Part shown: positions 1 through 64,000 of the stretch, piece after piece | How the letters are laid out: each line of letters opens with the position of its first letter | Numbering within the stretch: the first letter of the stretch is position 1 | NCBI RefSeq assembly: GCF_004010195.1 | Contig: NC_057752.1 | Span: 10,333,737-10,397,736, forward strand | Source of the DNA: Chiloscyllium plagiosum | Lineage: Eukaryota | Length of the DNA stretch: 64,000 nt | Reading direction: 5' to 3' | The notes under the pieces: generated by a model | Told to the model about the DNA's origin: nothing | Databases searched by the model: none | The model's input: the letters and a program-made list of their open reading frames with translations, nothing else | Position numbers and translations under genes: made by a program

Positions 1-261
1 TTTTTTTCCCCCTTTTATAATTTAACCCCCACACTACCACCTAAGTGCGGTAGTGCTTATTTTATCCCCAGCACCCATGGTGTGTGTGCGCAGGTGTGAG
101 ACACAGTGAAAGACACAAAGTGCACAAATGTTTATTCAATTCCACCACCAGGAAGATAGGAAAACACCCGGGTGGACATTGCTGTTTATTTTTTTTTTAT
201 CTTTATTCAATTTCCACCACCAGGAAGATAGGAAAACACCCGGGTGGACATTGCTGTTTAT
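1..261 (-). repeat. Two tandem copies of an unclassified poly(A)-tailed retroposed sequence with duplicated flank
   Basis: tttattcaat(t)tccaccaccaggaagataggaaaacacccgggtggacattgctgtttat occurs at 131-189 and 202-261. T-runs at 1-7 and 189-198 read as A-tails on the minus strand, with AATAAA upstream. Confidence 0.65.
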
Positions 262-351
262 CTCTGTCAATCAGGGCTCCCTGATTGGACTAAATTAACT
301 GCCCCAATCAGGGAATGCATATTTTATGAAGTCCACCATATTTATGTCATT

Positions 352-1380
352 ATAATCACTCCAATTTTCCCATCTATTTTAGTGTAATCTGGAAACTTGG
401 CTCTAGTAATTTCTACCCTTGCATCCAAGTCATGAGTATAGATATGGCCTGAGGACTGAACCCATGGCATCCCACTAGTTACATCTTGCCAACCAAAAAA
501 GACCCATTTATTCCAATTCTCTGCTTTCTGTATTACCCCTAACCCAATTTGATCTTATCTTGTACATTAACCTTTTGTTCAGGACCTCATCAAATATTTT
601 CTGGAAGTACAGATATACTACATCTACAGAATCTCCATTATTCATTTTGCTAATTACATTATCAAAGAACTCTAGCAAATTAGTCAAACACGACTGACCA
701 TTCATAAAGCCATGCAGACTCTGATGGATTGCATTTTGACTTTCCTAGAGTCCTTACACTTCCTTATTATAGATTCTAACAATTTCCCAATGACGTACCA
801 TCTATAGTTTTCTATTGTCTGTTTCCCTCCCTTTTAAACTAAGGGTGTTATCGTAGTATTGTTTTCAATCGACTGGAATCTTTCCCATATCCAGAGAATT
901 TTGGAATATTATAAGCAATGGATCCACCATCTCTACTGCCACTTCCGTTAAGACACTAGGATGTAGGCCATCAGACCCCAGGAACATGTCTCCCTTCAAT
1001 CCCAAAGATTGGCTCAGTACTCTTTTTCCCTTGCAGTGATGATTGTTCTAAGGTTCTCCTTTGCTATAACCTCAGCATTACCTGTTAGTATTGGGATGGT
1101 ACCAGTGTTCCCCAGTGTGCAAACTGAAGCAAAATAATGATTTAGTATCTCCACCATTTCTGAGTTCCCTACTATTACCTCTCCAGTCTCAACATTCACT
1201 ATTGCTACCTTCTTCCTTCATACTTTTAGAAGCTTTTTCTATGAATGTTTATATTTTTTGCTTTTTTCATAATTTACCTTTGTTCTTTTTATTACTTTTT
1301 TTAGAAACTCTTTGTTGATCTTTAAAAGTTTCCCAATTTTCCAGCCTGCTACTGGCCTTTCCAACACAGTACATCTTTGT
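352..1380 (-). mobile_element. Degenerate CR1-clade LINE ORF2 fragment
   Basis: GQSCLTNLLEFFD...VDVVYL.FQK.FD.V and EILNHYFASV motifs, with frameshifts. Confidence 0.85.
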
Positions 1381-1813
1381 TTATGCTGAAGCAGGTAGCT
1401 TCATTACCGTCTCAGTAATGTATCAACAAATGTCCAGTTTTCACTCCAGGGTTTGGGCGTGCCTTAGAGTCAAGTCCACCTGCCCTGGGAGCAGAGCGTA
1501 GGATGCCCTAAGGCAAGTGATGTCAAGGCAGGTTGATTAGGAGGCTCACCTTAATTATCTGGGACATTTTTATTTGATTCATGGCTGGGTCAGCATTTAT
1601 TTCCGATCTCGTTGCACTTGAGCTGCCTTCTTGAAGCACTGCAATCCATTTGCTGTAGATAGATCCACAATGCTGTCAGGGATCCAGGATTTTGGCCCAG
1701 TGTCAGTGAAAGAATGGTGATATACCTGTATTTCCAAGTCAAGATGATGAGTGGCTCGGATTGGGAACTCTCAGGTGGTGATGTTCCCATCTACTGCCTT
1801 TATTCTTTTAGAT

Positions 1814-2083
1814 CATAGAATCCCTACAGTGTGGAAGCAGGCCATTTGGCTGATCGTGTCCATGCTGGCTCTCCGAAGAGCATCTCACTCAGGCCAACCT
1901 CCTTACCCTATCCCTGTAACCCTGCATATGACATGGCCAATCAACCTGATTTGCACATCTTTGGACTGTGGGAGGAAACCCACGCAGATACAGGAAGAAT
2001 GTGCAAACACTACACAGATCGTTGGCCGAGGGTCCCTGGCACTGTGAGGCAGCACTGCGAACCACTGAGCCACTGCATCACCC
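1814..2083 (-). mobile_element. HE1-type V-SINE nested in LINE
   Basis: tRNA-like head GTGGCTCAGTGGTTCGCAGTGC, core CCCACAGTCCAAAGATGTGC, HER1-type tail CCACACTGTAGGGATTCTATG. Confidence 0.88.
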
Positions 2084-2629
2084 TTTGATGGTAGTGGTTC
2101 CAGGTTTGGAAAGTGCTGTCTAAGGAACTTTAAGCATCTCCAGTGCATCTTGCAGCTAGCACACAGCACTGCTACTGAGCATTAGTGGAGGAGGGAGTGG
2201 ATGTTTGTGGATGTAGTGCCAATTAAGCGGGCTGGTTTGTCCTAGATGCCTTCAAGCTTCTTGAGTGTTTTTGGCTGTTACGTGTTCCAAGTTATTTGCT
2301 GAAGGATTTCTAGCCTCTGACCTGCTTTTGTAGCCACAGTATTTATACGACTTGCCTGTTCAGTTTTTGGTCAATGGTAACAGTGGAGCATTCAGCTATG
2401 ATAGTGCCATTGATTTTGAATCATGGCTGGATTCTCTCTGAATGGAAATGGTCATTGCCTTGCATTTGTGTGACACAAATGTTACCTGTCAGTTTAGAGA
2501 CCAAGCCTGGATAGCATCCAGGTATTGCTGCATTTGGACATGAATTGCTTCAGTAACACGAATATCCCACTTCTGACCTTATGATGGAGGGAAGGTTATT
2601 GATGATGCAGCTGAAGATGAAGGACGCTA

Positions 2630-4525
2630 ACTTGATTTGATTTATTACTGTCACATGTACCTTGGTACAGTGAAAAGTTTTGTTTTGTATACAGCATAGG
2701 CAGATCATACCATACAAAGTGCATTAGGGGAATAGAACAGAGCAAAGAATACATCATTACGGTTGCAGAAAAGGTATACAAAGAGCAAGATCAACATTAA
2801 ATTTAAAACTGACAGATTCATTCAGAAGTCTGACAACAGCGAGGAAGAAGCTGTTCTTGAATCCATTCGTACATGCACACATTTATATCTTCTGCCCAAC
2901 AAAAGTGGGTGGAAGAAAGTATAACTAGAGTGGAATGTTGGTTGGTTTCCTGAGGCAGCAGGAAGTATAGATGGAGTCAATAGACGAAAGGTTGGTTTGC
3001 ATGATGGACTGGGCTATGTTAACAACTTTCTGTAGTCTCTTGAGGTCTTGGGAAGAGCAGTTGCCAAATCATGTGTGATACATCCAGATAGAATGCTTTC
3101 TACGTGCATCAATAAGAGTCCTTGTGGACATGCTGAATTTCCTTAGCCTCCTGTGGAAGTCGAGACATTGTTGTTCATTCTTGACCATTGCGTCAACATG
3201 GGGTGAGCCAGGACAGATTTTTGATGATCATCATACCCAGGAACTTGACGCTCTCAACCATCTCCACCTCTGCACCATTGATGCAGACAGGGGCATGCCC
3301 TCAATTCTGCTTCCTGAAGTCAATGAGCAGCTCCTTTGTTTTGTTGACATTGATGGAGAGATTGTTGTTTTTACACCATACCACTAAACATCCTGTATTC
3401 TGCTTTATTGGTGTTTGAGATCCACCCGATGACAGTGGTATTGTCAGCAAACTTGTAAATGGAGTTACAGCTGAATTTGGCCATACAGTCATGAGTGTAT
3501 AATGAGTATAGTAGGGGGCTGAGTATACAGCCTTGTGGGGCACTGGTGTTGAGGATTGTGGTGGAGGAGGTGCTGTTGCCTTTTCTTTCTGATTGCAGTC
3601 TATGGGCCAGAAAGTAGAGGATCCAGTTTGGGGCGGGGGGGGGGGGGGGGGCGTGTGTCAAGACCTAGGTCTTGGAGTTTAGAGATGAGTTTGTTTGGAA
3701 TTATGGTGTTGAAGATGGAACTGTAGTCAATAAACAGGAGCCTAGTATAGGTATCCTTGTTACCCAGATGTTCCAGGGATGAGGGTAGGGCCAGGGAGAT
3801 GCCATCTGCTGTGGATCTGTTGCACCGCTAGGTGAATTGCAAAGGGTCAAGACAATTTGGCAGGTTGGAGTTGATGTGAGCCATGACTAACCTCTCGAAG
3901 CATTTCATAACTACGGAGGTCAGAGCCACTGAGCGGTAGTCATTGAGACGATTTTTCTTTGGCACCAGGATGCTAGCCGTCTTCTTGAAGCAGATGGGGA
4001 CTTCAGATCATAATAATGAGAGGTTCAAGATGTCTGCGTATATTCCTGCCAGCTGGCCTGCACAGAATCTGAGCACACTGCCAGGGACTCCATTCGGGCT
4101 GGTTGTCTTCTGTGGGCTCCCTCTCAAGAAGGTCTAACGTCTACAATGGTGACTATGGGTACAGGTGCATCTGAGGCTGTTGGGATAGATGACATTGTTT
4201 CATAGACCTTCTGTTCAAAGCAATTGTAGATTGCATTGAGCTCATAGGATAGGGATGTACTGTTGCCCACGACTCTCTTCGACTTCGCTTTGTAGCCCAT
4301 TATGTTGTGTAAGTCTTGCCACAAGCGACAGGTGTCCGTGTACTTTGTCTGGGTCTCAAGCTTAGTTTGGTATTGCCTCTTGGCATCTCTGATGCCCTTA
4401 CAAAGATCGTACTGAGATCTCCTGTAAACAGCAGGATTGCCCGACTTGTATGCCTCGGAACTGGACTTCAGCAGGGAATGGATATCATGGTTTATCCATG
4501 GTTTCTGGTTGGGGAACATTCAGAG
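2630..4525 (-). mobile_element. 5'-truncated Rex1/Babar-clade LINE nested in the older LINE
   Basis: FPNQKPWIN...[38 protein letters not shown] and NVNKTKELLIDFRK motifs. 3' tail AATAAATCAAATCAA at about 2645-2631. Confidence 0.88.
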
Positions 4526-5967
4526 TAACTTCTTTGGCAACCTGGGAAACTCCTACAGAAATGTTTTGGGCTGATACGGTTGAACTCCAATGATCATAAC
4601 TATTTTCCCTTGTGTTAGATATGACTTCAACCAACTTTTCCCTCTGATTACCATTGACTCGAGTTTTGCTAAAGCTTCTTGAAGCCAAATTTGGTCAAAT
4701 GCAGCCTTGATGTCCAGGGCTGTCACTCTCATCTTTGGAATTTAGCTCTTTTGTCTATGTTTGAGCCAAGGCTGTAATGAGGTCAGGAACTGAGTGGCCC
4801 CAGCAGAACCCATACTGGGCGTCACTGAGCAGGTTATTGCTGAGCAGATGCTGCTTGATAGCACTGTTGGTGACACCTTCGAACAGTTTACTGATGATCG
4901 ACAGTAGACTGATGGGGCAGTAATTGGCCAGGTTGAATTCATCTTGCTTTTTGTGTATGGCACATACCCAGGCAATTTTCCACGTTATGTTGGCTAGATG
5001 CCAGTGTTGAAGCTGAACTGGAACAGCTTGGCTAGGGGAGCTGCATGTTCTGGAACACAAGTCTTCAGTAATATTGCCGGAATGTTTTCAGCGCCCACAG
5101 CTTTTTCACTATCCAGTGTCTCCAACTGTTTCTTGACATCACATGAAGTGAACCGAATTGGCTCAAGATTGGTATCTGTGATGCTGGGGACCACTGGAGA
5201 CTACAAGGTGGATCTCCACTCGGCACTTCTGGCTGAAGATTGTTTCAAATGTTTCTGCCTTATCTTTTATACTGATGTGATTGGCTGCCCCATCACACAA
5301 GATGGGGATATTTGTGGAGTCTCCTCCTCTAGTGAGTTTATTTGCCCACCACCATTCCTGATTGGATGTGGAAGGATTGCTGAGCTTAGGTAAGATCCAT
5401 GGTTGTGGAATTACTTAGCCCTGCCTAAAATTGCTGTTTATTCTGTTAGGCTCACACACAGTCTTGTTTGGTAGCTTCACTGGGTTGACACCTCATCTTT
5501 AGGTGTGCCTGATGCTGCTCCTGACATGCCCTCCTTCACCTTTCATTGAACCAGGGTTCATCCCCACTTGATTTTCATGGTCGAGTGGGGAATATGCTGG
5601 GCCAGATTGTGTTTGAGTATGGTTTTGCTGCTGATGGTCCACAATGTCTCACAGATGCCCAGTCTTGCATTGCTGGATCCATTAAAAGGTTATGCCATGT
5701 TACACAGTGTAAGTGTTGCATACCATCAAAGGAGTTATTCTGAATGTGAAGGTGGGACCTCACCTTCACCAGACTGTGTAGTGGTCAATGATACTATCAC
5801 AGAAAGATGCCTCTGTTACAGGCAGCTTAGTGAGGATGAGGTCAAATATATTTTTTTCCCTTTTGTTGATTCCCTAACCATCTGCTGCAAACCCAGTTCA
5901 GCAGCTATGTCCTTTAGGACTCAACCAGTTTGCTGAAGAGTCGCTTTCGGTGATGAACATTAAAGTC

Positions 5968-6340
5968 ACAGAATCTTGACACTGCAGATAGAGGCTGTCC
6001 GGCCCATCGGGTCTGTACCTTCCCTCCAAACAGCATCCCACCCAGACCTACCACCTCTCCCTCCCCTCTTCCCCATAACTCCGTAATTACCATGGCTAAT
6101 CCGCTTAGCTTACATATCTTTGCACACTACGCAGCAACTTGGCATGTCTAACCAGCTAACCTGGACTACGAGAGGAAACAGGAGCACCCAGAGAAAACCC
6201 ACACAGACATGGGGAGAAAGTGCAAACTACAGACAGTTGTCCAAGGGTGGGATTGAAGCTGGATTCCTGGTGCTGAGAGGCAGCAGTGCTAACCGCTGAG
6301 AGGCAGCAGTGCTAACCACCGAGCCACTATTCTGCCCACC
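5968..6340 (-). mobile_element. HE1-type V-SINE nested in the LINE endonuclease region
   Basis: Same head, core and tail as the other copies. Small 23-nt tandem duplication in the head (gaggcagcagtgctaacc twice). Confidence 0.85.
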
Positions 6341-7901
6341 CAGTCTTCCACTCAGAATATATTCAGTGCCTTTGCCACTCTTTTCTAACTGGTACTGATT
6401 CATCAGCCAAGATGGGTGGGGGCACACGATAATCAGCAGGAGGTTTGAGAGGTCCAGAGTCAACACTAAGTTAAGCTCCCTCCCAACTCTGTAACTGCCA
6501 CCTCTGCTAGATCTGTCCTTGAGATCTATGATCTGGGATCCTACCCAGGTATGGCAATGGTATTGTCTGGGGGGACATCGTGTGCAAAGTATGATTCCAA
6601 GAGTATGATTCTGTCAGGCTGTTGCTTGATTGGTCTGAGACATCTCTCTCAACTTTAACACTAGCTCTCAGATATTGGTAAGGAGAACTTTGCACTGTTG
6701 ACATGTCTGAGATTGAGTTGTTGTTTCCGGTGTGTTGGTCAATGCCAGATGGCCCATTCAGTTTCATTTTTTAAGGCTTTTTACCAGTTGATATAACCAA
6801 GTGTTTCATTTGACCATTTCAGAAGGCATTTAAGAGCCATATTGCTGTGGGTCTGGAGTCATATCTACGTCAGACTAAATAAGGAAAGCAGATTTCCTTT
6901 CCTAAAGGACATCAGTGAACCAGATGGGTTTTTTTTCTGTCAATCAACAATGGCTTCACAGTCATCATTAGACTTTTAATTACAGCTTTTTATTGAATTC
7001 AAATTTCACCACCTTCCATGCATTCACATCTGGATGTCTGGATTACTAGTCCAATGGTAATACCAGTACCCCTTTGCCTCTCTCCAATATTACTACAGCT
7101 CCCCATCGTTTTCAAAATTATTTGGCCCACTAGTCCTCAACGCTACTCACCCTCCATGGCCAATTAAACCCTCCATCCCATCGCCATAGCTACTCACCCT
7201 GTATTCATCATCAGACGCCATCTGGAGATGACAAAAAACTAACAATTTAATGCAGCTCTTATTCCTACATTTTGATAGTGATCAAAAGCTCTCCTTATTA
7301 GATCTCATTTGAAGCTTTGAAACATTTTTATTAAAATAATTCTATTTGAACTCCACATTAAAGATAGCTAATCCTTTAATAGTCTATTTAAACTATGAAC
7401 TCAAAACCTTCTGAGAGATATTTTTCGCTTTTGAAACTCAGCTAAGCATTCAAAACGACAATGATAACCCTTGGGGAAATGTCATCAAAGAGCTACTGAA
7501 AATACACAATGAGCTACTACTTTTTTGTCAAACTTGTGCTTGTCAATCAAAGCAACTCAGCAGTTTTCTTTGTTTCAGTGACAGGAGCATTTAAAAACCT
7601 TCAAATCACGACAGTGGTACAGACCCTTCAAGAGGGTTTGTATCTACTTAATCAATTTGTGACCCTCCAATTGTGGGCTAAGGCCCGTTTTTACCTTTAC
7701 AACAGTCTGTTTGAACTCAGCACTGAGTTCAAATGGCCTTGCTGAGGCTTGGTTTGAATGGGCTTTTCCAGAGAATGACTGCCCATCAGCAATTTGACTT
7801 GGGAATCAACCGCACGAGGAATTCCGCTCGCTGTGCTAACTCCAACGCCGATCGCCTCAAAGAGACAAGCGCGAGCACGTCGAGGGGGAGAGCGACTAGG
7901 C

Positions 7902-7915
7902 TTGCGCATGCGCAA
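7902..7915. promoter_or_regulatory. NRF1-type binding site
   Basis: Perfect 14-bp palindrome TTGCGCATGCGCAA containing the NRF1 consensus TGCGCATGCGCA, ending 46 nt before the ATG. Confidence 0.8.
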
Positions 7916-7961
7916 CATAACACACTGGGTGAGGGTGCGGGAGCTGGTGGCGCGCGCAGTG

Positions 7962-8154
7962 ATGGGTTCGCAGGTTTCAGCTCGAGCTGGTCGGGGCCGC
8001 CTGAGGAAAGAACGGTCTTTGGATGCTGAGAGCAGTGAGGATTTACTGGGCGATGACAGACAGGAGGACATTGCGCGGTTCCCTTATGTAGAGTTTACTG
8101 GCAAGGACAGTGTCACCTGTCCGACCTGCCAAGGCACCGGCCGCATTCCGAAAG
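7962..8154 (+). CDS. TMEM106C: TMEM106C coding exon 1 (cytoplasmic N-terminus, MGSQVS...[25 protein letters not shown])
   Basis: ATG at 7962 in good context (gtgATGg). Encodes the TMEM106 family signature [21 protein letters not shown]. The MGSQ start and short N-terminus match paralog C rather than B or A. Donor AAAG|gtaaca at 8155, phase 1. Confidence 0.95.
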
Positions 8155-8371
8155 GTAACAAACGGCTTGCGCTTTAACAGGCACTGAAGTAGCGTTCGCG
8201 TCTCCTGAACTCCACAGAGCTGCTTTTCAGGGCCTGGAGGATCTGCCCCGCCCCGGGGCAGCTTTGAAACGCAACACGTTCCGTGCCAGAGCATATCCGT
8301 TGTTGTTCCTGGAAGGCGCGTTAACTACATGTGGCAATGCTGCTGATGTTTTTGTTCATCTTTAAAGTGGG

Positions 8372-8560
8372 TTGGCTGTGTCTCAGTTGCTGTCGGGGCG
8401 TCGAGAGCTCAATATGCCCCCAAAATAATCTGTTGACAGCCTAGTGCTATGTTGTGCCTGTGGACGTACTACTTTCTCGATGCGATGCTAAACAGGACTT
8501 TCTATCCCTTTGGGTGGATATGAAGCATGTAATCGTTTAATTATTGCTGTTGGACTTTGT
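8372..8560 (+). mobile_element. Possible highly degenerate Deu-type SINE
   Basis: A-box-like ggctgtgtctcagttg and Deu-like ggtggatatgaagcat. Weak similarity to 21400-21720. Confidence 0.35.
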
Positions 8561-11426
8561 CTCTCGAAGTTATATGACTGCACCTAAATGTACTTTAGCT
8601 TGGAATTTTGACGTTACTTTATCTCCCTATTTGATTTTTATCACACTTGTTTGTGCAGCCAAGTCTTTTGACTTGAGACTTCCCTGAGTCCATCTGCATG
8701 CATTTTAAGTGTTCTGGATCTGGGGTTATTTCCCCTAGCAATCTGTTTATACACTTGTACTTTTAGGGATTACCCCAGCCCACCCATGCCTCACTGCACT
8801 AATATTGTTAATCTCCTTCCTGTCCAATTCAACTTTCCTCACTGCCTGCTGGTGTCTCCCAGAGAAAGCAACTCATCTCTATCTCATTAACTCCTCCCAA
8901 ACTTGTCACTTGTGGACAAAGTATTTGCCAGTACACTAATTGTGGATAGCTGCATTAATATTTCCCCTGGCATTTTCTTCCTCTCGTCTCACTGTTTCAT
9001 TCAAAATCTTTATCACCCTGTCATGTAAAACTGCTGTTAAGGTTTCTGTACTGTGTGGCAAATCTTAGTAATTCCAATATCCATTGCACCTTGTATTTGC
9101 TGTCCAAGTGTCTCTCTCCATGCCTTCATTCAGGATGTAATGGTGCTGACTAGGTCTGCACTTATTGCCCATCTGGATAAGGTAACTGGGATTGTCAAGT
9201 TCCCAAATATGCGCTCACCTTGACCTGCTGTCTCATGGTCTTGCTCAACCCATTATACTAGTCACTAGTAAGGCCATCTTTGGCCTTCTATCAGTCTCTA
9301 CGTTTTGCTTTGTTCTCAAACCCTACTTCTCCCTGTATCTGAAATAAACAATGGTCCTAATTCGATCAATTTCACAATTGACAGGTCCAGCCTTCAAGCC
9401 TATTTGTGAAAAACATTTTTGCAGCTACTGATTTACTCAACTGCACGGTTATTTCCTTTTTGCCCTAGTTTCATCAAATCTTTCAATCTGGTCTGTTCTG
9501 ACTTCTATTCCTTTAAATCACTAAGGGTCACAGACTTTGCAACTTTCCCAATCTATACAAGGTGCAATTCTTTTCTCAGGCTTAGTGCCTGACTTTGGTT
9601 TGAGATTGCAAGACCTTTATTTGCCATTTTATCAAATAAGCATGCTTAAATTTAGCTTTGTGTATTGATAACCCTAGCTGGTCAACCAGCTCACCAGCTT
9701 CTGACAACTGAGGGGGAAATAAGTTTGGTCTGTCCCTCAAACATTCTCATACTCCAAGTGGCTCCCAGGTAGCTGAACAAAAGAGGCAGGAGGCCTTTAG
9801 ACTATGAAATGGTGACTAGTTACAACAATCAACCACTCTTTGCTGGCCAACTCGCAACTTATGCAAAGCCCCATGGGCCCCAGCTCATCTGCAGCTAGAC
9901 TTTTTTCCCCACTGCTTCAACCAACATGTTGAAGAATACATATGCAGTTTGTGACTTGATTTTACTCCCTGTATAATACCAAATCAATCCTTCAATGAGA
10001 AGGAATCCACTAGAATTAGAGACATTGGTACAGAACTAAGCTAGAGGTCCAACTTCCAATTGGAAGTTGTAGTTTGAGGTCAAGTGTTTTTGGTCTCATA
10101 TCCTCTTTGTAAGGGGAGCTGTAATTCCTTTCTTTCAAACACAATGTAAAATATTTCCACTTGTTTGAAAGGTGGCCTGAGAAAGTTGGGTGAAAATTAA
10201 ATGGGAGCAGGGGTTTAAGTGAGCAAAGGGTAGGTCTTGCCAAAATGGGTTGGGTGATTTAAAAATGCAGAGATGTGGAAACTGGCTTTATTTGATGGAA
10301 TAAAGCACAGGTTTAACTGTTCCAAGTTAACTTTATTAATCTGATCAATGCTTCAGGGAGTTCATGAGTTGGGGTTCTCAAGTGTCAATCACTTTAAGGT
10401 CTGTGGAAAGTACAGAAGGCAAGTAAGTTGAGCTTTGAATACCCCCTTGCATGTTTTGATTTTTTTTGTCTGTCTCTGGAAACCACTCTTTCTAGGTAAA
10501 TGTCTAGAGTTCATTTGTCAGTAGTCATATTTGCTGACACCATACTGAAATGCATTGTTTCTTGGAACATTATGACCAGTGAATTGACACTGAAACCCAG
10601 AGATTCCATTTAGTGCAAGTACTTTGGTCTGGTCAGGTCCAATGTTGTCTTGATTGAACAGCAGATGCTACCAACTGTCCACTTCGACAGAAAGGTAATT
10701 CTAGAACAGGAAAGAGAGAATTGTGGTGGCTTCAGGTTAATGCATTTAAAAAATCCCTTCAATTCTCTTTCCCCATCTGCCCCCCCACTTCCTCAGCCAA
10801 TTTGGGCTTAAGCAGGGCTTGGATTGGAACACCAGGCAGTTAGGACTGGTCACTTATTGCCAGCATAAACTGTCAATGGCCACATTCCCTGTCAAATCAC
10901 CAGAGTACTCGTGCCAATTCTGTTGTCTCCTGCAGTCACATCTTTCAGCACTCCTCTTGTGTTTCTAATAATCAATCCATTTAGTCCACGGAGCAATTGC
11001 AGCAATGCCATTTCCAGATGAATGTGTGGAAATTGTCCCAACTCTGAGGTGTGTTGACAATTGAGCCCCACTGTTCTACAAGTCATAAATGTGTAATTAC
11101 CCAACTAAAGCACCGAGATGACCAGTTGACCGACTGCTATTCAGGACAAATTCTTACCTTTTTTAACCTAACAGGAAAATACCCCACCCAAGTCAATTTG
11201 TTCTTTTAAGCAAAAAAATCACTAACCTGAGCTGTGAAATGCCCATCAATCATGATTAAATGGCAGTGGACTCGATAGGCCAAATGGTTAAGGATCTAGA
11301 CTTTTCTAAGGAGTGGGGTGAGGAACTTCTCTCTGTTCTCTGACTGACTACATTCTGTCATAATTGCTAAAACTCAATCTTCAGTTCAATAGTTGTGGGT
11401 AGATTTAGGTGGGTGAAAGGCAAGGT

Positions 11427-11610
11427 AAATTGCCACAGTCCTTTTTAGGACCAGTGCTCTCATTAGAACTGCCTGATGAGTTTTAACCTGAGGGTCATCA
11501 TCCTTCAGGTCAGGGGCAAAGTTGAGAAGGTGAAACTTTCTTGGAGCCCTCAGATGGTATGGCAAATGAGCCTATGCAGAGTGGCACAAACTGCATTTCA
11601 AGACATCTGT
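11427..11610 (-). mobile_element. SINE-like repeat (same family as 58280-58482)
   Basis: Reverse complement shares ttctcaactttgcccctgacctgaaggatgatgaccctcaggttaaa and the tail gactgtggcaatt with the 58.3 kb copy. Confidence 0.65.
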
Positions 11611-11909
11611 TGAGTCAATAATTTCACTCTTGTTGGATGAGTAGCATCCTCAAGTAACTGAAGAGTGCATGGAATTGGAGCGTGGCTTGTGATGTGCTTT
11701 GCAACTGGTTACATGATGAGACTCTTTGCAGTGGGGTTACTGGGTGAGTAGGTGATGGGATCAAATGTGTTCCCAGGGCTTAGTGCTGAGCCTCCTCACT
11801 TCAGTAATTGTTCTCATGAATTGAGCTGTGTGGTCTAGTTATCCAATAAGATGGAGAGCAGTAACAACAAGGGCAGGAGGATATAGAGGGGACTGATTGT
11901 CGTTTTGGA

Positions 11910-12185
11910 TTTCTTATTTTTGCCTATGGGTAGTTGCCCTTCAATTGAAGGGTAATTCTGTCATTTCAGAGCAGTTAGTCGCTACACTACTATTGGTCTG
12001 GAATTGTATGTAGGCAAGACCCAAGTAAAGATGACTGCTTTTCCTCACTAAAGAATGTTAGTGAACCAAGTGCATTTTTAAATATTCACTGAATTGAATT
12101 TTTGTTTCGCCAGTGGTCATGTTCCCTGAGCACTAGCCTGGGTCTTGGGACTCCAGGTCAGTGATTAGTACCACCACCTTGCCAT
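11910..12185 (-). mobile_element. Short tRNA-headed element (same family as 27160-27500 and the 5' end of the 1570-7085 LINE)
   Basis: Reverse complement contains ggttcactaacattctttagtgaggaaaag...cctacatacaattccagacc and the tail gggcaactacccataggcaaaaataag. Confidence 0.7.
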
Positions 12186-12227
12186 GTAAAACTGACAAAT
12201 GGAAACCCCATGCAGGGAAGTTTTGAG

Positions 12228-13170
12228 AACCAGAACTCTTGCAGCACAGGAGGTCCTTTATTCCACTGTCCCTGCTGATTGTCAGGAGAATCATTCACCT
12301 AGTGCCCCTTCTCTCTGTAACCCTGTGTTCTTTTTTCAGATAATCCAATTCCCTTAACCTTTTTTGAGCCTGCCTCCACCTTGCATTCAGTGTCTTTCAG
12401 ACTCTAACTTATGTCGTTTCTCCTCATGTCAGCCTTTTTAAAAAGCCAATCACTTTGAATTTATGCCCTCTGGTTTTTGATCCTGTCAGTGGGAACAATT
12501 TTTCTCTAAACTCTCCAGGCCACCCATGATTTTTGAACACCAAATCCCTTTTCAACCTGTTCTTCAAGGAGAACAGTCCAGCCTCTTCAATCTGTAACTG
12601 AAGTTCCTCACCCTAGAACCATTCTCTTGAATCTTTTCTGCACCCGTTCTAATGCCTTTTTTATTCTGCGTGTGGAGCCTAAAATCTAAACACTACTTGG
12701 GTTGGGGTCAAATCCACATTCTGTACAGTCAATTCTGCTATAACACGTAGTTCTGTTCTTGTGCAATCTCATGTTAGTAGAAAATCATATAAAAGCAGCA
12801 CTTATTAAACTAATTGGGTCGTAATTGTATTATAACTGATACATACTTTAAAACTTTGCTTTAAAAAGTGTCCCCAATTCAAATGATAAAGTGAATTTTG
12901 TTAATGAAATGCACGTTATAGCAGAATGTACAAGTATTTCATCGCTTCCTTGCTCTTGCATTCCATGTCCCTGTTGATAAAACTCAGGATGCTGATGCTT
13001 TAATCCTGCTGTCAAACTATCCTGCTTTATTCTCTTTCAATCTCTCATACACCAGGTTTTCCTGCTTCTGCATCCTGTTTAGAATGACATGCTTCATTTT
13101 ATACTGTTTCGCTGTATTTCCCTGACAAATGCTCACTTCACCCATCTGTCCTCTTGAAGTTCTGCACTAT
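12228..13170 (-). mobile_element. Old CR1-like LINE 3' fragment interrupted by a MITE
   Basis: Degenerate CR1 3' motifs (gcctgcctccacc, ttatgccctctgg, ttttctgcaccc). Confidence 0.65.
12726..12934. mobile_element. Tigger/Tc1-mariner-like MITE
   Basis: Starts TA|CAG. Inverted repeat attctgctataac (12732-12744) / gttatagcagaat (12915-12927). A second copy lies near 33965-34160. Confidence 0.75.
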
Positions 13171-14711
13171 CCTCCTTGCCTTTTGGAGTACTTGCCTAAA
13201 GAATAATTTGGTTTATTTCCCTTATTAGCTGCAATACACATCTCCTAAATTCTGTTTGCTTCTCTTGCTTTTATAACTTTTTTTCTCTCTTGAAGTGTCT
13301 AAATCCAGCCTGATTCTAAGCTGTATTGTCCAGCTGACATCTGCCAAATTGTTTTTCTGCTTCATCTTCACCTCCAGCACTTCCATTATTAAGGGAGCTT
13401 TTTGTCCTTCCATCCCCTTTTTGTTCTTGTTTGAGTATGCATTGACTGTGCCATGAATTCTTGCTAAAGGTTCTATTCTAGTCTTGCCTGTCATCCTCTG
13501 ATTGTAATCAGGACAGATCCATCCTTGTCCATTTTGAAGCTTTTTCTTCACTCATTGTTATTGTGGATTGCTTCTTGTCCTATTCTACTGCATCCAAGGT
13601 TTTTTATGAGGCAATAGTCACAGTTCCCATTCTCAAACCAATCCAACAGTATTGCCTTTCTTTATGGACTGGAAACTCCCACTGTAGAAAATTTCTCTGA
13701 ACACACTTTAGGAGTTCTTCTCACTGGCCTCCACTGTTATCCCAGTATATGCTTAGATAATTAGTGAGGGGAGTGGGTTGGAGACACAAAAATGCAGTTC
13801 AGGATTCACAGGTCAGCTGTGTGGTAGAGAAGATTCAACTCCGCTGAATGGCCTGCTTCTCCTTCACTGTATGGTCTGATGTCAGTAATGAGCGCTGTAT
13901 CGCAACCCCAGCAGATGCACTGTTGGTAAATGAGTTTTTAAAAATACCTGGCCACATGGAAGCAGACGTGCAATGTAATGTGGCTTACCGCTTGCTCCTT
14001 GTTGATCCTTTTCCCTTCTCTCTCACCAGCCATCAGTGAGGGTGTGTAGCCTGGAAGTTAATATAAAAACTACTAAAATAGTTGCAAGTGATGTGAACAG
14101 GATGCAGGTTACACCAATCAGAAGATGAATGTGATGTGCTCATCAAAGTAGTTATGTATTTCGTTCAGCAGCTTGTAGGCAAAATTTAGGTATTTATCCA
14201 TGTCTTTGAACAAAAGACTTGCAAGGAAGTGCAATGGAATTGGGTTGCTTGGAACCTAATCATTTGTGCAGCAAAAGGGTTGAAGATCCATTCTTAGTGT
14301 TGCAGTAACTTCAAGATACAGATGTGATCAGTTGGTAGAAAAGTGGATGTAGGGAATGTCTAATTAGCCATGATCCTATCGACTGGCAGAGCAGACTCGA
14401 TGGCTTACTCCTGTTCTTATTTCTTATGCTTGTTTACTCGTAGTGCTGGAAACAAGTTTGCCCAGATAACCAGTCTACTGGTTAGCTGTCCAAGTTAAAA
14501 TATAACTGGAGCAAATGATTCTGGTATTTAAAGTGTTTTCAAAATGCTCAATGCACATGAAGAAATTCTCTCCTTAAACTAAAATTTGAAGTGGTGCAAC
14601 TAGCAACAGTTGAGCTTTCAATGTTTCCTCTCCCCACCAAGTGAACAAAGATCAAGAATAACTTTGTATCACAATCTAGTCAACTGCAACAAGCCCCCAC
14701 GTGCACTAATT

Positions 14712-14842
14712 GTCCTGATGAAGGGCTTTTGCCCGAAACATCGATTTTTTACTGCTCCTCGGATGCTGCCTGAACTGCTGTGCTCTTCCAGCACCACTAA
14801 TCCAGAATCTGGTTTCCAGCATCTGCAGTCATTGTTTTTACC
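14712..14842 (+). mobile_element. PLE terminal (pLTR) fragment with hammerhead core
   Basis: CTGATGA-AGGGCTTTTGCCC-GAAACATC followed by the same terminal sequence as the GIY-YIG-bearing copies. Confidence 0.85.
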
Positions 14843-15208
14843 TATTAGATTAGATTCCCTACAGTGTGAAAACAGGCCCTTTGGCCCAACCAGTCCACAC
14901 CGACCCTCTGAAGAGTAACCCGCCCAGCCCCATTTCCACTCTGACTAATGTACCTAACACTCTGGGCAACTTAGCATGGCCAATTCACCTGACCTGCACA
15001 TCTTTGGACTGTGGGATTTAGCATGGTAATTCACCTGACCTGCACATCTTTGGACTGTGGGAGGAAACCGGAGCACCCGGAGGAAACCCACGCAGACACG
15101 GGGAGAATGTGCAAACTCCACACAGACGGTGGTCCGAGGCTAGAATCAAACCTGGGACCCTGGTGCTGTGAGGCAACAGTGCTAACCACTGAGCCACCGT
15201 GCTGCCCC
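14843..15208 (-). mobile_element. Full-length HE1-type V-SINE with internal tandem duplication of about 45 nt
   Basis: Head GGGGCAGCACGGTGGCTCAGTGGTTAGCAC, tail GGGAATCTAATCTAAT. ttagcatgg..aattcacctgacctgcacatctttggactgtggg occurs twice (about 14971 and 15018). Confidence 0.92.
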
Positions 15209-17384
15209 TAGGCTAACTAGGTTCTAAAAAACTTAGGAGAGTAGGTACCAGCTCTTCAAGACCCTTGCAGGCTACACGCCCCTTCTGTCACAAACAGGCT
15301 TCCTTTATACAAAGTTTACAAAAACACTGCATGTTCTTAATTAGACAGACAACATTGAGAAGACAGTAATTCATAAGGAAGAGAAGTTAGTTGACAGGTC
15401 TGTGTGCGCTTAACTGATCACTCCTACAGGCCCTTAGCTATCCATCAGGTGGGAGAAGCAAACTCAGCTAAGTCTGGTGTCTGTTGGTGAGAAGTTCCTA
15501 TCATGAAGTATCAGTCTGAACTAACTGGGAGGTCATAAGGTAACCTTTCAGAGCTTGCATATTCAGATATCATTGTTTTACAAAATGGCTTCTTAGCGAG
15601 GAGAGCAGACTTTGACCATAAAATAGCTTTCTGACAGATTGTCAGAATCTCTTCAGTGTTAGCTTAAAAATTCTTCTAAACCTAGGAGCAGACTCATTTT
15701 TATCTTAAGAACAGAATGATTCTGTACCTGAGGCTGAAACATTACCATAGGGGGTTGTATATTAAATGATTCATCAGTCTCGAATTAAACATGCTTTTCA
15801 GGGTTGTCAGATTCTTAAGACACATGATCTGACTAGTTAGAATTCACAATGGGGCAGTAAGAACAGCAATTAAGTTAAAGCTTCATCAATATTACCTTTT
15901 ACAGAGTTTGCATATCATCAGTGATGGCTACTCCAAATCAAATCTCCAAAATGCAATTAAATTCAATCCATAGCAAGTAAGAATAAAGAGCTAACTTTCT
16001 ACTGGCTTTGGCTGTCTCAGCACTAAAATGCTCGTTCTTGCTCTCGCCAGATGTTTTAATCTTCTGCATAACCTGGGTTTCCCTCTTTTCTTTGTGGCCT
16101 GACTCCTCCCTGCCTGTCAGCTTATTTTCTACTCTGCAGCAAATGTGTTCTATAATTCAGTGTTACATTTTTAGACTGTTTTTAAGGACAAGTTTTAAGG
16201 CTATAGACTTTCTCTCACAGACACGAGTTCTTGTCTTCTCTGGAAGAGCAGTTTCTTCATGAACTATATAGTCACTTTACAGGGAGGAGCATCCCGTTAA
16301 GGCAGTATACTTGTTGATTGTAACAGTCACCCAATCAATATGTATCAATAGCTATCCCTTTACTGTGATACAATGAATGTTCTTAATCTTTGTTAACTGG
16401 ATTCATACAATGGATACTTTCCCCTTGTTAGCTGACCTTGCGTACTGAATGCTTCCAATATTGTTTAAATGGCTCTACATAATGACTGCTTTTTTCACCT
16501 TGTTGATCCATTACCCTTGCCTTCAGCACCCCATTGTTAACTAAGTTCTTATCTGATTGGAGTCCTGCTCTGTTGAACCTTTTTCACAAAACTCGGAACT
16601 TAACTCTCCCTACCTGCTTATACCCTATACACATTCTCTGGCTGACTTGGCTTATTGCTCATTTTGTTTTTTGAGGTCAGGTTTTTAAATAAAAATTAAT
16701 AATGTTAACATCTAACTGAAATGTGCTCATACAGCCTTGGCAAGAGAACTCTTGTGATCTGATCGTGCATCACTTCTTCCTGTGGTAAATTTTTATTTGC
16801 ATATTACAGTAATTGTACTGCTACTGTGAAATCCAGAATACAAGAGTATAAATGCACAAAATAAGTTTCTTAAAAATGCAACTTGTCCTTGTGTGGCATC
16901 TCTTGATTTTTAGAAATTTTCCAAGCCACTTTGCCAGAAACACAAAATGGTATGTCGAACAGAGATGACTAAATAGCTTTGTGTAGGGTCTGTTTCCAGC
17001 AACAGCATTTCTGCAAGCAGCCATTTATCGTATCTACTTTTAAACTGTTGAGACTGCTTGGGCTTGTCTATTTTTTTTTTAGTAAGTAATTAACCTTTTA
17101 ACCAAGCTTTTTTAATACTTTTAAACATAGCCCCTCCTCTACTTGGAGGGGCCATAAATGGGCCTTGTATTGGCAAATAAGCCTATTCAGGTAACTGACC
17201 TTTTACAGCAGGAAAACCATTTAGAAGCAGTCACAGCTATCTTAAAAGCTAAGTAATTATGAGTAAGGATAATTTAGGACTTGGCAAGATGGTACTAAAT
17301 TGGGAGAGGCAAATTTATGTCTGTATCAGGTAGGAGAGTTGATTGGGAGGAGCTGTTATTGGGCAAGTCTACATTTAATGAGAG

Positions 17385-17951
17385 GGTACCTGGTCAGGTC
17401 CACGCCCCCCTACGACCCACCCTCCCATCCTGGCACTTTCCCCTGCCACCGCAGGAACTGTAAAACCTGCGCCCACACCTCCTCCCTCACCTCTATCCAA
17501 GGCCCCAAAGGAGCTTTCCACATCCATCAAAGTTTTACCTGCACATCCACTAATATCATCTATTGTATCCGTTGCTCCCGATGCGGTCTCCTCTACATTG
17601 GGGAGACTGGAAACAGTTTCCTCATTTCCCGTTCCCCCACCTCATCCTAGCTTCTAACCTCCAGAAACTCGGTCCCCTGACCTGTCCGGACTTGTCCGAC
17701 CTGCCCAGCTCCTTTTCCACCTATCCACTCCACCCTCTCCTCCCTGACCTATCACGTTCATCTCCTTCCCCACTGACCTATTGTACTCTATGCTACTCTC
17801 TCCCCCCCCCCCCCCCCCCCTAGCTTATCTCTCCACGCTTCAGGCTCTCTGCCTTTATTCCTGATGAAGGGCTTTTGCCCGAAACGTCGATTTTGCCTGT
17901 CCTCGGATGCTGCCTGAATTGCTGTGCTCTTCCAGCACCACTGATCCAGAA
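17385..17951 (+). mobile_element. Internally deleted Penelope-like element (GIY-YIG N-half + pLTR with hammerhead)
   Basis: PCHRRNCKTC...NIIYCIRCSRCGLLYIGETG. 15-bp TSD tacatttaatgagag at 17370-17384 and 17952-17966. HHR core at 17861-17888. Confidence 0.92.
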
Positions 17952-18089
17952 TACATTTAATGAGAGCCTATGGTAGGTTTTAAATTCCTACTGATCAGAG
18001 TTAGGAGGTGAGGAAGGACAAGGATAGCAAGGTATGGTACCCTTTGATACTGAGGGAGGTTGTAGATTTTTTTTTTAAGTAAATGGAAG

Positions 18090-19780
18090 CACATATAAAG
18101 TTTAGGAACTAAAATTAACTAGGGCCCATGAGGAATATAATGTAGAAAGAAATTTCACAGGAAATTAGAGCAAGGAGGGGCCACGAAATATCCTCAAGTA
18201 GGATAAAGGAGAATTCCAAGGTATTCCATGCATCTTCAAAACAAGAGGATAACTAGGGAGAAGGTAGGACTAATCAAGGATAAAGGAGGGAACTTATGCC
18301 TGGAGGCAGGGGATGTGGTTGAGATTCTAAATGACACTTTACCCTTCTCCTGAGTGAATAGAGGCAGTGAGATTAGCATGCCCCCACCCTATATGTTAGG
18401 GCATTTTGAGGAAGTGGCTTTTCTACTCTGAAAGAGTATTTAAGGTCGAGAAGCCCCCACTGCCTGATGGTATCTACCCAGGTTATTGAGAGCAGCAAGA
18501 GGAGATTGCCGGGGTCTTGATCAAAATCCTTGTTAACCACTGAAGAGGACCCAGAGGACTGGCGAGTTGCTAATGTTCTTTTCAAGAAGGGAAATAGGGA
18601 TAATCCAAGAAATTGTGTAGAGTGGTGAGTCTTGTGTCAGTGCTTTTGGAGAGAATTCTTGGATAGTATTTGTGCTTTTAAAAGCACTGCCTAATGAGGG
18701 ACAGTCAGCATTACTTTGTGCAGGGTAGGTCATGTCTTTCTAACTTTAAGGTGACTTGAGGGTAGAGCAGTGGATGTTCTCTACGTGGATTTTAGTAAGG
18801 CTGTCAACAAAGTCCCTCATGGGAGGCTAATCCAGAAGATTCAGATGCATGGGATCTGTGGTGACTTGGATTCAGAATTAGCTTGCCCATAAAAGGCAAA
18901 GGGTAGTGGTGGAAGTGCTTTTGTGGCTTGAGGTCCATGACTCTTTGTATTTCCCAGGGCTGCATACTGGGAGCTCTGTTTTGAGATATAGCAACGACTT
19001 TGAAATTGTAGATGGGTGGGTTAATAAGATTTCAGACTATAAAGATTGGAGTTGTGGATAGTGTAGACAATTGTCAAAGGACACAGCAGGAGAGAGATCA
19101 GTTGTGGATATGGGTGGAGAAATGGCAGGTGGCATTTAATCTGGGTAAGTGTGAGGTGCCGCACTTTGGGAGGAATGTTCAGGAAAAGTGCATGGTTAAT
19201 GGCAGGACCCCGAACAGCACTGGACAGGGGGATCTTGGGGTTCAAGTCCATAGCTCCCTGCAAATGGCCACTGGTAGAGGGGGTGGTAAAGGAGACATAT
19301 GACATGCTTGTCTTTTTTGGTCAGAGAACTGAATACAAGAGTCGATGTCATGTTGCAGCTTTATAAAACTTTGGTTAGGCTACACTTAGAGTATAGTGTT
19401 CAGTTCTGGTTGCCACATTACAGGAAGGATGTGGAGGCTTTGGAGAGGGTGCAGAAGAGGCTTACCAGGATGCTGCCTGAATTAGAGGGTATGAGCTCTT
19501 GAGAGGCTGGGAAAACTCTGGTTGTTTTCTTTGGAGCAGTAGAAGCTGAGGGGAGACTTTAAGTCTATAAAACTGAGGTGCATAGTGTGGATGATCAGAA
19601 TCTTGCCCAACTTGAGTTGAAATGCCTAATACTAGAGGCCATACATTTTAATGGGGGAGGGGGTGTGGTGGCAGACTGGAACATATTGCTAGGGGTAGTG
19701 ATGGAGGCAGATATGATGGGGTTAGAGTACAACATCATGGGCTGAAGGACCCATTCCTGTGTTGTACTGTTCTATGTTCA
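18090..19780 (+). mobile_element. Degenerate CR1 LINE 3' half
   Basis: EKWQVAFNLGKCEV, DLGVQVH and LYKTLVRLHLEYSVQFW.PHYRKDVEALERVQKR motifs. Confidence 0.88.
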
Positions 19781-21399
19781 CTTGATTTGGCAGAAAAGAG
19801 ATACTAATCTCCTGATCAACTGAGGGAGCCACTTCACCTGGGAGCTGATTTTTGGGGTATCCCACCTGGAACTTCCCCTCATCTGGTTGTAATATGACTA
19901 ATCTGACATTTACTGTAGTTATATTTACAGGAAAACAGCCAAGACTTGGTGCTTTTCTTTAATGCACCAGCTTAGTCATTTTTAATCACTGTTTCTGAAG
20001 TCAAGTTAGACCCAATGTTTAGTAGTCAACACCATAGGTCTCTACAGTGCAGCTGGGGAAATATGTGACTCACTGACTACCTTCTGCCTCGATCCTCTCC
20101 TCTTCCTAATTTCTCCAAATGTCAAATGCTTGTTCTTGGCTTCTCTTAACCTCCCTAAGTAAGACTATCTATTTGCTGTGGCTTCTAGATTGCTGTTTTT
20201 CTCCTCCTTGAGCATGTGATGTACTTTCTGCTCACTTCCTTATTTCTCTTCTCCCACCACCTCATTCTGAATACTGCATTCCCTTTCTTGGCCCTTACGC
20301 AAACTTCGATCGTTGCTTTTTGTCTGTACTGCCTGTATCTCCAAAACCAGCTACAACTGATGCAACAGCTTCCTGTCTCTGTTGCCTCCTGATATGACTT
20401 AGGGCAACTAATCATTGTGACTTTTTCTGATTATTTTATCTTGATCACTGGAAAAGGATGCTAAGATTCCAGAAGATGGTGCAGGTTCATATACACAGGT
20501 TGGGTGCTGCCCTGAGGCCCCTCCTATGACCTATGAAGGAGGAGGCTCACTGGAGCTCATAAATGGAAACTACAGTGCACACAGACCCATATAGTGCATG
20601 TGATATACAGTTTTGGGGTGGGGGGGTCAGGAGGGTGAAATGCTGGTAAATGGGAATAGGTGTCTCTTCCTCTGTCTTCCCCCACCCCATGGAGACTCAT
20701 GGTATCCCAGCGTTAACCAGTTATTTACAATGGGTTGGCACAAGGGTCTGTTTGCCAGCCTGGCCTAACTGTTGTCTCCCCTCGCCATTGCCTCAACCTT
20801 TTGTGCAGCTACTGCTTTTGGGTCACCCCTTGTTGAATACCTTAATCTGTACAAATTTTCCATCTGCTGGTTCTCCTCTTTCACCTTGGGTTTTTTTGTA
20901 TCCTTTTTTTTTGTGTGAAGGAGAGATCTGACTGTATTGACCCTGCCTGGTTTTTGTTTTTTTTTCAATGTTTTGTTGTACTTTTGTGGATTCCAGCATT
21001 CTCTCAATTGTAGGCTGACTGACCTATGTATTCTTGCTTTCTGTTGTCTTTTTCTTTGAGTAGTGTTATCTTGAATGGGGTGATCAATATCTGAGCTGAT
21101 CAGGGCTAGCACAGATTTGTCCAGAGCAAGTAATGTTTAACAACTGAGATACAAGCATTGAGGGTAATTGACAACTTGTTAAGGTGTGGAGCCATAATGA
21201 ATGTTGGAGACTGAGTGCTTGAAGCAAAACTTTTAAATGATAAGTGATTAAACGTTCAAGTGGTCCACAAGATGGAGAAAGCTGGGCTGTGCAATGTAGT
21301 TTTGGATTGACCAAAGACCCAGTACAGGTCTGATGGGTCAACCAAATAATAACTCCAAATTCTAATAAGCAAACCAGAAGTTTAATATCCCATTGTCAG

Positions 21400-21720
21400 G
21401 TGTGGCTCAATTGGTAACATCCTAACCACTGGAGTCAGTGGGTCTAAATCCCAAGGTTCAACAGGGCCTGAGTTTATTTTATATACATCTCATTCAGATT
21501 TATTTTGTACTGCTGTACAGGAAGACAAATTGATGGCCTATTTGTCTACTTGGTAGAATATTAAAGATCCCACAGCATTTTTTTGTGGAACAATGAGTTC
21601 CCCCTGGTTGTCCTGGCAATGTTCCTCCAACAATATCACTAGGATTATCCGGCTGTAATCATACTGCTGTTGAGGGAGGAGTTGTTGGTGCATATAAATC
21701 AGCAAATGTATTCCCTACAC
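21400..21720 (+). mobile_element. Deu-domain-type SINE (degenerate)
   Basis: tRNA-like head tgtggctcaattggtaacat and Deu-like core taaagatcccacagca...gttccccctggttgtcctggcaat...gattatccgg...tgctgttg. Confidence 0.65.
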
Positions 21721-24010
21721 TCAACTAAAATGTCTTGCTATACAAAGCACGATGCAAGAGGTTTTCATCTCGGCTCCTGAGCTGCATTGTGTGGCTACTC
21801 CTGTTGATCTAGTTTTTTAATCTACTTGGAGCAGGTGAGATTTGCATTTTATATGCTTTCCTCTTTTGTAGGAGCCTTCAAGCTTTCCAACTTTGCTTAC
21901 GCTTGGCTAATAAAGTTGATAATTTAAAACAAAAACATAGCTTAACAACTTTACTCACTCACTCCTAAAATTGCATTTTTCAGTAGGCTGATAAGTGGCT
22001 GAGTAATGGACTTTGAGAACTTCCTTCTGCACTGGAAGGCAGGCAGGTGGGGGGGGGGGGGGGGGGGCAAGATATCTTATTTTTCAGGACTGGTTTGAAG
22101 TAAATGTCTACCACCTTCCATAAACTTGACTTTTTTTTAAAAATCAGAAGTCCCAGTTAACTTGGCCTTGAAGGTATTTTAGGACCATATTAATAGTGCA
22201 ACTTGTTTTCATAACCCAAGTTTGTGTTGCTGCCTTAATTGCTTTGGCACTTGAAGTATGCAGCATTAAATCGAAATCTAATTAGTCAGTAACTCCAACA
22301 TTTAAAGGGAATCCCTATCCAATACTTAAGTTTCTTTTTTGCCAACTTTCCATAACAGCTGTTTTTGAGATGCTACATTTCAGCTCATTACACATACTCC
22401 CCAACTTATGCCAGAGTTTGGAATCTTATTCTTCTCCAGTGCATGTATAACATCCTAAACCCCTGAAGTGAAATTGCAGCCATGGTGGGTTCACTACAAA
22501 GCAGAACTAAGTAATGGAAAAAGCAACTTTTTAAGTTGGATCCATAGCAACCCAGCTCGAGTCTTATGAGCTGTTTGTTTTCATCTGAAATATTTGCTAA
22601 AACACTTAATCTGAGTGAGTATAAAGTGCAATTGGGTTAACTATATTGATCTAATCCACCTAAGAAAAAATACAGATTTAACATCCTTCTTCTCCCTAAC
22701 CAGGGCATGCTGGTTGGAGGGGGCTGAATAACATTTGGGTATGTAGTCATTGCAAGACAAAGGCAAAAGTCCAGCTAATAGTGGTTTAACTGGTGTCATG
22801 AGCAGCTGTTACTTGGTATGTAGGGCTAGTCGGTCTGTTACCTTCAGCCTTTGCCCTTTTAGGCTGAACCAGTCTGATCACCTGTTTCTGCTGTGCGTCA
22901 TTGGGAGCACAACATGAGGGAGGGTGCTGCTGGGGAAGCTGCTGCTAGGAATAGGATTTCCCCTCTGTCTGGGCTGCATGGCACCCTCTAAGATGGGTGC
23001 AGGGTGAATAGAGATTGAGGAGGCCAAGGGAGAACCTTACAGATCACTGATCCTGTTGTGGCATGATAAATGACATTTGAGTAATCCATTTGGCTGAAAG
23101 TGAGTGTGCTGTGAAATTTGGCTCATTGAAGTGTGCCTTGATACTGAAAAGATTGGGAATCACTGAGCGAATGAACTTTTTTTGCATAACTGCAGTACTA
23201 TGACACATTGGAGTTGTTGACTAACCATGGGTATCTCTGCCTTGCATGTTGATAGCTAGGTGAAGGTCTGAAGTTACCAGTTCCTCCTTATATGCTACAC
23301 TTATGATCTCAAATTCCTTGTACTCCAGGTCCTTAAACTGAAACCACTGCCCACCCACTTACCATTTAAGACTCGTACACTGACAGTGTCCACTGTCAAA
23401 TTTCTAGTTTCTTGATCACACCTTTGTTGATGCTGCACTTTTATTTTGAGCAGCATTTTTGGTTTTCTCTACTCTGCATAACTGCTATCAACAAATTAAT
23501 TAATCAGTCATTAAATGTACAATTTAGTTTGCGACGACTGACTCCTCAAAGGAATTTGACAATCCAAGATTTGGAAAAATGTATTTGTGAAGTTTTAACT
23601 CTTTTAAAATTCATCAGTACCAGATGATTGATCTACATGGATTTGATGGCCTTGGACATAGGAAAGGCCATCTGAAGATGAAAGATAATTAAAAACCAGC
23701 AGATTGTACAGTGACTGCTTGTTATTTCAAGTAGAAGCCTTGCTGAGTGTCATTGAGTTCTTGCTGTGTGGTCTCTTTTTTTTTTTCTGCACTACATTTG
23801 ACCACTAAGATGGTCTGTCTTCTGGCACATTCTATCTATCGCTCTCGCCTTTTTGTTCCATGCTAGATACGATAATGGAGAAATTGTTGCAGGGTGGAGA
23901 ATTATTGAAAGCATACTTAATCATTTCACCTGCTAACAAACCTTTCTCTTTCCTGAAGTTTTCCCCCATGCGTTGAGGTGTAGGATGGCATCTATTCTGA
24001 TTTTTGCAAA

Positions 24011-24260
24011 ACAGAATCTGTACCATACAGGAGGAGGCTATTGGAATACACACCAGCTCTTCAAAGTGTATCCCACGCAGACCCAGGCTCCACCTTACCC
24101 CAGTAACCCTGCTTTTACCTTGGTTAATCCGCCTCGCCAGCACATGTTTTGGACTGAGGAAACTGAAGTATCTGGCAGAAACCTGTGCAGTCAATGCTGG
24201 CATTGAACCCAGGTCCCTAATGTTGCCTCACAGTGCTGCTAACCACTGAGCCACTGTGCT
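24011..24260 (-). mobile_element. HE1-type V-SINE (diverged)
   Basis: Head CAGCACAGTGGCTCAGTGGTTAGCAGCAC and degenerate core. Confidence 0.8.
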
Positions 24261-24339
24261 GTTATGCGTGGGATGAAAAAGCGAATGAGTTTTCTTGTTG
24301 TGCAGCAAATTCTTTTGCATAATACCATAAATAGAAACT

Positions 24340-26450
24340 CTAGTAGGCCATTCAACCCCTTTAGCCTGCCCTGACATTTGATAGGATCGTGCCTAGTTTG
24401 ACATTCCTCGTCCACTTTGCATTTTCGCTGTTACCCCTTTGTCCCCCACTGATAAAGGATCAATCTCCACTTTTTTTTAAATACACATAAGGACTCTGCA
24501 ACCCCCCCACCCAAATATCTCTCCATTGGCAAGAACTTAAAGATTCAACTATTCCATGAAATTTGAGCCTCATTCCTGATGAAGGGTTTTTGCCCGAAAT
24601 GTCAGTTATCCTCCTCGGATGCTGCCTGACCTGCTATGCTTTTTCAAGCACCACACTGTGCTCTAATCTCCCTGTTCCATGAAATTCCTCTTCCTCTTTA
24701 GTCTTAAACTGGTTCCCCATAATTGAGACTTTCCCATCAGGTCAAACGTTATCCTTTCTGTATTTACCCTGTCCAGTTTCTTTCAGATTGGTATGTTTGA
24801 GATCACCACCACCTCCTTCAAAACTCCAGTGTGTAGAGTCCCAACCTATTTAACCTTTGCTCGTTCGACAATTCCTCCATAGCAGGAATCATCCCAGTGA
24901 ACCTTTTCAACTGCCTCCAATGAAACAAAGGGATGAGAATTGTTCATACTCAAGATGTGGCCTCACCAGCACCTTCTACAGTTGCAGTAAGACTTTCCTA
25001 AATTTGTACTCCACCCCTTGAAATAAGGGCCAACATTTCATTAACCTTCTAGATTACCTCCTGCATCGGTGTGCTCGCTTTCTGCAGTTTTTATCCATTT
25101 AAATAATTTCAAAATGAACAATTTAACATTGTCTATTTTGCTCATTTTAATCTATCAGCATATCTTTGTAAACTGTATCCCATTTGCAACATGCCTCTCC
25201 TACTTTTTGTCTGCAATTTGGCTGCTGTACATTCACATTCTTCCTCAAAGTTACTAATATGCCATGAACAGCTGTGGTCCCAGCACTGATCCCTGTGAAA
25301 CCCCACTGGTAATGAGTTGTCAATCTAGAAAAAAAGCCCCTCTTTATCCCCACTCACTGTTTCCTGCCCACGAGCCAATTCTCTCTCCATGCCAATATAC
25401 TACCTCCAACACCATGAGCTCTTAGCTATGACTTAACCTTTTGTGAGGTACTTCTCAAATGCCTTGTAGTCCAATGCAACACATCTACTGCCTCCACTCT
25501 AGTTGAGACTTCCTCAAATACTTAAAATTAGTCAGACGCAGTTTCCCTTTCATGAAGCTATACTGATTGCTTCCTTGGTTTTTTCCTTTTCCAAATGTTC
25601 TGCTGTTAATTCATTAACTCTAACCTCTTTTAATTGGCCTATACTTACTCACTTTTTGCTTCCCTCCCTTCCTTTTTGGAATAGAGATGTCATGTTAGCA
25701 GTTTTCTGATCCTCTACTACTTCTCCAGAATACAAACACTTTAGTGAAACCACAACCAATGCATTCACCATCTCGAGATCCTTTTGGATGCAAGCCATGA
25801 GGGCCAAAGGATTTATCTGCCTTTTTTTTTAAGCTTTTTTTTTAGTATTGGACAAACTACTCTTGTGACAAGTACTTAATTCTCTTCTTCCCCCCCCCCC
25901 CCCGCAATATTCTTGTAGAAATGTTCAAAGCATCTTCCACTTAAGGATTTAAATGATCTAACTCCTGTCACTTCCTTATTCCACATAACCCAAGGTTTTG
26001 TCTCTTCCAATCCAGATGAGATCCTGGCCACGAGTCTATAGTTCCCTGTACCACAGTGCTATTTGCTCCATTCTCCCTACAGCCTCTAGCTCTCATCCAC
26101 CAAGCACAAACCTCAAATCTATTAGACAAGTTCAAAGGCTGAGGCTCCTTCAGCACTACCTCCTGGATCTCTACCTGTCAAATTCTTAGTCTCTCCCTCC
26201 TATCCCTGACCACTGACCAAATTTGAGGTGGTTAATCTAAAGAGTATGACCATCTCCTGAAAGTGTCCAGGTAACTTTTTTTATTCTCTTCCCCCCCCCC
26301 CCCCCTCCCTGATGTGTCATCGTATTTGAAACTCAGATTCTGATTCAGAATTGGCTGCTTGAACTCCAGCTCAACAGTTGCTACAAATGTGCTTCCTCTC
26401 AACCACAGTGGGGTGCACTGGCTCCCACAATGCAGCTACAATATTGCCTG
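24340..26450 (-). mobile_element. Old, heavily deleted CR1 LINE (3' tail to ORF1-like region)
   Basis: Tail gtaggccattcaacccctttagcctg, RT remnant accagtggggtttcacagggatcagtgctggga, and ORF1-like PLNLSNRFEV. The upstream part is less certain. Confidence 0.7.
24564..24674 (+). mobile_element. 111-bp solo PLE terminal element with hammerhead core
   Basis: 12-bp TSD ttccatgaaatt at 24552-24563 and 24675-24686. CTGATGA-AGGGTTTTTGCCC-GAAATGTC starts at 24576. Confidence 0.88.
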
Positions 26451-27002
26451 GCTCTGCATCTTTGTATAGTTTTTGTTTTGCATTTGGTACCGGTCTTGTT
26501 TTCAAATCTGTAAAATACTTTACTTTTTTTAACCTGAAAACAATAGTTAAATTCTCTATCAGCCAGTGAACATAAGGGTTTCCTGTGATGTCCGTGTTTT
26601 TGTGTGAGCTCTAATCTTGGGCTTCAATTTATCCTGTTAAAATTGAGCCAAAAAAGCACTTCTATGTATCAAATCCTTGTGCTGCTCCAAAGTAATACTT
26701 TGACTGTGCCTCACTCCAAATATGATCTCTTTCCTGATCATGCCAAGCTTACTGAGTATACTTGAATCGGTAATGTTTTGTTTTCTTCAACCCAAGGCAT
26801 CATTCCAGTTTTTCTGGAAGATTCATATCAAGGTTTCTACAGTCTGCTCTGCTAGAGTATCCTCTGCAAACTAAACTATAGATTGCCCATCCCCAAAATA
26901 AATCTCTTTATGGTTGGTTGATAACCTCTTATTTAGAGTATTAAATTTTTTGCAAACAGATGAACTGTAGGTTATTTCCTTCACCCCCTTTGTGTTTTGC
27001 AG

Positions 27003-27066
27003 GGCTGGTCAATGAATTGGTGGCCCTGATCCCATACAGTGACCAGAGGCTGCAGCCGCAAAGAAC
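27003..27066 (+). CDS. TMEM106C: TMEM106C coding exon 2 (GLVNELVALIPYSDQRLQPQRT)
   Basis: Acceptor tgtgttttgcag|, donor AC|gtaagt, 64 nt. Encodes the conserved LVALIPYSDQRL motif. VNELVAL and PQRT are paralog-C-like. Not present in the ORF track. Confidence 0.96.
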
Positions 27067-27159
27067 GTAAGTCTTGAGAGGATTGATTAACTTTTATCGT
27101 TGTCTAGAATTGATCAATCTTGTTTCAACACTAAATATTTACTGTGTCTAACAATTGTG

Positions 27160-27502
27160 TGGGCAGTAGCATGGCTGATATTTCACTGGACTATTAATCC
27201 AGAGCCCTAGCTTAATGTTCTGGGGGCATAGTTTGAATCTCACCATGGCAGATGGTGAAATCTGAGTTTAAATTGCTTTTTTTTTTAAAATACAAACCTA
27301 ATAGCAACTCTTTTCATGTTATAAAGACTGATTTGATCCTCTAATGCTCTATTTTTGGGCAAAGGACACCTGTTATCCTTGCTCTGACCTGTGACTTCAG
27401 ACCCAGAGCAATGTGGTTGACCCCGAGCTGCCCTTCAGCCCATTGGGAATGGGCAATAAATACTGGCCTAGCCAATGGTGCCCATTTCATGTATGAGTGA
27501 AA
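27160..27502 (+). mobile_element. tRNA-headed SINE-like element, copy 1
   Basis: Head cactggactattaatccagag...gtttgaatctcaccatggcagatggtg, body tgacttcagacccagagcaatgtggttgac, tail atgggcaataaatactggcctagcc. Confidence 0.82.
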
Positions 27503-27581
27503 ACCTTTGAACCAATGAATTCCAATGTTATAAATAAAACTGTGGATGCTGCTGCACTTAATGTTGTGATGCTTGAATTTA

Positions 27582-27882
27582 GGGGAGGCAATGATCTAGT
27601 AGCATTATCACTAGACTAATCCAGGAACCAGGTTCAAATTCTGCCATGGCAGTTGGTGGCATTTGAATTTGACCATGAATTTTTAATTTTTTTTTATTTT
27701 TGGGAATCAAATGGGTTTTCCAAACGTACTTTCCTTTTTAAGGAAGGAAACTGCTATCCTTACCTGGTCTGGGATCCATGTGTCTCCAGACCTACCACAA
27801 CATGGTTGACACTTAAACCCTCCTCTGGGTGGTTAAGGGGCAATAAGTGCTGCCTGGCCAGCAAGCCCTCATTCTGTGAATT
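27582..27882 (+). mobile_element. tRNA-headed SINE-like element, copy 2
   Basis: A-box-like tgatctagtag, B-box-like ggttcaaattc, body aggaaggaaactgctatccttacctggtctgg, tail gggcaataagtgctgcctggccagc. Confidence 0.82.
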
Positions 27883-28257
27883 TCTTCTTAAAAGATTCCC
27901 CTTTTTAGTCCTGAAGTGACTAAACTGAAATGGTTAGTATTTTGATTCTCATTTTGCACTCTTAGAAACAACACTAAAGCTTGCAATGGGTGTAGAATGT
28001 GAAATGGTTTTTCAATGAGAACTTGAGCATTGAATGATTCTTCTCTGCAACATTTGATACATGCATCCCGTGACTACAGTTAATGCCATGTCAGGGGTGG
28101 GTATGAATAATGATTAAGTGTAAAACTTTATTCTCAACAGCCCCATGATAGAATGATATCCTCAGGTGCTTTTGGAGACAAAAGTACTGCCTGAGTACAA
28201 GAGAGGTTGAGGCTGAAACTTTGGCTTGGGTCCCCACCAAGAGTTGTGGTGGTGTCT

Positions 28258-29366
28258 GTCAGAGTCAGAGATGTACAGCATGGAAACAGACCCTTCGGTC
28301 CAACCCGTCCATGCCGACCAGATATCTCAACCCAATCCAGTCCCACCTGCCAGCACCTGGCCCATATCCCTCCAAACCCTTCCTCTTCATATACCCATCC
28401 AAATGCCTTTTAAATGTTGCAATTGTACTAGCCTCCACCACATCCTCTGGTAGCACATTCCATACACGTACCACCCTCTGCGTGAAAAGGTTGCCCCTTG
28501 GGTCTCTTTTATATCTTTCCCCTCTCACCCTAAACCTATGTCCTCTAGTTCTGGACTCCCTGACCCCAGGGAAAAGACTTTGTCTATTTATCCTGTCCAT
28601 GCCCCTCAAAATTTTGTAAACCTCTATAAGGTCACCCTTCAGCCTCTGATGCTCCAGGGAAAACAGCACCAGCCTGTTCTGCTCAGATCCTCCAACCTTG
28701 GCAACATCCTTGTAGAGCTTTTCTGAACCCTTTCAAGTTTCACAATATCTTTCTGATAAGAAGGAGACCAGAATTGCCGACAATATTCCAACAGTGGCCT
28801 AACCAATGTCCTGTACAGCCACAACCAGTCCTCCCAACTCCTGTACTCGATACTGACCAATAAAGGAAAGCATACCAAACGCCACTTTCACCATCGTATC
28901 TACCTGCGACTCCACTTTCAAGGAGCTATGAACCTGCACTCCAAGGTCTCTTTGTTCAGCAACACTCACCATTAAGTGTATAAGTCCTGCTAAAATTTGC
29001 TTTCCCAAAAATGCAGCACCTCACATTTGAATTAAACTCCATCTGCCACTTCTCAGCCCATTGGCCCATCTGGTCCAGATCCTGTTGTAATCTGAGGTAA
29101 CCCTCTTCGCTGTCCACTACACCTCCAATTTTGGTGTCATTTGCAAACTTACTAACTGTTCCTCTTATGCTCACATTCAAATCATTTATGTAAATGACGA
29201 AAAGTAGTGGACCCAGCACCGATCCTTGTGGCACTCCACTGGTCACAGGCCTCCAGTCTGAAAAACAACCCTCCCACCACCACCCTCTGTCTTCTACCTT
29301 TTGAGCCAGTTCTGTATCTAAATGATTAGTTCTCCCTGTATTCCATGAGCTCTAACCTTGCTAATC
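28258..29366 (-). mobile_element. Young 5'-truncated HER1-type CR1 LINE
   Basis: [31 protein letters not shown] and RLKGDLIEVYKI motifs. Tail shared with HE1. Confidence 0.93.
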
Positions 29367-29624
29367 TAAAATTTTTGGGGAAATAACTATTTGGTGTTTG
29401 CTGAGGAGCAGCCCTGGTCCTCCTGAGAGGAGTCTTATTCCATCATTGCAACAAGTTAAATCTTTTTGGATTATAACCTTTTTTTCTTTTTAAAAATAAA
29501 TGCTAGTTTAAATTGCATCTAAAGCAAATGTAACCACCATTTGAACAGTCTTCTGCCTGTTCTTTTACTACCTATAAAAGATATAGGAACAGAATTAAAT
29601 CATCCATGTTGTCAAGTCTGTTCC

Positions 29625-31710
29625 AGTGTTTGCAAAAGACACTAACCAGGATTTGAGTTGGGATGGTGAGATTCTGGAACATGTTAAAACCTCCTTAACA
29701 AGTATGAAGGTTCATCAATCCCCAGGGCCAGATGAGATGTATCCCAGGTTGCTATGTAGGAGATATTTAGTATTTCTTTCACTACAAGTGAAGTGTCCGA
29801 TGACTAGAGGGTAACTAATGTGCTTCCTTTCTTCAAGAAGGGCAGCACAGACAGACTAACTGGTCTGTAATTACCCTAACCACTGACATGCCAGGTACTA
29901 TTGGAAAGGTTGTAGATTAATTAGTGCTTGGCTAGGGATTGAACCAGGATAATTGGTGTGTGTTTGTTAGAGGGTGATTCTCCCTAACTAATTGATTTCT
30001 TTTTGAAAAGAAGACTAAATATATTGAAGGGAGTGCAGTTGATATAGTTTACATGAACTTCAGTTAGGTTTTGACAAGGTCCCACATGGAAGGCTGGTCC
30101 AACAGGTAAGAGCCGACTGAGTCTAGGACAGGTTGCCACAGAGTCCAACATTAGCTTGCAAATAGGCAATGAGTGGGTTGTTTTTGTGATTGGAACTCTG
30201 GTACCAGTAGTGTACCAGGGGAATCAGCGCTGGAACCCTTGGTATTATGTATATTAACAATATCGATGTGAAAGTAGTATGTCATAGACGTACAGCATGG
30301 AACCAGATCCTTCAGTCCAACTCTTCCATGCTGACCAGATGTCCTAAATTAACCTAATCTCATTCATCTGCATTTGGCCCATATCCCCTCAACCCTTCCT
30401 ATTCATGTACCCATCGAGATGCCTTTAAGTGTTGTGATTGTACCAGCTTCCACCACTTCCTCTGGCAGTTTGTTCCATGCACTCACCACCCTATGTGAAA
30501 GAGTTACCCCTCAGGGCTGTTTTTTAAATCTTTTCCCTTTACCTTTAAACCTATCTCTCTTGTTCTGGACTCCCCCAACCCAGGAAAAGACCTTGGCTGT
30601 TCACCCTTTCCACACCCCTCATAATTTTATAAACTTCTATAAAGTCAGTCCTCAGTCTCTGACACTCCAGGGAAAATAGTCCCAGCCTATTCAGACTTTC
30701 CCTATAGCTCAAACCCTCCAACCCTGGCAAAATCTTTTGTAAACTTTTTCTGAACCCTTTCAAGTTTTATAACATCCTTCCTATTGCAGGGAGACCAGAA
30801 TTGCATGCAATATTCCAAAAGTGGTCTCTCCAATGTCCTGTACAGCTGCAACATGACCTCACAACTGCTGTACTCACATGCAGTGACCAACAAAGGCAAG
30901 CATACAAAATGCCTTCACTATCCTATCCATCTGGAATGCCACCTTCAAGGAACTATGAATCTGCACTCTAAGGTCTTTGTTCAGGCACACTCCCTGGGAC
31001 CTTACCATTAAGTGTAAAGTTCTGTGATTTGTCTTTCCAACACCTCAATTTACCTAAATTAAATGCCATTTGCTGCCACTCAGTGCATTGACCTATCTGA
31101 TCAAAATCCTGTTGTACTCTGAGGTAACATTCTTTGCTGTCCACTACACGTCCAATTTTGGTGTCCTCTGCAAACTTGCTATACCTCCTATGTTCACATC
31201 CAAATCGTTGATATCAATGACAAAAAGCAATGGACCCAGTACTGATCCTTGTGGTACACCACTGGTCACAGGCCTTCAGTCTGAAAACCAACCCTCCACC
31301 GCCACACTGTCTCCTACCTTCAAACCAGTTCTGTATCCAAATGGCTAGTTCTCTCTGTATTCCCTGTGATCTAACCATGCTAATTTGTCTACCATAAGGA
31401 ACCTTGTAAAATTAGTAAGTTTGCAGGTGAGACAAATTGGTGAGGAGGATGGTCTGAGGCTGCAGTGATATTGACCAGCTGGTAAATTTGAGCAGAACAA
31501 TGGCAGATGGAATCTAATCCTGACAAGTTGGCATTTTGGGAGGTCTAATGAAGGATATACACAATGAATGGTAGGTCCTGAGGGAGTGCTGAGGAACAAA
31601 GGGACTTGTGTACGAGTCCATAGATCCCTGATGGTGTCAGCATAAAGGGTGGTAAAGAAGGCATATGGAATGCTTGTCTTCATTAGTTGGATTACATAAT
31701 AAAGGAGCAA
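29625..31710 (+). mobile_element. Older CR1 LINE split by an antisense HER1 copy
   Basis: SPGPDEMYPRLL and the RT region stop at about 30280 (tcgatgtgaaagtag) and resume at about 31405 (attagtaagtttgcagg). Confidence 0.78.
30281..31404 (-). mobile_element. HER1-type CR1 LINE, 5'-truncated
   Basis: LQLYRTLERPLLEYCMQFWSP and LNRLGLFSLE motifs. Highly similar to 28258-29366. Confidence 0.92.
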
Positions 31711-31714
31711 GAAA

Positions 31715-33190
31715 GTATTAAAATATTCCACTGCAAACGCACTGATTTCCCACTGTTACTTTTTGACTATATATCCTCACACCCAGCTTCTTGTAAAGAC
31801 TCTATTCCAATCTCCTATTCCTGTCTCCATAGCGTCTGTACCAATGATGCCAACTTTGGCAAGGGAGCCTCTGAAATGTCCTCCACCTTCCTCAGCTGAA
31901 GATTCCCCAGCATTGTTGTTGACAGGGCCGTCAGCCAGGTCTGACCCAACTCCTGCACTTTGGCCCTCACCCCCTCTTTGTCCCACCACAGTGATAGGTT
32001 GCCTTTGTCCTTACCTAGCATCCCTCCCGTGTCCACATCCAGAGGATCATTAGCTGCCATTTCTACCACCACCAGACATATTCCCCTCCCTTGTCAACTT
32101 TCCACAGAGACGGTTCCCCTGGTCTGCTCTTCCTTCACTCCCAACACCACCCCCCAATGCTTTACCTGCACTTAACACCATCTACAATGCCCTTGCCCCA
32201 ACACCCCCCACACCAGGCTTGTTATCACAGTCTGCTATTACACACAACCCATTGTTAGCTTCTAACAGCCCCCATTAATAGCTACTCTCCCTCATAGCCA
32301 GATTGTTATCCATCCTTTGTCCAACTGTTGTTCTTCCCCTGGGATCTGTCTGCCTGTAGTTTACTCTTTACTCCTCTCCCCATCTTGGTCTTCTGCATGT
32401 AAACCAATATTTCCTTAACTACAGTAGACAAACAGGAGGCTGGAAGAATGCAGCAAGCCCGGCAGCATCAGGAGGTGAAGTCAATGTTTTGGGTATTAAC
32501 CCTTCAAGACCAGGGGTAGGGGAACTACATTAAGGGGGTGGGGGATAAGAGTAGCAGAATAGTGCGGTAATGATAAGTGAACACAGGTAGTGGGTACACC
32601 CTGGTTGGGAGAGATGTTTCTGTTTGGTAGCTGGAAGGAAGGGTCAGTAGATGGAATGTAAAGGAGAAGGCAGGGCTGGAAAAGGAGCCAGGAGATGGGT
32701 GGAAAAGTTATTTGGAATTAGAATTCCAATATTAAGCCCTCTTGGCTGTAGGCTGCCTAATTCTTTCATTTCAAACAGCTTTCTGCCTCCTACATTCCAT
32801 TCTACCCTCTAACTCTTCCTTCCAGATTCCTTCCTCCCCATCAACCATTCAGGTCATACCCACTTGTGTCCACCTATTACTACCTCACCGTTCTGCTACT
32901 CTTCCCCTTCCCATCCCTCTTTCTGTTGCACACCCTAAGCCCATATTTAACCCTAAAGAAGTGTTAATACCCGAAATGTTGACTTCTCTACCACCTCATG
33001 CTGTTTGGCTTGCTGTGCTCTTCCAGCCTCCTGCCTGTCAACTTTGGATTCTAGCATCTACAGTTTTTTTTAACCACTTTCCTAGCTACCGTCAGTTCTG
33101 AGGAGGGCTCACTTGACCCAAAACATTAACTCTGATTTCTCTCCACTGCTGCCAGATCTGCTGAGCTTTTCCAGCAACTGTTTTTATGTA
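31715..33190 (+). mobile_element. Degenerate PLE (RT thumb region to terminus) containing a second nested PLE fragment with inverted ends (about 32425-33075)
   Basis: DYISSHPASCKDSIP motif. Terminal ctgaggagggctcacttgacccaaaac...gatctgctgagcttttccagc. Nested inverted arms gacaaacaggaggctggaaga / tcttccagcctcctgcctgtc. Confidence 0.75.
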
Positions 33191-33763
33191 AAACACTGAT
33201 TCGGGCACAAATTGATTATTCTGTGGTTCTGGTCACCATACAATCAGAAGGGTGTGATTGCACTGGAGATGACTTGCCTCATCTGATCAAAAGATGCCCT
33301 GAGGAGAGACTAAACTCCAGAATCCTCAACTGCTCCTCGTGATGAGCCCAAAACTGTTCAATATTCCAAATGACCAGAACCTAGTACGCTTCAGCAGTAC
33401 ATCCCTGCTGTTGTATTTAGCCCTCTCAATGAATCTTAATGTCATTTTTTGCCTTACTAGCTGCCTGCATGTTAACTCTTTTTTTTTGTATCCTGAACTC
33501 TTGATTTAAGTCCCTTTACATTTCAGAAATCTGAAGCGTAAAGTCTGCACTCCTACCAAAGTACATAACCTCTCTTTCTCACACTTTGTATTCTATCTGC
33601 CATTATATTTATTAGCTACAAACTCAGGTTTCAAATGCATTATTGCTGTGAAACGTTGAGATTCTAACCTTTTCTGGGGTTAGAACTAATTTTGAAAGCT
33701 ATGGTTTTAAAAAATAGAACATTGTTTAAACTTCTGCATAAAACAATGCCTCTTGTGTTTCAG

Positions 33764-33923
33764 GAAATTGTATGTCTTCATATCAATATTCGTGTGCTTG
33801 CTGATATCTGGTTTGGTTGTCTTCTTCTTGTTCCCTCGGTCAGTGGTTGTGACTGATGATGGAATCAGAGTCGTCCTTGTGAAGTTTGACAACAATAACT
33901 CCAGAGTCTTCATTGACATGACA
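33764..33923 (+). CDS. TMEM106C: TMEM106C coding exon 3 (transmembrane helix and start of luminal domain)
   Basis: Acceptor gtgtttcag|, donor ACA|gtaatg, 160 nt. KLYVFISIFVCLLISGLVVFFLFPRSVVVTDDGIRVVLVKFDNNNSRVFIDMT contains the single TM helix and the FFLFPRS motif. Confidence 0.96.
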
Positions 33924-33964
33924 GTAATGAATTTTACGTAATATATTGAAATGCTAGTATGGGT

Positions 33965-34160
33965 CATTTTTTATAATGGGTGTTTCATCAATACAATTGA
34001 ATTAGGGGCACTGTTTCTAAAGCATGACTTCTTAAAATGTGTTGGCTGCAACATGATTACAGCCCCAATACTTTAAGCACTGTTTCTTAATTGTGATTTT
34101 TTTTTTTCCCCCCCTCTATAACATGACACCACGCAGCCATTGCATTATAGAAGAACTGTA
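33965..34160. mobile_element. Tigger-like MITE, second copy in opposite orientation
   Basis: ttgaattaggggcactgtttctaaagc is the reverse complement of 12858-12882-like sequence. Ends ttatagaagaactg|TA. Confidence 0.65.
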
Positions 34161-36173
34161 TTTGGAAGTACTTTGTTATTCCATTTTGGAGTTTTGCACT
34201 CTAGCCTTTCCCTTTTTAATCTAATCTGATTTATCTCGAATATCTGTACCTTAAGCTTTTATTTTCTCCTTTCAAGTGCTAACCAGGACCTAGCAGTTAT
34301 GTTGTCACATTCTGTTTTGGGTCCCTAAGTTGGGCTGCTGTATGAATAACTGATCTGGTTCAGATAGACCAACCAGGATTTGCAGTTTAACTTGATGTCC
34401 AGAGTTATACTCTTTCCATTTCTGAAGAGGTGTAATTTAATCTCTCTATTTGAAACCTCTTTCAGTATTTAGATTTAACAGGTTTGTCAAAATGTTTAGG
34501 CTAATATACAAAAGGATATTGAAAACCATGGTAACTATCTTTCAATGAAATTACAACACCTTTTTTTTCCCCCACATCCAAGTCCTTTTAGACTTTGAAG
34601 AATTGCTTTTGACCTGTTATCACCCTTATATGGGGAAAGTGGCAGCTAATTTATGTACAGCAACAAGAGAAATGAGCAGATAACATAGCTTACTGCAAAA
34701 GTAACTGTTTAAATTGCCTGCCTCCAGGTTTGGGTCCCCTCAATCACAAGCTGCTTGTGGAGATGTGATGGATGCAGCAACTTGAATAAATGATTGTAAT
34801 AAGGTCCAAATTTTGCCTCTACCCCAAGATGCTGAGAGGCATCTTGGCCTGAGGCCTGAGAATGGGCCATTGGCACCTTGCACACCAGAGATGCAGTTCT
34901 TTGACCATAATATACAAATTTGAAGTTCAATTGATTGGCTGTACTTCAGCCATGAGACCTGAAATGTCTACTGCAAGTTCCTGAGCTAGTTTAAAATCAA
35001 GCTATCTTCACATTGGATGTTGCAAATGTGAAATGTTGTTTTTCTTCACCCTCCTTTTTGAAAAGTCATCTTACTAGCTTTGTAACAAAAAAAAATCTTG
35101 CCTGGAGGTGCTCATCCAGTCTATGGTTGGTTAGCAGGTGTGGTGTAATGACCTGCACCATCTTGGAGTTAAGGTAGAACCAAGTGTTCCAACTTATGGA
35201 AGTACAAAAAGTCGTCCTGCTTTGCAGTGTAATGCAGTAACTCTAATATAGTAACTAGCAATTTAAATGAGGGATTTAACTTGTAACTATAAACTGGCAG
35301 TAAGCTTTTAAAGTGCATTTAGGAGCATTTTTCTAGATTAGTCTCCATCTGACCTAATGAGGAAAGAGGCATTACTGCATCTGAGTAATGAAGTGTGTTT
35401 TGTAGGGGATCTTTAGACCAGCAGTTGAGCCCTGCTGATGTTCCTACAGGATAGGTATGATCCTAGAATGAAATCATCAGCCTTGATAAAATATCAAACT
35501 TTCTAATGCAGTAGTATTAAAGCATGCCAGGCTACAGATTTTCTTTCCCCCTCTGGTGTCTGGCAAAGCATTGACCATCTATGTAATTCTGGCCAATAAA
35601 AATGTTAACACTTAAGCCTGTTTTCCTAACATTAAATTCCAGTGGCAGATCACTTAATGGTCCACTCAAATATTTCACCATAATACTCTTGGCAGTACCA
35701 CCTGAGGGACCACTGCTCACCCCTCATCAGCTGGTGGGAGGTAGTCTCTATTTCCTCATACTTTTGTCGTGAGCAATAACACTCCTCTGGTTCAGATTTC
35801 AGTTTGGGTAGGCTGTTTTATTCAAGCCCTTGCTGTATTTCTATTAAGATGGACGCCATCTTTTTTTTTTTGTTCTCCTTTGCCTTCACCCTTTTTGTTT
35901 TTCCCCATTTAATCCAGTTGTTGTATACAATGAAATTTTCCAAGTCACCTCCCTGTTTCATGGGTGCAAAAAAAAGTATAGTGAGGTCTAATCAAAACAC
36001 TCCAAACAACGCAAGATGTTCCTTCTACAGTATTTCCAGTTTATCTTGTGGTTTTACCACCCTGACTGAAGCCAATAATTTTTCATTAGCCAGATAATTT
36101 CCAAGATGAAACCAATTCCTGTAAAGAGGAATTGATTTTACTACTCTTGCTACAACTCCTCCTTTAACTTACT

Positions 36174-37226
36174 AGAGTCATAGAGATGTACAGCACAAAA
36201 ACAGACCCTTCGGTCCAATCTAGTCCCACCTGCCAGCACCCAGCCCATATCCCTCCAAACCCTCTCCTTTAACTTACTAGAGTCATAGAGATGTACAGCA
36301 CAAAAACAGACCCTTCGGTCCAATCTAGTCCCATTTGCCAGCACCTGGCCCATATCCCTCCAAACCCTTCCTATTCATATACCTATCCAGATGCCTTTTA
36401 ACTGTTGCAATTGTACTAGCCTCCACCACTTCCTCTGGCAGCTCATTCCATACACATTTCACCTTCTGAGTGAAAACGTTGCCCCTTGGGTCTCTTTTAT
36501 ATCTTTCCCCCCTCACCATAAACCTATGCCCTCCAGTTGTGGACTCCCCCACCCCAGGGGGAGTCTATTTATCCTATCCATACCCCTCATGATTTTATGA
36601 ACCTTTTTATAAGGTCACCCCTCAGCCTCTGACGCTCCAGGGAAAACAGCCCCAGCCTTCTCCTTATGACTCAAATCCTCCAACCCTGGCAACATCTTTG
36701 TAAATCTTTTCTGAACCCTTTCAAGTTTCACAACATCTTTCCGATAGGAAGGAGACCAGAATTGCACGCAATATTCCAACAGTGGCCTAACCAATGTCCT
36801 GTACAGCCGCAATATGACCTCCCAACTCCTGTACTCAGTACTCTGACCAATAAAGGAAAGCATACCAAACACCACCTTCACTATCCTATCTACCTGCGAC
36901 TCCACTTTCAAGAAGTTATGAACCTGCACTCCAAGGTCTCCTTGTTCAGCAACACTCCCTAGGACCTTACCATCAAGCATAAAAGTCCTGCTAAGATTTG
37001 CTCTTCTAAAATGCAGCACCTCACGTTTATCTAAATTAAACTCCATCTGCCACTCAGCCCATTGGCCCATCTGATCACGATCACGTTGTAATCGGAGGTA
37101 ACCACCTTCGCTGTCCACTACACCTCCAATTTTGGTGTCATCAGCAAACTTACTAACTGTGTACCTTTTTTATGCTCACATCCAAGTCATTTATATAAAT
37201 GATGAAAAGTAGTGGAACCAGCACTG
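36174..37226 (-). mobile_element. Young HER1-type CR1 LINE with tandemly duplicated 3' end
   Basis: 167-aa RT C-terminal ORF at 36615-37118. A 105-nt repeat unit starts at 36159 and 36264. Confidence 0.93.
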
Positions 37227-37769
37227 TTAATTTTTAATCAACTCAAATGACTGGTTGGCTTATAACCTCCAGTACATGTCAAATTAATATTTTTTCTTCC
37301 TTCCCACTGGAAGATAAATAGTATCATCAGCCAGCATTGATTACTTTTGTTCCATATATTTATTGGTTTACCTTGAAATTAAAGAAATCCTTCCCTTGGA
37401 GAGAAAATATTCCACCACTCATGTTCTGATTCTCAGTAATCAAAACATTTGATGCTTGAGTCATCTTTCCCATTTGGACATATTTCTTTGGAATGTACTT
37501 TTTTTGTACTCTTACAGGTTTTACTACACTTTTTTTTTTCTTTCCTGATTGTTTTTAAACATTTGTTCAGATGTTCCTACTATTTTTGGTCTCCTATTTT
37601 TAATTTCCAGCCATTGGCTTTGGTTTGTCTAGTTTTATTATAACGGAACCATGTTTTCATTACTGCTGTCTTGCGCATGTTCCCTATATCTACTGCCCTC
37701 TGGGTCCAACAGGTTGTTTTTCTCATTCCTCCTAAACAAATTAATGCTTAGCTTCTAACTTTCACTTTC

Positions 37770-38990
37770 TGGTTGAAGGAATGTTTGCTTTGGGGGAAAG
37801 GATTCTCAATCTACTCTCCGTGCCCTTGAAACTTTTCCCCAGCCGCCTCTGCAAGGAAAACAAACCCAGCCCCTCCTTGTAACTGATCTTGGGCAACATT
37901 CTGGTGAATCTCCCCTGCACCTGCTCCAGTACAATAATATCCTTCTGATTTATGCAGTTCTGGTCGCTACACTTTTTTTCACTGGCCTAACCAATGTTTT
38001 TTATAATTTTTTTTGTGTGTGAGACAAGACTTCCATCCTCCATATTCTACATCCTGGCTCATCTTGGAACCCCTACAGTGTGGACAGAGGCCATTTGGCC
38101 CATCAAATCTGCGTCAAACCTCCAAAGAGCATTCCATGCAGACAGTTTAACAAGGCCAATCCCACCTAACCCCCACATCTTTGAATTGTGGGAGAAAACT
38201 GGAGCACCTGGCAGAAACCTATGCAGACATGGAAAAGAGTGCAAACTCCACACAGTCACCTGGGTCCCTGGCACTGAGAGGCAGCAGTGCTAACCATGCT
38301 GTCCTATGAAGGCAAACATCCCATTAGCCTTCTGCAATACCCTGTCTACCTGTGCTGACACCCTCTGGGATCTTTGGGATTTGTATACAAAGTCCCTCCG
38401 TTGCTCCGTACTCCCAAGGGATCACTGTGAACATCCTTCCCTTAGACGACTCAATGCATCGCCTCATTCTTTATCAGGATTAAATTCTATCTGCCATTGC
38501 TTTGCCCAGTTTACCAACTGATCAATATCTGACTGTAGCCTCCGGGCGTCATCCTCATCACCGCCACCAATTTTTTGCTATCAACAAACTTAAACCGTTG
38601 ACATCCAAGTCATTAGCTAGCATAAGAACAGCAAGGATCCCACCACCAATCCCTATAGTACATTGCTGTTCACAAGCTTCCTAAAAAATCAACCCATCAC
38701 CTTTGTCTCCTACTTGTATGTCCAATTTTTGGATCTAGTTTGTCAACTTGTCTTGAATCCTGTGAGAACTGGAGAGTCAGAGTGGGTAAGAGGGAAGCTG
38801 GAAAAAGCACAGCAGATCAAGAATGAAGAGTGGGGCTATGAGCTCTTGCCTTTCTGGGCCAGCTTTCAATGTGGGACCCAGACAAAGGTCTTGCTGAAGT
38901 CCATGTAAACTGGTAACTGCACAACCACCATCAAAAATTGGCTTTTTTTTTGAAAGTCATTTGTTAGGCAGGATCTCCCTCTAACAAATC
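37770..38990 (-). mobile_element. Old CR1 LINE fragment containing an HE1 SINE (about 38066-38304)
   Basis: Degenerate CR1 motifs (ggcctaaccaatg, aaattctatctgcca, ttgctgaagtccatg) interrupted by an HE1 head, core and tail. Confidence 0.75.
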
Positions 38991-39282
38991 TGCTGTATTC
39001 CCATTTCATTCTCCACTTTTCTCAAGATTTAAACCACTGATCCCAGTAGTTTATTACTTCATTTGTGGAAAGTGGGACATTGCTGGCTGGGCTAGCGTTT
39101 ATTGCCCACCTCCTGTTCACCCTTTTAAGGTGGTGGTGAGTTGCTGCCTCAAACTGCTGCAATCTACTTTGTCTGTTCACTAATCCTACAAACGTCTGAT
39201 TTATTTCTTGTCTTTCAAATTTAATCACAAAGCTCCAAAAGCAAGCTTGTTCTAAAGTCCTAGAAATGTACAACACTGTAAC

Positions 39283-42200
39283 ACCCTTCGGTCCAACCTG
39301 TCCATGCCAGCCAGATATCCCAATTTAATCTAGTTCCACTTGCCAGCACTTGGTCCACATCCCTCAACCCTTCCTATCCATATACCCATATACATTAAAA
39401 AAAAACTCGGATGTTCGTGAGACATGATTTCCCACACACAAAGCAGTGTTGACTATCCCTAATCAGTCCTTGCCTTTCCAAATATATATACATCCTGTCC
39501 CTCAGGATTCCCTCCAACAACATACCCACCACTGACATCAGGCTCACCGGTCTGTAGTTCCCTGGCTTGTCCTTACCACCTTTCTTACTACCAGATGCCT
39601 TTTTAAATATTGTAATTTTACCAGCTGCCTCCTTTGCCTCTAGCAGCTCATTCCATACACACACAACCCTCTGCATGAAAAAGTTGCCCATTAGGTCCCT
39701 GTTATATCTTGTCCCCCTCACCCTAAACTTATGCCCTGTAGTTCTGACTCCCCCGCCTCAGGGAAAAGACTTTTTGTCTATTTACCCTATCCGTGCCCCT
39801 CATCATTTTATGAACCTTTATAAGGTCACCCCTCAGCCTCTGACACTCCAGGGAAAACAGCCCCAGTCTGTTCAACCTCCCCCTATATAGTTCAAATCCT
39901 TCAACCCTGGAAGCATCCTTGGAAATCTTTTCTGAACCCTCAACTTTCACAATGTCCTTCCGATAAGAAGGAGACCAGAATTGCACGCAATATTCCAACA
40001 ATGGCCTATCCAATGTCCTGGCACCTCATTTATCTAAATTAAACTCCATCTGCCACTTCTCAGTCCATTGGCCCATCTGATCAAGATCCTGTTGTACTGA
40101 GGTAATCACCTTCGCTGTCCACTAAACCTCCAACGTTGGTGTCATCTGCAAACTTACTAACTATACCTCTTATGTTCGCATCCAAATCATTTGTATAAAT
40201 GATAAGTAGTGGACCCAGCACTGATCCTTGTGGCACTCCACTGGTCACAGGTCTCCAGTCTGAAAAACCTCTGTCTTCGACCTTCGAGCCAGTTCTGTAT
40301 CCAAATGGCTAGTTCTCCCTGTATTTCCGTGAGATCTAACCTTGCTAACCACTCTCCAATGGGGACCCTTGTCAAACGCCTTACGAAAGTCCATATAGAT
40401 CACAGCAACCACTCTACCCTCATCAATCCTCTGTTACTTCAAAAAACTCAGTAATGTTCGTGAGACATGATTTCCCACACAAAAAGCAGTATTGACTATC
40501 CCTAATCAGTCCTTGCCTTTCCAAATACATATACATCCTGTCCCTCAGGATTCCCTCCAACAACTTGCCTGACATCAGGCTCACTGGTCTGTAGTTACCT
40601 GGCTTGTCCTTTATCACCTTACTTAAATAGTGGCACCATGTTAGCCAGCCCTCCAGTCTTCCAGCACCTCACCTGTGATTATCGATGATACAAATATCTC
40701 TGTAAGGGGCCCAGCAATCACTTTCCTCAGCTTCCCACAAAGTTTTAGGGTACACCTGATCAGGTCCTGGGGATTTATTCACTTGTATGCGTTCAAGACA
40801 TCCAGCACTTCCTCTGTAATATGGACATTTTGCAAGATCTCACGATCTATTCCCCTACATTTTGTCTCTTCCTTGTCCTTCTCCACAGTAAATGCTGATA
40901 CAAAATATTCATTTAGTATCTTCCCCCATCTCCTGCAGCTCCACACAAAGGCCACCTTGCTGATCTTTGAGGGGTGCTATTCTCTCCCAAGTTACCCTTT
41001 TGTCTTTAATATATTTGTAAAAATCCTTTTGGATTCTCCTTAACTCTATTTGCCAAAGTTATCACATGTCCTCTTTTTGCCCTCCTGATTTCCCTCAAGT
41101 AAATTCCTGCTGCCTATATACTCTGAAGGATTCACTCAATCGCTCCTGTCTTTACCATATGCTTCCTTTTTCTTAACCAAATCTTCAATTTTCCCCAGTC
41201 ATCCAGCATTCTCTATACCTACCAGCCTTACCTTTCACCCTAACAGGAATATGCTGTCTCTGGACGCTCATTATCTCATTTCTGAAGGCTTCCCATTTTC
41301 CAGTTGCCCCCAATCAACTTTTGAAAGTTCTTGCCTAATACCATCAAAATTAGCCTTTCTCCAATTTAGAACTTCAACTTTTAGACCTGGTCTATCCTTT
41401 TCCATCGCTATTTTAAATCTAATAGAATTATGGTCGCTGGCCCCAAAGTGCTCCCCCCCTGCCCCTGACACCTCAGTCACCTGTCTTGCCTTATTTCCCA
41501 AGAGTAGGTTAAGTTTTGCACCTTCTCTAGTAGGTACATCCACATACTGACACAAATTTTCTTGTGTACACTTAACAAATTCCTCTCCATCTAAACCCTT
41601 AATACTATGGCAGTCCCAGTCGATGTTTGTTTGGAAAGTTAAAATCCCCTACCATAACCACCCTATTATTCTTACAGATAACTGAGATCTCCTTAAAGTC
41701 TATGTCTCAATTTCCTGCTGACTATTAGGGGGTCTATAATACAATCCCAATAAGGTGATCATCCCTTTTCTTATTTCTCAGTTCCACCCAAATAACTTCC
41801 CAGAATGTATTTCTGGGAACATCCTCCCTCAGTACAGCTGTAATGCTATCCCTTATCAAAAATGCCACTCCCCCTCATCTCCTCCCTCCCTTTCTATCCT
41901 TCCTGTAGCATTTGTATCCTGGAACATTAAGCTGCCAGTCCTGCCCATCCCTGAGCCATGTTTCTGTAATTGCCATGATATCCCAGTCCCATGTTCCTAA
42001 CCATGCCCGGAGTTCATCTGCCTTCCCTGTTAGGTCTCTTGCATTGAAATAAAAGCAGTTTAATTTATCTGTCCGATATTGTTTTCTGCTCTGTCCCTGA
42101 CTGACTCGCTTCTGTTCTCAACTGTAACAGTCTCTGATCTCTCCTCACTATCTCCCTGGATCCAAACCCCCACCATACTAGCTTAAGTCCTCCTGAGCAG

Positions 42201-42520
42201 CTCTAGCAAATCTCCCTGCCAGTGTATTAGTCCCCTTCCAATTTAGGTGCAATCCTTCCTTCTTGTACAGTTCACTTCTACCCCAGAAGAGATTCCAATG
42301 ATCAAAAAATGTAAATCCTTCTCCCATACACCAGCTCCTCAGCCATGCATTCATCTGCTCTATCCTCCTAATCCTGCCCTCACTAGCTCATAGCACCAGG
42401 AGTAATCCAGATATTACTACCCTTGAGGGACCACCTCCTTAAATTCCTGCCTAACTCTATATTCTCCCTTCAGAATCTCATCCTTTTTCCCTTCCTATGT
42501 CGTTGGTTCCAATGTGTACT
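39283..42520 (-). mobile_element. Long HER1-type CR1 LINE (ORF1 C-terminus, APE, RT, tail), disrupted
   Basis: ORF1 esterase-like end (GTNTLAGRFARAA), APE motifs PTREGAKL and GASDHNSIRF, RT KDKPGNYRPVSL and GKSCLTN, with internal deletions. Confidence 0.92.
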
Positions 42521-43659
42521 ATTAATACTAAAATAATCAAAGTATCTTCCACTGTAAAGACTGCAAAATATTTAACTCCTGCCATTTCCTTCCTCATAAT
42601 GTCCCCCCAGATTCATTTTTTCAAAGGGGTTTGTTTACTTTGATCTCTTTTCCCCCCCCCCCCCCCCATCTTTTGATTATTTAAATCTTTTTTTTGTATT
42701 CTTCACTGGTTTGCCTTCAGTTTATTTTCTCTAACCTCTTTAGTCCTTAGCCAGATTCTGAAATTATTCCAGTCCTTGGGGCTATCACTAACTTTTGCTT
42801 TATGTTCTCTTTCTTTCAACTTGGTCTCTCCTTAACCAGTCATGGTTAAATGATGAAGTTAATCATACAAAATCTTTGCTTCTTGTTCCAAAAACCTTGT
42901 GTGCAAAGCCTTAAATTGCATTGTACCAAATGACATTTTCTCTTTTCTGTCCTTTTTTGGTTTTCTGTTAATAATCAACCACATTAACCAGCAAATCTAC
43001 TGAAGCAGCAACTGAAAGCCCCCCTACTATTTATTTATTAAAACCCTGTCACAGTCCTAATTGTGATACATCCAGGACTCTGGTTCCAACCTGATTTAAG
43101 GTGGAACCAGTCCAAAGGAACAGCTCCCTCCTCCTCCTTCACCCCACCCCACCCTTTGCTGGTGCTAATGTCCCATGAATTTTAACTTTTTTTTTAAACC
43201 AATCTTTGAGCCACTTCTTTGACACAGGGTCAACAAGATTGAAGAGAGAATTTGCTTGTGGCTCAGGAAGTAATCTGGAGATTAAAAAAGCAGAACCAAA
43301 AAAGGTTAATTTGGCGCTTAGCTGCTCATCCATTTTTTTTTTCCTACCTACATCATTGGTATCCCTATGGACCACCGGGTAGTAGTGGAAAAGAAAATGA
43401 GATTGAGGAGACTGGTCTCTAACAAAGAGAGAATCCAAAACACTCCCATCAGTATACAGAGAATAACAGGGTGGTAACAGGTGTAGTTGAAGGACCAAGA
43501 ATAAATTTGTATAGAGGTAGGGTGTATGGCACTGTTAGTGCTAGAGCTATATGTGTCTGTCTTTATCAGAAGTGGTTAAGGAGGGGTATTGACACAAAGA
43601 TGGTTTTCACAGCCTGCTTATACACTGTAGGGATTCTATTTGGTCTATGAAGTACACAG

Positions 43660-43915
43660 CAACCCTCTGAAGACCATTTCTCTGTCCACCCTCCCACAAC
43701 CACCACCACCATTACAAATCCACCCAGCCTGCACACCCCTGGTCACTATATGGGGCAATTTAGCATAGCCAATCCACCAACCCCCACATCTTTGGACTGT
43801 GGGAGGAAATCCCCACAGACACTGGGAGAATGTGCAAACTGTACACAGTAGCTCTCGGCTAGAATCAAGCCCAGGTCTCTGGAGCTGTAAGGCAGAAGTG
43901 CTAACTAACCACTGA
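43660..43915 (-). mobile_element. HE1-type V-SINE
   Basis: gggcaatttagcatagccaatccacc...cacatctttggactgtgggagg...gtgcaaact...gtgctaac. Confidence 0.82.
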
Positions 43916-44369
43916 TCTAAAAGTTAATTTCCAAGCAAAGGTGAGAAAGCTGGCTGTACTTGGATAAGATGTCAGATCTTCTTGAGAGAAGAAAGTGTGG
44001 AAATTGGAGGCACTAACCTTCCTTTTTCTACTTCACAAATAGTGGGGAAGGACTGGGAATTGTGCCAAGATGAGCCCAGCAATGAAGGCCTGTTAGTTTA
44101 ACCTGTAGTTGAAAGTATTTTTCTTCTTAATGGGCCTGGCCAGACCCAACCCTTTTGGCTGTTGTAAGGTGGATATCCCAGGAGTGATGCAGCTGGTCAA
44201 ACCACTCTGCTTTAAACAAAACAATTCTCAAACACACTGGATGAAATGCTATCAAAAGAAAACAGAATTAGTCAGTTTTATTCTATCATAACTTAATGAA
44301 GCTGGTCCAATTCTTGCAACATCCTATAAACATACCCCTTGACAAAAGATAAATTCAAACACCGGGTCC

Positions 44370-45880
44370 ATAAGATAGAAGAGCAGAAGGTAAGCTATTC
44401 AGCCCATTGAGTCTGCTCTGCTGTTCAATCATGGCTGAAGTTACTCTACTCCATTCTCTTGCTTTCTCCCTATAACCTTTAATACTTGAGAACCTATCTC
44501 CAACTTAAATACACTCAATGACCTGGCCTCCACACTGCCTTCTGTGGCAATGAATTCCCTAGATTCACCACTCTCTCTGGCTGAAGTTTTTTCTTATCTC
44601 CATTCTAAAAGGTCTTCTCTTTTTACTCTGAGGCTATGCCCTGAGGTCATCGTGTCTGACCAATGGAAACAACTTCCCAACATCTACACTGTCCAGGCTA
44701 TTCAGTATTGTGTTTCAGTTAAAGCCCCCTCAGCATTCTAAGCTCCAAGTTATAAATCAAGAGACCTTGTCTTTTTCAAATGAGATGAGATTCCCGACAG
44801 TGCAGAAACAGGCCCTTTGGCCCAACAAGTCCACACTGACCCCTGAAGAGTAGCCCACCCAGACCCATTCACCTACTCCCTACTAATGCACCCGTCGCAA
44901 TGGGCAATTTATCATGGCCAATTCACTTGACCTGCACATCTTTGGACTGAGAGGAAACCGGAGTCCCGGAGGAAACCCATGCAGACACGGGGAGAATGTG
45001 CAAACTCCACACACAGTTGCCCGAGACCGGAATCTAATCCGTGTCCCTGGCGCTGCGAGGCAGCAGTGCTAACCACTGAGCCACTGTGCTGCCCCACAGT
45101 TAAGCTTTTCATTCCTGGGACCATTCATGAACCACCTCTGAACACACTTCAGTGTCAGTACATGCTCTGAGAGATGGGGCCCAAAACTGCTCACATTACT
45201 CCAAGTGTGGTCTGACCAGAGTCTCTTAGAGCCTCAGAAGCACATTCCTGCTTTTATATTCAAGTCCTCTCAAAAGCCATCATAGCATTTGTCTTCCTAA
45301 CTACTGACTCAACCTGCAAGTTTACCTTGAGAGAATCTAGGGTTAGAACTCTCCAGTCTCTTTGCAGTTCAGACTCCTGAATTTTCTCCCCATTTAGAAA
45401 ATAGTCCATGCCCCCCTCCTTCCTACCAAAGTGCATGACCTCTCACTTTCCCATTTCTACTCCATCTGCCATGTCTTTGCCCACTCTCCTAACCTGTCTA
45501 AATGCTTTTGCAGCCCCCCCCCCCCACCACCTCATTGCTACCCATCCCTCTACCTTTCTTTCTATCATCTGCAAGCATAGCCAGGATGCCCTCAGTTCCT
45601 TCGAGATTGTTAATGTATAAAGTGAAAAGTTGTGGTCCCAACACTGAGCCTTGCGGAACACAATTTGTCACCAGCTGCCATCCTGAGGAGGACTTTTTTT
45701 TATCCCCACTCTGTGCTTTCTGCCCGACAACCAAGCTTCTTTCCATGCTAGCACCTTGCCTCTGAAACCATGGGCCCTTGCCTTACTCAGTAGCCTGCAT
45801 GGCACCTTGTCAAAAGTTGTTTTGAAGTTCAGGGAGATAACAAACATTGGCTCTCCTTGGTCTAACCTGCTTTTTACTTC
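44370..45880 (-). mobile_element. CR1 LINE 3' part (different subfamily) with nested HE1
   Basis: [23 protein letters not shown] motif. Tail ccataagatagaagagcag...attcagcccattgagtctgctc. Confidence 0.85.
44783..45095 (-). mobile_element. Full-length HE1-type V-SINE
   Basis: Head GGGCAGCACAGTGGCTCAGTGGTTAGCACTGCTGCCTCG, full core and tail. Confidence 0.92.
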
Positions 45881-46437
45881 CTAAAAAGACAAGTAGAAGA
45901 GTTTTCTTTTAAAGAGAAAGTTCTGGCAAAACTTCTGTTGAAGCACTGAGCCCCTTTTCACTGTAGCTGCTTCTCTCCGTCCCCAGCAGTTTTTGACTGC
46001 TTGCTTTAAAAAAAATAACAAGCTAGGAGGAAACCTGTACTGGCCACTCCCCTGCTATTGTGGAAAGTAACCATTTCCAGACAAATCAGTACCTCTGCCT
46101 TTCTGACCCTCTTGGGTAGAAAACAAAGGATGATGTCACCTTGTTAAAGGGGCAGCAGCATCAATACATTTTAGAAGCTCTAATCTGGGGTAAAATTAAC
46201 TTTGCTTGGGATGAAGAAAGTCCACATGGATTTGTTAGAGGCACGTTGTTTAACTAGATGAGTGTCATTGACAATAATGGGGCTTTCAAAAGATGTTTAT
46301 TAAAGTGCCAGATAATAAGTTTGTCAAGCTCATTCTATGGGCCTTGGACAAATTGTATTACCCTGCAGAGGATTTAAGGAATTAATAGCAGAACAGGCTG
46401 TGTTTTGAACAGAGTTTTTGTTCCTTGCCCCATTAAG

Positions 46438-47237
46438 TGTTGGCCGAGTAGGAGCAGCTGGCTTTCCCTGTGACACCTGCTCCTGGTGAAGCATGCTAAA
46501 GCTTGGTGACTTCAGAAGTGTCACAAAGCAAACTTAACCAGACAAAAAATCCTATAAGATTTCAACTTTGGGATTTTTTTTTTGGCAGTCAAAAGTCTGA
46601 ACCACATTGTGCAAAAATTGAATCGTAGACTCATCCTGTGACAGAACCTGTTGATTGGAATTGTAGCTAAATGACGCTGTTAATCAGTAATCGCTAATGT
46701 AATGCTGTCGCTTTAAACATGTTATGTCCTTGGTTTTTTTGGAAGGGTTGTAAAGGCAGAGGTGCCCAAGGGTCTAGTTTCCCCATGGAAGGGGAGTGTC
46801 CACTTCAGGTTTTTTCTAGGGGCTTTTGTTTGTTAAAGCTGTAGTAGTCTCCATGTGAGTCCAGGGGAGTTGCATGTAAAGAACTCCTCTGACCACCTTC
46901 TGAAATCTCCTCTTGGATGTCGTTGCCTCTTGCCTGTAAGAATCTGTTTTGAACTTACCTTTTTTGCCAAAGGGTATACTTAAGGGATGTTACAGTATGG
47001 AACAGTTATTAGTAATAGCTACTGTATCAGCAGTTAAGTTTTCCAATAGTTCTTAATTTTGTTTTCTTTTGATCATGTTTCAACTGTAGTGTTTAAATTC
47101 TGTTTTACTTAAAGCTGAGTGGTTTGACCAGTTACATTACATCTGGAATACCCATTTCACATCTGGTAAAATAAGGAAAATGTTAGGGTATAGGCTACCT
47201 CAAAACATTTTGACAGAGTCTGGCTTGGTCCAGAACA
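46438..47237 (+). mobile_element. Probable solo LTR inserted in a + strand CR1 remnant
   Basis: TGTT...AACA termini with near-identical 5-bp flanks ttaag/ctaag. 3' end gtctggcttggtccagaaca resembles that of 61460-62659. Confidence 0.55.
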
Positions 47238-47794
47238 CTAAGTGGGGTTGAGGCTTAACTAAAGGGGTTTTTATTTGGTTGCTGCATGCAATAAAGTTTT
47301 AAATAATTATTTCTTATTTGATTTGATTTCATAGGCTACTTTTTGTTTTAAATTCGGCTACTTAAAGTTAAGAACACTTTATGCACAGAACTGAGTGCAA
47401 TCTGAAGTATTGTGAACTATTGGGAGGATGGTGTATCAGCATCTTGCAGAGGATAAGTTATGAAGTGCTGCATTCACTTAGAGGAGAGCTTTAAATTTTA
47501 AAAGGATGCTATTCTGAAGAGTGCTGGCACAAAGACTGGGTATGGGTGTACAAATAACTTGAAGGCAGACTGGTTAAGAAAGTATGAGCTTCTGGGCTTT
47601 GTAAATGGAGGTAGAGTACATAGTGAATTTTTGTTTTAAACCTTAACTGAAGTATTGATCTTGAAGGATATGAAGGGTTGAGGTTGTGCAAAAGATTTGA
47701 GAATTGTTCCATGCTTGAGATAATTGAGGAAGAATTAGAAAAGTTAGATTTGATCAATTTCTTAGTTCAGGTGGCTAGACAGGAAGTCTCCTTG

Positions 47795-48393
47795 GTTAAA
47801 AACAATGACTGCAGATGCTGGAAACCAGATTCTGGATTAGTGGTGTTGGGAGAGCACAGCAGTTCAGACAGCATCCAAGGAGCTTCGTAATCGATGTTCC
47901 GGGCAAAAGCCCTTCATCAGGAATAAAGGCAGTGAGCCTGAAGCGTGGAGAGATAAGATAGAGGAGGGTGGGGATGGGGAGAAAGTAGCATAGAGTACAA
48001 TAGGTGTGTGGGGGAGGGGATGAAGGTGATAGGTCAGGGAGGAGAGGGTGGAGTGGATAGGTGGAAAAGGAGCTAGGCAGGTCGGACAAGTCATGGGGAC
48101 AGTGCTGAGCTGGAAGTTTGGAACTAGGGTGAGGTGGGGGAAGGGGAAATGAAGAAACTATTGAAGTCCACATTGCCCTGGGGTTGAAGTGTTCCGAGGC
48201 AGAAGATGAAGCGTCGTTCCTCCAGGCGTCTGGTGGTGAGGGAGTGGCGGTGAAGGAGGTCCAGGACCTCCGTGTCCTCGGCAGAGTGGGAGGGGGAGTT
48301 GAAATGTTGGGCCACGGGGCGATGTGGTTGATTGGTGCGGGTGTCCTGGAGATGTTCCCTAAAGCACTCTGCTAGGAGGCGCCCAGTCTCCCC
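47795..48393 (-). mobile_element. 5'-truncated Penelope-like element (GIY-YIG C-half + pLTR)
   Basis: GETGRLLAECFREH...PVAQHFNSPSHS...RRLEE..FIF.LGTLQPQG.N motif. 3' region nearly identical to 17610-17951. HHR core mutated (GAAA to GGAA). Confidence 0.92.
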
Positions 48394-49826
48394 TTCCCTG
48401 TTTGGAAGGATTGTAGAGACCAGAGGGGACAGAGTAAAGATTAGCAAAATAAAGGCAGCAAGTGTAACTTTTTTAAAACCCAAGAAGCGGTTAGGATCTG
48501 GAATGCACTGCATGAGAAGTTGGTGGCAGCAGGTTCAGTTGTGGCTTTCAAGAGGGAATTGGATAAGCACCTAGAGAAGAAGAAACTGTAGGGTTACAGG
48601 AAAAGATGGGCAAGTAGGATGATGAATTGGCCTTGCAGAGTGCCAAACTTGAGGCAAATAATTACACACCTTCAGCTGTTTTGATATGTACTTGCATTGT
48701 AAAATTGTTAAATGGAACCTGTAACATTACAAAATGTAACCTTATTTTGTTAGCAGTAGTCTTCAGTAAATAGACTACAAATAACTTTCAGCATACTCTG
48801 CTGATCCAGTCTGGCTTATAACTAATCCATTTGGCCAAACTGTTAAATCTGCTGACAAGTGATGTAATGTCATTGCTTTAAAACACTTGTTTGTGATGCA
48901 GTCTATAGTTGCCAGTGTGAAACTTTGGAAGTTATTTGGAGATGTGTATTATTGCTTTCTACCCTGTCAATTATAATCTTATTTAACCTTTTTCTATAGA
49001 TCAGCCAACATTTGAAACCTTTTTTTTTTTACTGACCTATCTGATTAAAGATGCAGGTAGAATTTGCCAACTTTTCTTGAATAGTATCTTCCAGATCCTC
49101 CAAGTGCTTCAGAGCCAGTTGAGTTTTTTTTGACTTACAAACTGGCACTCCAGCCAGTTTGCATGAGATCCAACAAGGAAGAAATTAGTAACTATTTTTT
49201 TAGGTGCTTGTTTACTCCAATTTCTAACATTTTGAAAGTAACCAACCTGTGACTTGGGCCTGAACCGATGTGAGGCGCCTTTCCTGCCTGGAGTTTGGCA
49301 CGAGGCCAGAACTTTTGTTTAAACATTGCAGATCTTTTAACAACTTTTGAAGCTAACATCGTGGACAGAGCCATCATATTCTGGAGTGAGCCAGTTATGC
49401 TGGGCAAGATTTCAGTAAACTGAGCTAGTGAGCACAGGCCCAAGCATTCCTGCTCATTCCAATTGTCTGATGTTTGCAAAAGTGTTTCTATTAAAATATT
49501 ATTCCAGCCTTGTTCTGATTTTTTTTTTTGTTTTGAAGGAAGGTACATTGAAATTGTGCTCCCTCCTTTTCTACTTCTGTGGTGTGAATCAGATTCCTGT
49601 TTATTGCAAAGCATTGCTAATTACTAGTGAAAGTCATAACCCAAATTGATATACTACATTAGTGCTGAAACTAGTGTAAATGAATCTCCTACCACTCCTC
49701 CTTTCTCCCTCTTTCTCCCCCCCCCCCCCCCCCCCCCCAACATGTAAACATTGTTTACACTATTTTTATTGGTTTGAAATTTTTAACAATTGCCAAGAGT
49801 GTTCACTGACCTTTTTTAAATTTCAG

Positions 49827-49967
49827 AGTACCCTCAACATTAGCAATTCCAATTTCTATACTGTTTCTGTGGATTCACTCACCTGTCAAGTCCAGTACAT
49901 GAAAACTGTGATTGGAACAAAGCAGCTGAGCAATGTTTCTGTTATACCACCTCTGAGTGAGAAACAG
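49827..49967 (+). CDS. TMEM106C: TMEM106C coding exon 4 (luminal domain)
   Basis: Acceptor tttcag|, donor CAG|gtactt, 141 nt, phase 0-0. STLNISNSNFYTVSVDSLTCQVQYMKTVIGTKQLSNVSVIPPLSEKQ. Confidence 0.95.
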
Positions 49968-50290
49968 GTACTTGTGCCATGTTTTATTGTCTTTTTGTTT
50001 TTCGTTGTGCTGTCTGTTATGTAGATGAGTGTTCACTCATGCACAATACAGCTTGCCAAAGGACCTGAGGCAATTGGTTCCTAACTAAATGCGTAGGTGT
50101 CCCAGAAACTGGCAAAGGATCATTGCGGTATTATGTAAACTAACCTCATTCAAGAGTCTATTCTTTCACCCTCCTGTGACGATCAAGGAAGATTTGAATC
50201 CTTGTCAGAAGTGTGACTAATAAGGTTCGATTTGCTACCTCTTTATACAGTGAATGATGGTATCTTGTATCTATATTGCTAATCTTGCAG

Positions 50291-50340
50291 GTGAACTACA
50301 CTGTCCGAATGGAGTTCAGTGGTTCTCTAACATATGTATA
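50291..50340 (+). CDS. TMEM106C: TMEM106C coding exon 5 (VNYTVRMEFSGSLTYVY)
   Basis: Branch-like gctaat and acceptor cttgcag|, donor TA|gtaagt, 50 nt. Frame continuous with exons 4 and 6. Confidence 0.93.
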
Positions 50341-51169
50341 GTAAGTAAAATTTTCTACTTTTTTGAAATCTGCTGGCATTTAGGTCATTCTATGCAAGTA
50401 TATTATGATTTTATTCAATAAATGTCTGTTATCTGTACTATGACTACATGGCAAAGGTCTCCATACCATTAATTTGAAAATACTAAACTTCTATTCAACG
50501 TAAATAACTAAACAAATACTGTCATCCTCAGTGGCATTGATCAGAACTTCACTGGACTAGACTTTAAATATTAGGCTGCAGAAGTAGGCCAGAGGCTGGC
50601 AATTCTGTAGTGAGTAGCTTGCCTCTAAACCTGCACACCCCCCAACTGTGGGCAAGCTTTGATCTCAGGAGTGAGAAGAATCTATGCTTGCCTGGCTGAG
50701 TGCAGCTCCAAGGAAACCACACCCCATCAAGGCTTAGAACTAAACTTGTTAATAAGGTCATGTGTTCATCCTTGTTTTATTGCTCAGATCTCCAATTTAA
50801 AATTGAAGCACTGGGGGTAGCTTGGAAAGTTTATTTAGAGAATTAATTTTCTCTCATTGTGCATTGTTTTTGGTAAAATGAAATTAAATTGACTTGTCCC
50901 CTGGTACTTTCACATGTTGGAAATGTGAATTTGTGGTGTGATGGCACCTAAAATTTGAGGGACTGGGTTTTTAGTGCAACTTGGTAATTGGCTACTGTTT
51001 AATGCTGTAGACGTATTGCCAAAATTTGTGCTATTGGTTTTTGGCTATTTCCTTTTAATCCCAACTTTTTTGAGTTGGTTGGGATGAAATGAAAGCTGTC
51101 GTTTTTTTTTTTGTCTGAGGATAGTTTTTTTTGAGCTTCTAGGTTTTTGTTCAGGAAATTGTGGTTGGA

Positions 51170-51810
51170 GCAGATGAGGCCTACATTTGTTGCCTATCCC
51201 TGATTCTCCCTTGAAGATAGTGGTGAGCTGCTGCCTTGAACAATTCCCATTCTTGCAGTGTAAGGGCACCCACTATGTTAGGGAGGGAATTCCTAAGATT
51301 TCGACAGACAAAACTCTATTTCATTGAAGACGGTGAGTGACTTGAAGAACTTGCAGTGTAGTGTTCCCATATATTTATTGCCCGTGCCTTTCTGGGTGGC
51401 AAAGAATGCAGGTTTGCACAGTACTGTCTGAGGAGCCTTGGTGACATGTGCAGGGTATTTTGCAGATAGTGCTGCTGGTGAATGGCACCCCAAATCAGCA
51501 AACTACTTTTGTCCTAGATAGTGTCAGTCTTGGTTTTTTTTTGAGTTACACTCCAGGCAAGGGGGAAGTATTCCATCACCCCATTGACTTGTGACTTTAT
51601 AAATGGGGAGATGGTGAGTATCATGCCACAGAATCCTAGCCTCTGACCTGCTCTTGTAGCCACAGTATTTGTAGTCCAGTTCCATTTCTTGTCAGTGATT
51701 GCCCCACTAACAGCATCCTGGGGTTATCAGCAATTGCAATGACATTAAATGTCAAGGTGTGATGGTTGGATTACCTCCCATTTTTGTCTGGTACTTGCAT
51801 GTTGCAACTG
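51170..51810 (-). mobile_element. 3' fragment of the same LINE family as 1570-7085
   Basis: Colinear with 1585-2490 (gagctgctgccttgaa, tagcctctgacctgctcttgtagccacagtattt). A shorter tail copy lies at about 39070-39165. Confidence 0.8.
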
Positions 51811-53039
51811 TTACTTACAAACATGGGTCTTACGATTAGCATTTAACTCTCGGTGAAACTCTAACCTCCTTGTAACTCTTGTTACACAAGACACAAAGAT
51901 GGTGTTCTGGACAGAGGAAATCGAGAGAAATAGTTGCGTTGTCTTTGCTCACGGGCTCTGAATGGTTTCTGTGCTGATCAGAATTCCACTGCTTAGTCTT
52001 TGGTTTCTTGTTTGCAGTGTCACAAGGTGGTTGGTTCACACTCCTTCTGAAAGGCTGTGACTTAAGTCCACAGCTTATGGCAACTGCCAAGTAGGGGGAA
52101 AACACTGGTTTTCTTCAGGCTTAAAGTAACTTTTTATTGCAGAGATGCGTACTGATATGCCATGGGGGCATTGAGCTAAATCACCTTCCCTCTCCCTGTA
52201 TTCGCAACACAGTAAAGTCAAAATATTCTCGAACCCTTCAGTTGTCCTGATGGTTCCTAACCAGACTTTACAAAAGTTAGCAGACTGATTTTATAGTTGA
52301 GCAAAAACTAATATAATACTAACTTTAGCAGAGCTAAACTAAACAACAATATCTAATGTCTAAATACTTTAAACCCAGTCTCAAATAGAAATATGGTACG
52401 AATGGGGCCATTCAGCCCATCTTGTCTATGCCAACCCAAGTTGGGTTTTAAACATAGCCTCGCTCTCTTGCAAACAGACAGTTAAAGAATAAAAAGGAAA
52501 ATAACAAGGTGTCACAGGCATATGAGATTGACTAATGTCTTCAGAAATCAAGCTAGATACAATGCAAATTGCTTCGAGTAGGCTCCTGAGGAATACTCAT
52601 TTCACTTAATCCTTATAACTGGAATTTTATTCTCAATTTTTGACAGGATCATAATGGGAGAGCAACTAACTCATTTCAGCAGCTTTCACAGCCACAACCA
52701 TCTCTTTAAAAACAGTTCAAAGTTCAGTTTCTCTCCCACCATTTTGAGTGGCTGGCAGTGGCTGTGGCCTTCCTGTGGCCCCTTTTAACATCCAAGCATC
52801 TGCCAACCTTGGAGCATAATGCATCTCCAGACTTGATGTCTGATTTATGTTCAAAATCATTGTCATCTCCAATTAACTTCCAAGGCCAGGTCCCTTCTAA
52901 ATGAATCATTTTTTATATAAAGCTGCTCACAGTCCAGATGTCACCTTCAATTCACACTTCCAACTAAAAATGCAAAATAAAAATAATGAAGGCCTTGACT
53001 GCATTCCTGGGGATAGGTAGAACCTCCAATACATAAAGG

Positions 53040-53640
53040 ATCAGACTGGCCCAATTGCTGCAGAATGCTCCAAGTAGTTGAACCATTCCATGTCACCTGT
53101 CTTTGTGGGGAAGTTTGTAATGGAAAAAATCACCTTTTTGACCACCAGTCCATCAGAAGTGGTCAGCACGTAGCATCCTCCAGACCCTATTGCGGTTTTT
53201 TTGTCACTGAGCTGCTCAGGACAAACCTTGACACAGGACTGTCCTCTATGATCTGTTCCCTGGTATGCACGCTGAGACAAGCATCCAACTGTGCCTGGAG
53301 GGCCATCGGTTTGATGAAAGACACTCTTTGGTCTGCTTGAAACTTGCTGGCCTTTCAGAGCAAGGAGTTAACCCTGACTGGATGTTGCAGACTTGCACAT
53401 TCTAAGGTGCAATGGGAAAGACCACTCTGAGGCCTTCCTGCTGAAGGTAAATGGGGGTCCATTTAGTTACTGGAGCCTAGTGGTGGTGCTCAGGCCTGTA
53501 AATACAGTCTGGCCCAAGACATGTCTTTGGTTTGTTTAGATAGAGTCAAATGTTTGTTTCCTTTTAACATGCTACTGTATAAACTGAACTGTTTGTGACT
53601 GTATATAAGAGCTAATGAATAAGTTGTTTTATATTTTGAA
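53040..53640 (+). mobile_element. Tx1/L1-like LINE ORF2 C-terminal fragment
   Basis: LY.LFPG.H.ET...NCAWRAIGLMKDTLWSA...CCRLAHSK-like remnant followed by an AT-rich 3' UTR. Confidence 0.6.
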
Positions 53641-54538
53641 ATAGTGAGGTCAGAAGTTAACTGGCCCTGGCAGAACCCAAACTAAAGGCTAGTGAGCTGG
53701 TTACTGCTGAGCAAATGCCCCTTGATAACACTGTCGCCAGTTCTTTTGTCGTCATACTAGTTGATAACAACACTGGACAAATTTTTATTTCCAAAGTGAG
53801 ACCTAGCTTGATGGACCGCAAGTGTTGACTTCTTTGAAATTTACTGTGGTGATAAGTCATATACACTTGGCAAGCAGCAATGTTTTTTAAAAAAAAAATT
53901 AATGCACCAAGAAATAAGCTTAGTTTGTGTTAAACCATTTAACACTGTCTTGATATGAATATCAAAAATAGTGAACCAGATTTTCCAGTGATTGGCAATC
54001 TTTGATTTGCCTTGCTCTCCTTTTTCTTTTTAATTTTACGAAAGAGGAGAGCTGTGCATTTCTGTTAGGGTCTCTCTGTTCCAAAGGTTGTCGTAATGCA
54101 GAGCTGTCTGAGGATAACAAACTATGCCCATCTTCCCAACAGTCAGTAGCATTTTCTGAAATTTAAAAGTCTAAGCAGCCATTTTGACAGCTGCTGTCAA
54201 AAGGTAAGTACATAAGTGGAGTTTTTTTGGGTGGAGTGGGGGAAGAGTGTGTAGAACAGAGCAGGGTGGGCTGTAGAAAACTGGTCTGGGTGGTGAAAAT
54301 AACAGGGTGGAGCTCTGGTGTGGCAAGGAGTCTTCTCCAGTTGGATCTGACATCAGGAGAGCAGCTAGGTTAGAATTGAAAGATCAGTATAGGGTCTGCT
54401 TTCTCTCCTGTGTTGAAGGGGCTCTCTGCTCTCATCCATGTGACTTGGAAGTAGCATCCCATAAGAGGGAAAGTGCAGTGATGGATTTTTGGCATTTTTC
54501 TGACTTATTGACTAAAGCAGTTCTTTTTTTCCCTGCAG

Positions 54539-54592
54539 TACCTTTTGCACGATGCCATCAATCAAGGTCCACAATATTGTTGTCTTCATGCA
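54539..54592 (+). CDS. TMEM106C: TMEM106C coding exon 6 (TFCTMPSIKVHNIVVFMQ)
   Basis: Polypyrimidine tract and ccctgcag| acceptor, donor CA|gtaagt, 54 nt. Conserved FCT...VHNIV motif. Confidence 0.95.
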
Positions 54593-54659
54593 GTAAGTTC
54601 TTCAAGAACAGAGTCTTGTTTAAATAGAGAAAAACTGAAAAGTTGCAACACTGACTGAC

Positions 54660-55240
54660 TTGAAGTTACTTGTACACAAAACAGAAAGCTAGCACACCGA
54701 TGCAGGAGGTCATCAGGAAGGTTAATGAAATGTTGGCCCTTGTTTCAAGGGAGTTGGGGTATAAGATTAGGGAAGTCTTACTGCAGTTATACAGGGTGCT
54801 GGTGAGACCACATCTGGAGTACTGAGTTGTTTTGGTCACTTTTTATTTAAGGAAAGATTTAATTGGAGGCAAGTCATAGGTTCACCAGGATGATCCCTGG
54901 TATGGAGGGAATGCCTAATGAGCAAAAACCCAACAGATTGGAATTCCACACAATGGAGTTTAGAAAAATGAAGTAATCTCATTGAAACATCTGATTCCCA
55001 TGGGGCTTGACAGGGTAAATGCTGAGAGGATGTTTTCCCTTAGGGCTAGAGGACACAGTCTCTGAATAAAGGGGCGCTAGTTTAAGACTGAGGAATTGAT
55101 TCAACTTGCCACAAAGCTATGGGGGCAGAATCCTTGTGTATATTTAAGCTGCAACAGATTCTTGATCAGTAATCTAGGGTCACTGGGAAATGCAAGAATG
55201 TGGGTATGTTGGATCAGCCAAGCAGCCTGTCTGTGTATTT
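54660..55240 (+). mobile_element. CR1 LINE 3' fragment
   Basis: cagttatacagggtgctggtgagaccacatctggagtac (LYRVLVRPHLEY) and downstream CR1 motifs. Confidence 0.8.
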
Positions 55241-55385
55241 TTTTATGGTCTTTTGTCTGTCTTTTCAAAAGCTGTTCAAAGTGCAGTATGGTTTTGGTAG
55301 ATATCCTGAAGCTGAATGTAAAGTTGGACTTGATTCTTTTAACTTGCAGTTTTGGATTTTCACCAATAAGTGGTATGGTATTCTT

Positions 55386-55593
55386 GTAGTGCTGGATAAG
55401 CACAGCAGGTCAGGCAGCTTCTGAGGAGCAGGAAAATCAAAGTTTTGGCCAAAAGCCCTTCATCGGGAATCCTGATGAGCTTTTGTTCGAAATGTTGATT
55501 TTCCTGCTCCTCTGCTGCCTGACCTGCTGTGCTTTTCCAGCACTACTCTAATCTAGACTCTGATCTCCAGCATCTGCAGTACACACTTTTACC
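55386..55593. mobile_element. 208-bp PLE-derived element made of two inverted pLTR pieces
   Basis: 10-bp TSD tggtattctt at 55376-55385 and 55594-55603. Inverted arms of about 80 bp centred near 55469, each with an HHR-derived core. Confidence 0.88.
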
Positions 55594-56921
55594 TGGTATT
55601 CTTTTGTCCCTTTTTTTTTTTTGTAGGCTTTTAGAAGTCAGGAATTATTAGTTCTGTTTGGGTGACAAAAATGTAGACATGAAGCCTAGCCTTACAAGCA
55701 AATTCTATTGAATTTCCAGGTTTAAATCTGTGTAAGTCTAACAGAATAGCTAGTTATTGACAACTCCTTTCTCTAACCTATCTTTTACCTCCCTCTCTAA
55801 AATACCAGTCTGATTTTTAAACACTGCACCCCCCCCCCATTAAGATTTACCAAAAATACTAAAATTTCAAAACCAGCCAGCTGTCGTTTGTTTTTGTATC
55901 TTCCTGTCTTCTCCTCATGGGGATTTCTGTTTCACAGGTCGTTGGTAGATAAAGGTATCTTTTTGAGAGCTATTCTACAGGTAGTCTGCAGATATTGGTG
56001 GCTTGGCAGTTCTCCAACTGTTCAGGTTTTTTTGGCTTTATACCCCAAAGCATCAGATCATTGGTGTTAATATTGTCAAACTACTAAATTCGAACTTGAT
56101 TGGAGTTTGGTATTTTGGGGCATAATTTAAACTGGCTGAATTTGAATTCATTTTTTTTTTGCGCCAGGCAACCCAGCTAATGTAGCTGTTTGACCAAATA
56201 TTACATTGTTACCTTTTTCAGAACACTTAGTGCTGTGTCAGGTAGTTCTGTCAAGGTACAGTACCCCTTCCAGCTTCGTAACAATGAGACTAAGTACAAT
56301 ACTTCAGGTTTTGGTTGGATAGAATATATATACTCTCTAGCTTCATATGTAACCAACTTCAACTGAAGTTCAAAGCTGCCATATGACATTGGAATGGTTT
56401 AGCTGGCAGTATTTGATTGGCTAGCTAATAAACAGCCAGTCTAATGTCGATGAGAGTGGTAATCGGAGACTCACTCCATACCAAGTAACTTCAATCATCA
56501 TTAAAACTTGTGCAGCAACTGAGTTGACTTGTGCATACTAACTGGCTTTTTGCTTTGCTGTGTGTCACAAACCTGACATCCCCTCCCTTGCTGATGGGAC
56601 CAAGTGTCCTGACACCAGCTGGTCTGTGACTGCTCACTTACAACTTCTCAAGGGCAATTGAACATGGGCATCAAATGCTGATTTTTTTTTTTTTAAAACC
56701 TCTCCTAGCTGCCCTCCCACCTTTTTTTTAAAAAGTATTTTTGGGTTTTTCCCCAAATTACATAAGCTGTGAAGTGCCAGATCAAGGCAAAGTTGTTTTT
56801 ATTCAGGAAGTAACCCTGTGCCCTGTCCTCCACCCCCCCCCATCCCACCCAGAATATGCTGAACAACCAAAGAAAAACTTGGTAGGGGCATAAAGGCTGG
56901 TGTTTTTTAAAAAGGGTTCAA

Positions 56922-58151
56922 CATGGCTTTGTGTGGAAAATCATGTCTCTCAAACTTGAGGTTTTTTTTTGAAGAAGTAATAAAGAGGATTGAAGGCAGA
57001 GCAGTAGATGTGATCGATATGGACTTCAGTAAGGTGTTTGACAAGGTTCCCCATGGGAGACTGCTGAGCAAGGTTAGATCTGATGGAATACAGGGATTTG
57101 GATACAGAACTGGCTCAAAGGCACAAGACAGAGGGTGGTGGTGGAGGGTTGCTTTTCAGACTGGAGCCCTGTGACCAGTGGAGTGCCACAAGGATTGGTG
57201 CTGCGCCCTCTACTTTTCTTCTTTTTATATAAATGATTTGGATGTGAGCTGAAGAGGTATAGTTAGTAAATTTGCAGATGACACCACAGTGAAGAAAGTT
57301 CTCTCTGATTACAATGGATCAGATGGGCCAATGGGCTGAGAAGTGGCAGATGGAGTTTAATTTGGATAAATGTGAGGTGCTGCATTTTGGGAAAATCAAA
57401 TCTTGCCATTAACTGTATAAGTCCTGCTAAGCTCCTAGGGAGTGTTGCTGAACAGAGACCTTGGACTGCAGGTTCATAGCTCCTTGAAAGCAGAGTCACA
57501 GGTAGATAGGATAGTGAAGGTGTTTGGTATGCTTTCCTTTATTGGTCAGAGTATAGAGTACAGGAGTTGGGAGGTCATGTTGCGGCTGTACAGGACATTG
57601 GTTCGGCTACTCTTGGGATTGCATGCAATTCTGGTCTCCTTCCTATCAGAAAGGTGTTGTGAAACTTGAAAGGGTTCTGAAAAGATTTACAAGGATGTTG
57701 TTAGAGTTGGAGGATTTGAGCTATAGGGAGAGGCTGAATAGGCTGGAGTTGTTTTCCGTGGAGTGTCGGAGGCTGAGGGGTGACCTGATAGGGGTTTATA
57801 AAATTGAGGGGCATGGTTAAAATAAATAGACAAGGTCTTTTCCCTGGGGTGGGGAGTCCAGAACTAGAAGGCATAGATTTGAAATGAGAGGGGAAAGATA
57901 CAAAAGAGACTTAAGGGACAATGTTTTCACGGAGAGGGTGGTACGTGTATGGAATGAGCTGCCTGAGGAAGTGGTGGAGGCTGGTGCAATTGCAACATTC
58001 AAAAGGCATTTGGATGGGTACATGAATAGGAAGGGTTTGGAGGGATATGGGCCCGGTGCTGGCAGGTCCGACTAGATTGGGTTGGGACATCTGGTCGGTG
58101 TGGACGGGTTGGACCGAACGGTCTGTTTCTGTGCTGTATATCTCTGACTCT
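56922..58151 (+). mobile_element. Young HER1-type CR1 LINE, 5'-truncated
   Basis: GKSCLSNL, MDFSKVFDKVPH and QRVVRVWNELP-type motifs. Tail ctgtatatctctgactcta. Confidence 0.93.
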
Positions 58152-58279
58152 AAATACAATGCACTGTAAGTGAAATTTCCCTGGTCTGGTCTGAAATCAT
58201 GACACTGACAGCATGGAAAATCCTCCAGCTGGATGAGATGGGTCAACTTTGTCTATCTATTGTTGATTTATCAATTGTA

Positions 58280-58482
58280 ACCAGTTGGCTGGATTATTGG
58301 CTTAGAGTAGTGTAATGCCAACACTATGTTCAGTTCCCGTCACCAGTTTGAGGTTCCCATGAAGGCCACTCCTCAACCTCTCCCCTTGCCTGAGGTCTGG
58401 TGGCCCTCAGGTTAAATCCCCGCCAGTCGCTTCTCTGTAATGAGGAAGCAGCCCATATGGTCTAGTAAGTCAATGGCGACAA
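58280..58482 (+). mobile_element. SINE-like repeat
   Basis: tRNA-like start and homology to 11427-11610 (opposite strand). Confidence 0.65.
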
Positions 58483-58561
58483 ACAATTAGTGTCCCCTTC
58501 TATGCTGAGAACCTGAGGAGGCAACGATGGACCATCCGTTCAGCATTTTTAGACTCTCTTA

Positions 58562-59518
58562 GATGTACATCATGGAAACAGACCCTTCGGTCCAACCTGT
58601 CCATGCCGACCAGATATCCCAACCCAATCTAGTCCCACCTGCCAGCACCCGCCCTGTATCCCTCCAAACCCTTCCTATTCATATACCTATCCAAATGCCT
58701 CTTAAATGTTGCAATTGTACCAGCCTCCACCACTTCCTCTGGCTGCTCATTCCATACACGTACCACCCTCTGTGTGGAAAAAGTTGCCCCTCAGGTCTCT
58801 TATATCTTTCCCCTCTCACCCTAAACCAATGCCCTCTAGTTCTGGACTCCCCGACCCCAGGGAAAAGACTTTGCCTATTTATCCTATCCATGCCCCTCAT
58901 AATTTTGTAAACCACCTATAAAGTCACCCCTAACAGCCCAGCCTGTTCATCCTCTCCCTGTAGCTCAAATCCTCCAACATCTTTGTAAATCTTTTCTGAG
59001 CCCTTTCAAGTTTCACAACATCTTTCCGATAAGAAGGAGACCAGAATTGCACACAATATTCCAACAGTGGCCTAATTGATGTTCTGTACAGCCGCAACAT
59101 GACCTCCCAACTCCTGTACTCAATACTCTGACCAATAAAGGAAAGCATACCAAATGCCTTCTTCATTTTCCTATCTACCTGCGACTCCACTTTCAAGGAG
59201 CTATGAACCTGCACTCCAAGGTCTCTTTGTTCAGCAACACTCCCTAGGACCTTACCATTAAGTGTATACGTCCTGCTAAGATTTGCTTTCCCAAAATGCA
59301 GCACCTCTCACTTATCTGAATTAAACTCCATCTGCCACTTCTCAGCCCTTTGGCCCATCTGATCCAGATCCTGTTGTAATCTGAGGTAACCCTCTTCGCT
59401 GTCCACTACACCTCCAATTTTGGTATCATCTGCAAACTTACTAACTGTACCTCTTATGCTCGCATCTAAATCACTTATGTAAATGACAAAAAGTAGAGGG
59501 CCCAGCACTGATCCTGTG
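58562..59518 (-). mobile_element. Young HER1-type CR1 LINE, 5'-truncated
   Basis: [16 protein letters not shown]...KFADDTKIGG and a 124-aa C-terminal ORF. Confidence 0.93.
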
Positions 59519-61459
59519 CAAACACCTTCTGCCAAAGGCTGAAATGTTCACAACCTTAATTTAAAAAAATTGTTGAGCTGCCTCTTTCTGCTAAAGTTTA
59601 ATTATCCATCTTTTCACAGTTGGCATTTTTTTTGTGTGGGATTGTTTAGTTCTGTATCTAACCTGCTATTTCTGCTCTGCCATGTATGGATGGCTGAATT
59701 GCGTTAAGATTAGCAGCTGACTTTCAGGATGTGTTGTGCTAGGTTTTGTTTTTGAATACAACTGTTGTTGGCCCATGCCAGCAGTTTGTCAGCCAGTTTT
59801 AAGCTGCTCAATCTGTTCAGAATCCAGCCTATTTGGCACCATGGTCATTCTCACCACATGGTGGATGTGTGCCATGTGAGGGAAGGACTGGTGTTAATAG
59901 TCATTCTGTGAAAGGCTTAGAGGGTGCAGAATTCTTGCATTTTTTTTTAAGCTGTACACAGTCCCCTACAAAGAGCATTAAGTCTTGGACTTCATTTGAG
60001 GTAATGTAACTGGGAAATGGTTGACATATCAGGTGGGAGAGTATTTTTACAGACAGCAATCCTAACTCTTGGATTCAAGATTGTTGCCCATTGCCGTAAG
60101 TTCTTAACTTGAGGGAAGGTCTTTTTAAAAACCAAGATCAGATATAATCTGGCAAGTGGACTCGGAGCTTATTATTTTTTAGATAAATCTGTTGCAAGAG
60201 TTGGATGCTTTCAAGGAAGTATGGAGATGTTCCAATAAGGAAAAAAGGGTGGAGTCATCAAATCCTGTGAACCCCTGGATATCCAGGGATGTGGAGAATT
60301 GGATAGAGAGAAAAAGGCTATGGCAGATATTATTGGCTCAAAACAGCAGAATCCCTAGAATATGCAAGGGGAGACTTTAAGGTGAGCTAAAAGGGGATGT
60401 GAAAGCATGGTGGAAGGTAAAGTTAAAAATCTGAAGTTTTATAGGTACATTTTAAGGATAAAAGGTTAATGAGGGCATTGAGAAACAGTGGTAATTCATG
60501 TGGAGACAAGGTGCAGGTATGGTTCTAAATTAATATTCTCAGTATTCACTAGAGAGATTGTGGGTTTCAAAAGTGGAGAGGAGTATGATATTCTTAAAGG
60601 TTTTGGGCCCCATATCTCGAAGGATTTACTAGCCCTGGACCGTGTTCAGAGGAGGTTCATGAGAATGGAGATGATCAATTTCTTCAGCTAGAGGGTGGCA
60701 AATCTGTGGAATTTATTGCTACAGAAGGCTGTGGAGGCTAGGTCACTGAATATATTTAAGATAAATTCTTGAGTATCAAGGGTTACAGGGAGAAAGCAGG
60801 ACAATGAGGTTGAGAAACTTACCAACCATGATTGGCAGAGCAGACTTGATGGACTGAATGGCCTAATTTCTGCTCCTATGTCTTATGGCCTTAAGTTGGT
60901 GTAGTCTGACAGGCTTTTAAAAGGAGAGAAATCTCCAGGGCTGGATACAATGTATCCCAGGTTGGTGAGATGAGAGAGGCGTTTCCAAAAATGATCAATT
61001 CCCCTCTGACCCCGGGAGGTACTGGAGGATAGCCAGTGTGGTACTGTTGTTAAAGAAGGGAACCAGGGCTAAACCAGGAAAGTTTTTTAGTCTAACCTCA
61101 GTGGAGGGAAACTATTGGAAGCGATTCTAAAGGACACTTCATTTGCATTTGGAGAGACTGGGATTAATTGAATAGTAGGCATGGTATTGCTAAGGGGAGG
61201 TCACGTCTGACAAACTTGATTTGAAATTTTCGAAGAAGTACCCAAATGTATAGATGAGTGCAATGCATTTTATGTCGTCTGCTTAACTTCAAGGCTTTTG
61301 ATAAGGTCCAGTGAGGCAAGGATTTGCCAAATTGGTTCCCCAATTGGCTGAGTAGGAGGAAGAAGAGGGTGATGGTTGAGAGGTGTTGTTTTTTTCCAGA
61401 TGGAAGTCTGCCTCCCATGGGGAGGATCAGTAGTTGGGCCCTTGCCAACTAGCTTACAT

Positions 61460-62659
61460 TGTCACAAAACTAGTCCCTCTTTTTTTTTAAAAAAAACAAA
61501 TGCTGTCCCTAGGCTCAAGGTGATTCTGGTTTGGTACAGAGATGAAAAGGATTTTGAGGCCACTTGTTTATATGTAAACAGATGAGACTTCAGGCCAAAG
61601 TGGTCATGTTTTAGAAGTGACCTGTATAATGAAAGGGGAGTGGTCAGCTGCTGAGCTGAGCAGTTTTTAGTTCAGACTTGAGCTGGTGAGGCAATCAACA
61701 GGGTGCTGTGTGGCAACGTTTTGTTTCTGCCCTTCAACTTCAACCTGTAAGCAGGGTTTACATTTATAATGGGCTTTAAAGGGAAGCTGATATGGAAATG
61801 TGTTGCTGGAAAAGCGCAGCAGGTCAGGCAGCATCTCGGGAACAGGAGAATCAACGTTTCGGGCATTAGCCCTTCTTCAGGACTCCAAGTTTTGTTGGTC
61901 GGAACGTAGTCCGGAGTCCGTGCGGGATCAGACGGTTCCGTAGGCAGGTGCTGAGGAAGGAGATATGGCTGTGGTAGCGAGTCTGTTTGAGAATGTGGCT
62001 GAAGAGCTTCTGTGCAGAGGAGATGACCTGGGGGGTGCAGTGAGAGAGGGACTCACTGAAACCTTTGTAGAGGGAGAAAGAGAGCTGCTTCAAGGAAGGC
62101 ATCCTTGTAAGAGGATTCGCAGTAGGTTGAAATCTGAGGAGAAAGTGAGGTCTGCAGATGCTGGAGATCAGAGATGGAAATGTGTTGCTGGAAAAGCGCA
62201 GCAGGTCAGGCAGCATCTAGGGAACAGGAGAATCGACGTTTCGGGCATTAGCCCGAATGCCCGAAGCCCTGAAGAAGGGCTAATGCCCGAAACGTTGATT
62301 CTCCTGTTCCCTAGATGCTGCCTGACCTGCTGCGCTTTTCCAGCAACACATTTCCATCTCTGATCTCCAGCATCTGCAGACCTCACTTTCCCTTTAAAGG
62401 GAAGCTTACTGGGACTGTTTGAATTCAGAACAGCATATGTAAGTCTAGCTGGAAAGACTGAGTTCTGTAGGGATTCTTTATTCTGGTCTTTGTGTTTCAT
62501 TGTGTAATTTTGTGTATACATTTTTGTTTTTAAAATCTATTAGTCAACCTAGCTAGCTTCTGGGTAACTTTCACTGTACACTTACCGAAACAAATTGCAA
62601 AGTTATGGTCTGGGGCTGCCTGCTTAATGTTTTGAGTGGTCTGGTCTAGGCCATAAACA
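61460..62659 (+). mobile_element. Probable solo-LTR-like segment hosting the PLE
   Basis: TGT...ACA ends interrupt the CR1 RT sequence. 3' end resembles 46438-47237. No clear TSD. Confidence 0.45.
61789..62391. mobile_element. Young rearranged Penelope-like element: pLTR / ORF N-terminus / pLTR / inverted pLTR
   Basis: 15-bp TSD ctttaaagggaagct at 61774-61788 and 62392-62406. Minus-strand HISFLSTCLRNRLIPHGL (PLE N-terminal motif). Near-perfect inverted arms at about 62141-62253 and 62277-62390. Confidence 0.92.
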
Positions 62660-63647
62660 AATGATTTTGCCTTCGAATGTGAAAGTTGATCAGTAAATTT
62701 GCAGACCAGACAAAAAAAACAAAGTGGAAGTGGTAAATAATGAGGGAGATGGCCTTTTGATTACAGGAGGATACAGATGGGCTGATCAGTGAGAAACTGA
62801 GTTCAATCTGGATAAGTGAGGTGCTGCACTTCAGAACAAACAAGTCAAGGGGATAGATGATTGGGAGAACCCTGGAAAACAAAGGTTTCGGAAAACCTTT
62901 TGGTGTGCATGTGCACCAGTCCCTTTTAGGGATCAGGGTAAATGGTTAAGAAAGCATTTGGTATACCTGCTGAGGCACACAGTTTACGAGCAGGGAGATG
63001 ATGTTGGAACAGCATAAAATGCTGGTTGGGCCACAGGATCCATACAGGGAGGATGTGGTAGCACTGGAAGTTGCGGAGGAGATGCACCAGGATGTTGCCT
63101 GGGCTGGAGAGTTCATGGAGGAATTGGACCGTGGCTTTCCTTGAAGCGGAAGAGATTGATTGATTGGGCCATGATTTGAGGAGCATAGGGTAGACCAACC
63201 TTTCCCTTTGATAGAAGGGCCAGTGACTAGGGGCATCCTCTTTTACAGTAAGGGGAAGAAGGTTTAGAGGAGTTGAGGAGAACCTTCACCCAGACACTGG
63301 TAGGCATCTGAAAGTTGCTGCCTGTATGAGGATGTTGGAGGCAGAAACCCTCAGCATTGCAATTGCACATCTAAGCACTTAAATGCTTAGGCATACAAGG
63401 CTATGGGCCAAGTACTGGAAAATGGGATTAGAATAGGTGTTTGTATCTGCTCTGGCCAAAAATGGGCCTATTTATCATCTGGACTGTCGATCTGACTTTG
63501 ATTTGACCTCCATACCACTGATCTCCCCCATCTATAATTGTGCAGTCACTCCTTGGGCAAAGTGATAACTCCATTCTTCAGGTGTGACTAACCTAATTTT
63601 TGGCTACTTTTTTCCCTTGCGGTATTTAATTGTTTAATCTTTCTCAG

Positions 63648-63765
63648 AACCACAGTGAAAAGCTCCTATTTGGGACATCCATCACAGAACTCTCTGGAAG
63701 CCTACCGCTATCTGGATTGTGGGTCCAATTCAACAGTATATAGAAGACCTCCTTTGAATCACTGA
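63648..63765 (+). CDS. TMEM106C: TMEM106C last coding exon (TTVKSSYLGHPSQNSLEAYRYLDCGSNSTVYRRPPLNH*)
   Basis: Acceptor ctttctcag|. Conserved Y-x-DCG-x-NST C-terminal motif. TGA at 63763-63765. Total CDS of 780 nt is divisible by 3 with no internal stop. Confidence 0.94.
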
Positions 63766-64000
63766 GACCTCTACAGTCTGATTGGAAATGATGGTTCAAA
63801 GCAACTTCTTCAATTGTTTTCATTAATGTGGGACTTCTCTCCTCCCTGTTTAGCTGGAAAGTGACTGCAGCAAGTAGATTTGAGGAGTTTTCTGTTTCTG
63901 CACTCTTTTTATAAGGCATGTGGCCGTGTAGAGCATCCTTAACCTTGTTTTGTTTTTAATCAAAAAGGTTTGAGAGCATTGCTTTCAACCTTCCTGAGTA
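63766..64000 (+). other. TMEM106C: Start of TMEM106C 3' UTR (probably continues beyond the window)
   Basis: Follows the stop codon. No AATAAA seen before the window end. Confidence 0.7.

Follow-up and report, generated by a model that had tools for sequence, protein, structure and literature searches.

A tRNA-like head at the 5' end of Zenon LINEs of sharks and rays, traced from a decayed copy in Chiloscyllium plagiosum

Why should a coding LINE begin like a SINE? The question is raised by a minus-strand locus in a window of 64,000 nt of Chiloscyllium plagiosum DNA (GCF_004010195.1, NC_057752.1, 10,333,737-10,397,736; all coordinates below are relative to this window). The initial annotation described there a compact LINE of about 3 kb, without room for ORF1, whose 5' end resembles the short elements at 27160, 27582 and 11910. 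Overall this observation is confirmed. The 5' sequence that was quoted lies at 7085-6840 on the minus strand, and removal of the inserts 6341-5968, 4540-2632 and 2085-1810 leaves 2,962 nt, colinear with shark proteins from the linker into the reverse transcriptase (RT). Following the initial annotation, we take the outer two inserts to be HE1-type SINEs; the middle one is presumably a Rex1-type LINE. The parts of the locus and its relatives in the window are as follows.

7010-7085, minus: decayed tRNA-derived head (sequence; by-eye comparison with the Table S2 consensuses), with A-box remnant 7079-7069, anticodon-type arm 7054-7038 and B-box remnant 7030-7020; the extra arm of this copy has lost about 20-25 nt
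6822-7009, minus: 5' UTR body common to the short elements; a profile built from the three short copies matches 7079-6822 at E 1e-21
6692-6821, minus: remaining, LINE-specific 5' UTR together with what is presumably a basic N-terminus (by-eye colinearity with HypSab_Zenon-1)
6342-6691, minus: 5' part of the endonuclease (APE), starting at KVLLTNI, with stops and frameshifts (junction also in HypSab_Zenon-1 and SquAca_Zenon-3; no Pfam match here)
5968-6341, minus: presumed HE1-type SINE inside APE (GACT at both ends; A+B box score 16.9)
4541-5967, minus: 3' part of APE, linker and 5' part of RT of the Zenon ORF (tblastn, Pfam RVT_1)
2632-4540, minus: 5'-truncated LINE, presumably Rex1-type, inside RT (Pfam RVT_1 E 4e-9; junctions located)
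2086-2631, minus: 3' part of RT and C-terminal region (shark protein and nhmmer comparison)
1810-2085, minus: second presumed HE1-type SINE insert
1565-1809, minus: end of the ORF and 3' tail (about 1620-1565), closing in a short A-rich stretch
27161-27497, plus: bipartite short element, whose head has both an A and a B box and is followed by the body and a Zenon 3' tail (27443-27495)
27583-27884, plus: short element, head and body; tail alike pairwise, no match to the LINE-tail profile
11907-12185, minus: short element, more decayed; B box lost, tail unrecognisable
51141-53737, minus: second Zenon copy, 5'-truncated and interrupted (pieces 53737-53641 and 51817-51141; nhmmer E 4e-12, 3e-16 and 4e-4)
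39053-39164, minus: lone Zenon 3' end (end of the ORF and tail)

To judge from its sequence, 7085-1565 without the inserts is a nearly complete but decayed member of the elasmobranch Zenon family of LINEs (CR1 group). Pfam RVT_1 matches its RT (E 1e-4 and 2e-6), the region 4541-5967 gives 56-77% identity on in-frame pieces in tblastn against P0016, P0017, P0018 and P0001, and the best-matching named proteins are those of sharks and rays. By eye, and over the first 400 nt of each consensus, 84 of 97 nt of the 5' UTR (about 6935-6839) are identical to CarCar_Zenon-1 and the junction into KVLLTNI is the same as in HypSab_Zenon-1. This DNA colinearity with a published consensus is also how the 5' endonuclease part (6691-6342) is recognised by eye, since in the decayed frames Pfam gives no endonuclease match and our own profile was likewise blank on 6691-6342; the endonuclease motifs beyond the HE1-type insert do match that profile (E 2e-4). 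The published elasmobranch Zenons (CarCar, RhiTyp, ScyCan and HypSab_Zenon-1; SquAca_Zenon-1/2/3; Stuart et al. 2026, PMC13343379) belong to the same family, measure about 3.3 kb, lack ORF1 and have an A-rich tail; our copy differs from them only by its decay and its three inserts. It is dead: the B box is lost and the frame is broken by stops, frameshifts and the three inserts. No target-site duplication was found around it, and its 3' end is only a short A-rich stretch (about 1582-1568).

There is indeed no room for ORF1 here, because KVLLTNI (6691-6671) begins 394 nt from the 5' end, and Pfam found no ORF1, including the esterase type canonical for CR1/L2, in three frames of 7085-6345. This much of the initial annotation stands, but it describes something ordinary. 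The position of the APE motif, the Pfam RT match and the length of 2,962 nt give the single APE-RT frame of a Zenon, and every Zenon is reported to lack ORF1, as are many L2 and Rex1 elements (PMC13343379), so that we reject its absence as a novelty.

The head is a different matter. We compared by eye the first 400 nt of each Zenon consensus in Table S2 of the same paper (PMC13343379). The head opens all seven elasmobranch consensuses, which come from five species and are not independent, as they share ancestry, and none of the three from hagfish and coelacanth. In all seven the boxes sit exactly at the 5' end in tRNA geometry, within a decayed cloverleaf. The A box has the consensus form TRGCNNAGTGG, and it is read in all seven; there is an anticodon-type arm as well, and an intact B box is found in six. 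The six B-box 10-mers occur six times in the supplement text (first 400 nt per row), always in an elasmobranch Zenon, and no further Table S2 row has any of them in that span. The acceptor stem is unpaired and the T stem imperfect, while two hairpins are retained, the second of which differs in sequence between Squalus and other sharks and still pairs (all by eye).

Whole Zenon copies exist, since for the consensuses that are 3,288 and 3,293 nt long the longest single insertion listed measures 3,299 nt; the copies tallied number 2,313 in white shark and 1,419 in whale shark (Table S3, PMC13343379). The 7085 locus is a genomic head-APE junction in its own right. The initial annotation had allowed that this junction might occur only here, as a chance SINE insertion beside a truncated LINE; its presence in all seven consensuses from five species leads us to reject that. 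Since the non-elasmobranch Zenons lack the head, its distribution among the consensuses indicates that it was gained in the shark/ray line.

How tRNA-like is it? At the level of the family, and in the short copies at 27160 and 27582, A and B boxes stand at tRNA-like spacing at the 5' end; in the 7085 copy they do not. With scoring matrices learned outside the arm motif and a background of 5110 blocks, the A+B score of 27160 was matched by 14 blocks and that of 27582 by 18 (top 0.4%). That of the 7085 copy was matched by 1172, and because its B box is lost, tRNA-likeness cannot be demonstrated from this copy alone. Matches to the arm motif in viral contigs were tRNA anticodon arms in 82 of 120 cases, and the motif is found in tRNAs of many isotypes. 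Rfam reported no tRNA in the window copies (four stretches, among them an HE1 control that was likewise missed), ARAGORN none in the decayed head copies, and the heads fold no better than shuffles (z-scores -1.3 to +1.5). The head-body motif had no matches in viral, metagenome and GTDB contigs, collections so poor in shark DNA that these blanks are uninformative.

The homology of the head to the three short elements is far above chance. With nhmmer the LINE head matches 27579-27820 (E 2e-11), 27175-27463 (E 5e-11) and 12079-11956 (E 3e-7), in each of the three pairwise comparisons all 500 shuffles scored lower, and the short-copy profile agrees. At 27160 the tail is LINE-derived too: the LINE-tail profile matches it at E 6.5e-5, against a best E of 1.3 in the reversed-window control. 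Pairwise tests of the whole tail are weak (the score was equalled or exceeded by 15, 271 and 26 shuffles in 500), and for 27582 and 11910 the tail match is significant neither by shuffles nor by profile. The look-alikes thus appear to share the 3' tail of the LINE as well, clearly so for 27160, which would make them bipartite head-plus-tail derivatives. The remark that the LINE copy lacks their tail is therefore misleading, as the tail is found at the LINE's own 3' end, and an unrelated SINE lending its head does not suit an element such as 27160 with both ends from the LINE. What survives of the initial interpretation is an autonomous-type APE-RT LINE with a family-wide tRNA-derived 5' head shared with short elements; the oddity of ORF1 and the foreign lender do not. 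The Zenon head has no resemblance to the HE1-type copies of the window, in which short copies outnumber headed LINEs 3:1.

Taken jointly, we regard it as almost certain that the locus is a Zenon, that full-length elements in sharks and a ray normally start with the tRNA-derived head, which is absent from the hagfish and coelacanth consensuses, and that short copies, clearly in the case of 27160, join the first 270 nt of the element to roughly its last 55 nt.

What might such a head do? We infer, giving the idea an even chance, that it is an internal Pol III promoter for the 3.3-kb RNA. If so, TFIIIC would bind the A and B boxes, and Pol III would synthesise the 3.3-kb RNA and stop at a flanking T run. 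Since Pol III terminates at T runs, the sense strand would in this way be purged of T4+ terminators. The uncapped RNA would be translated through a non-standard start, and the protein would copy it by target-primed reverse transcription from the conserved tail. As the promoter would be internal, every full-length copy would carry it, and an internal deletion would at once yield a transcribable, mobilisable SINE-like element. The scenario in full is that elasmobranch Zenon is an autonomous coding LINE, transcribed end to end by Pol III from a captured tRNA promoter, translated uncapped with no in-frame AUG, maintained in this form from before the shark/ray split and spawning SINEs by plain internal deletion. 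As a reading of sequences we consider it possible, with the balance somewhat against it.

Counts of T runs on the sense strand bear on this proposal. Over 3,727 nt of Zenon we count 3 runs of T4+, whereas 6,595 nt of other LINE stretches hold 23 (P 0.005); T5+ runs number 0 and 9 in the same two sets (P 0.018). The other LINE stretches, among which are homologous CR1 pieces, cannot be treated as independent. The scarcity spans the coding part, beyond the shared 270 nt, and in the first 400 nt T4 is absent from all seven shark/ray consensuses and present in the three others (by eye). Against its own shuffles the scarcity in our copy is weak (P 0.03 mononucleotide, 0.09 dinucleotide), and under neutral codon choice no more than about 2.3-2.8 T4 per kb would be expected. 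T4 is also low in Rex1 (2.1 per kb, no T5) and in L001 (1.7 per kb), which counts against purging as a sign of Pol III. L001 itself, the one distant locus among 114 candidates of a protein-based metagenome scan, also speaks for the promoter reading, as a headless relative that has an in-frame ATG, shows 4 T4 runs over 2,403 nt and lacks an exact A or B box in its upstream sequence. The T5+ runs within 27160 (2) and 27582 (4) would halt Pol III, and this counts against the promoter reading.

Other explanations can be offered. The head may be real and family-wide while the full-length RNA comes from Pol II, through the 5' UTR or host read-through; the boxes would then be at most a TFIIIC-bound insulator or enhancer, or would owe their persistence to exchange with the short elements, which are abundant and would be the sole users of Pol III. 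In the accessible text of PMC10886601 and PMC5786205, LINEs are as a rule transcribed by Pol II, and the RNAs made by Pol III are short; Kojima (PMC10886601) puts elements confined by Pol III processivity at about 100-1,300 bp and leaves autonomous ones to Pol II. A capped RNA is also easier to translate, and the T-run signal is modest. We nevertheless find this somewhat unlikely, as boxes exactly 5'-terminal in tRNA geometry in all seven consensuses, within a decayed cloverleaf, form the pattern of a SINE head, and T4/T5 are scarce across the coding part and not just in the shared 270 nt.

The head might instead act as RNA, its tRNA-like fold setting the 5' end by an RNase P-like cleavage, in the role that HDV-like ribozymes have in R2, RTE and Ingi, or recruiting ribosomes to an ORF without an in-frame AUG. 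Self-cleaving 5' ribozymes do occur on other ORF1-poor LINE clades (PMC5786205, accessible text), the two hairpins are kept, with pairing in the second preserved despite the Squalus difference, and by eye the sole nearby ATG (6767-6765 in our copy) is out of frame with the APE motif both here and in HypSab_Zenon-1. An unpaired acceptor stem and an imperfect T stem argue against a substrate for RNase P, however, and the best-preserved letters are those of the DNA promoter boxes, so we rate this as improbable. Least credible, indeed very improbable, is that the head lies outside the active LINE, the consensuses having been extended into a commoner SINE through a shared piece of 5' UTR and the 7085 locus being a chance insertion or one-off recombinant. 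The 3:1 excess of short copies in the window and the partly automated pipeline behind the consensuses would allow it, but our locus follows the consensuses colinearly across the junction, uninterrupted by a SINE tail or a duplication, the same junction stands in five species, and single insertions of consensus length are listed (Table S3).

The head may mean an unusual mode of transcription for Zenon. The working rule is that LINEs use Pol II and SINEs Pol III, and a successful vertebrate LINE with a conserved tRNA promoter would break it. If true, the family would offer a natural experiment on the length that a Pol III RNA can reach and on how well it can be translated, and would open a direct path to the birth of SINEs. 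For annotation, head-bearing fragments may belong to either kind of element. Should the head only ride along on a Pol II transcript, it is no more than a curiosity for repeat curation.

What seems to be new is a tRNA-like promoter head, of a kind otherwise usual on small non-coding repeats alone, on a coding LINE of a known shark/ray family, seemingly unremarked. The family and its consensus are already published; the head sits in those data undescribed (the main text of PMC13343379 has "tRNA" 0 times and "SINE" once, its preprint "tRNA" 0 and "promoter" 0). A search of mostly openly accessible papers found no autonomous LINE with a tRNA head. The precedent suggested among Ingi/Vingi is rejected: as far as the accessible text of the sources goes, tRNA heads are described on non-autonomous SINEs derived from Vingi/RTE, and none on autonomous Ingi/Vingi LINEs.

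We know other elements that share parts of this plan. Bov-tA, SINE2-1_ACar and WALLSI2, from RTE/Vingi, likewise join a tRNA head, a piece of LINE 5' UTR and a LINE 3' tail, but in the accessible text of PMC5786205 the head is only on the non-autonomous element and the contributors are only RTE/Vingi, whereas the shark head is on an autonomous LINE of the CR1 group. The SINEs that use a Zenon 3' tail, ZenoSINE of Heliconiini (PMC6685494) and the bivalve SINEs mobilised by CR1-Zenon (PMC11481361), share the tail only, with no head reported on the partner LINE. HE1/HER1 and SacSINE1 of sharks (PMC3747384, PMC5499810) are tRNA-headed SINEs with CR1-group partners; SacSINE1 is described as having a Deu domain and an L2 tail (PMC5499810). 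The TRIMp3 elements Helenus, Ajax and Cassandra also have a Pol III promoter derived from a small RNA in a retroelement that is not a classic SINE, but are, in the accessible text of PMC10886601, non-coding, non-autonomous LTR elements no longer than about 1.3 kb. In the Persaeus SIDE/Zenon pair of Lepidoptera (PMC6740152), a short element of about 270-390 bp is likewise built from both ends, 5' and 3', of its Zenon LINE. Persaeus has no homology to tRNA, 5S or 7SL and no Pol III promoter, whereas in the shark the short element and the LINE are both tRNA-headed; with their A and B boxes, 27160 and 27582 depart from the SIDE description on that point, and they fit the descriptions of SINE and SIDE at once.

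The minus-strand element at 7085-1565, hereafter the 7085 copy, agrees in sequence with its description in the initial annotation. By our reading of the junctions it is interrupted by three inserts, presumably HE1 and Rex1, the names used in that annotation.

6341-5968, HE1-type insert, GACT at both ends
4540-2632, Rex1-type insert (RVT_1, E 4e-9)
2085-1810, HE1-type insert

Without these, 2,962 nt remain. They are colinear with shark and ray proteins (named matches: Heptranchias, Mobula, Pristiophorus and Heterodontus), with 56-77% on in-frame pieces, and stops and frameshifts are numerous in the coding part. The endonuclease motif KVLLTNI starts 394 nt from the 5' end; the 5' part of the endonuclease is too decayed to be matched by Pfam or by a purpose-built profile. 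The homology proposed between this 5' end and the short elements at 27582, 27160 and 11910 is borne out: the first 270 nt match them, in this order, at E 2e-11, 5e-11 and 3e-7, and the pairwise scores are reached by none of 500 shuffles.

Stuart et al. 2026 (PMC13343379), in the portion of text and supplements available to us, recovered Zenon LINEs from five elasmobranchs, coelacanth and hagfish. Their Table S2 contains seven elasmobranch Zenon consensuses of 2,886-3,314 nt; over the first 400 nt of each, which our comparisons cover, all seven start with the head, so that the head-endonuclease junction extends beyond a single locus. Within that length HypSab_Zenon-1 and SquAca_Zenon-3 reach the same endonuclease motif as the 7085 copy, and about 6935-6839 is identical to CarCar_Zenon-1 at 84 of 97 letters, counted by eye. 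For two consensuses, 3,288 and 3,293 nt long, the single insertions given in Table S3 reach 3,299 nt. Thus the 7085 copy is, as judged by sequence comparison, an elasmobranch Zenon with about 90% of its full length in the window, the junction is the normal structure of that family, and absence of ORF1 is expected. The absence of ORF1 noted earlier stands, given where the motif lies, but it is not unusual: every Zenon is described in that paper as lacking ORF1 and having a poly-A tail. The feature is real and the family already known; its elasmobranch members, per the same source, had not been deposited in a repeat repository.

What does the head consist of? All seven elasmobranch consensuses, inspected by eye, carry an A box, TRGCNNAGTGG in form, about 5-10 nt from the start. 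Near position 27 lies a stem of 5 bp whose loop reads CT-NNN-AA; it is intact or nearly so in six and partly deleted in SquAca_Zenon-2. After this arm come a second hairpin, which in HypSab_Zenon-1 is shortened, and then a B box. Six B-box 10-mers, searched as text in the first 400 nt of consensuses from a paper listing 1,003 elements, occur six times, in elasmobranch Zenons only. Neither of the two hagfish Zenons nor the coelacanth one shows such a head within its first 400 nt, and none was seen in L001, a distant relative with an in-frame ATG about 24 codons upstream of its endonuclease motif.

Among the matches listed for the arm motif in viral contigs, 82 of 120 lie, by raw count, inside an ARAGORN tRNA; the isotypes are mixed. 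Matrices for the A and B boxes, trained on 77 of these tRNAs with the selected arm excluded, place 27160 among the best 14 of 5,110 blocks and 27582 among the best 18, near HE1-type heads; 11910 and the 7085 copy, both having lost the B box, rank 316 and 1,172. None of the window copies gives a tRNA hit with Rfam, which misses the HE1 control as well, and folding shows no advantage of the decayed heads over shuffles.

The head may be a promoter, and we give about even chances to Pol III transcription of the LINE from it. In favour, five species retain the boxes precisely at the 5' end although the cloverleaf has decayed, and T runs are scarce. On the sense strand, runs of four or more T number 3 in 3,727 nt of Zenon versus 23 in 6,595 nt of other LINE stretches (P 0.005), and runs of five or more 0 versus 9 (P 0.018). 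By eye, T4 occurs in the available 5' ends of none of the seven elasmobranch consensuses versus all three other Zenons. Against this, the deficit in the 7085 copy reaches only P 0.03-0.09 relative to its own shuffles, neutral codon choice predicts just 2.3-2.8 T4 per kb, T4 is also low in Rex1 and L001, the stretches compared are in part homologous, T5+ runs occur in two of the short copies, and the accessible text of PMC10886601 regards Pol III elements as short. Pol II may instead transcribe the LINE, the head being a passenger or bound by TFIIIC; we consider this rather unlikely. It is less likely still that the head acts at the RNA level. Here the second hairpin, which separates the anticodon arm from the B box (Table S2; window 27203-27227), deserves mention: by eye its Squalus form resembles a duplicate of that arm, and in other sharks the letters differ and the pairing is kept, which suggests selection on RNA structure. 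An artefactual head on the LINE, at odds with its recurrence beyond this locus, seems very improbable.

Under any of these models, translation deserves a comment. The sole nearby ATG, at 6767, does not share the reading frame of the endonuclease, either in the 7085 copy or, by eye, in HypSab_Zenon-1. An ATG stands at this place (6767-6671, minus) in six of the seven consensus starts, out of frame wherever it and the motif are both visible, and upstream of the motif the frame of the endonuclease stays open, with a basic product. Translation by a non-AUG start or by frameshift is possible.

The window also holds the following.

39164-39053, minus, lone Zenon 3' end or fragment
9174-9122, minus, and 56630-56680, plus, lone Zenon 3' ends or fragments with weaker tails (E 2e-5 and 8e-3 for the pair)
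50532-50660, plus, Zenon 3' end or fragment (E 2e-5)
28261-31411, 36320-37243, 39262-42200 and 57037-59539, younger CR1-type LINE copies, 74-87% alike, some in inverted pairs
300-1400, older CR1-like piece
about 14713, 17612, 24572, 47809, 55385 and 61789, short unclassified repeat family
8028-8153 and 27002-27067, plus, TMEM106-family host gene (Pfam TMEM106_N, E 2e-15 and 1e-9)

The GC-rich first-exon region of this gene (about 7800-8300) lies about 750 nt from the Zenon head and is oppositely oriented, and the three short elements appear to lie within its introns. Zenon coding pieces also occur inside six annotated shark host proteins (P0017, P0019, P0021, P0024, P0026 and P0029; aldo-keto reductase, anoctamin-7, GPR139 and ROS-like), probably through gene-prediction errors or exonisation.

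A LINE-tail profile trained solely on three 3' ends (1660-1565, 51250-51140 and 39165-39045) matches 27443-27495 at E 6.5e-5 (best control E 1.3). Hence the best-kept short copy, 27160, by its sequence joins the opening 270 nt of the LINE to its final 55 nt. The profile matches neither 27582 nor 11910; a pairwise alignment of 40 nt (score 35) links 27582 to the tail at 39053, and whole-tail shuffle tests are weak for all three. Two of the short elements lie in the same orientation about 85 nt apart (27160-27885), and in both, T-rich runs take the place of the A-rich run that follows the head in the LINE. The arrangement allows two histories: in one, the LINE acquired the head and the short forms are later deletions; in the other, a bipartite SINE came first and the head returned to the LINE via the shared UTR.

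The surprising part is a conserved tRNA-type putative promoter on an autonomous LINE. We found no such LINE in the accessible text of PMC5499810, PMC6685494, PMC7245038, PMC4494074, PMC3747384, PMC11481361, PMC13295347 and the Zenon preprint 10.64898/2026.01.13.699120, and the shark short element is likewise undescribed there; "unremarked" holds for the head within this literature. A whale shark preprint (10.1101/443036) names CR1-Zenon-like LINEs, and "tRNA" occurs 0 times in its available text. As far as the accessible text of Kojima 2018 (PMC5786205) goes, a tRNA head joined to a LINE 5' piece and LINE tail is described only on non-autonomous elements, from RTE and Vingi. Persaeus, a Zenon-derived SIDE of Lepidoptera, has the same layout as the best-kept shark short copy but, unlike it, is without any Pol III promoter in the description available (PMC6740152).
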